Source: Elusimicrobiota bacterium
GTDB lineage: Bacteria; Elusimicrobiota; Elusimicrobia; UBA1565; JACRDR01
Reading direction: 5' to 3'
Length of the DNA: 39,711 nucleotides
Assembly: GCA_041694815.1 (NCBI GenBank)
Contig: JBGFSC010000041.1
Span: 1 to 39,711, forward strand
The position numbers and the translations under genes are program-made. The first letter of the stretch is position 1. Each line of letters opens with the position of its first letter. The notes below the pieces were generated by a model. The model saw nothing but the letters and a program-made list of their open reading frames with translations, had not been told where the DNA came from and did not search any database. This document shows, one piece after another, positions 1 to 39,711 of this stretch.

Positions 1-317
1 TTTAGCGCGAGGTGTCAAGCAAGAACGAGCGATTATCGAACGGCAGTTTTTACGCGCCTCGGGCGCGTGACTTGCCGCGCAAGCGCGGCAAGTGCGAGGT
101 TTAGCGCGAGGTGTCAAGCAAGAACGAGCGATTATCGAACGGCAGTTTTTACGCGCCTCGGGCGCGTGACTTGCCGCGCAAGCGCGGCAAGTGCGAGGTT
201 TAGCGCGAGGTGTCAAGCAAGAACGAGCGATTATTGAACGGCAGTTTTTACGCGCCTCGGGCGCGTGACTTGCCGCGCAAGCGCGGCAAGTGCGAGGTTT
301 AGCACGAGGTATCAAAC
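1..317. repeat. 99-bp tandem repeat, 3 full units (1-99, 100-198, 199-297) plus a degenerate partial fourth; each unit has two GC-rich hairpins
   Basis: Units identical except one C>T (ttatcgaac/ttattgaac) in unit 3. Hairpins ACGCGCC-tcg-GGCGCGT (52-68) and ACTTGCCGCGC-aa-GCGCGGCAAGT (70-93). Array may extend left of the window. Confidence 0.95.
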
Positions 318-341
318 GCACTCTCAATTAGGAGGAATGAA

Positions 342-776
342 ATGGGCAAATCACTGAAGGGCACGGCGACGGAGGCGAATCTCAAGGCGGCGTTCTCGGG
401 CGAATCCGGCGCCAACCGCCGCTACCTCTATTTCGCCAAGATCGCCGACGTCGAAGGCTATCCCGAGATCGCCGGCAATTTCCGCGATACGGCCGAGGGA
501 GAGACGGGCCACGCCCACGGGCATATGGACTGGCTCAAGAGCGCCGGTGACCCGGCGACCGGGCTTCCCTTCGGCGATACGCCCAAGAACCTCGCGGCCG
601 CCGTCAGCGGGGAGACCTACGAGTACACCGAGATGTACCCCGGCATGGCTAAGAAGGCGCGCGAGGAAGGTTTCCCCGAGATCGCCGAGTGGTTCGAGAC
701 GCTCGCCAGGGCCGAGAAGTCCCACGCGGGGCGATTCGCCAAGCTGCTCGAGGGGCTCAAGAAGAACGGCAATTAA
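342..776 (+). CDS. rbr: Rubrerythrin (short, ferritin-like domain only)
   Basis: [42 protein letters not shown] diiron motifs; AGGAGG RBS at 330-335. Confidence 0.93.
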
Positions 777-2204
777 GTGCTCCTCCATCCCAGCGACGCC
801 TCGTACTGGGATCCGAACCAACTCCACGGCGAACTCCAGCGCGTATTCGACATCTGCCATAGCTGCCGAAGATGCTGGAACCTTTGCCCATCCTTCGGCA
901 ATCTCTTTAAACGCCTCGACGCCATCGAAGACGAGGCGGCGGCGCCTTCCCAAGGAGAAAAAAAGGCCCCTCGAGGCGAGGGGCAGCGCGCCGAAGGCCA
1001 GCATGCCGCCGAAGCGGACCCATCCCTTCTAACCTCCATCAATCCCGTTGAACGTTTGAGCGACGCCGACGGCCGACGCGTCGTCGACGAGTGCTACCAA
1101 TGCAAGCTCTGCTTCAACCATTGCCCCTACCACCCCCCCCACCGCTTCCAGCTCGATTTTCCCCGTCTGATGCAGCGCGCCAAGGCCGTGCGCGCCCGGC
1201 GCGAGGGGATACGCTGGCCGGACCGGTTGTTCGCGCGGGTCGATTGGATCGGGCGCGTGGCGAGCTGGATCGCGCCGATCGTCAATTGGGCGAATCATTT
1301 CGAGCCGAACCGCCTCTTGATGGAGAAAGTCTTGGGCGTGGCCCGCGGACGGAACCTGCCTCGTTTCCACTCGACGACGTTCCGGAAATGGTGGGACTGG
1401 CGAGGGCCGAAACCGTCTCCGGATCGTCGCTCGACCAACGATCGCATCTCCCCCCTCCCTTTGGAACCGGGTCGCGACATGCGAGTCGTTCTGTTCTATA
1501 CGTGCAGCGTCAATTACAACGATCCCTCCACCGGAAAGGATGCCGTCGCGGTTCTCGAGCGCAACGGATTCGAGGTCCTCTGCCCGGCCGATCGCTGCTG
1601 CGGCATGCCTCACTTGGATTGCGGGGACATGCCCGCGGCCCTGAGTTCGGCGCGGCGCAACGTGGAGGCCTTGTATCCGTTCGCCCTGCAGGGGCTTGCT
1701 ATCTTGGCCCTGGGGCCTAGCTGCTCGCTCATGCTCAAGGAGGAATACCCGGCCCTGCTCCGCAGCCATGAGGCCTCCGTCGTGGCGAAAGCGAGCTTCG
1801 ACATTATGGAATTCCTAGCCAAGCTCAAGCGCGAGGGCCGGCTCGACACCCGCTTCGGCGAGGGCCCCGGCAAGATCGCCTACCACGTCCCCTGCCACCT
1901 CAAGGCCCAGAATATCGGGTATAAGTCCAAGGAATTGCTCGAGCTCCTGCCCGGAGCCTCGGTAACGCTGGTGGACCGCTGCTCGGCGCATGACGGCACC
2001 TGGGGGATGAAGAAGGAGTACTACGAGCTCTCGATGAAGACAGGCCGCAAGCTCTTCGACGAGATCGAGCAGGCAGGCGCCGACGCCGTCGCTACGGATT
2101 GCCCGCTCGCCGGGCTGCAGATCGCGCACGGCACGGGCAAGGCTCCCAGGCACCCGATCCATTGGGTCGCGCGGGCGTATGGAATCGAATCCGATCCGGC
2201 CTGA
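777..2204 (+). CDS. GlpC/HdrD-like Fe-S oxidoreductase (rubrerythrin-associated)
   Basis: [11 protein letters not shown] and [12 protein letters not shown] ferredoxin motifs, CCG domains (RCCGMP, YHVPCH, TDCPLA); sits between rbr and DUF3501. Confidence 0.88.
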
Positions 2205-2778
2205 GGAGCTATTGCCGCTGGAGGAGTACGCCAGGCGGCGAGAGGGTATCCGCGCCGAAATCATCGCGCTCAAGACCCTGCGCCGCGTCGAGGTCGGGCC
2301 CTGGGTCTCGGTGGTCTTCGAGAATCGCGCGACGGTTCTGTTCCAGATCCAGGAGATGCTGCGCGTCGAGCATATCCGCGAGCCGGAGAAGATCCAGCAC
2401 GAGATCGACACCTTCGCCGAGCTGCTGCCGGGCGAAGGCGAGCTCTCCGGCACGCTATTTATCGAGATCCCCGACGACGAGCAGCGCCGCGAGGCCCTCA
2501 AGGCCTTGGGTGGCATTGAGGGCCATACGCGGCTTAAGATCGGCGACCGTGTCGTGCCCGCGCGGGACAAGCGCCCCATCGACCCTATCTTCGCGCGGCC
2601 GGGCCAGGCCACCTGCGTCTATTACCTCGCCTTTCCCTTTTCCAATGGGGCTAAAAAGATGCTCGTAGCCGGAATGGAGCCGGTTTGGCTCGAGATCGAT
2701 CATCCGCGGTATTCTCATGCCACGAAACTAGGGGCCCAACAACGCCGATCGCTGGCCGAGGATTTGGGCGGTTGTTAG
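2179..2778 (+). CDS. DUF3501 family protein
   Basis: RRVEVGP..VFEN..T..FQIQEMLRVE and ELSGTLFIEI motifs; known partner of short rubrerythrins. Confidence 0.85.
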   Translation: MESNPIRPEELLPLEEYARRREGIRAEIIALKTLRRVEVGPWVSVVFENRATVLFQIQEMLRVEHIREPEKIQHEIDTFAELLPGEGELSGTLFIEIPDDEQRREALKALGGIEGHTRLKIGDRVVPARDKRPIDPIFARPGQATCVYYLAFPFSNGAKKMLVAGMEPVWLEIDHPRYSHATKLGAQQRRSLAEDLGGC

Positions 2779-2790
2779 AGAATGTCTGCG

Positions 2791-3621
2791 TCAGGGCAAC
2801 GGCAAGATTAAATTCAAGTTCAGGCGGAAACGGTCCTCGGCCTTTTCCGTTCCACCCCCTTCGACAGCCTGGGCCCGGCGATTGAGCCGTTCGGAGAGCT
2901 CCTGGAGCTCACCGGCGTCGTAGGCGATTCTCCATATCCGAACTTGTCCGGTCGAGGTGCCGGCCGCCAGCAGTCGATTGTCGGGGCTCAGAGTCGCCCG
3001 AGTCAGGTGGCCGGATTCCTCATGCACCTTCTTGACCACATTCCTTGAGGAGACGTCCCAGACGATCGCCTCGCCGTATTGGCCTACGGTGACTACCATC
3101 GAATGGTCGTGCGAGAGTTGCGCGTCGTGGACGGAACCCGAATGTTCTCCATGGAGCAGGACATAGTCTTCCCTATCCAGATCCCAAACCCCGACGCCGT
3201 CGATATATTTCCGAAAATCCAGGGTGGCATTGGCTCGGGGCAGTTCCCCGAAGTAGGCGACGAGCGGATTGTCGAATTCGGCGGGATGGATCACCCCGCT
3301 TGGTAGATCTAGCAGTCCTTTGCCATGCGGGATCCGCACGGCGATCTTGGACGCGTCCGGCGTGAAGCGTGGATCCGACGCATGTTCTGCAAGGCTCAGG
3401 GTTCGCAGCGGAGCCCAGTTCGCGGTGTCCCACAACACTGCCGTCTGGGACTGGTCGTTTTCGGCGAACGCTAGCAGACGGGAGCCGTCGCCGCTGAAGA
3501 CGAGCGCCTTGACCCTTCCCGTACCGACGTTCAAGGTTTTCGGCTCCAGCTCCAACAACGGTTGCGCGAACGCGGGAACGGAAAGCTGAGGCAGGACCGT
3601 GATGATGAATAGGGCGATCAT
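2791..3621 (-). CDS. Secreted WD40-repeat protein with shared C-terminal tail
   Basis: Signal peptide ending AFA-Q; WD blades (FSGDGSRLL..LWD, EHSGSV..VWDV, LSPDNRLLAAG..IW); tail AEDRFRL. Confidence 0.75.
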   Translation of the reverse strand: MIALFIITVLPQLSVPAFAQPLLELEPKTLNVGTGRVKALVFSGDGSRLLAFAENDQSQTAVLWDTANWAPLRTLSLAEHASDPRFTPDASKIAVRIPHGKGLLDLPSGVIHPAEFDNPLVAYFGELPRANATLDFRKYIDGVGVWDLDREDYVLLHGEHSGSVHDAQLSHDHSMVVTVGQYGEAIVWDVSSRNVVKKVHEESGHLTRATLSPDNRLLAAGTSTGQVRIWRIAYDAGELQELSERLNRRAQAVEGGGTEKAEDRFRLNLNLILPLP

Positions 3622-4589
3622 TCCGGAGTCCTATCCCAGTCCAGGCGGAAGCGTTCCTCGGCCGTCGCTATGGCCCGATCGATCGCTTCCGGCATGGCGG
3701 CGCGATGCGATAGGACGCTTTGGAGCTCCTTTGCTCGGGCCCGACGCGTCGCTTGATTGCGCTCCCGAACCAAGCGGAACCCCACGTAGCGTTCATCCCC
3801 GTACGGGTTGGCCCCGTTTCGCGCCGCGGAGCGCAGCTCCCTGTCGCTGTGCCGCCATGAGCCGCCGCGTACGACCCGATGGGATCCGGATGAAGCCCCG
3901 GTCGGATCGATGACGGCTCCTTTGGGATAATCGCCGAAAATGTCTTGGGTCCACTCCATCACGTTGCCATGCATGTCGTAGAGGCCCCAGGGGTTGGGCT
4001 GCTTGGTGGCCACGGGACGCGTCGTGGGCATTAATCCTCGCGACCAGGTCGGCGGCATATACCAGGCCGTGCTCGCCGGATCTCCGGAATAAGGAGAGGT
4101 GGTTCCGGCGCGGGCGGCATACTCCCACTCGGCCTCCGTGGGCAGGCGGTAGACATATTCGTTTTGGAGCTCGTTTAAGCGCGCGATGAATGCCTGAGCC
4201 TGGTGCCAATTTACCTTCTCCACCGGGTTATTGGGGCAAAGTCCCCGCCCGGATACCAGGCGGTAATCCCGGCAATGGTATTGCTCCTGGAAAAACGATG
4301 GGTTATTTCCCATCACCAGAAGATACTGCAACTGGGTCACCTCGGTCGCCTGGATCTCGAAGCCGCGGGTCAGGGTCACCGGGTGTTGATCCTCGCCCTT
4401 GAAACGCCCAGGCTCGTTCTTGGGACTGCCCATCAGAAAATTTCCGGGCTCGATGGGAACGAACTTCGCGGCCACTCCGATGGTGGCGGCGTCCAATACG
4501 CTCGGAGCGCCGGGCTGGCTCAATACGCCGGCGGCGTTCATCGCGCCGACAGCGGACTGCGCTATGGTCAGCAACGCCAAGAGATTCAT
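3618..4589 (-). CDS. Secreted FGE-sulfatase (SUMF1/C-type-lectin-fold) domain protein with shared C-terminal tail
   Basis: FLMGS, TEVTQ, PVEKVNW, RLPTEAEWEYAARAG, PNPWGLYDMHGNVMEW, RVVRGGSW, GFRLVR; tail AEERFRLDWD. Confidence 0.9.
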   Translation of the reverse strand: MNLLALLTIAQSAVGAMNAAGVLSQPGAPSVLDAATIGVAAKFVPIEPGNFLMGSPKNEPGRFKGEDQHPVTLTRGFEIQATEVTQLQYLLVMGNNPSFFQEQYHCRDYRLVSGRGLCPNNPVEKVNWHQAQAFIARLNELQNEYVYRLPTEAEWEYAARAGTTSPYSGDPASTAWYMPPTWSRGLMPTTRPVATKQPNPWGLYDMHGNVMEWTQDIFGDYPKGAVIDPTGASSGSHRVVRGGSWRHSDRELRSAARNGANPYGDERYVGFRLVRERNQATRRARAKELQSVLSHRAAMPEAIDRAIATAEERFRLDWDRTPE

Positions 4590-4626
4590 CTCTAGGTAAG
4601 GATAACGGGATCGAAGCCGGTTACGA

Positions 4627-4664
4627 GGGTCCTACGACCTAACGCAAGATGGGACTTTAGGGAA
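4627..4664. promoter_or_regulatory. Tandem 14-bp operator boxes upstream of the FGE-sulfatase gene
   Basis: GGGTCCTACGACCT (4627-4640) and GGGACTTTAGGGAA (4651-4664); same 24-bp spacing at 6342, 20038, 37087. Confidence 0.6.
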
Positions 4665-4734
4665 GGAAAGGCTAGTGGTAGAGCGGATACAAAGTCAGGC
4701 TTTATGATCGTTTGGCTACAGCGGGATATGCCGC

Positions 4735-5523
4735 TTAACGGATTAACCTATCCCAACCAAGCCTAAAGCGTTTCTCGGCGCTTTCCGCCGAGCGGCTCGT
4801 TACTTCCTGCGCCTTCGATCGGAGGCGCTGATGGAGATCGTTCTGGGCGGCAGGATGCCAAAGATGGACCGTGCCGTCGAGCCCGTCCCCAAGCAGCACG
4901 AGGCCTGTCGGCGTGATATCGATCGATTCGATCGGGCGCCCGTGGCTTAACGTGGCGAGGCGTTCGCCGTTTAACTTCCAGAGGATCGCGTTTTGGGTGC
5001 TGACCGTCAGGACATGACCGCCGTCCGGAGTAAACGCCGCCATGAGCGGACGTCCCTCGTCTTCGAACATCGTTAAGACTTCGCTAGTCTCGTCCCCCTC
5101 GCCCAGATACATCCTAAATGGATGCTCACGGGACGAGAATAGCCGTTTCCCGTGCCGGTGATGGGGTTTCCAGTAAAGCTGGAAGTCTTCAATGATATGC
5201 CCGTCCGCATGGAGGCGCCGAGGTCGCTTAAGTCGAGAAGACGGTTCTTCGTCGTTCCGATAATCACGCCTGCCTTCCGTCCGATTGGAGACGGTGGTCC
5301 GGCGAAGGGCGGTCAGGGTCAGCGAATCCCAAACAACCGCCTCGCAGTCGAGTGAAGAGTCGCTACAGCGGATGGTCAAAAAGCGCGATGCATCGTCGCC
5401 GACCGAGACGTAAACCGGGCCGCGATCATGCGCCTGCAAGACGCGGTAGTATGGCTCCGAGTGAGCGGCACGGGCCCAGGCGCCGAAAACGGCCGTAAGC
5501 GCCAATAGTCGAGAGGCTACCAT
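4735..5523 (-). CDS. Secreted degenerate WD40-like protein with shared C-terminal tail
   Basis: Signal peptide; AFTPDGGHVLT, GLDGTVHLW; tail AEKRFRLGWD. Confidence 0.7.
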   Translation of the reverse strand: MVASRLLALTAVFGAWARAAHSEPYYRVLQAHDRGPVYVSVGDDASRFLTIRCSDSSLDCEAVVWDSLTLTALRRTTVSNRTEGRRDYRNDEEPSSRLKRPRRLHADGHIIEDFQLYWKPHHRHGKRLFSSREHPFRMYLGEGDETSEVLTMFEDEGRPLMAAFTPDGGHVLTVSTQNAILWKLNGERLATLSHGRPIESIDITPTGLVLLGDGLDGTVHLWHPAAQNDLHQRLRSKAQEVTSRSAESAEKRFRLGWDRLIR

Positions 5524-6284
5524 GCTGCCGATTCGAATCGAAATAAGTCCCAGCGGAGTTTAAAACGCTGATCCGCCGTCTCGTCGGTTCCCCCCTGAAG
5601 CGTAGAGGCTCTTAGAGTTAGGGATCGCCGTAATGCTTCAAGGTCCTCCGCCGTATAACCCATCTTCCAAAGGTGTATTGTCCCGTCGATGCAGCCCGTA
5701 ATCACGCGCGTTCCATCCGGGCTGAAGGCCGCAGAAGTGACAAAAGTCTCGTGACGTAAGACTTTTGAGGGAAGGCGGCTATTCACATCCCAGATAACCG
5801 CGGTATAATCCTGATTCGTGGTAATCGCTTGGCTGCCGTCGAGATTAAAGGCGATTCTGTCCGAGCCCGCATGCCCCTCAAAGACTAGCTCCGTAATAAT
5901 CCCATTTGGGTCCTTTAGCTTGTACCGGCTCCATCGTTCCGCTGAATTGCTTACGATTCCCGTGAGCTGCTTTGAGCCAACTTTTTGGGATTTCTTCCGA
6001 GCCGTTTCCAGCAATCTATATCCCTCGCCCCAAATCCCTTCTAAAACTTTTATTTTCCGTAGGCTCGCGGCGTCCCATATAACGACCTCGTCACTTCTCT
6101 TGTCTGTTTCCTTCTTACCATAAGTAACTATTTGCGATCCGTCTTCGAGATAGTACGCAGCGTATACCTCGGAATGGGCCTTCACGCTTCGAGGCCTGTC
6201 TTTCAGCAAGGCGTCGGTATCCGAGGCAGAAACCTGCGCGCACAAGGCCAATGCGGCCAAAGTCACCACAAATAGACTCTGCAT
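5517..6284 (-). CDS. Secreted WD40-repeat protein with shared C-terminal tail
   Basis: Start at M17 of the ORF (MQSLFVVTLAALALCAQVSA signal peptide); FEGHAG..FNLDGSQAIT..IWD, AFSPDGTRVITGCIDGTIHLW; tail ADQRFKLRWD. Confidence 0.78.
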   Translation of the reverse strand: MQSLFVVTLAALALCAQVSASDTDALLKDRPRSVKAHSEVYAAYYLEDGSQIVTYGKKETDKRSDEVVIWDAASLRKIKVLEGIWGEGYRLLETARKKSQKVGSKQLTGIVSNSAERWSRYKLKDPNGIITELVFEGHAGSDRIAFNLDGSQAITTNQDYTAVIWDVNSRLPSKVLRHETFVTSAAFSPDGTRVITGCIDGTIHLWKMGYTAEDLEALRRSLTLRASTLQGGTDETADQRFKLRWDLFRFESAAW

Positions 6285-6341
6285 GACGTCTGAATCGTTT
6301 GTTGCTTGCTTAAGAATGGGTTCGGTTCCCATTATTGGCGA

Positions 6342-6379
6342 GGGCCGTTTGGTCCTTCTCTAGATGGGCCTTATGGGAA
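6342..6379. promoter_or_regulatory. Tandem 14-bp operator boxes upstream of the WD40 pair
   Basis: GGGCCGTTTGGTCC (6342-6355) and GGGCCTTATGGGAA (6366-6379). Confidence 0.55.
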
Positions 6380-6387
6380 CCGCCGGG

Positions 6388-7986
6388 TTACAGCGGGATA
6401 TTGCCGCGGTTGACGTGCTGGGAGGGGTCGCGCTTGTCGCGCAGAAAGCGCAAGGCGCGCACGACGCGCAGGCGCAACTGGCTGGGGTCGATCACCTCGT
6501 CCACCGAGCCGGTCGCGGCGGTCTGATAGGGAGAGGCGAACTTGTCGGCGTACTCCTTGCAGAGCTTCTCGCGCAGGGCGTCGCGCTGCTCCGGCGGCGC
6601 GGCCGCCAATTCGCGCGAATAAAGGATTTCCACGGCGCCCTTGGGGCCCATCACCGCGATCTCGGCCGAGGGGAAGGCGAAGTTGAAGTCGCCGCGAAGA
6701 TACTTCGAGCTCATGGCGATGTAGGCGCCGCCGTAGGCCTTGCGCAGCACCACCGTCACCTTGGGCACCGTCGCCTCGCTGTAGGCGTAGAGGAGCTTCG
6801 CTCCGTGGCGGATGATGCCGCCGTGCTCCTGCTGCACGCCGGGCCAGTAGCCCGGCACGTCGACCAAGGTCAGGATGGGGATATTGAAGGCGTTCAAGAA
6901 CCGGATAAAGCGCGCCGCCTTGTCGGAGGCGTCGATATCGAGGGCGCCGGCCATATGCGCCGGGTTGTTGGCCACCACGCCGACCACGTCTCCCCCCAGC
7001 CTCGAGAAGCCGATGATGATGTTCTTGGCGTAGTGGTCATGCACCTCGAAGAACTTGTGCTCGTCGGCGATCTGCCAGATCACGTGGTGCACGCGGTAGG
7101 GCTTTCTCGGGTCGATCTCGCAGAACTTCTCGAGCAGCGGGGTGCTGCGCCGCACGGGGTCGGGGCTGGCCACGCGAGGGGCCTTCTCTCCCGCGTGCTG
7201 CGGCAGGTACTGCAGCAGCTCGCGGACCTGGCGGAAGCAGTCCGGCTCGCTCTTGGCCACGAAATGGCAGACGCCGGATTTCGTCGCGTGCAGGTACGGC
7301 CCTCCCAAGAGATCGAAGGTGACGTCCTCCCCCGTGGCGGCCTTGACCACGTCGGGACCGGTCACGAACATGTGGCTGATGCCCTCGACCATGAAGACGA
7401 AGTCGGTCAAGGCCGGGGAATAGACGGCGCCCCCAGCGCAGGGGCCGAGCACGACGGAGATCTGCGGGATGACCCCCGAGCATCGCACGTTGCGCCAGAA
7501 TATCTCGGCGTAGCCGTCGAGGGAATCGACTCCCTCCTGGATGCGCGCGCCGCCGGAGTCGAGCAGGCCGATTACGGGGACCCGGTTCTCGTAGGCCAGG
7601 TCCATGATCTTGCATATCTTATGGGCGTGCGCCAGGCCGAGGGACCCTCCCAGCACCGTGAAATCCTGGGCGAAGATGCAGACGGGGCGCCCGGCGATCG
7701 TCCCGAAGCCGGTGATGACGCCGTCTCCGGGGACCTGTTTTTCCTTAAGGCCGAACTCCTCGCAGCGCGTGGTGACGAGCAGATCGGTCTCCTGGAAGCT
7801 GCCCTCGTCGAGCAGGTAATGGACTCGCTCGCGGGCGGTGAGCTTGCCCTTGTTCTTCTGCGCCTGGACGCGCTCCGGCCCGCCGCCGTCCATCGCGCGG
7901 CTCAATTGCTCCTCGAGCCGGCGCATGGAGGCCGAGTCCTCGCGCTTCTTGGCGGTGGAGGGTTCAGTAGGCTGTTTGGTTTCCAT
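6388..7986 (-). CDS. Acyl-CoA carboxylase carboxyltransferase (PccB/MmdA-like beta subunit)
   Basis: KGKLTARER, QDFTVLGGSLG, DSGGARIQEG, GPCAGGAVYSPALTD, GIIRHGAKLLYA, RKAYGGAYIAM, GNIPL C-terminus. Confidence 0.93.
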   Translation of the reverse strand: METKQPTEPSTAKKREDSASMRRLEEQLSRAMDGGGPERVQAQKNKGKLTARERVHYLLDEGSFQETDLLVTTRCEEFGLKEKQVPGDGVITGFGTIAGRPVCIFAQDFTVLGGSLGLAHAHKICKIMDLAYENRVPVIGLLDSGGARIQEGVDSLDGYAEIFWRNVRCSGVIPQISVVLGPCAGGAVYSPALTDFVFMVEGISHMFVTGPDVVKAATGEDVTFDLLGGPYLHATKSGVCHFVAKSEPDCFRQVRELLQYLPQHAGEKAPRVASPDPVRRSTPLLEKFCEIDPRKPYRVHHVIWQIADEHKFFEVHDHYAKNIIIGFSRLGGDVVGVVANNPAHMAGALDIDASDKAARFIRFLNAFNIPILTLVDVPGYWPGVQQEHGGIIRHGAKLLYAYSEATVPKVTVVLRKAYGGAYIAMSSKYLRGDFNFAFPSAEIAVMGPKGAVEILYSRELAAAPPEQRDALREKLCKEYADKFASPYQTAATGSVDEVIDPSQLRLRVVRALRFLRDKRDPSQHVNRGNIPL

Positions 7987-8686
7987 GGTTTCTGGCGGTG
8001 GCGACGGTCGAGCAGTACTCGTCGAAAAAGGAGGTCTTGTAGGAGACTCGCGGGCTTAAGAGCTCCTGCCAGCGCCGCAGGGCGGCTCCGCGCAGCTCAA
8101 GGCGGCCGCCCTCGACGCGGAGATCGCGTAGGTCCACGGAGAGGCCCAGCCCAAGCGCCTTGAGCACGGCCTCCTTGATCGTCCAGAGCGCGGTCAGCCG
8201 CGCGGGGCTCGCGAGCAGTGAGTCGTCGAGCTCGGAGGGGTCCGCCATTACCCAGGGCCAGGAGGGATCGCGCGGCTCGATCCTCTCGATGTCTAGGCCG
8301 ACGGCGCCTTCGCTCAGGACCGCGCAGCCGGCGTAATCGCGCGCATGGGATATAGAGAGCGCCGGCGCGCGCGTATTCCAAGACGAAGGGAAAGCCGCGT
8401 AGGGCCGCCGCTCGGGAGAATTACGGATCTCCATGTCGCCCGGGGAGGCCGCGATACCGCGTTCGGATAAATATTGGATCAGGGCCCGCTTGGCGGCCAG
8501 CCTTCCCGCCAGCCATTCCCGGCGGCGCTTGGGCGTGGCGAGCCGCCCGAGGGTCGAGGCCTCCAATCCGCTCAAATACTCGCGCAGGCTCGGCGGGTCG
8601 CCGAGCAGCGTCTCGGCTTCGGAGATGGGGCAATATTCTATTAGCGGCGACAGGAGCCGGACCGTCGTGAAATCCAGCGTGTTCAT
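7964..8686 (-). CDS. 4'-phosphopantetheinyl transferase (Sfp-like)
   Basis: RRREWLAGR.AAK, LSISH, VGLDIE, WTIKEAVLKALGLGL; ATG overlaps the PKS stop (ATGA). Confidence 0.9.
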   Translation of the reverse strand: MNTLDFTTVRLLSPLIEYCPISEAETLLGDPPSLREYLSGLEASTLGRLATPKRRREWLAGRLAAKRALIQYLSERGIAASPGDMEIRNSPERRPYAAFPSSWNTRAPALSISHARDYAGCAVLSEGAVGLDIERIEPRDPSWPWVMADPSELDDSLLASPARLTALWTIKEAVLKALGLGLSVDLRDLRVEGGRLELRGAALRRWQELLSPRVSYKTSFFDEYCSTVATARNHGNQTAY

Positions 8687-11600
8687 GAGACCGCGATCAT
8701 CCGATAATCCTGGAGTTCGACCCAAGCTCGGCCCTCCTCATCGAAGACGACGGCGTCGTAGACGCTCTTTTGGCCCTCCTCGGCTCCCTTGTACCAGACG
8801 CGGACGAAAAGGCGGCGCGGGGCTTCTTTATCATGCGGGAGCAGGCGGATGCGGCCGATGGAATCCGGCAGCGTCATTTTCTTGGAGAAGTGCAGGTCGC
8901 GGTAGCCGCAGGCTTGGAAGGCGGCCTCGGTCAGCAGGGGGTGGAAGGCGAGCTCCTTGGCCTTACCGTCCCAGAGCGGCTTGGCCGGCCGGAGGTAGAC
9001 GGCCAAGAGCTCCTTTTCGCTCAGCGATACGACGCCCTCGAGCACTTGGAAGCTGGGGCCGTGGAAGTAGGCGGAGTAGATCGCCTCCGGCTTGACCGCG
9101 AAGGGAGCCTTCTCGGCTCGGCCCGGGGCGGCCAGCGCAGGCGCCACAGAAAGGAGGCGGGCGGAAAAATGGGTGCGCGGGCCGCCGAGCTTAAGTCCCT
9201 GCGGCGTGATGAAATCGGACTCGATGGACAGTTCACCGGACTTCTTGGCGCGGCAGCGCACCGCGATGGGCCTGTTGCGCAGCAGCTTGATCGGCAGCGA
9301 GAAGCGCACGTCCTCGAAGCCTCCGGGCAGATGGCCCGAGAGCCTACCGAGGGCCTCGGCGAAAAGCTCGAGCCCCATCACCCCCGGGACGTAGGGGACG
9401 CCCGCGATCGAATGATCCGCCAGCCATGGATCCTTCTCGAGGCTGAACTCCTTTTCCAGGACGATCTCTTCGGCCCCTTCCTGGAGGGTCCTCTCGGCAA
9501 GCAGGGCCGCGCCCTTGGGAAAAGGAACGGATTCGGGTGCCTTCGGGAGCGCCGTCACGGCGCCGCCGCGGACCATCTGAGCGTCTAAGTCCATGCGGCC
9601 CAGCGAGCCGGCCAGCAGCACCTCGCTTTCGGGGCAGCCCGAGGCGGCCTCCTCCAGCAGCATCCGCACGGCGACGGGGGGCGGCATGAAATCGACGCCC
9701 TGCGACTTGAGGAACTGCTCCACGCCGCCCCGCGTGGCCATGCCGATCTCGGCGATGGCCGTCAGGTCCACCGCGGTGGCCGCCACGCCTTGCGAGCGCA
9801 TCCAGCAAGAGAGGCCGGCCAGGAATTCGCTGGCCGCGGCGTAATCGGTCTGTCCGACGTTTCCGAAGCGGCCCACGACCGAGGAGAAGAAAACCCAGCG
9901 CTGCCCGGCCTTGGGCTTTAAATGCCGATACAGGTAATAGGCCCCGTGCGCCTTCGCCCGGAACACGGCCGCGAAGCGCTCGGGGGTCTTGTCCGCCAAG
10001 AGCTTGGATTCCTCGAGCCCCGCGGCGTGGAATACGCAGTCCGCGGAGAACGGCTTTAAGGATCTTAAGGCCGCTGCCAGCGCGGCCTCGTCGGCGATAT
10101 CCGCCGCGAGGTAATGGACCTGGGCGCCGGCGGCGCGCATGGATTCCAAGTTTCGATACAGCTCGGCGGCCTTCGCCACGCGCGAAAATTCGCGCTCGAG
10201 AAGCACCGGAGTCGCCTTGCGGGATTTATCCGCCTTGAGCTTTTCCCACATCCGCTGCTTTAAGGAGCTGAGGCCGGCCGCGTCGAGTTTCGCCCATTCG
10301 GCGGCCTCCTTCGAGAGCGGCGTGCGCCCGATGATCACCAATTTGGGCTTATAGGTCCGGGCCAGCTCCTTGGCGAGCTCGGCGCCCAGGCCCTGGCCGC
10401 CGCCCGTCACGACGACCCAGGATTTGGGGCCCAGGAAGGCGACGACGGCCGGGGGCTTGGCCGCCTTCAGGCGGAGGCCCCGACGCTTGCCTTTCTCGAA
10501 GAAGACCTCGCCGATCGGGTCGTCGCCCTGCAGCTCGGCGCACGCGGAGGAGGCCGCCTCCGCCGTTGAGAACTTGCCGCGAAAGACGAGCGCCTGCACC
10601 CGGGCCTTGGGCAATTCCTTCCGCAAGGCCTTGGCCAGCCCCGACAAAGCCGCAGACAAGGGGTGTTCGGCGCCTACGGTCAGTATCCAGCCGGAATCCT
10701 CCAGCGCCGGGCCCAGGCGTTTGGCGGCCGACAATAGCGGAAGCAGCGAGCCGGAGAACTCATTCTCAAAAGTCTTGGGGGTCGATTTATTGAAATCGCC
10801 GAACTCGAGCCCGGCCAGGCAGAGAATCCCCTGCGGCTTGGAGGCGGCCGCCTTTTCGATGGAGCTGCTGGAGGCCGAAGGCTTGAGCACGAGCGAAGGG
10901 ACCCCGGCCGCCTTCAAGGCGGCGGCGAAGGGCTTGGCCGCCGCGGCGCTCGCCGATAGTATCAGCGCGGGGCGGGTTTTTGAAAGGGGAGTTGCGGTGG
11001 TGCCAGCCTTTAGGCTGGCACCCCTTCCACGCGGCGGCAAGGGACGGTCATAAAGCTCCGGCACCCAGCGCTCGAAATGAGCGGCGGCCGCGACGGGCTT
11101 GGCCGCCTCGCGGAGGGGCGCCTCGGGGGCCGTGCCGTTGGCCGTCTGGCTCAGCACGAAGCCGATCACATGCCGCAGCGTGGGATAATCCTTGAGGGCC
11201 AGGTTCTCCTGCTTGGGGATGCCGTATTTCTCGCGGATGATGCCGATGAGCTCGGCCTGCTTGACCGTGTCGATGCCGAGGTCGGCCTCCATGTCCAAAT
11301 CCAGCTCGAGCATTTCCGCGGGGTAGCCGGTCTTCTCGCTGACCAAGGCGGTGACGGCGGCGCGGATCTCCGGCTCGCGCCCGTCCGCGGGCGCGGGTAA
11401 CGATGGTGCCAGGGATTGACTTTCGCCTAGGCGAAAGTCAATCCCTGGCACCGTAACAATACCGGAAGGCTCCGTCGGAATCTTCTCGGCGGGCGGTTCC
11501 GGGGCGGCAGGGGTCGACGAGCCTCCCGTGTTGCTCAAAACGAAGCGCACGACATGGCGCAAGGTGGGATAATCCTTGAGGGCCAGGTTCTCCTGCTTGG

Positions 11601-14600
11601 GGATGCCGTATTTCTCGCGGACGATGCCGATGAGCTCGGCCTGCTTGACCGTGTCGATGCCGAGATCGGCCTCCATGTCCAAATCCGGCTCGAGCATTTC
11701 CGCGGGGTATCCGGTCTTCTCGCTGACCAAGGCGGTGATCGCCCGCAGCACTTCGCCTTCTCCTAGGCTTGCGCCCACCGCGACGGGGACCCGGACGGGT
11801 TTCGGCGCCTGCGTGGCGGATGGTGCCAGGGATTGACTTTCGCCTAGGCGAAAGTCAATCCCTGGCACCTCGGAACGGCCGGCCACGGGCGCCGGGGCGG
11901 CGGCGCCCGTGGGCTCCTTGACTCGCAGGGTGTTCTGCGCCACCTCGAGCTCGGGGTTCTCCTGTCCCGAGACCTTGCGCAGCCAGCGGAGGTGGCGCGC
12001 CGGGTCGTAGACGCGCTTTTCGCCTTTCTTGAGCGCGCGGCGCATCAAGGTCATGGCGATCTGCGAGCCGAAGCCGGCGCCGAGCCGCAGCGCGTATTCG
12101 AGATCGTGCTCGCCCCCGTGGCTGAGCGTGACGCCCGCCAGCTCGGGGTCCGGCTCGCGGTAGTTGGCGATCGGCGGGAGGAGGCCGGTGACCAGCGCGC
12201 GGATGGCCACGGGATCCTCGATGGAGGCGCCCATCGAATGCCCCGTGAATCCCTTGGTATTGGCCACGATGATGCGGCGCGCGTCATCGCCGAAGGTTTT
12301 TTTAAGCGCCTGCACCTCGGCGGAGGCCGAGCCTCCCCTCGCCGGCGTGTAGGTCTCGTGAGACATGAACAGGGCCTTGGCGGCCACTTCCCGGCGGCTG
12401 AGGGCGTGCCGGCGCTCCGCCTGGAGCATCAACGAATCCATGACCTCGCTGACGTGCGCGGTCTCCAGGCGCGTGGCGTGGTAGGCGGAATTCTTGAATT
12501 CGCTCGCGAGTATCTCGGCCAGCGGCTTCATGCCGCGCTGGGCGGTTTGGGCGCCGTCCTCGATCACGAGGCCCGCCGCCCCCATGCCGAGTATCATGCC
12601 GTGGCGGCGCCGGTCGAAGGGCAGCGCCGCCTCGCTGACGACGCCGGTCGTCGTCGCCGCGCCGGCGGCCAGAAACCCCGAGATCATCCACTCGCGCAGG
12701 GCGGGGCTGGTGACGTCGTCGCCGGCGATGACCACCACCCGCTTGGCGCGGCCAAGCCGTATCCAATCCTCGGCCATGCATACCGCCTGGGTCGTCGAGG
12801 CGCAGGCCGCGCTGATCTGCGAGGAAGGCCCGCGCGCCCCGATCCATTGCGCCAGCTGGCTGTGGCCCAAGGGCATCACCCTCAGGAGGAAGTCGCGGCT
12901 GAACTCGTAGGGTCCCTCGCCGCCGTAGCGCTCTTGGTACTGCTTGAAGTGGGCGGTCATCCAATGCTCGACGGCCGCGCGCTCCTCCGGGCTCTTGAGC
13001 TGCGAGAGCAGCGACTGCAGCATCGCCGAGAGCTCGCGCAGCGGCTTGCGCCGGAACTTGTCGGCGAGATGCCGCGAGACCTCGGAGGCCATGCTGTCGA
13101 GAGAGGGATAGGCCGTGGCGAAGATGACGCCGGTCTCGTCCTTGAGCGCCGCGGGCAATTGCCAGCCCGTGGGAATCTTGGAGCCGGTGGTCGCCGTCTT
13201 GTAGGTGCGCACGAGCGGGATACCGGCGTCCTTTAAGGCCAATATCCCGGCCGCCACGGCGAGCCGGGAGGAAACGTCCATGGCGTGCGCGAGCGATTCC
13301 TTGAAGCCGAACTCCTTGGCCAGGTCGAATTCTCCGGCCAGGGCGGCGAGCTTGACCACCTCGGCGGCCGACTCGATGCGCTCGAGGCGATGATTGCCCG
13401 AGTCGGCCTTGATGAGGCGCACGATGTTTTTGTCGATCTGGCGCTGGAGGTCGGCATCGGAGAGCTTGCCGATCAGGTTTTGCCCGCGGATGATGTTGTC
13501 GAGGTTGTCCTCCCTGAAGACGCGGTCCCAGGCTCCGGGGGTCCCCGCGGCGATGCCGCTGACGACGATCGGGCCGAGATGGAGGCCCCAGCGTTCGATC
13601 AGGCTCGCGTCTGCCGCGCCGCCCGTACCTTCGCGCGGGCGCGGAGCCGAGACCGAGGGCTTCGGGTGGATCCAGGCGTGATACCCCGGCGTGTAAAAGC
13701 CCGGCCGGTAGGGATCCTTATCGTCGAGCTTGAGTTCCACCCCCTCGGCGGCGAGCCTCGCCAAGAGATCGTTGAACTCGAGCACGCCGCCCTTCTTCGG
13801 GTGGTTGGAGGAAAGCGCGGCGGCCTCCGCCTGGCCCTCGAGTATGCTCGTCGCGAAGGCGGTGAGCACGCGCTTGGGACCGACCTCGACGAACAGGCGC
13901 ACGCCGTCTTGGCGCATGCGCTCGACCTGGCGGATGAACTCCACGGGGGCCGCGATCTGCTCGACTAGGAGCTTGCGTATCTCCTGCGGGTCGTCGGGAT
14001 AGTAGGCCGCCGTGACGTTGGAGAGGATCGGTATCGCGGGAGCCTTGAGCGGCAGCCTCGAGAGCACGTTGGAATAGGGGGCTTGCGCCGGGGCGACGAT
14101 CTTGGAATGGAAGGCGTGCGAGACGCGGATTTCGACCGCTTGGACGCCCTGCTCCAGGAATTTCTTGACCGCCGACTCCACCGCACGGGTCTCGCCGGCG
14201 ATAACGGTCTGGATCGGGCAGTTCTTGTTGGCGGCGACGACGTAGCCCTGCACCTGCCGCAGCACCGGCTCGACCTTCTCCAGCGGGGCGGCGATGGAGG
14301 CCATCTTGCCGGAATCCTCGACCTTGACTCCGGCCATCTCCTTGGCACGCGAGGAGACGGCCAGGAGCGCGTCCTTGAAGGGCAATATCCCGGCGGCGAC
14401 GAGGGCCCCGTACTCGCCGAGGCTGTGGCCGCAGACCACGTCGGGCCTTACCCCGTAGCTCTCTAATAAGCGCAGCATCGCGATGTCGGCGGTAAGTACC
14501 GCCGGCTGCGTGATCTCCGTCTGCTTGATGCGCTCCTCCATGCGGAGCAGCTCTTGGGGGCTCTCTCCCCCCTTCGTGAACAGGACTTCGGTGAGCTTAT

Positions 14601-16530
14601 GGCCGACGATCTCGGACATCACCTCGTCGGCCTCGGCGAAGGTATCGGAGACCACCCGGTACTTGCGGGCCAAGTCCTTGAACATGTCGACGTATTGCGA
14701 GCCCTGTCCCGGGAAAAGGAATCCGATCTTGCCGGGCTTGCGCGCGCGGCCCGCGTGCAGCCCCTTGGCCTTGTATAGCGGCGGGGCCTTCTCCCAGATC
14801 GAGGAGTCCCGGGAGCGCAGGACGAACTCGATCTTTTCCTTGAGTTTGGCCCCGTTTTCCGCCGCGAGCCCGAGCGTGTATTCCTGGCGCTTGCCGGCGT
14901 TAAATTCCCACGCGGCGAGGGTCAGCGGCCCTTCGGAAGGGACCTTGTCGCTTAAGGCCTTGAGGCGGTCGAAAATCGCGTCCGGCGTGCCGCCGTGCGC
15001 GAGGAAGGCCTCGCCCCCGAGCGCCGGGTCCATATCGGGAGCCGCTGGCCCCGGATCGAGGGATTCCGTCAATCCTCCCGTTTTCTCCAAAAGGGAGAGA
15101 TCGCCGAGCCGGATCATAGTTTCGGCGTCGACCTCCTCTAAGGCGAGATGGAAATTCGTGCCGCCGAAGCCGAAGGAGCTTACGTGGGCTCGGCGCGGGT
15201 GCGCGGAGCGCTCCCATTCGCGCAGCTCCGTCACTACGAAGAACGGGGAACGCTCCCAGTCGATGCCCGGATTGGGGGTCTTGAAATGGATGCTGGGCGG
15301 CAGCTTCTTGTCGCGCAGGGCCAGGGCGGCCTTGATCACGCTCGCGGCTCCCGCCGCGGCTTTGAGATGCCCGATCTGCGACTTGACCGAGCCGAGGCCG
15401 ATGGAGCCCTTGGGCGCCGCCTTGAATATCTCGATGGCGGCGTTGGCCTCGATGACGTCGCCGACCTTCGTCGAGGTGCCGTGCGCCTCCAGCAGGCCCA
15501 CCGCCTCCGGCGCGTAATTGAGCTGGCGGAAGGCGCGCTCGATGGCCAGGCGCTGCCCCTTTGGATTAGGCGCGGTGATGCCCTTGCCGCGGCCGTCCGA
15601 GGAGGACCCGACGGCCCGGATCAAGGCGTAGATGCGGTCTCCGTCCTTGAGCGCGTCGCGCAGGCGCTTGAGCACCATTACGCCGGCGCCCTCGCCCATC
15701 ACGAAGCCGTTGGCGCCGGCGTCGAAAGGCCGGGACCCGTCGGGGGAGAGGGCCCCGATCTTGCAGAACTTGACGAAGGCCGGAGCCGACATCATCTGGT
15801 CGATCCCGCCGCTTAAGGCCATGTCGTACTCGTGGAAGCGCAGCCCGGAGACGGCCTGGCTCAGCGCGGCCAAGGACGAGGCGCAGGCGGCGTCGACGGT
15901 GATGTTGGCGCCGTTGAAATTGAACGCGTTGGCGACCCGGCCGGCGATGACGTTGGAAAGCTCGCCGGGCATCGTATCTTCCGTGATCGTGCTCAGTTGG
16001 GACTTGGCCGAGCGCTCCATCTCGTCGGCGATGGCCCGCCTGGCGGTCTCGGGAAGGGCGGCGAAGGAGGGGCTCGATTCGAGCTGTTGGCGGTAATAGG
16101 AAGCGTAAACGCGCAGGTCGGTCTGCTCTTTCTTCGGCCCGCCCATCGAATTGCCTAGGATGACGGCCGTGCGCTCGGGATCGTAAGGCTTCTTGTCGTA
16201 GCCCGAGTCGCGCAGGGCCTCGGCGGTCGCCGAGACGGCCAACTGCTGCACCCCGTCCATCTGCTGGGCCACCGGCGGCGGGATGCGCAGCTTGAGCGGA
16301 TCGAATTTAAATCCCTGGATGAATCCGCCGATCTTGGAATAGGTTTTGTCCGGCGCGGCGGGATCAGGATCGTAATAGAGCCGCCAGTCCCAGCGCTCGG
16401 GCGGGACTTGGGAGATGCAGTCCTTGCCGTTCTGGATATTCGTCCAGAACTCCGGGATGTCCTGGGCGCCGGGGAATATGCCGCCGATCCCGACGATGGC
16501 GATGGATTCCGACGGGTCGATGCGCGTCAT
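8683..16530 (-). CDS. Type I PKS/FAS-like megasynthase, KS-AT-KS-ACP-ACP-KR-DH
   Basis: KS1 DAACASS/HGTST/GHLKAAAG; AT GQGSQ/GHSLG/HAFHS; KS2 SAACAST/HETYT/GHSMGA; 2x DLGIDTVKQ; KR VTGGGQGLG and FSS..G..GQTDYAAA; DH HSIAGVPYVP. Confidence 0.92.
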   Translation of the reverse strand: MTRIDPSESIAIVGIGGIFPGAQDIPEFWTNIQNGKDCISQVPPERWDWRLYYDPDPAAPDKTYSKIGGFIQGFKFDPLKLRIPPPVAQQMDGVQQLAVSATAEALRDSGYDKKPYDPERTAVILGNSMGGPKKEQTDLRVYASYYRQQLESSPSFAALPETARRAIADEMERSAKSQLSTITEDTMPGELSNVIAGRVANAFNFNGANITVDAACASSLAALSQAVSGLRFHEYDMALSGGIDQMMSAPAFVKFCKIGALSPDGSRPFDAGANGFVMGEGAGVMVLKRLRDALKDGDRIYALIRAVGSSSDGRGKGITAPNPKGQRLAIERAFRQLNYAPEAVGLLEAHGTSTKVGDVIEANAAIEIFKAAPKGSIGLGSVKSQIGHLKAAAGAASVIKAALALRDKKLPPSIHFKTPNPGIDWERSPFFVVTELREWERSAHPRRAHVSSFGFGGTNFHLALEEVDAETMIRLGDLSLLEKTGGLTESLDPGPAAPDMDPALGGEAFLAHGGTPDAIFDRLKALSDKVPSEGPLTLAAWEFNAGKRQEYTLGLAAENGAKLKEKIEFVLRSRDSSIWEKAPPLYKAKGLHAGRARKPGKIGFLFPGQGSQYVDMFKDLARKYRVVSDTFAEADEVMSEIVGHKLTEVLFTKGGESPQELLRMEERIKQTEITQPAVLTADIAMLRLLESYGVRPDVVCGHSLGEYGALVAAGILPFKDALLAVSSRAKEMAGVKVEDSGKMASIAAPLEKVEPVLRQVQGYVVAANKNCPIQTVIAGETRAVESAVKKFLEQGVQAVEIRVSHAFHSKIVAPAQAPYSNVLSRLPLKAPAIPILSNVTAAYYPDDPQEIRKLLVEQIAAPVEFIRQVERMRQDGVRLFVEVGPKRVLTAFATSILEGQAEAAALSSNHPKKGGVLEFNDLLARLAAEGVELKLDDKDPYRPGFYTPGYHAWIHPKPSVSAPRPREGTGGAADASLIERWGLHLGPIVVSGIAAGTPGAWDRVFREDNLDNIIRGQNLIGKLSDADLQRQIDKNIVRLIKADSGNHRLERIESAAEVVKLAALAGEFDLAKEFGFKESLAHAMDVSSRLAVAAGILALKDAGIPLVRTYKTATTGSKIPTGWQLPAALKDETGVIFATAYPSLDSMASEVSRHLADKFRRKPLRELSAMLQSLLSQLKSPEERAAVEHWMTAHFKQYQERYGGEGPYEFSRDFLLRVMPLGHSQLAQWIGARGPSSQISAACASTTQAVCMAEDWIRLGRAKRVVVIAGDDVTSPALREWMISGFLAAGAATTTGVVSEAALPFDRRRHGMILGMGAAGLVIEDGAQTAQRGMKPLAEILASEFKNSAYHATRLETAHVSEVMDSLMLQAERRHALSRREVAAKALFMSHETYTPARGGSASAEVQALKKTFGDDARRIIVANTKGFTGHSMGASIEDPVAIRALVTGLLPPIANYREPDPELAGVTLSHGGEHDLEYALRLGAGFGSQIAMTLMRRALKKGEKRVYDPARHLRWLRKVSGQENPELEVAQNTLRVKEPTGAAAPAPVAGRSEVPGIDFRLGESQSLAPSATQAPKPVRVPVAVGASLGEGEVLRAITALVSEKTGYPAEMLEPDLDMEADLGIDTVKQAELIGIVREKYGIPKQENLALKDYPTLRHVVRFVLSNTGGSSTPAAPEPPAEKIPTEPSGIVTVPGIDFRLGESQSLAPSLPAPADGREPEIRAAVTALVSEKTGYPAEMLELDLDMEADLGIDTVKQAELIGIIREKYGIPKQENLALKDYPTLRHVIGFVLSQTANGTAPEAPLREAAKPVAAAAHFERWVPELYDRPLPPRGRGASLKAGTTATPLSKTRPALILSASAAAAKPFAAALKAAGVPSLVLKPSASSSSIEKAAASKPQGILCLAGLEFGDFNKSTPKTFENEFSGSLLPLLSAAKRLGPALEDSGWILTVGAEHPLSAALSGLAKALRKELPKARVQALVFRGKFSTAEAASSACAELQGDDPIGEVFFEKGKRRGLRLKAAKPPAVVAFLGPKSWVVVTGGGQGLGAELAKELARTYKPKLVIIGRTPLSKEAAEWAKLDAAGLSSLKQRMWEKLKADKSRKATPVLLEREFSRVAKAAELYRNLESMRAAGAQVHYLAADIADEAALAAALRSLKPFSADCVFHAAGLEESKLLADKTPERFAAVFRAKAHGAYYLYRHLKPKAGQRWVFFSSVVGRFGNVGQTDYAAASEFLAGLSCWMRSQGVAATAVDLTAIAEIGMATRGGVEQFLKSQGVDFMPPPVAVRMLLEEAASGCPESEVLLAGSLGRMDLDAQMVRGGAVTALPKAPESVPFPKGAALLAERTLQEGAEEIVLEKEFSLEKDPWLADHSIAGVPYVPGVMGLELFAEALGRLSGHLPGGFEDVRFSLPIKLLRNRPIAVRCRAKKSGELSIESDFITPQGLKLGGPRTHFSARLLSVAPALAAPGRAEKAPFAVKPEAIYSAYFHGPSFQVLEGVVSLSEKELLAVYLRPAKPLWDGKAKELAFHPLLTEAAFQACGYRDLHFSKKMTLPDSIGRIRLLPHDKEAPRRLFVRVWYKGAEEGQKSVYDAVVFDEEGRAWVELQDYRMIAVS
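10999..11022. repeat. 24-bp palindrome within the PKS linker
   Basis: GGTGCCAGCCT-tt-AGGCTGGCACC. Confidence 0.75.
11405..11452. repeat. 48-bp perfect palindrome within the PKS linker (copy 1)
   Basis: GGTGCCAGGGATTGACTTTCGCCT|AGGCGAAAGTCAATCCCTGGCACC, equal to its own reverse complement. Confidence 0.92.
11822..11869. repeat. 48-bp perfect palindrome within the PKS linker (copy 2)
   Basis: Identical to 11405-11452. Confidence 0.92.
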
Positions 16531-16535
16531 CAGGG

Positions 16536-17306
16536 TTAGCCGAGTTGCGGGACGCCGACGATGGAATAGCCCGCGTCCACGAAGATCACCTGGCCGGTGA
16601 TCATCTTGGCCTCCTCCGAGGCGAGAAAGGCCGCCGATTGGGCGACGTCCTTCGTGGTTACGTTGTCGCGCAGCGGGGCGACCGATTTGTGGTAATCGAG
16701 GATGTAGTCGAAGTCCTTGATGCCGCTGGCCGCCAAGGTCTTGATCGGCCCCGCCGAAACCGCGTTGACCCGGATCTTCCTGGGGCCTAGCTCGAAGGCC
16801 AATTCGCGCACGTAGGCTTCCAGCGCGGCCTTGGCCACCCCCATGACCTTGTAATTGGAGCAGACCCGCTGCCCTCCCAGATAAGTCAAGGTGATCACCG
16901 ACCCGCCCCTGGGCATCTTGGGAGCCGAGTGCTGGAGTATCTTGGAGAGCGAGTAGCTCGAAACCGTCAGGGCCTGGCCGAAATCCTCCGCCGTCACCTC
17001 CAGGAGCGGGCGCTCGAAGGTGGACGCCGGGGCGAAGGCGATGGAGTGGATCACGATGTCGATCGGGTCCTTGATTTTTGCGAAAAAAGCTTGCATTTCC
17101 TCTTCTTTCGCGACATCGCAGCGATCGAAGGAAAGTAGATTAGGCAGCTTGGGCGCCAGATCCTTGATGCGGCTGTGGTAACGGAACTGATAGGCGAGGA
17201 TGATCTTGGCGCCCTGGGAGGCCAGTTCTTGTGCGATTGCCCAGGCGATCGAGGTTTCGCTGGCTACGCCGAAAACAAGAGCGGTTTTGCCTTTTAAATC
17301 AGGCAT
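16536..17306 (-). CDS. fabI: Enoyl-ACP reductase
   Basis: GVASETSIAWAIA, HSIAFAP, TLTYLG, NYKVMGVAKAALE, RVNAVSAGPIKTLAASGI, ITGQVIFVDAG. Confidence 0.95.
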   Translation of the reverse strand: MPDLKGKTALVFGVASETSIAWAIAQELASQGAKIILAYQFRYHSRIKDLAPKLPNLLSFDRCDVAKEEEMQAFFAKIKDPIDIVIHSIAFAPASTFERPLLEVTAEDFGQALTVSSYSLSKILQHSAPKMPRGGSVITLTYLGGQRVCSNYKVMGVAKAALEAYVRELAFELGPRKIRVNAVSAGPIKTLAASGIKDFDYILDYHKSVAPLRDNVTTKDVAQSAAFLASEEAKMITGQVIFVDAGYSIVGVPQLG

Positions 17307-17312
17307 TTATGC

Positions 17313-17341
17313 ATTTTATCTATTTTCCGATGGAGCGTCAA
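17313..17341 (-). promoter_or_regulatory. Sigma70-type promoter of the fabI-PKS operon (leaderless)
   Basis: TTGACG-17 nt-TAAAAT, then 6 nt to the ATG. Confidence 0.75.
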
Positions 17342-17367
17342 GAATTTATAAGGAAAGCGTCCGATCG

Positions 17368-17396
17368 TTGACACTTCGGATTTTTTCCGCTACACT
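17368..17396 (+). promoter_or_regulatory. Sigma70-type promoter, divergent from fabI
   Basis: TTGACA-17 nt-TACACT; TTG 6 nt and ATG 9 nt downstream. Confidence 0.78.
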
Positions 17397-17405
17397 GGGC
17401 CGTTG

Positions 17406-18374
17406 ATGGAAGACTGGTGGCTTTACGGGGCCTCGGCCGGTTTTTTGGCCACGGCCGCCCTTTGGCCGTACTTCCTTTTCAAATACCGCCGCTCCTCAGC
17501 CCCGGTCGAGGACGCCGAGTTCTCCTCGGAGCCAATCGAGCCGGTGTCCATGCCGTTCCCTGAGTCGGCCCCCGTCCCCGAGCCCATTCCCCAGCAGGCC
17601 GTGGAAGTCAAGTCGGCGGCCAATCCGGCTCCCGTTCCCGCGGCCGTCGCCGCCGGTGCCGGGTCCCAACTTAAGGCGGCGCTCGCCGCCGTGCCGGGCT
17701 CCGATACGACGGCGCCGCTTAAGACCTTGAAAACCGGGGAGACCAGCACCGGAGGCGTGAGCCCCGCGGTCATCTATCTGCAGAATCTCAAGAACAACCT
17801 GGAGCATCTCGAAAAAGAGGTCTCGAGCCTGAAGCTTCAAGTCTCCAATTTCTCGCAGAAGCATGACGCTCAATTCAATTCGCTGCTACAGCGCTTGGGC
17901 GAGGTAAAGGAGGAGCTGCATAACCTGCCTCACGAGGCGGCGGCCGCTCCCGCCACCGCGGCGGCTTCGACGATCCCTCTACCGGCGGCATCACCCCAAG
18001 CGGCGCCGGCGGTAAGTCCCGTGGTGGAAACCCCGAAGTCCAAGGCTGAAGAGACGATACGCATCGTGCCCACCCTGAATTCTCCCGACCCCGCTCCCGC
18101 TCCAGCGGCGACGAAGCCGTCCGTGTGGCCGACTCCCGCTCCCGCGCCGGCTCCGGCCGCGGCTCCGGCCGCGACTCCTGCTCCGGCTGCCGCTCCTACC
18201 GCGGCTCCCGCGCCGACTCCGATTCCGACGGCCGCGCCCACGCCGGCTCCTACGCCCGCGCCAACGCCCGGCCCCGCGCCGGCGAACCCGCTGAAAATAG
18301 AACCTTCTTCCGTGCCTCCGCCTTCTGAGTCCGATTCGAAACCGCAACGCCGGGGCCCGGTGTGGCCGGTCTAG
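17406..18374 (+). CDS. Membrane-anchored coiled-coil and Pro/Ala-rich protein
   Basis: N-terminal hydrophobic helix, heptad region LQNLKNNLEHLEKEV..., long PAPA/PTPA tract; follows a consensus promoter. Confidence 0.75.
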   Translation: MEDWWLYGASAGFLATAALWPYFLFKYRRSSAPVEDAEFSSEPIEPVSMPFPESAPVPEPIPQQAVEVKSAANPAPVPAAVAAGAGSQLKAALAAVPGSDTTAPLKTLKTGETSTGGVSPAVIYLQNLKNNLEHLEKEVSSLKLQVSNFSQKHDAQFNSLLQRLGEVKEELHNLPHEAAAAPATAAASTIPLPAASPQAAPAVSPVVETPKSKAEETIRIVPTLNSPDPAPAPAATKPSVWPTPAPAPAPAAAPAATPAPAAAPTAAPAPTPIPTAAPTPAPTPAPTPGPAPANPLKIEPSSVPPPSESDSKPQRRGPVWPV

Positions 18375-19315
18375 CTTCTCTACTTTTCCTCGCCGCCTCC
18401 TCGGCATCCGCGGGCCTTTTCCCTTCTTCCCCATTCTCGGACAGCGCCGTCGGCACCACGGCCGTGCCGTTGCTCAAATCCCCCCCGAGTGCGCGCGCCG
18501 ACGCGTTGGGCGGCTCCTTGGCCGCGGTGGCCGACCGTTCGGAATCCATCTTTTGGAATCCGGCCGGCATCGCCAAGCTCTACCACTTGGGCGACTCCGA
18601 CCTGAGCCTAGGATATAACGCGCTGATCGAAACGGCCTATACCGGGACCGTATGCTACGCCCGCCCGTTCGCCGGAATCGGGGTGTTCGGCTTCGGCCTG
18701 CTGTACGCGGCGCAGTCAAGCATCCAAGGATACAATGCAGTCGGGGATACAAACGGTTCCTTCACTCCCAACGACCTCGTGATGGACTTAAGCTACGGCA
18801 GGAGGCTGGGAGCTGTACTGGCGGGCTTGGGGCTCAAGTTCATCCGTTCGCAGGTGGCCGACGTCTCGGGAACCTCCTTCGCTCTTGATCTGGGCGTGCA
18901 GATGCAGAGCGTCTGGAAACCGTCTGAGGGGCCGATCGACATCGGGCTCAGCCTGCAGAACCTAGGGCCTCCCCTCAAGATGGGCGGGGGTTCGGACCCG
19001 CTGCCGACCAAGATCCAGGGCGGCTTCGCGTGGCATTTCAACGAGCGCTTCAGCGGCCTTCTCGACGGGCACCTGCCCGTCGACCAGGAGCCCTACGTCA
19101 GCCTCGGGGCGGAGGGCCGGCTTCCGGTGGCAAGCACGATCAAGGCGGGCTTGCGCGGCGGCTACAATATGTCCTATTCGCGGGGAGTGCCCGGATTCGC
19201 GGGGGTCACCGCCGGCTTCGGGCTGGAAGTGGAGCGCTTCCGCGTCGATTATGCCTGGGTGCCGTTCGGGGATCTGGGGAGCAGCAACCGGTTTTCTTTA
19301 GGGTATCGCTTTTAG
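18362..19315 (+). CDS. PorV/PorQ (UPF0164)-like outer-membrane beta-barrel
   Basis: Signal peptide; SARADALGG..A.AD....IFWNPAGIA; RVDYAWVPFGDLGSSNRFSLGYRF terminal Phe. Confidence 0.8.
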   Translation: MAGLASLLFLAASSASAGLFPSSPFSDSAVGTTAVPLLKSPPSARADALGGSLAAVADRSESIFWNPAGIAKLYHLGDSDLSLGYNALIETAYTGTVCYARPFAGIGVFGFGLLYAAQSSIQGYNAVGDTNGSFTPNDLVMDLSYGRRLGAVLAGLGLKFIRSQVADVSGTSFALDLGVQMQSVWKPSEGPIDIGLSLQNLGPPLKMGGGSDPLPTKIQGGFAWHFNERFSGLLDGHLPVDQEPYVSLGAEGRLPVASTIKAGLRGGYNMSYSRGVPGFAGVTAGFGLEVERFRVDYAWVPFGDLGSSNRFSLGYRF

Positions 19316-19355
19316 AACTTTTTTAGCTCCGCCGTGATTCTATTCCCAAGCCAAC

Positions 19356-20000
19356 CTATCCGCCCTTTCTAGCTTTCGTCAGGAACTCGTAGACTTTCTG
19401 CCCGGTATACATCCCGAGAAGACCGCCTCCGATATCGGCCAGCATGGCGAACCACTGGAAGGAGCCGAAAAGGATAGGGATTAGATGTCCGATCCTGTCT
19501 TGAAACAGCTCGGTTACGGGGGGCAGGACCGCCAGGCAGCCGAGATTGAGCCAGTTCACGAACTTGGGGTCTCGCTTAAGCAGGTCTGCCAGGGCTCTCA
19601 GTGCGAGTTGGCCCGCGAAGCTTGCCACCGCAAAGAGCAGGACATGGTCCAGCTTAGAAATGAAGACTTCCTGTCCCAAGGCGGCGAGGATCCCGAGATT
19701 GGCCGCGCCGGCGGCGAGCACGGCCGCCTCCTTTATCCTTTCCGTGCGGCCTGTACCTTGGGAAGGCCGAGAGGCGAGCTGTTCGACAGTAGACCGGCTC
19801 TTGCTGGGCGGCTGTTCCGTGCTCGACGAGAGGCCGCCGACTATGGCAGGCCGTGCCGCGCTTGGGTCAGGTACCGACTGAACAGTATCGCTTTCTGGAT
19901 GATTTGCCGTGCCGTCGAAACGGGGGTCCGGAGCGGCATAAAGCATCGGTGCCAGTAGCAATACAAGCACCGCTGCGTAGCGATGGTCCCTTTTAAACAT
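19356..20000 (-). CDS. Hypothetical membrane protein (signal-like N-terminus, about 4 TM helices)
   Basis: Hydrophobic segments; TAAAAT 8 nt upstream of the ATG; tandem operator boxes upstream. Confidence 0.65.
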   Translation of the reverse strand: MFKRDHRYAAVLVLLLAPMLYAAPDPRFDGTANHPESDTVQSVPDPSAARPAIVGGLSSSTEQPPSKSRSTVEQLASRPSQGTGRTERIKEAAVLAAGAANLGILAALGQEVFISKLDHVLLFAVASFAGQLALRALADLLKRDPKFVNWLNLGCLAVLPPVTELFQDRIGHLIPILFGSFQWFAMLADIGGGLLGMYTGQKVYEFLTKARKGG

Positions 20001-20037
20001 TTATGAAAATTTTAAAAGAAGATAATGCCTGCCGCAT

Positions 20038-20075
20038 GGGCCGAAAGACCGTCGGAACGCTAGGCCTTTGGGGAA
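20038..20075. promoter_or_regulatory. Tandem 14-bp operator boxes
   Basis: GGGCCGAAAGACCG (20038-20051) and AGGCCTTTGGGGAA (20062-20075). Confidence 0.6.
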
Positions 20076-20090
20076 TGGTTATCCCTAAAT

Positions 20091-20214
20091 AAATATCCAC
20101 TTTACAAGAAAAAGTGCTGAATGAATAAGCCTTTTCCGTTGCAGCTCTTTTTAGACAGAGTCGGCTTAAAAAATGATGCTGGTGAAAGCGTTTTTCTTTG
20201 TGAAGTGGATATTT
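20091..20214. repeat. AT-rich element with imperfect terminal inverted repeats (MITE-like)
   Basis: AAATATCCACTTTACAAGAAAAA ... TTTTTCTTTGTGAAGTGGATATTT. Confidence 0.55.
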
Positions 20215-20224
20215 TTGTGGGGCA

Positions 20225-20476
20225 TCAGGAGGCCAGCGGTGATCGCCGGCAGTCGCGTATGTACGCGATGAAAATCCTCCCTCGGGGATCGATCCGATAA
20301 ACGATCCGGAATATGCCGACTGCCAAGCTGCGATAGCCGAGAAAGGGGCCGAGCATGGCCGCGCCCAGCTCGGGAAATTCCTTTAGATTTTCGATCTGTC
20401 GAAGAATCCTTGATAACAGCGGATCCTGGATGCGGTCAAGATCCTCTTGAGCCTGAGGGAGGAGTACGACTCTCAA
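20225..20476 (-). CDS. RelE/ParE-family toxin
   Basis: AQEDL..I, L..FPELG, YRSLAVGIFRIVY, IAYIRDCRR; overlaps the antitoxin stop. Confidence 0.82.
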   Translation of the reverse strand: MRVVLLPQAQEDLDRIQDPLLSRILRQIENLKEFPELGAAMLGPFLGYRSLAVGIFRIVYRIDPRGRIFIAYIRDCRRSPLAS

Positions 20477-20748
20477 TGGGGGCGTTGTCTTTTTTTTCGG
20501 TAGGATTCCAAGGTTGCCCCGGTCCCTTTTCGGAGTTCCTTCTCCGCTCGCAGCAGTCTCTTGGGCCAGTCGGCGAAGCGCATTTCCGATTGCGTCGCCA
20601 GGAATCCCTCATAGCTCTCGTAATCCACGAGAACGGCCGCGGCCTTGCCTCTCTGGGTGACGATGATGGGTTTTTCGGTTTTCTTCACCTGGTCGACGTA
20701 GCGCTTGGCCTGGGACTGGAGAAGGCTGATAGGTATAATATTTTCCAT
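20473..20748 (-). CDS. Phd/YefM-family antitoxin
   Basis: IIPIS.L......VDQV....KPIIVTQRGKAAAVLVDYESYE. Confidence 0.88.
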   Translation of the reverse strand: MENIIPISLLQSQAKRYVDQVKKTEKPIIVTQRGKAAAVLVDYESYEGFLATQSEMRFADWPKRLLRAEKELRKGTGATLESYRKKRQRPH

Positions 20749-20754
20749 AGTTTA

Positions 20755-20783
20755 ATTATAGCTTCAGACCTATATTATTTCAA
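20755..20783 (-). promoter_or_regulatory. Sigma70-type promoter of the TA pair (leaderless)
   Basis: TTGAAA-17 nt-TATAAT, 6 nt to the ATG. Confidence 0.75.
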
Positions 20784-21557
20784 TAGATCCAGCATGGCTT
20801 GCTGGATGCGGCCGTTGGAGGCGACGGTCTCTTTCCCGAAGCTCTCCAGCGCCGTCCAGGGTTTACCCGAGAGATCGGTGACGTTTCCCCCCGCCTCCCG
20901 GACGAGCAAAAGCCCCGCGGCGACGTCCCAGGGGTTAAGCCGCAGCTCCCAATAGCCGTCGAGCCGGCCGGCCGCGACCCAGGCCAGATCGAGCGCTGCC
21001 GAGCCGCCGCGGCGCAGATCCTGCGCCCGGCAAAGAAAGCGCCGGACCCATTCGGAATAGAGGGTCGCCCGGACGTCACGGTCATAAGGGAAGCCCGTGG
21101 CCAAGAGCCCGTCCTCGATCTTTCGTACCCGCGAGACGCGGATGCGTCGGCCATTGAGCGTCGCGCCGCGCCCCGCCTCCGCCAGGAAGAATTCCTCGCG
21201 GAACGGGTCGTAGACGCCGCCGATGAGCGGCGCGAGTCCCCGCAACAGGGCGATCGAAACGCAGCAGACCGGAAAGCCGTGGGCGAAATTGAGCGTCCCA
21301 TCGAGCGGGTCGATGACCCACAGGTATTCGGCGCCGCTGCGCCGGGTCGCGCGTTCCTCGGCCAGGAAGTCGTGCTCGGGAAATCGGGAGCGGATAACCC
21401 GCAGTATGGCCTTTTCGGCCGCGAGATCCACTTGGGTAAGCGCGTTGGCTCGGCCGAGGGATTTATAGCGGACGCGCGCCTTGCCGAATCCGCCCTTGAG
21501 CTGCCTCCCTCCCGCGCGCAGCGCATCGAGCAGCGTTCGTCGGAAAAGAGCCGTCAT
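20775..21557 (-). CDS. suhB: Inositol monophosphatase family protein
   Basis: WVIDPLDGTLNFAHG, GSAALDLAWVAAGRLDGYWE, PWDVAAG. Confidence 0.92.
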   Translation of the reverse strand: MTALFRRTLLDALRAGGRQLKGGFGKARVRYKSLGRANALTQVDLAAEKAILRVIRSRFPEHDFLAEERATRRSGAEYLWVIDPLDGTLNFAHGFPVCCVSIALLRGLAPLIGGVYDPFREEFFLAEAGRGATLNGRRIRVSRVRKIEDGLLATGFPYDRDVRATLYSEWVRRFLCRAQDLRRGGSAALDLAWVAAGRLDGYWELRLNPWDVAAGLLLVREAGGNVTDLSGKPWTALESFGKETVASNGRIQQAMLDLLK

Positions 21558-22321
21558 CGTCGTTCCCCATCGTGTCGGAGTATCGCGCTCAATAAACCCT
21601 GCACCGTGTACTCGGAGGCCTCGATCTGCGGTCGGATGCCGTGCCGGCGCAACGTCTTGGAGGTGATGGGGCCGATGGAGGCCGCCAGCGCCGAGCGGAA
21701 AAACCGTCGCGCCCGCGCGCGCCCCACGGCGGAGACGAAATGCTCGGCGGTGGATGAGGAGGTGAACGTGACGACGTCCGTCTTGCCGGAAGCCACCGCG
21801 CGCTTAAGCCGCCTTTTCCCCTCGGCATCGGGGAGCGTCCGGTAGGCCTCGACCACGCGGACCCGAGCGCCGCGGCGGGAGAGAATCTTGGGAAGTATGT
21901 CGCGGGCGACGCGGGCCCGAGGGATCAGGATCTCGCGGCCGGCGACGTTGCCCAAGTGGCGGGCGAGGGCCTCGCCCTCGTAACGCTCCGGCACCTGCGC
22001 TGCCCGCCAGCCGTGGGCTTTGAGCGCCTCGGCGGTGCGCGGCCCGATCGCGTATAGCCGCCGAGGTCTTCTAAGCCGCCGTTTCAACGCTTTGCTCCGC
22101 CTAAAGAACGAGGTGACGCCGTTGGCGCTCGTAAACACGAGGGTGTCGAAGCGTTCGAAGCGGCGCAGCGCTTCGTCGAGCCGCGACCAGCGGCTGGGCG
22201 GCGCGATGCGGATGGTCGGGGCGATGATGGCTCGCGCGCCGAGCCTGCGGAGCTGCGCCGCCATTGCCGCTGCTTGGGCCTTCGGCCGAGTAATGAGCAC
22301 GGTTTTCCCTTTTAAATCCAC
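21554..22321 (-). CDS. hemD: Uroporphyrinogen-III synthase
   Basis: VLITRP, LVFTSANGV, AIGPRTA, AYRT, VTFTSSST, SIGPITS. Confidence 0.92.
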   Translation of the reverse strand: MDLKGKTVLITRPKAQAAAMAAQLRRLGARAIIAPTIRIAPPSRWSRLDEALRRFERFDTLVFTSANGVTSFFRRSKALKRRLRRPRRLYAIGPRTAEALKAHGWRAAQVPERYEGEALARHLGNVAGREILIPRARVARDILPKILSRRGARVRVVEAYRTLPDAEGKRRLKRAVASGKTDVVTFTSSSTAEHFVSAVGRARARRFFRSALAASIGPITSKTLRRHGIRPQIEASEYTVQGLLSAILRHDGERR

Positions 22322-22385
22322 CGCGTGAATTATGGCAATATGTGGTGCTAGAAGTCATCCAACCTGGTGTTTGGATGGGCTTCTC

Positions 22386-22461
22386 GGCATCCACTTTCTT
22401 CACTTTGTTGAAATTCTGTCCGCGCCGAGAGAAAGTTGAGAAAGTGTAGAAAGTGGATGCC
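22386..22461. repeat. 21-bp inverted repeat (1 mismatch) in a divergent intergenic region
   Basis: GGCATCCACTTTCTTCACTTT (22386-22406) / AAAGTGTAGAAAGTGGATGCC (22441-22461). Confidence 0.7.
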
Positions 22462-22500
22462 TGGCACCGGCTGACGCTTTTTGTTATAGTGACCCCGCCG

Positions 22501-23034
22501 ATGATAGGTTGGTTTCAGAAAAAAAAGGAAGAAAGGATGGAAAAAGCCGCTCCGGGGCCGGCGCATTCCAAGCAGGTCTGGATATCCCGCCTTTTGAGCG
22601 AGGAGCTGATCTTGATCCGGCCCCCGGCTCGGGATAAGGACCAATTGCTGCGCGGCTTGGTCGACCGGCTCTGTTCCGTCCGGGGTTTGGGCGACCCGGC
22701 TCCCCTGCTCGCGAAGGTGCTCGAACGCGAACAAGGCATCAGCACGACGCTCGATACCGGCTTGAGCCTGCCCCATGCCCGCCTCGACGCCGCCTCGCAG
22801 ATCGTCGCCGTGCTGGGGCTCGTTCCCGGAGGCCTCATCGACCCGAAGCAGCCCGATCTTCCCATCCGAGCCATGTTCCTGTTCTTTTCCCCAAATAAAC
22901 AAGAGGCCTTCTCGAGGCATCTGCAGCTCTTGCGCGGCGTGGCGGCGCTTTTTCAACCGCCGTTCCTGGATCAACTGCTCGCGCAGTCGTCGCCGTCGGA
23001 GGTCCTCGAACTCATCCGCCGCAAGGAAGCGTAA
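22501..23034 (+). CDS. PTS EIIA (Fru/Ntr-type) domain protein
   Basis: VLEREQGISTTLDTGLSLPHAR phospho-His motif, HLQLL; start 22501 or 22537. Confidence 0.85.
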   Translation: MIGWFQKKKEERMEKAAPGPAHSKQVWISRLLSEELILIRPPARDKDQLLRGLVDRLCSVRGLGDPAPLLAKVLEREQGISTTLDTGLSLPHARLDAASQIVAVLGLVPGGLIDPKQPDLPIRAMFLFFSPNKQEAFSRHLQLLRGVAALFQPPFLDQLLAQSSPSEVLELIRRKEA

Positions 23035-23043
23035 ATCCCCCCC

Positions 23044-23556
23044 ATGCCGATCCTGCGCATCACCAAGCACGGGGAACCCGTGCTCAAGAAACCGTCCGCC
23101 CCCATCGATTACGATTCATTCAAGGAACGGCTTCCAGCCTTGCTCAAGGACATGTGGGCGACCATGGCCGCCGCCAACGGCGTCGGCTTGGCCGCGCCCC
23201 AGATCGGCCTCAACATCCGCCTCGCCGTCATCGACGTCCGTCCGAATGGAAAATCGGAGCGTATGGTGCTCATCAATCCCGAGATACTCTACCGGGAGGG
23301 GGAGCAGGAGGAGGAGGAGGGCTGCCTGTCGATCCCCGGGCTCTACGCCAAGCTGCGCCGCGCCGCCAAGGTGCGCATCGCGGCATTGGACGAGGACGGG
23401 CGGCGCTACGAGGCCTCGGGGACGGGGCTGCTCGCGCGCGCCTTCGAGCATGAGACGGATCATTTAAACGGGAAGCTGTTCATCGACCATCTCGACTTGG
23501 CCAAGCGCCTGAAGGTTGCCGGGATACTCAAGGATCTAAAAAAGACTTGGAAATGA
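23044..23556 (+). CDS. def: Peptide deformylase
   Basis: GVGLAAPQIG, EGCLSIPG, HETDHLNG. Confidence 0.96.
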   Translation: MPILRITKHGEPVLKKPSAPIDYDSFKERLPALLKDMWATMAAANGVGLAAPQIGLNIRLAVIDVRPNGKSERMVLINPEILYREGEQEEEEGCLSIPGLYAKLRRAAKVRIAALDEDGRRYEASGTGLLARAFEHETDHLNGKLFIDHLDLAKRLKVAGILKDLKKTWK

Positions 23557-24464
23557 AGCTGCTCTTTTTCGGCACGCCCGAGATGGCGGTGCCGTTTCTG
23601 CGCTCCTGCGCCGAAGGCCATCGCGTGGCGGCCGTCGTGACCCAACCAGACAAGCCGGCGGGCCGCGGCCTGGCCTTGCGCCCGCCGCCGGTCAAGACCT
23701 TCGCCCAAAGCCGCGGTATCGAAGTGTTCCAACCCCCTTCCCCGTCGGCTATCGCGGGCCGGCTCAGGGAGCTGGAGGCCGATGCGGGCGTGGTGGTCGC
23801 CTACGGGAAACTGCTCAAGGCCGACGTGCTGGCCTCGACCCGGCTGGGCCTGCTCAACATCCATTTCTCCCTCCTCCCCAAATACCGGGGGGCGGCGCCA
23901 ATCGCCTGGGCGCTGATGCAAGGGGAGCACCGCAGCGGCGTGACGCTGTTTTGGCTCGACGAGGGGATGGACACGGGCCCGATCCAAGACCAGCGCGAGC
24001 TCGAAATAGAGGAGGCCGACGACGCGATTTCCTTGGCGACGAAGCTGGGCTCCCTAGGGGTCCGCTGCCTCGAGGAAAACCTGGCGTCCTTCGACTCGGG
24101 TATCCGCCGCCGGCCACAACAAGGGGAGCCGAGCCTGGCGCCGAAGCTCACGCGCGAGCACGCGCGCGTGAGCTTCCGGATGCCGGCCGTCGCTTTTCAT
24201 AATCGCGTGCGCGGATTGCGGGCGGGCCCGTGCGCCTTTCTGGGCGCCGGACTCTCGGTGCGCAAGACGCTGCCGGAAAGCCCGGAGCAGGAAGGCGAGC
24301 CCGGCCGCGTGCTTCGCGTTGAAAAAAACAAGGGAATTTTGATACAATGTCAGCCCGGAACGCTTTGGATCGTTGAGGTCCAGCCTCAAGGGAAAAAGCC
24401 GATACCAGCGGCGGATTTTCTAAATGGTCTCCGCCTAAAGCCCGGTCACATTTTGCCGGATTAA
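23553..24464 (+). CDS. fmt: Methionyl-tRNA formyltransferase
   Basis: FFGTPE, VVTQPDKPAGRG, NIHFSLLPKYRGAAPI, MDTGP; ATGA overlap with def. Confidence 0.95.
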   Translation: MKLLFFGTPEMAVPFLRSCAEGHRVAAVVTQPDKPAGRGLALRPPPVKTFAQSRGIEVFQPPSPSAIAGRLRELEADAGVVVAYGKLLKADVLASTRLGLLNIHFSLLPKYRGAAPIAWALMQGEHRSGVTLFWLDEGMDTGPIQDQRELEIEEADDAISLATKLGSLGVRCLEENLASFDSGIRRRPQQGEPSLAPKLTREHARVSFRMPAVAFHNRVRGLRAGPCAFLGAGLSVRKTLPESPEQEGEPGRVLRVEKNKGILIQCQPGTLWIVEVQPQGKKPIPAADFLNGLRLKPGHILPD

Positions 24465-24482
24465 CGGCAGTCTTTTCGTTTT

Positions 24483-25469
24483 ATGGAAAACCAAGCAGAG
24501 CCCCAGGCGGGCGCCGGTTCGGAGCTGCGCCCCTGGGAGGCGGCGGCCCTCTCGGCGCTTGTCGTGGTGTTCGGTTTCTTCGCGTATCGCTGGGCGAGCG
24601 AGGGCTTAGTCCATGCCCGGAAGGTCCAGATCGTCCCCGATCTCCGCGGCAAGCCCGTCTCGGCCGCGCTGGACCTGCTTTCTCCGATCAACCTGGCCTT
24701 GCGCAAGGAAGGCGAGGAATTCAACGGCAGCGTGCCGATCGGCTCGATTCTCCGGCAAACCCCCTCCCCGGGTACCAAGGTACGCGAGGGGAAGACCCTG
24801 AGGGTCGTCATCAGCCAGGGAGGTGAGACGGTGTTCACGCCCGACATCGTGGGGCTCCCCTTGCGCAACGCGGAGATGCTGCTGCGCCAGAGCCAGCTGA
24901 CCCTGGGCGAGGTGTCGGAATCCTACTCCCTGCGCTTGGAAAAGGGCATGGTGATGTCCCAGGACCCGAAATCCGAGTCCAGCGTCGAGCGCAACGCCGC
25001 CGTGCGCGTCGCCGTTTCGGGCGGCCCTCCTCCCGCGGGCATCGTGCTGATGCCGGATTTTTTGCGCAAGAATCTTTCGGACGCCACGAACTGGGCGGCT
25101 TCCTCCGGTTTTAAGGTCTCGGTCCAAAAGGATCCCAACTCCATATTCCCATACGGCGTCGTCCTGGCCCAGGATCCCCCGCCGGACGCCGTCCTGGGCT
25201 CCGGCTCGAAGATCCAGGTGACCATCAGCGGCAAGTCGCAGCCGGCCGGCGCGGATCCGACGATGAAAAGCGTGCGCTACGAGGTCTCGCAGGGGTCGGC
25301 CGACAGCTCGGTGCGCATCGTGGTCATGGACCAGTACGGGGAGCGCGAGATTTTCAACGGGGTGCGCCCCCCGGGCAGCAAGATCGACCTCCAGGTCCCC
25401 GACAGCGGGACGAAGCTGCGCATGAAGGTGTTCCTCAACGGCATACTCGTCGAGGAGCGCGACCTATGA
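24483..25469 (+). CDS. Membrane-anchored triple-PASTA domain protein
   Basis: TM helix then three VPDL.G / G.V..Q.P repeats; between fmt and rpe. Confidence 0.85.
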   Translation: MENQAEPQAGAGSELRPWEAAALSALVVVFGFFAYRWASEGLVHARKVQIVPDLRGKPVSAALDLLSPINLALRKEGEEFNGSVPIGSILRQTPSPGTKVREGKTLRVVISQGGETVFTPDIVGLPLRNAEMLLRQSQLTLGEVSESYSLRLEKGMVMSQDPKSESSVERNAAVRVAVSGGPPPAGIVLMPDFLRKNLSDATNWAASSGFKVSVQKDPNSIFPYGVVLAQDPPPDAVLGSGSKIQVTISGKSQPAGADPTMKSVRYEVSQGSADSSVRIVVMDQYGEREIFNGVRPPGSKIDLQVPDSGTKLRMKVFLNGILVEERDL

Positions 25470-25501
25470 CGGGCAGCTCCTGTGTCCGGGCGCGGGTCCT
25501 C

Positions 25502-25558
25502 AACGGCAGCTTTTACGCGCCTCGGGCGCGTGGCTCGGCGCAAACGACCGCGCCGAGC
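25502..25558 (+). repeat. Dispersed copy of the double-hairpin REP-like element
   Basis: AACGGCAGcTTTTACGCGCCTCGGGCGCGTG followed by hairpin GCTCGGCGC..GCGCCGAGC. Confidence 0.85.
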
Positions 25559-25590
25559 GCGGGATTTTCGCACTATCCGGGGAAGCAATC

Positions 25591-26319
25591 GTGACCGAGA
25601 GCCGACGACCCATTCCCGACGGCCGGGTGCGCGTCGTGCCTTCGCTGCTCGCCGCCGATTTCGCCGATCTGGCGGGCGCGCTGCGCTCGGTGGAAGCGGA
25701 GACCGACTGGGTTTCCGTCGACATCATGGACGGGCATTTCGTGCCGAACCTGAGCTTCGGGCCCGACGCGGTCTCGGCGCTGCGCCGGCGAAGCCGCGTG
25801 GCTCTCGACGCGCATCTCATGGTGGAGCATCCCGAGTGCTTCGCGCCCGTCTTCGCCGACGCCGGCGCCGATTTCGTCGTCGGCCATGTGGAGGCGCTGC
25901 GCAACCCTGATGATTTCTTTCGGCCCTTGGAGTCTCGCGGCGTCGGCAGGGGCTTGGGCCTTAAGCCCGCGACCCCGGCCTCGGCGCTCTTGGCGCTGCT
26001 CGACCGCATCGACCTGGCTTTGGTCATGACCGTGGAGCCGGGTTTCGGCGGGCAGGAGTTCCTTCTCGAGATGACGGCCAAGGTGCGCCAGCTGCGCGAG
26101 GCCATCGACCGCTCCGGGCGCCCGGTGTGGCTGATGGTTGACGGGGGCATCAACGAGGAGACGGCGGCGGCGGCGGCTCTCGCCGGAGCCGACGCGCTGG
26201 TGGCGGGTAGCGCGGTGTTTCGAGACAGCGATCCGGCGGCCGCGCTGCGGCGTCTGCGCGAAAGGGCGCAGGCAAATTTCAAGGGCTTGCCTAAGGAGGG
26301 CACAAAAACATGGCGGTAG
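25591..26319 (+). CDS. rpe: Ribulose-phosphate 3-epimerase
   Basis: PSLLAADF, DIMDGHFVPNLSFG, DAHLMV, VMTVEPGFGGQ, VDGGIN, VAGSAVF. Confidence 0.95.
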   Translation: MTESRRPIPDGRVRVVPSLLAADFADLAGALRSVEAETDWVSVDIMDGHFVPNLSFGPDAVSALRRRSRVALDAHLMVEHPECFAPVFADAGADFVVGHVEALRNPDDFFRPLESRGVGRGLGLKPATPASALLALLDRIDLALVMTVEPGFGGQEFLLEMTAKVRQLREAIDRSGRPVWLMVDGGINEETAAAAALAGADALVAGSAVFRDSDPAAALRRLRERAQANFKGLPKEGTKTWR

Positions 26320-26573
26320 TCATCCGGTTGCAGCGGACGGGAAAGACGAAGCAGGCGTACTATCGGGTCGTGGCCATCGAGAAGGCTCGAGGGGCCCACG
26401 GGAGGCCGTTGGAGGTGCTGGGCTCCTACGACCCGCGCGGCGAGAAGGCCAAGGACAAGATCCGGCTGGACCTCGCGCGCTGGGAGCATTGGATCAAGAA
26501 CGGGGCCAAGGCGTCGGAGACGGCGAGGTCGCTGGCGAAGCTCGCCTCAAAGGCCGAGACGGCCGTCGCCTAG
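26310..26573 (+). CDS. rpsP: 30S ribosomal protein S16
   Basis: MAVVIRLQRTG....YYRVVA, LGSYDP, W..NGA..SET. Confidence 0.95.
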   Translation: MAVVIRLQRTGKTKQAYYRVVAIEKARGAHGRPLEVLGSYDPRGEKAKDKIRLDLARWEHWIKNGAKASETARSLAKLASKAETAVA

Positions 26574-26582
26574 GGAAAAGCG

Positions 26583-26810
26583 ATGAAAGAGCTCGTGTTG
26601 ACGCTGGCCAAGAACTTGGTTGACAAGCCGGAGCAGGTGGAAGTGACGCAGACCGAGAACGCGGGGACCCTGGTCCTGACGGTGCGAGTGGCCGAGGAGG
26701 ATAAGGGCAAGATCATCGGCAAGCAGGGAAAGGTGATCAAGGCGATCCGGGCCGTCATAGCCGCCGCCGCCGAGAAAGCCGAGCAAAAGGTGTCCGTGGA
26801 CCTAGAATGA
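26583..26810 (+). CDS. khpA: KH-domain RNA-binding protein KhpA
   Basis: MKELV..LAK.LVD.PE, DKGKIIGKQGK.IKAIR; follows rpsP. Confidence 0.9.
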   Translation: MKELVLTLAKNLVDKPEQVEVTQTENAGTLVLTVRVAEEDKGKIIGKQGKVIKAIRAVIAAAAEKAEQKVSVDLE

Positions 26811-27544
26811 GCCGGAATAAGACGCCACCCGCGCCGCGAGCGGCTTTGCGTATCGACGTCGTCACCTTGTTTCCCGAGATGTTCGAGGGGCCGATGGGGC
26901 ATAGCATCGTCGGCCGCGCCCGCCGCAACGGGATATTGGAGCTCGGCTTCGTCAATCCGCGGGATTTCGCCCGGGATGCCCGCAGGACCGTCGACGACCG
27001 GCCTTACGGCGGCGGTCCCGGCATGGTGCTGCAGCCGCAGCCGGTCTATGACGCCATCGGCAGCGTGCGCCGAAGGTACTCTACCGTGGTCTACCTGAGC
27101 CCGCAGGGGCGGCGCTTCGATCAGGCCGCCGCCTCCCGGCTCGCCGCGGCAAGACACCTGATCCTTTTGTGCGGGCATTACGAGGGCGTCGATGAGCGCG
27201 TGCTGCGCTACGTCGACGAGGAGATATCGATCGGAGATTACGTCCTGACCGGCGGTGAGCTGCCGGCGATGGTCGTAGCCGACGCCGTCACCCGGCTCTT
27301 GCCGGGCGCCTTGGGCAAGGACTGCTCCATCGTGGAGGAATCCTTCGCCGGGGCCCTCTTGGAGCATCCGCAATTCACGCGGCCGCCTCTGTGGCGGCGC
27401 CGGCAGGTGCCCGAGGTGCTGCTCAGCGGCGATCACGCCCGGATCGCGGAGTGGAGAAGGCGCCAATCCGTGGAGGCGACGCGCCGCAAGAGGCCGGATT
27501 TACTGACAATCAAGAACACTCAGAGGAGCGTCGTATCGCCGTAG
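26807..27544 (+). CDS. trmD: tRNA (guanine-N1)-methyltransferase
   Basis: [50 protein letters not shown]. Confidence 0.97.
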
Positions 27545-27579
27545 TCGCGCCCTGTAGCGTTATAAAAGGAGAAAAAATC

Positions 27580-27996
27580 ATGTCCGCCGAATCATCGCCC
27601 CAGACGAGCAAGAAATCATTCCCGCCCTTTAAACCCGGAGACACCGTCCGCGTCCACCTGAAGGTGGTCGAAGGCGAGAGCGAGCGCATCCAGGTCTTCG
27701 AGGGAACGGTGATCCGGCGCCGGGGAACGGGAGTCTCCGAGTCCTTCATCGTGCGCAAGATCTCCTTCGGGGTCGGAGTCGAGCGGACCTTCCCGCTGTA
27801 CTCCAAGCGCATCGAGAAGATCGAGATCGCGCGCACGGGCCGGGTGCGCCGCTCGAGGCTCTACTACCTGCGCAACCTCACCGGCAAGTCCGCGAGGCTC
27901 GACGACGAGGGCCGGGAGGCGCCCAAGCCGGCGGTGTCTGCGTCGGCCAAGCCGGGGGAAGCGGGCATCAAGACCCTTTCGACGCTAGCCTCTTAA
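27580..27996 (+). CDS. rplS: 50S ribosomal protein L19
   Basis: [57 protein letters not shown]. Confidence 0.96.
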
Positions 27997-28006
27997 GCTC
28001 GCGCGA

Positions 28007-28672
28007 GTGGCCGGGCGGCTTTGGCGTTTCGACCAGGCGCTGCGCCGCGAACGCGGCCGTCCGACGCTCATTGGAGTCGACGAGGCGGGTCGCGGGCCTC
28101 TCGCCGGTCCCGTCGTCGCCGCCGCGGTAGTGCTGCCCTCCGGTGGCTCGCGGGAGTTGGCCGGGGTGCGCGACAGCAAAACCTTGAGCGCCGCCCAGCG
28201 CGAGCGGCTCTTCTCGGCGATACGCCGCAATGCCCTGCAGGTTGCGGTGGGCTGGGCTTTAAGCGAGGAGATAGATCGAATCAACATACTGCAGGCCTCG
28301 CTGTTGGCGATGCGTAGGGCGCTCGCCCGCTTAAGGTTCCAAGAGCCGTCACCCGCGTCGGCTCTGCTCATCGTCGACGGCAATCGCCGCATCCCCGAGG
28401 TCCCGCTGGCCCAAGAGGCGATTATCGGCGGCGATCGGGACTCCTTGAGCATCGCCAGCGCCGGCATCGTCGCCAAGGTCGTTCGCGACCGCTGGATGAA
28501 CCGGCTCGACGGTCTTTTCCCGGGCTATGGTTTCGCCAGGCATAAGGGATATGGGACCCCGGAGCACTTGGGGGCCTTAAGGCGCCTGGGCCCGAGCAGG
28601 ATCCACCGCCGCAGTTTCGCCCCGGTGCTGGCCGCGCCCAGACAACTCTTGGAGGAGGGCATCCCCGCGTGA
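28007..28672 (+). CDS. rnhB: Ribonuclease HII
   Basis: GVDEAGRGPLAGPVVAAA, RDSK, EIDRINILQAS, AKVVRD, HKGYGT, HRRSF. Confidence 0.96.
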   Translation: MAGRLWRFDQALRRERGRPTLIGVDEAGRGPLAGPVVAAAVVLPSGGSRELAGVRDSKTLSAAQRERLFSAIRRNALQVAVGWALSEEIDRINILQASLLAMRRALARLRFQEPSPASALLIVDGNRRIPEVPLAQEAIIGGDRDSLSIASAGIVAKVVRDRWMNRLDGLFPGYGFARHKGYGTPEHLGALRRLGPSRIHRRSFAPVLAAPRQLLEEGIPA

Positions 28673-29034
28673 GCCTCGCGCGACAGGCCTTAGGCCAGGA
28701 CGGGGAGGACCGGGCCGCGCGGCTGCTGCGCGAGGCGGGATGCGATATCCTCGAGCGTGGTTTTAAGACCCCCTTCGGGGAGATCGACCTCATCGCGCGC
28801 GACGGCCCGACCCTGGTGTTTGTGGAGGTCAAGACCCGCCGCGGCTATCGGTTCGGCTCGCCGGAGGAAGCGGTCGGAACGCGCAAGCAGGCCCATATGG
28901 CCAAGGCCGCCCTGATGTACCTGCAGCGGTGCAAGATGAGCGGCGCGCCGGTGCGTTTCGACGTGATCTCCGTATCGCCGCAGGGCCTGCGGCACATTCG
29001 GGACGCGTTCAGCGTTCCGGGATGTGCCTGGTGA
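28669..29034 (+). CDS. yraN: YraN family endonuclease-like protein
   Basis: LG..GE..AA, GEIDLIA, LVFVEVKTR, RFDV. Confidence 0.9.
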   Translation: MSLARQALGQDGEDRAARLLREAGCDILERGFKTPFGEIDLIARDGPTLVFVEVKTRRGYRFGSPEEAVGTRKQAHMAKAALMYLQRCKMSGAPVRFDVISVSPQGLRHIRDAFSVPGCAW

Positions 29035-29375
29035 AATGCCCGGCCTGCGGTTTCGAATCGCCCGAGGGGGCGCAGTGGTGCGATTTCTGCAAGGAGCCCT
29101 TCAACAAGAAGCCGAAACCGGCCCCTGCGCCTGCCGTTGCGTCCCCCCCGTTGAAGCTGCCCCCGCCGCCGCTGCCCTCCGCTTCCCAAGATGTCGCTGC
29201 CGGTATCCCGCCGGAGTTCGCGGGACTCGACACCGGCGGCAAAATACCAGTCGCCCCGCCCTGGTTTAAGTACGCCGGACTGGCCCTATTGGGGATATGG
29301 ATACTCTGCATGGTCTGGATGGCCGGGTTTTATATGGCCAAGGCCAACTCCCCCGCCGCTAAAACCAGTAATTGA
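29031..29375 (+). CDS. Zinc-ribbon, Pro-rich, C-terminal TM protein
   Basis: GTG overlapping the yraN stop; CPACG..WCDFC; hydrophobic C-terminal helix. Confidence 0.7.
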   Translation: MKCPACGFESPEGAQWCDFCKEPFNKKPKPAPAPAVASPPLKLPPPPLPSASQDVAAGIPPEFAGLDTGGKIPVAPPWFKYAGLALLGIWILCMVWMAGFYMAKANSPAAKTSN

Positions 29376-29976
29376 GGCCCGCTTTATACGCCATGGCCTC
29401 GGCGGACCCGGCCGCGAACGCGCTGCCGAGCTCGAAGCCGTGATAGCGCAGCTCGAAGAAGGAGCTAATGTTGCGTCCGAGGAAGGCCTCCAGGCCCGCC
29501 CCGGTCGTCACCGCCCATGAGCTGCTGGCCGGTTTCGAGCTGCCGTGCGCGTCCCGGACCTCGCCGAAGAAACGCTGCCACCCTCCCCCTCCCAACAGGT
29601 ACGGCGTCCAGCTCCGGCCCGAAAAGAGATTGAGGCGCATCAAGGCCACCAGAGCGATGTCGGAGGCGCTGGAGCTCGATCCCGCGCCGTAGGGCGGGTG
29701 GTAAAAATTGGATTCGCCGACGGCCTTCTTCCCGAAGCGGAATACGCTCCCCTCGATGCCGAGGGCCATCCAATCGAGCGGGTAGTGGAAATAATGTAAG
29801 GAAAGGACGGGGCCTGGCTTGGCCACCCGGTTGAAGCGGTTGGTCGTAGTCGGCACCGCCCATCCCAGGCCCAGGCCCAGCACGCTTACGTCCTCGCTGA
29901 AGCTCATCGCGGGTGCGGCGGCGCGCGAGGACCCCGCCGCGGCCAAGAGCAGCAGCGAGAGGACCCCCGCCTTAAT
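29359..29976 (-). CDS. Small outer-membrane beta-barrel protein (start uncertain)
   Basis: Signal-like KAGVLSLLLLAAAGSSRA, WTPYLLGGGG, GAGLE, ELRYH, terminal AGLNYWF; the long ORF call extends spuriously into the transketolase gene. Confidence 0.72.
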   Translation of the reverse strand: MKAGVLSLLLLAAAGSSRAAAPAMSFSEDVSVLGLGLGWAVPTTTNRFNRVAKPGPVLSLHYFHYPLDWMALGIEGSVFRFGKKAVGESNFYHPPYGAGSSSSASDIALVALMRLNLFSGRSWTPYLLGGGGWQRFFGEVRDAHGSSKPASSSWAVTTGAGLEAFLGRNISSFFELRYHGFELGSAFAAGSAEAMAYKAGLNYWF

Positions 29977-30925
29977 CGAGGTTCCTGAGGCAGGCCTCGG
30001 CGATGTGGTTGGCGGAGAGTCCGTACTTCTCGTAGAGCTCCTCCGTGCCGCCGGATTCCGCGAAATCACGCACCGCGAGCCGAACCAGGGGCGCGGGGCA
30101 GCCGCGGTCGGCCAGCGCCTCCGCCACGGCGGAGCCGAGCCCTCCCGTTTCGTAATGGTCCTCCACCGTGACGAGGCGCGAGGAGGAGCCGGCCGCCGCG
30201 AGGATGCCGTCGGCGTCGAAGGGCTTGAGGGTGTGGGCGTTGAGGACCTGCGCCATGAAGCCGCGGCGCTCCAGCGCCTTGGCGGCTTCCACGGCGTTGG
30301 CCACCACCGCGCCGCTGGCCAATATGGAGGCCTGGTATTTCGGCGGCGGCGATGCCGGTTTCCAGATCGGGTCCAGCTTGCCGAACCGGAAGGCGTAGTC
30401 CGCCGGGTGCAGCTCCGGGACATTCTGCCGGGTCAAGCGGAGGTATACCGGCCCCTGGTGGCGCAGCATCCAGTCGACGGCTTGGCGCGTCTCGACCGCG
30501 TCGGCGGGCTGCAGCACCGTCATGCCGCTTAAGGCGCGCATGGCGGCGACGTCCTCGAGTCCCATCTGGCTGGGGCCGTCGTCGCCGATCCCGATCCCGG
30601 CGTGGGTGCCGACGAGTTTCACGTTGGTCCGGTTGTAGGCCACGGCCACCCGGATCACCTCTAGCCGGCCGGCTAGGAAGCAGGCAAAGGAGGTGGCGAC
30701 GGGGATCTTCCCAGCCATGGCGAGCCCGGCGGCGGCGCCGATCAAGTTCTGCTCGGCGATGCCAAGCTCGAAATGCCGCTCGGGGAAGCGCTTCATGAAG
30801 GCGACGGTGCGCGTGGAGCCCCCCAGGTCCGCGTCGAGCACGACCAGCCTGGGCTCCTCGGCGCCGAGCTCGGCCAGGCGGGCCCCGAAGGCGTCGCGGG
30901 TGGCTCCGGAGGTGGCGGAAGCCAT
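29972..30925 (-). CDS. Transketolase, C-terminal subunit
   Basis: ATRDAFG, LDADL..ST, GIAEQN, DGPSQMGLED, GPVYLRL, VEDH...GGLGSAVAE. Confidence 0.93.
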   Translation of the reverse strand: MASATSGATRDAFGARLAELGAEEPRLVVLDADLGGSTRTVAFMKRFPERHFELGIAEQNLIGAAAGLAMAGKIPVATSFACFLAGRLEVIRVAVAYNRTNVKLVGTHAGIGIGDDGPSQMGLEDVAAMRALSGMTVLQPADAVETRQAVDWMLRHQGPVYLRLTRQNVPELHPADYAFRFGKLDPIWKPASPPPKYQASILASGAVVANAVEAAKALERRGFMAQVLNAHTLKPFDADGILAAAGSSSRLVTVEDHYETGGLGSAVAEALADRGCPAPLVRLAVRDFAESGGTEELYEKYGLSANHIAEACLRNLD

Positions 30926-31761
30926 CAGGAATTAAGCTCCGCGATGGCCTTGGCGGCCTCTTCCGGTTTGGGCGCCTTGCCGTGCCAGGCGGGCTGCAGC
31001 TCCATCCACGAGACTCCCTTGCCCTTGACGGTGCGCAGGATAATGGCCTGCGGCTTTCCCGTCGCCTGCCGCGCCGCCCGGAGGGCGGAGTCGATGGCCT
31101 CGAAATTGTGCCCGTCGATCTCGGCGACCTGCCAATTGAAGGCCTCGAGCTTGTCTTGCAGCGGGGCCAGGTCCATCTGGGCCTTGGTGAGGCCCTCCTG
31201 CTGGACCTGGTTGTAGTCGACGACCCAGATCAGGTTGTCGAGCTTGTACTTGGGCGCGGCCATGGCCGCTTCCCAAATCTGCCCCTCCTGCACTTCGCCG
31301 TCTCCGGTCATGCAGACCGTCTTCCACGCCGCGCGATCGAGCTTCGCGGCCAGGGCCAAGCCGAGCGCGATGGAAAGCCCCTGCCCCAGCGAGCCGGTGT
31401 TGGCCTCGATGAAAGGCAGGCGGCGTTTGTCCGGATGCCCTTGGAGCCGGGAGCCGAATTTGCGTAGGGTCTTTAGCTCCGCCTTCGGGAAGTAACCGGC
31501 GTTCGCGAGTACGCAGTAGAGCGCCGGGACGCAATGCCCTTTCGAGAGCAGAAACCGGTCGCGTTCGGGGTCGTCGGGTCGTTTCGGGTCGTGGCGCAAG
31601 TGTCCACCGAAATAGAGTACGGTGAGGAAATCGATGGCCGAAAGCGAGCCGCCGGGATGTCCCGAGCCGGCCTCGGCGAGCATCTCGATGATCTCGACGC
31701 GGAAACGCTTGGCCTTATTTTGGAGCTCGGAGAGGGTTTGACCAGGGGAGGAAACCGCCAT
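30925..31761 (-). CDS. Transketolase, N-terminal (TPP-binding) subunit
   Basis: SGHPGGSLS, DRFLLSKGH, LQGHP, GSLGQG, GDGEVQEGQIWEA, DGHN, TVKGKG, WHGKAP. Confidence 0.94.
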   Translation of the reverse strand: MAVSSPGQTLSELQNKAKRFRVEIIEMLAEAGSGHPGGSLSAIDFLTVLYFGGHLRHDPKRPDDPERDRFLLSKGHCVPALYCVLANAGYFPKAELKTLRKFGSRLQGHPDKRRLPFIEANTGSLGQGLSIALGLALAAKLDRAAWKTVCMTGDGEVQEGQIWEAAMAAPKYKLDNLIWVVDYNQVQQEGLTKAQMDLAPLQDKLEAFNWQVAEIDGHNFEAIDSALRAARQATGKPQAIILRTVKGKGVSWMELQPAWHGKAPKPEEAAKAIAELNS

Positions 31762-31768
31762 CACCGAA

Positions 31769-31789
31769 ATTTTACAAAAATGGTAGAAT
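31769..31789. promoter_or_regulatory. Back-to-back -10 elements for transketolase (-) and PNP (+)
   Basis: TAAAAT on minus, 7 nt before ATG 31761; TGgTAGAAT on plus, 7 nt before ATG 31797. Confidence 0.6.
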
Positions 31790-31796
31790 CCCGTCC

Positions 31797-32627
31797 ATGG
31801 AAATCCAAACCTACGTCAACAGCATCCGACGGGCCACGGACTTCATTCGCGGGCGCTGCCCCTCCGCCAAGCCCGGCGTCGCGATCATCCTAGGCAGCGG
31901 GCTCTCCGCCGCCACCCCCAATTTGGACAAGGCGGAGATCATCCCCTATTCCCAGATTCCGGGCTTTCCCCGCACGACGGTCAGCGGTCACGAGGGCAAG
32001 CTGATCTTGGGCAACCTGGGGAGGTTCCAGGTCGCGGTGATGCAGGGGCGCTTCCATTATTACGAGGGGCACTCGATGGAATCCATCGCCCTGCCCGTGC
32101 GGGTGCTCGAGTACATGGGCCTTAAGACCCTCGTCATCACGGCGGCGGTCGGCTCGATGAGGCCCCAGATCAAGCCGGGCCATATCGTGGTCGTCAAGGA
32201 CCATATCAATCTGATGGGACGCAATCCCTTGCGCGCCTTCCACGAGGAGGAGTTCGGCGACATGTTCCCCGACATGCGCGACGCCTACGATCCCGCGCTA
32301 CGCAGGATCGCGCTGGCCGCCTGCCGCAAGCAGCGCTTGGCGGCCCGCGAAGGCGTCTACGTCGCGGTCGGCGGTCCCTCCTACGAGACCCCCGCCGAGG
32401 TCCGCGCCTTCCGCTCCCTGGGCGGGGATGTCGTGGGTATGTCCGTCGTGCCAGAGGTGGTCGTCGCCAGGCAGATGGGGGTGCGCGTGCTGGCCTTGAG
32501 CTGGATCTCCAACTTGGCGGCGGGCCTCTCGAAGGCGAGCCTCAGCCATCCCGACGTTCTGGCCCTGGGCAAGCAGATCTCCCAGGACCTGCGCGCGCTG
32601 CTAGACGAGATATTAAAGAAGATATAA
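31797..32627 (+). CDS. punA: Purine-nucleoside phosphorylase (trimeric type)
   Basis: IILGSGL, IPY..IPGFP..TV.GH.G, MQGRFHYYEG, DHINL, GPSYETPAE, VGMS.VPE. Confidence 0.92.
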   Translation: MEIQTYVNSIRRATDFIRGRCPSAKPGVAIILGSGLSAATPNLDKAEIIPYSQIPGFPRTTVSGHEGKLILGNLGRFQVAVMQGRFHYYEGHSMESIALPVRVLEYMGLKTLVITAAVGSMRPQIKPGHIVVVKDHINLMGRNPLRAFHEEEFGDMFPDMRDAYDPALRRIALAACRKQRLAAREGVYVAVGGPSYETPAEVRAFRSLGGDVVGMSVVPEVVVARQMGVRVLALSWISNLAAGLSKASLSHPDVLALGKQISQDLRALLDEILKKI

Positions 32628-32634
32628 TGAGTGA

Positions 32635-32768
32635 AGTTTTTACGCGCCTCGGGCGCGTGACTCGTCGCGCGAAGCGCGACGAGTTCGAGCTTTCTCGCGA
32701 GTATTCCGAGCTCGGCGCGGTCGTTTGCGCCGAGCCCACGCGCTCAAAGCGCGTAAAAAGTTGCCGTT
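32635..32768. repeat. Inverted pair of double-hairpin REP-like elements (BIME/REPIN-like)
   Basis: Plus copy 32635-32684; minus copy 32710-32768 reading AACGGCAACTTTTTACGCGCTttgAGCGCGTGGGCTCGGCGCAAACGACCGCGCCGAGC. Confidence 0.85.
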
Positions 32769-32783
32769 ATAGGGGCGAGTAAC

Positions 32784-34091
32784 ATGAGGATGCTCGACCT
32801 GATCGCCCAAAAGCGGGAGGGTCGGGAGCATTCGGAGGAGGAGCTCGGCTTCATCGCCGCCGCCTCCTGCGACGGCAGCGTCCCCGACTACCAGCTGTCG
32901 GCCTGGCTGATGGCCGTTTGCTGCCGTGGGATGAGCGAGAGGGAATCGGTAGCGTGGACGCGCGCCATGACGGCCACGGGCCGGCGGCTCGGGCTGTCGA
33001 AGCTCAAAAAGCCCAAGGTCGACAAGCATTCGACCGGAGGGGTGGGCGACGGGATATCCCTGGCCCTGGCACCTCTGCTGGCGGCCTCCGGCGCGGTGGT
33101 TCCCATGATGTCGGGGCGGGGACTGGGCCACACCGGCGGCACCCTAGACAAGCTCGAGTCCATCCCGGGATTTAAGGTCCGCCGAAGCATCCCGCAAGTG
33201 CTCTCGCAGCTCCGCTCGATCGGCGTATGCATGTTCGGCCAGACGGCGGAACTCGCTCCCGCCGACCGCAAGCTTTATCCGCTGCGCGACGCGACGGCGA
33301 CAGTCGAGTCGACCCCCCTCATCGTGGCCAGCATCCTCTCGAAGAAGCTGGCGGAGGATTTGGACGCCCTCGTTTTCGATATCAAGTGTGGCTCTGGCGC
33401 CATATTCCGAGAGCAGCGCCATGCCGTTCGTTTAAGCCGCGCCCTGGTGAAGGCCGCCAAGGGGCTAGGGCTGCCCTGCGCGGGGCTCGTCACCGACATG
33501 GAACAGCCGCTGGGCCGCGCCGTGGGCAACGCCCTGGAGATGCGGCAGGCCATCGAGGTTCTCCAAGGCGGCGGTTCGGCGCCCGACTTCCGCCAGTTGC
33601 TGCTGACCCTGGGAGGCTGGATGTTGCGCCTGGCGGGACGAGCGGGCTCATGGGAGCAGGGAGCCGAACGATTGGAAGGCCTGCTGCGCAACGGGGCCGC
33701 CGCCCTGCGTTTGCGGCAGATGGTTCGCTGGCAGGGCGGCGACCCGCGCGTCGTCGACGATCCGGACCGGGTGCTGCCGCGCGCCAAGCTTAGCGCCGTG
33801 GTGAGGGCGCGGCACTCCGGGCATCTATCGCGCTTAGACGCCCGGCTCGTCGGTATGGCCGCAGTCGAGCTGGGGGCGGGCCGCAGCACGATGGAGGATG
33901 CCATCGATTACGGCGCCGGCATACTGCTCGAGAAAAAACTCTCCGATCCCGTCCGTCGCTCCGAGGTGATCGCCCGGCTCTACGCCTCGGACGCACCCAA
34001 GCTCCGCGCGGGGGCGAAGATCTTCGAGCAGGCAATCGCGATCGGGCCCCGGCGCCGGCCGCCGCCGCTCATCCGGGAGGTCGTCCGATGA
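32784..34091 (+). CDS. pdp: Pyrimidine-nucleoside/thymidine phosphorylase
   Basis: VPDYQLSAWLMA, DKHSTGGVGD, MSGRGLGHTGGTLDKLESIPG, LRDAT.TV, SILSKK. Confidence 0.95.
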   Translation: MRMLDLIAQKREGREHSEEELGFIAAASCDGSVPDYQLSAWLMAVCCRGMSERESVAWTRAMTATGRRLGLSKLKKPKVDKHSTGGVGDGISLALAPLLAASGAVVPMMSGRGLGHTGGTLDKLESIPGFKVRRSIPQVLSQLRSIGVCMFGQTAELAPADRKLYPLRDATATVESTPLIVASILSKKLAEDLDALVFDIKCGSGAIFREQRHAVRLSRALVKAAKGLGLPCAGLVTDMEQPLGRAVGNALEMRQAIEVLQGGGSAPDFRQLLLTLGGWMLRLAGRAGSWEQGAERLEGLLRNGAAALRLRQMVRWQGGDPRVVDDPDRVLPRAKLSAVVRARHSGHLSRLDARLVGMAAVELGAGRSTMEDAIDYGAGILLEKKLSDPVRRSEVIARLYASDAPKLRAGAKIFEQAIAIGPRRRPPPLIREVVR

Positions 34092-34714
34092 ATTCCTCAG
34101 TCACGATTTGCCGCCACCCTCTGGTCGCCGACTGCCTCGCTAGGCTCCGCGACAAGAACACCGGGCACGCGGAGTTCCAGGAGCTGCTGGCGCAGGCGGC
34201 CGCGGTGATGGGGGCGGAGGCTTTGTCGGGCCTGCGCACGAGAAGCGCCACCGTCTTAACCATGCTTAAGTCCTCCCGGGCTCGCGTCATTGACCAGCCA
34301 ATCGTGCTCGCGGCGGTGTTGCGCGCGGGTCTCGGGTTCCTGCCGGGTCTGCTGCGCATCGCCCCGCGGGCCAAGATCGGGCATATCGGGCTCTACCGCA
34401 ACGAGGAGACGCTCAACCCCGTTCGCTATTACGTGCGCCTGCCCAAGGGCTTAGACGGCAGCTTCGTCCTGTTGCTCGACGTGATGTTGGCCACCGGAGG
34501 CTCGGCGGTGGAGGCCTTGCGGATTCTAAAGACTGACGGTGCCTCGCAGATCACCCTGCTTTGCCTGGTGGCCGCTAAGGCGGGAATACGCCGGGTGCGC
34601 AGGGAGCATCCGGACGTGCGCATCGTAACGGCCGCGGTGGATCCGACGCTCAATAAGAAAGGGTATATCGTTCCCGGCTTGGGGGATGCCGGCGACCGGC
34701 TGTTTGGAACTTAG
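34088..34714 (+). CDS. upp: Uracil phosphoribosyltransferase
   Basis: HPLV, VLRAGLG, GHIGLYRNEETL, MLATGGSA, GYIVPGLGDAGDRLFGT. Confidence 0.95.
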   Translation: MNSSVTICRHPLVADCLARLRDKNTGHAEFQELLAQAAAVMGAEALSGLRTRSATVLTMLKSSRARVIDQPIVLAAVLRAGLGFLPGLLRIAPRAKIGHIGLYRNEETLNPVRYYVRLPKGLDGSFVLLLDVMLATGGSAVEALRILKTDGASQITLLCLVAAKAGIRRVRREHPDVRIVTAAVDPTLNKKGYIVPGLGDAGDRLFGT

Positions 34715-34736
34715 GCTTAGGTGGGACTTAGGGGAC

Positions 34737-34823
34737 TTAGGTGTCAGACTTTAACTTTTTAAACTTTTGGAACTTACTTTTAAAAAATTCCAAAAGTTTA
34801 AAAAGTTAAAGTCTGACACCTAA
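34737..34823. repeat. Perfect 36-bp inverted repeat with 15-bp spacer (MITE/REPIN-like)
   Basis: TTAGGTGTCAGACTTTAACTTTTTAAACTTTTGGAA (34737-34772) and its exact reverse complement (34788-34823). Confidence 0.92.
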
Positions 34824-34988
34824 CTCGCCACAGCGGCGGGGCAGCGCGCAGGGCTCGTACTGGGCCAGCCAGGTCTGCACGCAGCGATTGGGCCAGACGC
34901 AGGGCTGCACTTGCGCCGTCATGGGTGTCAGCCTAGAGTCTGTCACCGCCGGCGCGCTCAAGGACAGTAACATCAGTAATTCGATCAC
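34806..34988 (-). CDS. Small secreted peptide with two AQxxPCxxPxRC repeats
   Basis: Hydrophobic N-terminus; AQVQPCVWPNRC and AQYEPCALPRRC; TACACT 6 nt before the GTG. Confidence 0.65.
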   Translation of the reverse strand: MIELLMLLSLSAPAVTDSRLTPMTAQVQPCVWPNRCVQTWLAQYEPCALPRRCGELGVRL

Positions 34989-35022
34989 GGCCCCAGTGTA
35001 CTTTATAGGCCTAAAGGCCTAT

Positions 35023-35059
35023 ATGACCTCGGTCAATAAGGCCTATTGATTTAGATCAA
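35023..35059. promoter_or_regulatory. Two FNR-type boxes
   Basis: ATGAC-N4-GTCAA (35023-35036) and consensus TTGAT-N4-ATCAA (35046-35059), adjacent to the Crp/Fnr gene. Confidence 0.7.
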
Positions 35060-35062
35060 TAA

Positions 35063-35770
35063 TCAACTGTAGCGCTCCGAGAGCGCCTGCAGCTCGGTCG
35101 GATGGATGATCAGCAAATCCTTCCCCTGCTTTTTGATAAGCCCTCGCTTGACGAAGTCCTTAAGCAGGCGCACCGTCGTCTCGATGGTCAGTCCCGACAT
35201 CTCGGCTAGCTCCTTGCGCTTGACGCCCGTGACGGAGGGCTTGCCGTTCTTGTTGGGGCGGCCGTGGTCGATGAGCGTCAGGGCGAGGCGTGAGCGGGCA
35301 GGCTTGAAGGCGATGTCGCGGGCCTTGTCTTCCCCCCGCCGGACATCGATGGCCAGCGCCCGCAGCAAGGCCAGGGAAGCCTTCGGGTGCTTGAGCAGGA
35401 AGTCCTTGAACACCGACTCGTCCACGCGGGAGATGACCGATTCGTCCATGGCCTCGGCGGTGCTGGCGTAGTCGTCGCCGGCAAGCATCGCGCGATGGCC
35501 CACCAGGTCGCCGGGGCTCTCTACCCGCGTCGTCAATTGCTGGCCGGTGCGGCTCGACTTGTAAATCTTGACCTTCCCCGTGCAGACCACGTAGAAGCCG
35601 TTGGGCTTCTCGCCTTCGTGGAACACGACCTCTCCCGCGCGGAATCGGTTCGCCGTGCGCATTTCCTTCCAATATTGGCGGGAGGATTTCTCATCGAGCA
35701 GGTCAAAAAAGCAGTTCTTGCGGTAGCTGCACCAGTCGCAGTTCGGCGCTTCTTTTTTATCGAAAGGCAT
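35063..35770 (-). CDS. Crp/Fnr-family transcriptional regulator with N-terminal Cys cluster
   Basis: CDWC..KNC; cNMP fold (VFHEGE, GKVKIYK, PGDLVG); HTH RKELAEMSGLTIETTVRLL; start 35770 or TTG 35776. Confidence 0.92.
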   Translation of the reverse strand: MPFDKKEAPNCDWCSYRKNCFFDLLDEKSSRQYWKEMRTANRFRAGEVVFHEGEKPNGFYVVCTGKVKIYKSSRTGQQLTTRVESPGDLVGHRAMLAGDDYASTAEAMDESVISRVDESVFKDFLLKHPKASLALLRALAIDVRRGEDKARDIAFKPARSRLALTLIDHGRPNKNGKPSVTGVKRKELAEMSGLTIETTVRLLKDFVKRGLIKKQGKDLLIIHPTELQALSERYS

Positions 35771-35798
35771 CTTCAATCGGCTCGGAGCGCGTTCCCGC

Positions 35799-37049
35799 TT
35801 ACCGGGATACGCGCAGCTGCGCTTCGTAGGGATCCAGGAGCTTGCGGAATTCGGGCAAATCCCTCAAAGGCGTCAGTTCGGCGTCAGTTTTCGAAAGCAG
35901 CAAAAAGATCTTGAGATCCGGCATCGCGCGGACGTTCTTGAGCGCCGCATCGAGCGACTTTAAGGCCTCAGGATAGCGGCCGGCCGCTGACTGGGTCAGA
36001 GCAAGACGGTAAAGGACGCCCGCATCATGGGGCATCACGCTATTTGATCGCTCGAGGGCGTCGATGGCCGCCTCGACCTGCCCCAGATGGTGGTGGCAAA
36101 CTCCCATATTCTCCCAGATGAGGGCTATCTGCGCTGAATCCAAAAGGCCCTTGCCGCGGTCGGCCTCGAGAACCTTTTGATACGCCTCCAGGGCTTGCCG
36201 GTGCTGGTTGAACTTAAAAAGCTGGTCCGCGGTCCGGAGTCGCTCTTCCACCACGGTATCAAGCTTCATGGCGTCGAGGAATCGGCGACGGTTCGACGCC
36301 GAGGCATGCGGCGCCGCGCTCAAGGCGTCGCGCAGGGGCCCCTCCTCGAGGCGCCGCCGCACCTCGGCCTCGGCGCGCGTTCCCGCCTCCACGTCGTCGT
36401 AGAGATCGAGCATTTCCCTGTTCTGCGGCGAGCGCAGGAGCTCGGAGAAGCGGGGGTCGACGCGTATCAACTTGGCGATCTTCGGGTACTGCCCGATGCG
36501 CCGCGCCCGCTCTAAGGCCTGCCGCAGGTTCTGGGAGGATTTGCCCAAGTCCCGCATCTCATGGCGGAGGGCGGCGGCGTACACGTAGGGCATGGGGTTA
36601 TGGGGAGCCACGGCCGCGCCGCGTTTGAGCGCGCCGGCCGCCTCCTCGGGCCGCCCGAGCAGGCGGTAGCACTCGGCCATGCGGTGGTATAGCGCGAAGG
36701 GCTGGCCGAGGCTGCCCAGCTTCGGATCCAGGGCCAACGCGGTCTCGTAGGCTTCCAAGGCCTGGCGCAGGTCGGAAGGCTTCGCCGTCCCGGAAGGAAG
36801 CTTCTCGCGTCCGGCCCTTTCGAAATAGGCGTTCCCCAGTCCGTAAAAGGCTTGGGCCGAGCTGGGGTTGGCCTGGGTGGCTCCTTGGAAAGCCCATACG
36901 GCTTCGGAATATTTCCCCTCCTTAAGGGTGCGCGCGGCCGTATCGATAAGGGAAGCGAAGTCCTTTTTGGGAGGCCGGGTTTTGGCGGCCTCGAGGATCC
37001 CAGGGAGTAAAAACGGCAGGGCGAATAGGAGTTTCCCCATTAATTTCAT
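35799..37049 (-). CDS. Secreted TPR-repeat protein
   Basis: Start MKLMGKLLFALPFLL with signal peptide; TPRs (AFYGLGNAY, WENMGVCH, LYRLA); upstream ORF extension overlaps the tRNA and is spurious. Confidence 0.82.
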   Translation of the reverse strand: MKLMGKLLFALPFLLPGILEAAKTRPPKKDFASLIDTAARTLKEGKYSEAVWAFQGATQANPSSAQAFYGLGNAYFERAGREKLPSGTAKPSDLRQALEAYETALALDPKLGSLGQPFALYHRMAECYRLLGRPEEAAGALKRGAAVAPHNPMPYVYAAALRHEMRDLGKSSQNLRQALERARRIGQYPKIAKLIRVDPRFSELLRSPQNREMLDLYDDVEAGTRAEAEVRRRLEEGPLRDALSAAPHASASNRRRFLDAMKLDTVVEERLRTADQLFKFNQHRQALEAYQKVLEADRGKGLLDSAQIALIWENMGVCHHHLGQVEAAIDALERSNSVMPHDAGVLYRLALTQSAAGRYPEALKSLDAALKNVRAMPDLKIFLLLSKTDAELTPLRDLPEFRKLLDPYEAQLRVSR

Positions 37050-37086
37050 CTTAACATAGTGTAGTACGCCTTTATGGCGCTGACGA

Positions 37087-37124
37087 GGGACCTTGGGCCC
37101 ACGATGGCTTGGGCCTAAGGGCCT
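37087..37124. promoter_or_regulatory. Tandem 14-bp operator boxes
   Basis: GGGACCTTGGGCCC (37087-37100) and GGGCCTAAGGGCCT (37111-37124). Confidence 0.62.
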
Positions 37125-37162
37125 ATCCGGGGCCGGGTCCAACGTGCTAAAATGCCCTCTGC

Positions 37163-37239
37163 GGTGGCCGTAGCTCAACTGGCAGAGCGTCTGGCTGTGG
37201 CCCAGAAGGTTGCGGGTTCGAGCCCCGTCGGTCACCCCA
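37163..37239 (+). tRNA. tRNA-His(GTG)
   Basis: G-1, acceptor GTGGCCG/CGGTCAC, anticodon arm TCTGG-CTGTGGC-CCAGA, T loop GGTTCGAGCC, C discriminator, encoded CCA. Confidence 0.96.
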
Positions 37240-37276
37240 ATTTTGCGAAGCAGGTTTTTCCGCCCGACCCGCCCCC

Positions 37277-37305
37277 TTGACGCAGTGAATCACTAGTGAT
37301 ACACT
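37277..37305 (+). promoter_or_regulatory. Leaderless sigma70 promoter overlapped by a palindromic TA operator
   Basis: TTGACG-17 nt-TACACT, 6 nt to the ATG; AGTGaATCACTAGTGATaCACT at 37284-37305. Confidence 0.78.
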
Positions 37306-37311
37306 AATCTC

Positions 37312-37539
37312 ATGGCGACAAAGAACCCCCGTCTTATCGTGACCTTGGAGCCTGCGCTCTACGCGAAGGTCAAGTCCGTCTCGAAAGCCAACGGAGTGAC
37401 CTTGTCCATGGCGGCGCGTGACTTGATCCGCGAGGCCTGCGAGGATATCGAGGACCTTGGCCTCTCGGTGCTGGCCGACAGGCGAATGAAGTCGGTCAAG
37501 GAGCGCCGCTGGCTGACGCACGACGAGGTATGGAAGTAG
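37312..37539 (+). CDS. Ribbon-helix-helix antitoxin
   Basis: PRLIVTLE, LSMAARDLIREACEDIED, LTHDEVW; upstream of RelE. Confidence 0.8.
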   Translation: MATKNPRLIVTLEPALYAKVKSVSKANGVTLSMAARDLIREACEDIEDLGLSVLADRRMKSVKERRWLTHDEVWK

Positions 37540-37542
37540 TTC

Positions 37543-37836
37543 GTGTTCCAGGTCGCGTACCATCCTGAGGTTCCGCTCGAGGATCTTCCCGCGCTCAATC
37601 GCGACGTAAAGACGCGCGTTCGAAAGGCGATCGAAGCGCGTCTGACGCGCGCTCCGCAGGATTATGGCAAGCCGTTGATGGGAAGCCTGCGGGGCTATTG
37701 GAGCCTGAGGGTGGGTGATTACCGGGTTCTCTATCGCGTCGAGTCTACTTCAGTTAAGATTATTCAGATCGTTCATCGGCGCGACGTCTATCAAGAGGGT
37801 ATCCTGGAAGCCCGACGCCGCGGTTGGTTGAGATAA
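37543..37836 (+). CDS. RelE-family toxin
   Basis: PQDYGKPL.GSLRGYWSLRVGDYRVLY, I.HRRDVY. Confidence 0.9.
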   Translation: MFQVAYHPEVPLEDLPALNRDVKTRVRKAIEARLTRAPQDYGKPLMGSLRGYWSLRVGDYRVLYRVESTSVKIIQIVHRRDVYQEGILEARRRGWLR

Positions 37837-37879
37837 GGATTTGCCTAAAGCGCGGTATACTGTATTTGGGAGGTGTTTT

Positions 37880-38272
37880 ATGAAACCCAAATTCCAGTAT
37901 TCCGACCCCAAGAAAGGCCATGAATATTTCCTGGCGAAGATGGCCTTCACCACCGGCCCCGCCGAACTCAATCGCTGGATGCAGGAGAAGGAGCTGCTGA
38001 ACATTGTCGACGTCCGGCGTCCCGATGATTACGAGAAGGGCCATATCCCCGGTGCGATTAACCTGCCGCGTGAGAAATGGGATCACCCCGAAGGCCTGCG
38101 CAACGATACCGTCAACGTCGTCTACTGCTACACCCAGCAATGCCATTTGGCGCCGGAGGCCTGCCTACGCTTCACCGAAAAGGGTTATCCTTGTATGGAG
38201 CTCGAGGGCGGCATTGAGGCCTGGCAAAAATACAAGCTGCCCGTGCAGTCCTTGATCCACGCCTGGCGTTGA
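37880..38272 (+). CDS. Rhodanese-like domain protein
   Basis: IVDVR...DYEKGHIPGAINLP, VVYCY, ELEGGIEAW; GGAGGT RBS before ATG 37880. Confidence 0.88.
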   Translation: MKPKFQYSDPKKGHEYFLAKMAFTTGPAELNRWMQEKELLNIVDVRRPDDYEKGHIPGAINLPREKWDHPEGLRNDTVNVVYCYTQQCHLAPEACLRFTEKGYPCMELEGGIEAWQKYKLPVQSLIHAWR

Positions 38273-38964
38273 TGCGCCCCAAGCAGGCCGTGCTTTCCTG
38301 GAGCAGCGGCAAGGACAGCGCTTTCGCCCTGCACGAAATCCTCCAAAAGGGCGAATACCAGGTCGTTTCGTTGGTCACGACGCTCAACGAGGTGGCTTCC
38401 CGCGTTGCCATGCACGGCGTGCGGGAAGAATTGCTCGATCTCCAGGCCGAGCGGTTGGGCATGCCCTTGGAGAAGGTACGGCTGCCGAGCCCCTGCTCCA
38501 ACGCCGTTTACGAGGAAAGGATGCTTGCCTCCCTTTCGGCCTGGAAAAGCCGCGGGGTCGGGCATGTGATTTTCGGCGACCTGTACCTGGAGGACATCCG
38601 CGCCTACCGACGGGCCCAGCTCGCCAAGGCGGGACTTGAAGGCGTGTTTCCTTTATGGCGCCGAGACACGGCGGCGCTGGCGCGCTCGATGTGCGAGCGG
38701 GGTTTTCAGGCGATCTTGAGCTGCGTCGATCTTAAGAAGCTTCCCGCGAGCTTCGCGGGCAGAGCCTTCGATGCCGCGCTGCTCGACTCGCTGCCTCCGG
38801 GGATCGATCCCTGCGGGGAAAACGGCGAATTCCATTCCTTCGTCCACGCCGGGCCCATTTTTAGCGAACCGATCGCCATCTCGGTGGGCGAGACGCTCGA
38901 GCGCGACGGGTTCGCCTTTGCCGATCTCATGGCGGCCGGACACCTGAAACAATCAAGATATTGA
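38272..38964 (+). CDS. PP-loop ATPase, Dph6/MJ0570-like adenine nucleotide alpha hydrolase
   Basis: SWSSGKDS, MHGVR, FGDLYLEDIRAYR, FPLW, DPCGENGEFHSFV. Confidence 0.88.
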   Translation: MRPKQAVLSWSSGKDSAFALHEILQKGEYQVVSLVTTLNEVASRVAMHGVREELLDLQAERLGMPLEKVRLPSPCSNAVYEERMLASLSAWKSRGVGHVIFGDLYLEDIRAYRRAQLAKAGLEGVFPLWRRDTAALARSMCERGFQAILSCVDLKKLPASFAGRAFDAALLDSLPPGIDPCGENGEFHSFVHAGPIFSEPIAISVGETLERDGFAFADLMAAGHLKQSRY

Positions 38965-38995
38965 TTTTTAACACGCTTCCTTTATACTTCTGGGC

Positions 38996-39711
38996 GTGCG
39001 AACTCCGCGCGTCCGCCTTCTTTTACTGGTATTGACGGCGTTTTTCGCCCACCCCTCACGGGCCGCGGTCAGCGAGGCCGAGGTCCAGGCCCGCCTGATG
39101 GAGGATTGCAGCACTCTTCTGGAGCATCTTCTCGGGCCCGGAAGGGCCAAGGCGATCGTTCGGGTGCAGGGCGAGCAGTCGGAAATCAAGACGCAGAGCG
39201 AGTTCGTCACCCCCTATAAGAGCTCCGCTCCCGCCGCGGGCGCCCTGCCCGGCTTCGGCGTTTCCTACGGCGGCAGCGTTTCCCCCGTCTTGGAGAAGAC
39301 CTACGACCTGCTCCAGCGAGACCAGGAGCAGTCCGTGAGGGTCGGCCCGTTCACGATCAAGAAGATCGAGGCCTTCATCTTCGTCGATGAGCGCCTGCCG
39401 AAGAATCAAGTACAGACGGTGCAGACCATCCTTTCGGACCTGCTGCGCATCGACCTTTCCCGAGGAGATCGCCTGGTAGTGGCCTCGGTCAAGATGTTCC
39501 CCCTCTGGAAGACGGCCCTGTTCTCGATCGAGGGCATCCGCTCGGCCTTCATCCTGGCGGGCGCGGCCTTGCTCGTGCTGCTCGCCTGCTTTCTCCTGTA
39601 TCTCATTTTTCTGAGGCTCGGCGGCCTGTTCTTCGCGGCGATCGCCCAGCGCCGCGCCGCGGGGCCCGAGATCGTGCCGGCCGCCCGTCCCGGGGCGCCG
39701 GCGGCGGCGCC
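38996..39711 (+). CDS. Partial CDS: signal peptide, FliF C-terminal (RBM3)-like domain, TM helix; runs off the window
   Basis: Hand-translated open frame from GTG 38996: MRTPRVRLLLLVLTAFFAHPSRA..LLEHLLGPGRAKAIVRV..IKKIEAFIFVD..IDLSRGDRLVV..TM; TATACT 7 nt upstream. Confidence 0.7.
   Translation, partial: MRTPRVRLLLLVLTAFFAHPSRAAVSEAEVQARLMEDCSTLLEHLLGPGRAKAIVRVQGEQSEIKTQSEFVTPYKSSAPAAGALPGFGVSYGGSVSPVLEKTYDLLQRDQEQSVRVGPFTIKKIEAFIFVDERLPKNQVQTVQTILSDLLRIDLSRGDRLVVASVKMFPLWKTALFSIEGIRSAFILAGAALLVLLACFLLYLIFLRLGGLFFAAIAQRRAAGPEIVPAARPGAPAAA

Follow-up and report, generated by a model that had tools for sequence, protein, structure and literature searches.

A Type R PfaA-like megasynthase operon as a candidate primary fatty-acid synthase in an Elusimicrobiota bacterium

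The window, i.e. the whole stretch of DNA analysed, comprises 39,711 bp of an Elusimicrobiota genome that is 97.8% complete with 0.48% contamination. Four tightly packed ORFs are present on its minus strand between bp 17,306 and 6,388. The first, fabI (bp 16,536-17,306), encodes a putative SDR-type enoyl-ACP reductase of 256 aa and is separated by 5 nt from the second (bp 8,683-16,530), for which domain searches and alignments showed a PfaA-like megasynthase of 2615 aa with the domain order KS-AT-KS-ACP-ACP-KR-DH. The stop codon of the megasynthase gene (bp 8,683-8,685) is overlapped by an in-frame ATG at bp 8,686, which is the likely start of the gene for an Sfp-type PPTase (bp 7,964-8,686); the longest ORF, of 253 aa, runs from a TTG at bp 8,725. 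The fourth gene (bp 6,388-7,986) overlaps the PPTase gene by 23 nt and encodes a 12S/PccB-type carboxyltransferase of 532 aa, based on Pfam and NCBIfam family matches. These ORFs confirm the tightly coupled operon of fabI, two-KS synthase, PPTase and carboxyltransferase described in the initial annotation, which had also placed the genes under a consensus promoter. A sigma-70-like match (TTGACG-17 nt-TAAAAT, bp 17,313-17,341, minus strand) is indeed located directly upstream of fabI and agrees with the consensus at 10 of 12 positions. However, two promoter-type sites were seen in the region against 1.5 expected from shuffled sequence, and the match is insignificant when taken alone; it is a consensus match only. 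Among public sequencing runs, none was listed for the operon, RNA data included. The order synthase, PPTase, carboxyltransferase was kept in each of the 17 loci for which downstream DNA was available. The WD40 and FGE-sulfatase genes beyond the carboxyltransferase gene were rejected as operon members, since this neighbourhood was not conserved in the loci examined.

The megasynthase starts with KS1 (residues 1-470, bp 15,121-16,530; all domains lie on the minus strand), containing Cys216, His350 and His388. It is followed by an AT domain (residues about 595-930, bp 13,741-14,748) with GHSLG, Arg728 and HAFH and a match to the fabD model at E 1e-63, a second KS domain (KS2, residues about 986-1510, bp 12,001-13,575), two ACP domains, a KR domain (residues about 2030-2290, bp 9,661-10,443) and a PKS-type DH domain (residues about 2335-2615, bp 8,686-9,528) with His2373, and Glu2535 in HPLLTE. 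The domain search set the boundaries at residues 8-470 for the KS, 604-926 for the AT, 2038-2260 for the KR and 2343-2614 for the PKS-type DH, with two PP-binding domains, and detected no ER or TE family. GHSLG and SHAFHS of the AT and FHPLLTEAAFQ of the DH were read directly from the translation, and Glu2535 was invariant in the homologue alignment. The malonyl-type AT, the HPLLTE acid motif and the absence of ER and TE motifs, all put forward in the initial annotation, therefore stand, and the domain content including FabI supports its suggestion that the activities could add up to a complete reductive cycle.

With a KS, an AT, a second KS-fold domain, two ACPs and a KR (plus a DH), and with a PPTase gene directly downstream, the synthase is assigned to Type R by domain order and PPTase. 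Type R was described by Shulse & Allen (2011, PLoS One 6:e20146, PMC3098273) as a secondary lipid synthase with the order KS-MAT-"CLF"-ACPn-KR and a PPTase, its product being unknown, and their founding examples include a member of the Elusimicrobia. The architecture, called non-canonical in the initial annotation, is thus not unprecedented and is that of a catalogued but uncharacterised cluster.

KS2 is the "CLF" of the Type R description. Its N-terminal half is divergent and contains an insertion, so that it aligned well to FabF only from about residue 1205, and its Pfam score was far below that of KS1. These features, its position after KS-AT and the label of 2011 (PMC3098273) would fit a chain-length-factor-like partner of KS1, which in a KS/CLF-type heterodimer would prime or set the chain length instead of condensing. 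Against FabF structures, however, KS2 gave an E value of 2e-27, and Cys1243, His1391, Lys1426 and His1431 aligned with the FabF catalytic residues. The Cys-His-His residues of both KS1 (216, 350, 388) and KS2 (1243, 1391, 1431) did not vary among the 22 homologues aligned, in line with the two complete KS domains initially annotated. To our knowledge, characterised CLFs lack the active-site Cys, and we consider a non-condensing KS2 unlikely. The initial annotation had also offered a head-to-head condensation, which in an OleA-like manner would lead to a dimeric lipid or olefin; only the presence of two intact KS domains speaks for it. The 60 best solved relatives of KS2 were elongating synthases of the FabF/FabB/KasA type and PKS KS domains, making KS2 FabF-like and not OleA/FabH-like; the full reductive set and an AT of malonyl type argue for elongation of the ordinary decarboxylative kind, and Ole-type partner genes are absent from the operon. 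Such a condensation is very improbable. Among the matches listed for the KS2 region (at least 120, with 49-76% identity), all named homologues were Elusimicrobia or Elusimicrobiota. The synthase family extends to proteins labelled as Asgard archaea, which is of interest for the question whether archaea can make lipids of bacterial type.

The ACP domains (ACP1, residues about 1590-1670, bp 11,521-11,763; ACP2, residues about 1719-1796, bp 11,143-11,376) are 87% identical and both read DLGIDTV, with Thr1627 and Thr1755 where known carrier domains have the phosphopantetheine Ser. Thr1627 of ACP1 aligned with the Ser of the DSL motif in solved ACPs, and the fold and the remainder of the motif were conserved; the Ser at the attachment site by which a carrier protein is recognised is not present in the synthase ACPs. 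All 329 motifs in 116 Elusimicrobiota homologues contained Thr, as did 327 of the 341 motifs in 121 wider representatives. The AcpP of the same genome carries Ser, and AcpS was also found. A near-universal Thr together with a dedicated PPTase, next to a Ser-containing AcpP and AcpS, raises the question whether a PPTase can modify Thr, and why it would. Our literature search on Thr at the phosphopantetheine attachment site gave nothing relevant, the carrier work retrieved mentioning an essential serine only. If Thr is indeed modified, Thr-phosphopantetheine would be a carrier linkage not found described in the literature searched, and one that would shield the synthase from AcpS.

No stand-alone FabF/B, FabH or FabD was found in the source genome. 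The fabF model matched only KS1, KS2 and one thiolase, the fabH model had no match at all, and the fabD model matched the AT domain alone; a weak KS match on contig C35 was rejected as a thiolase. Paralogues of KS1, KS2 and AT were not detected by tblastn. These absences, which were likewise seen in relatives, favour the idea of a primary fatty-acid synthase that the initial annotation had raised. The genome does retain acpP, fabG and fabZ, all scoring over cut-off. Its plsX, fabG and acpP are contiguous in a cluster that lacks precisely fabF, fabH and fabD, with an acyl-CoA dehydrogenase gene at the usual position of fabF, and an lpxC-fabZ-lpxA-lpxI cluster is present. AccA was not found in this genome; there is one AccC, and two further carboxyltransferase paralogues lie in methylmalonyl-CoA and methylcrotonyl-CoA contexts. 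The operon is not "self-contained", as had been proposed, since AcpP, FabG, FabZ, PlsX, AcpS and biotin carboxylase are encoded elsewhere and are probably needed.

In a sample of 251 Elusimicrobiota genomes, 96 contained a KS2-type synthase at E<=1.1e-129, the next-best match being 6.9e-30. FabF scored over cut-off in 126 of the 251 genomes and FabH in 122, in both cases exclusively among the 155 genomes without the synthase and in 0 of the 96 carriers (carrier and FabF lists were matched by eye). The fabD model matched the synthase alone in five of five carriers, two of which are single-contig genomes. Among 25 other carriers, acpP and a FabZ-like gene were present in all (the latter over cut-off in 13) and fabG scored over cut-off in 23, adjoining acpP; plsX-fabG-acpP was contiguous in 7 of 8 other carriers. 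Sub-cut-off FabH-like genes occurred in ten carriers. A sub-cut-off KS was found in 28 of the 79 genomes of family f4, and the one examined is located in an aryl-polyene-like cluster. These sub-cut-off matches weigh against a primary synthase.

The absence of FabF, FabH and FabD, the retained partial type II set and the pattern over 96 genomes make a primary fatty-acid synthase the best supported of the readings considered, and we hold it with moderate confidence. The operon would then probably be the only means by which this bacterium builds fatty-acid chains, the Type R megasynthase having replaced FabH, FabD and FabF. A synthase making a specialised lipid (e.g. a very long or hydroxylated chain), with bulk fatty acids obtained by uptake, would agree with the original filing of Type R, whose hosts belong to three phyla, as a cluster of unknown "secondary" product (PMC3098273), with PfaA as the best family match, with tandem ACPs and a dedicated PPTase, which are typical of PUFA-like synthases, and with the missing recognisable enoyl reductase in most carriers (see below). 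It would, however, leave the retained FabG and FabZ substrate-less without a KS acting on AcpP, and LpxA needs 3-hydroxyacyl-ACP. In addition, no DegV/FakB uptake protein was found in the source genome, and in every one of the 96 carriers, including genomes of free-living size (2.7-4.3 Mb), the presence of the synthase goes along with the loss of FabF and FabH. We regard a specialised lipid as a rather unlikely product.

A saturated-fatty-acid synthase requires an enoyl reductase. The operon FabI matched adh_short_C2 (Enoyl-ACP reductase) at 4e-77 and the FabI models of Pfam/NCBIfam at 3e-76, below the equivalog cut-offs. Its best 13 NCBIfam matches were FabI/FabL-type enoyl-ACP reductase models (256 bits versus a cut-off of 337), the PDB gave 54 matches at E<=1e-30, every one an enoyl-ACP reductase, and the protein contains NYKVMGVAK, a Y-x6-K sequence that aligns with the catalytic stretch. 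By tblastn it is the sole FabI-like gene of the genome. A comparable FabI was found in just 4 of the 25 other carriers and in none of the remaining 21, and it adjoined the synthase in 2 of 18 loci; a trans FabI at the synthase locus is a local feature. FabK did not score over cut-off in any of 26 genomes. The FabV model gave no match, but its control was silent too, so this blank carries little weight. In five carriers checked, the FabI model matched FabG only, and FabI, FabK and FabV searches found no enoyl reductase in relatives of families f4 and f5. From these blanks it follows that most carriers are without a recognisable enoyl reductase, which counts against a primary synthase. The acyl-CoA dehydrogenase/EtfBA genes after acpP were rejected as a general reductase, since the adjacency was seen in only three of nine genomes (the source genome, G214 with the dehydrogenase only, and G126).

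If the operon encodes a primary synthase, the carboxyltransferase, as a putative acetyl-CoA carboxyltransferase, and the single biotin carboxylase of the genome would make malonyl-CoA, the AT domain would load malonyl and probably acetyl too, and the operon PPTase would arm both ACP domains on their unusual threonine. KS1 and KS2 would both condense, divided by chain length or between initiation and elongation, with KR and DH acting in cis and FabI reducing the enoyl intermediate in trans. Because PlsX and LpxA need acyl-AcpP, and FabG, FabZ and AcpP are retained, chains or intermediates would have to reach free AcpP, either by KS and AT acting directly on AcpP or by transfer from the cis ACPs. 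No thioesterase or transferase moving chains to AcpP was identified. Nor does the model explain why KR and DH are present in cis when the genome has kept FabG and FabZ for the same steps; both points count against it. More tentatively, a class-level clade of Elusimicrobiota may have dropped FabH, FabD and FabF and may make its essential fatty-acid and lipid A chains on a Type R synthase with leftover type II parts, its ACPs being phosphopantetheinylated on Thr by the co-encoded PPTase. Type R synthases may not act as primary synthases in every host, since Type R was also reported in Acidobacteria and Chloroflexi, which are not flagged as being without FAS II in the sections of PMC3098273 consulted.

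Type R synthases were catalogued in 2011 and have stayed orphans since. Their co-occurrence with the loss of FabH, FabD and FabF, the type II enzymes whose place they could take, now gives them a concrete, testable function. If this is true, the essential fatty-acid synthesis of a bacterial lineage rests on a PUFA-synthase-like enzyme, which bears on the question which FAS inhibitors could affect these gut and groundwater bacteria.

When compared to known systems, the megasynthase would share its chemistry with FabH, FabD and FabF, as both KS domains gave matches to FabF models and the AT to FabD, and the motifs are of malonyl type, but here these activities are fused in a single polypeptide with its own carrier domains. 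As in the KS/CLF heterodimers of type II PKS and PfaC, there are two KS-fold domains that may pair; in contrast to these, both keep the catalytic Cys and the AT is located between them in one chain. Of all families, PfaA (TIGR02813) gave the best match (E 5.6e-252), with the same order of KS-AT-tandem ACP-KR-DH and a dedicated Sfp-type PPTase, although the score of 839.4 bits is under the cut-off of 1010.1, an extra KS lies between AT and ACPs, and the ACP site has Thr and not Ser. PfaA works together with PfaB, PfaC (KS-CLF-DH2) and PfaD (FabK-like ER). The absence of these partners, already noted in the initial annotation, was borne out, as the genome contains no further KS and no FabK/PfaD-type match at E<=1e-30.

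The closest system is Type R as described in the consulted sections of Shulse & Allen (PMC3098273), with which the locus shares a single pfaA homologue with KS-MAT-second KS-like-tandem ACP-KR, followed by a PPTase gene; the Koribacter cluster also contains an acetyl-CoA-carboxylase-type gene. The paper is silent on missing FabH, FabD and FabF in the hosts and mentions neither serine nor threonine, and for the odd GC content of the cultivated Elusimicrobium synthase it cites Herlemann et al. 2009. Beyond this paper, our search for later work on Type R, or on how Elusimicrobia make fatty acids, gave only a remark on a KS tree in PMC3250452. Compared to the Type R clusters of Shulse & Allen, the present locus differs in having fabI first and a carboxyltransferase gene after the PPTase gene, in having two ACPs (3-6 in Type R) and a detected C-terminal PKS-type DH, and in a "CLF" domain that retains the full Cys-His-His triad. 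The Type R architecture was thus already known; what is added here is its genome context, with the loss of FabH, FabD and FabF, and the Thr of its ACPs.

The operon comprises four minus-strand genes, spanning 17306 to 6388 of the window. The first encodes an SDR-type enoyl-ACP reductase, FabI (Pfam adh_short_C2 at 4e-77); its top NCBIfam models were all FabI, with scores below the equivalog cut-offs, its PDB matches at E<=1e-30 were all enoyl-ACP reductases (54/54), and it has the catalytic Tyr-x6-Lys stretch. The second gene encodes the megasynthase (2615 residues), the third, also on the minus strand, an Sfp-type phosphopantetheinyl transferase (PPTase) with an in-frame ATG at 8686 overlapping the synthase stop codon, and the fourth, again on the minus strand, a 12S/PccB-type carboxyltransferase (Carboxyl_trans 6e-182; mmdA-subfamily 1e-217, below cut-off). 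Upstream of fabI lies a promoter-like match, although such matches occur in this region about as often as expected by chance. Gene calls, domain searches and conserved catalytic motifs showed that the initial annotation had described the locus accurately, including the lack of an ER or TE domain, neither of which was found by domain search.

Diverging from the operon promoter region is an ORF of 323 aa that matches no family (plus strand, within 17403-19315); it is followed by a PorV/PorQ-family outer-membrane protein (18362-19315, plus strand). The 323-aa ORF adjoins the synthase in four relatives (loci L029, L030, L037 and L044). Downstream of the operon (2791-6332, minus strand) are three WD40/beta-propeller ORFs (271, 262 and 276 aa) and an FGE-sulfatase-family ORF (3618-4589), which are not kept beside the cluster in relatives.

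Domain searches placed KS1 at residues 8-470 of the megasynthase, AT at 604-926, KR at 2038-2260 and a PKS-type DH at 2343-2614; the two carrier (ACP) domains are encoded at 11521-11763 and 11143-11376 of the window (minus strand). A further KS-fold domain, KS2, separates AT from the carriers and is detected weakly by Pfam. Its match to FabF structures reached 2e-27, and its Cys, His, Lys and His line up with the catalytic residues of FabF. Across 22 aligned homologues C216/H350/H388 of KS1 and C1243/H1391/H1431 of KS2 were invariant. The AT motifs GHSLG and AFHS, the KR residues, and the DH residues His2373 and Glu2535 were invariant as well. By position, KS2 is the domain named CLF in the scheme for Type R synthases, a secondary lipid synthase class. 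A role of KS2 as a CLF would affect one sub-step and could go with either a primary or a secondary function; we consider it unlikely, as the catalytic triad of KS2 is intact and invariant. The suggestion that the two KS domains perform a head-to-head condensation found no support, and we regard it as very improbable.

The initial annotation had asked whether the genome lacks fabF, fabH, fabD and acpP. In the host assembly (2.77 Mb, 97.8% complete) model searches and tblastn showed the first three to be absent, whereas acpP is present. The fabF model matched KS1, KS2 and one thiolase alone, the fabH model had no match, the sole match of the fabD model was the AT domain of the synthase, and tblastn of the host genome with KS1, KS2 and AT revealed no paralogue; the operon FabI is the only FabI of the genome (tblastn). 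AcpP, FabG and FabZ scored above the model cut-offs, with plsX, fabG and acpP adjoining one another on contig C49 (no gene separates plsX from fabG) and lpxC-fabZ-lpxA-lpxI complete on contig C40. No DegV/FakB was found in the host genome. The host keeps consumers of acyl-AcpP together with three type II enzymes, and the activities it is without are precisely those which KS-AT-KS could provide. The best-supported reading, which we consider probable, is that the operon encodes a primary fatty acid synthase of hybrid type. Free AcpP would be used directly by the KS and AT domains, or would receive the chain from the cis carriers; given that the genome has kept FabG and FabZ, some KS product is likely to be carried on AcpP.

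One biotin carboxylase above cut-off was present in the host genome, in which no AccA was found and no BCCP gene was identified. Besides the operon copy, tblastn showed two further 12S-type carboxyltransferases, at C28:24336-25898 and C44:138569-140041, with identities of 64% and 31%. The 64% paralogue lies approximately 4 kb from methylmalonyl-CoA mutase, and the 31% paralogue has as neighbours genes for an enoyl-CoA hydratase and an HMG-CoA-lyase-like protein, the setting of a methylcrotonyl-CoA carboxylase. Because of the single biotin carboxylase, the lack of AccA, the contexts of the paralogues and the conserved operon position, the operon carboxyltransferase is probably an acetyl-CoA carboxyltransferase.

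A KS2-type match at E<=1.1e-129 was present in 96 of 251 sampled Elusimicrobiota genomes; the best KS2 match below these was 6.9e-30, in ORFs of approximately 415 aa. The fabF and fabH models scored above cut-off in 126 and 122 of the 251 genomes, respectively, and in none of the 96 positive ones (lists compared by eye, every above-cut-off row included); these and the following counts come from related genomes and are not independent. The positive genomes belong to families f1, f2, f4, f5, f8 and f11 of one class, and in this sample no match occurred in f3, f6, f7, f9, f10 and f12 of the same class or in any other class. Type II genes were present in all KS2-negative families and classes except part of f3. 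In five positive genomes, two of them single-contig, the synthase was the sole fabD match, so gaps in the assemblies do not account for the pattern. Of 25 other positive genomes all contained acpP and a FabZ-like gene (13 above cut-off), and 23 had fabG above cut-off, adjoining acpP; plsX-fabG-acpP was contiguous in 7 of 8 inspected. In all 17 loci whose sequence continues downstream the order was synthase-PPTase-carboxyltransferase; one more locus, the 18th, was cut. One or a few ancestral events may lie behind this pattern of synthase and type II loss.

Ten positive genomes contained FabH-like genes below cut-off (195-244 bits vs 292), and the fabF model matched a KS at 1e-73 to 1e-92 in 28 of 79 f4 genomes. 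The one inspected sits in an aryl-polyene-like cluster (L079, G241:C1:1046000-1062000), which accounts for the extra sub-cut-off KS of that genome; the cluster contains an SDR, FAD oxidoreductase, KS, ACP, acyltransferase, LolA, MMPL and thioesterase. In the window's genome an AcrC-like acyl-CoA dehydrogenase, EtfB and EtfA directly follow acpP, in the usual fabF position (L049, C49:9682-12753). The same arrangement occurs in G126, the dehydrogenase alone in G214, and neither in five other positive genomes. The sister family f3 (genera g5, g6, g7 and g9) is without the two-KS synthase and without FabF and FabH above cut-off; it has a divergent stand-alone KS of 265-332 bits (G212:C32:118539-127625, G223:C24, G146:C75 and G240:C23; L076-L078), and pairs of giant Pfa-like ORFs (2018-2457 aa) occur in addition in g5, g7 and g9.

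The weak point of the primary-synthase pattern is the distribution of FabI. A FabI resembling that of the window was present in only 4 of 25 other positive genomes and adjoined the synthase in 2 of 18 loci. In the positive genomes searched FabK never scored above cut-off, and the FabV model had no match, with the control likewise silent; in five f4/f5 genomes the FabI model matched FabG alone. In positive genomes of f4 and f5 (e.g. G064, G241, G006, G052 and G110) no FabI, FabK or FabV was recognisable. Most positive genomes are thus without a recognisable enoyl reductase, and have either an unrecognised one or an incompletely reduced product. The window's genome, with its operon FabI, does not have this gap. 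The initial annotation had proposed an alternative primary fatty-acid synthase or an unknown lipid. The missing fabF, fabH and fabD favour the former; a secondary-lipid synthase, the rival, agrees with the family history and with the missing enoyl reductase in relatives, but would leave FabG, FabZ and LpxA without a source of substrate, and we consider it possible but doubtful.

Both carrier domains read DMEADLGIDTVKQAEL, with Thr at the phosphopantetheine site. In alignments this Thr takes the place of the Ser found in DLGADSL of solved type II ACPs and in DLGIDSV of the PigH carriers. In the best 120 listed Elusimicrobiota homologues, 116 proteins contained the motif, with Thr 329 times and never Ser or another residue; in the wider KS2-type family, represented by another 145 proteins (121 with the motif), Thr occurred 327 times, Ser 11 times and other residues three times. 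The Ser was confined to five proteins: P0184 and P0196 (Heimdallarchaeota-labelled), P0262 (nameless), and P0216 and P0223, listed here without names. The eleven residues around Thr were invariant in 22/22 aligned homologues; together with the motif counts this indicates that Ser and Thr replace one another at a strictly conserved site, in a domain requiring the prosthetic group. The genome also encodes AcpS, so the operon PPTase is not required for AcpP, which carries the usual DLGADSLD (C49:8759-8983). ACPs with a Ser-to-Thr mutation are not known to be modified by AcpS. Given the Ser/Thr alternation and a dedicated PPTase beside the synthase while AcpS serves the Ser-bearing AcpP, the simplest reading of these sequences is that phosphopantetheine would be linked to Thr. 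Narrow searches of the literature, which cannot show the site to be unpublished, found no description of a Thr phosphopantetheine site, and term searches of the Type R paper (PMC3098273) gave no mention of one.

The non-canonical two-KS architecture noted initially was borne out as a layout, but had already been catalogued. According to Shulse & Allen 2011 (PMC3098273), Type R consists of a single pfaA homologue, KS-MAT-CLF-ACP(3-6)-KR, with a PPTase gene behind it; the examples come from Koribacter, Solibacter, Elusimicrobium minutum and Roseiflexus. The Koribacter cluster includes an acetyl-CoA-carboxylase-type gene, and the Type R product is uncharacterised. A search with the KS2 region gave 4047 matches among 8000 candidates; among the best 120 of 4047, the matches listed, the closest homologues were Elusimicrobiota proteins (49-76% identity over the KS2 region), every name given being Elusimicrobia-type. 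In the wider family P0130, P0184, and P0196 and its cluster are named as Asgard archaea (Heimdallarchaeota, Heimdallarchaeum), with approximately 41-46% identity to the window's KS2 region. The locus is a member of a known but uncharacterised type. It is of value for the Thr at its carrier site and for its genome context, which offers, for Type R in this clade, an essential function that can be tested.
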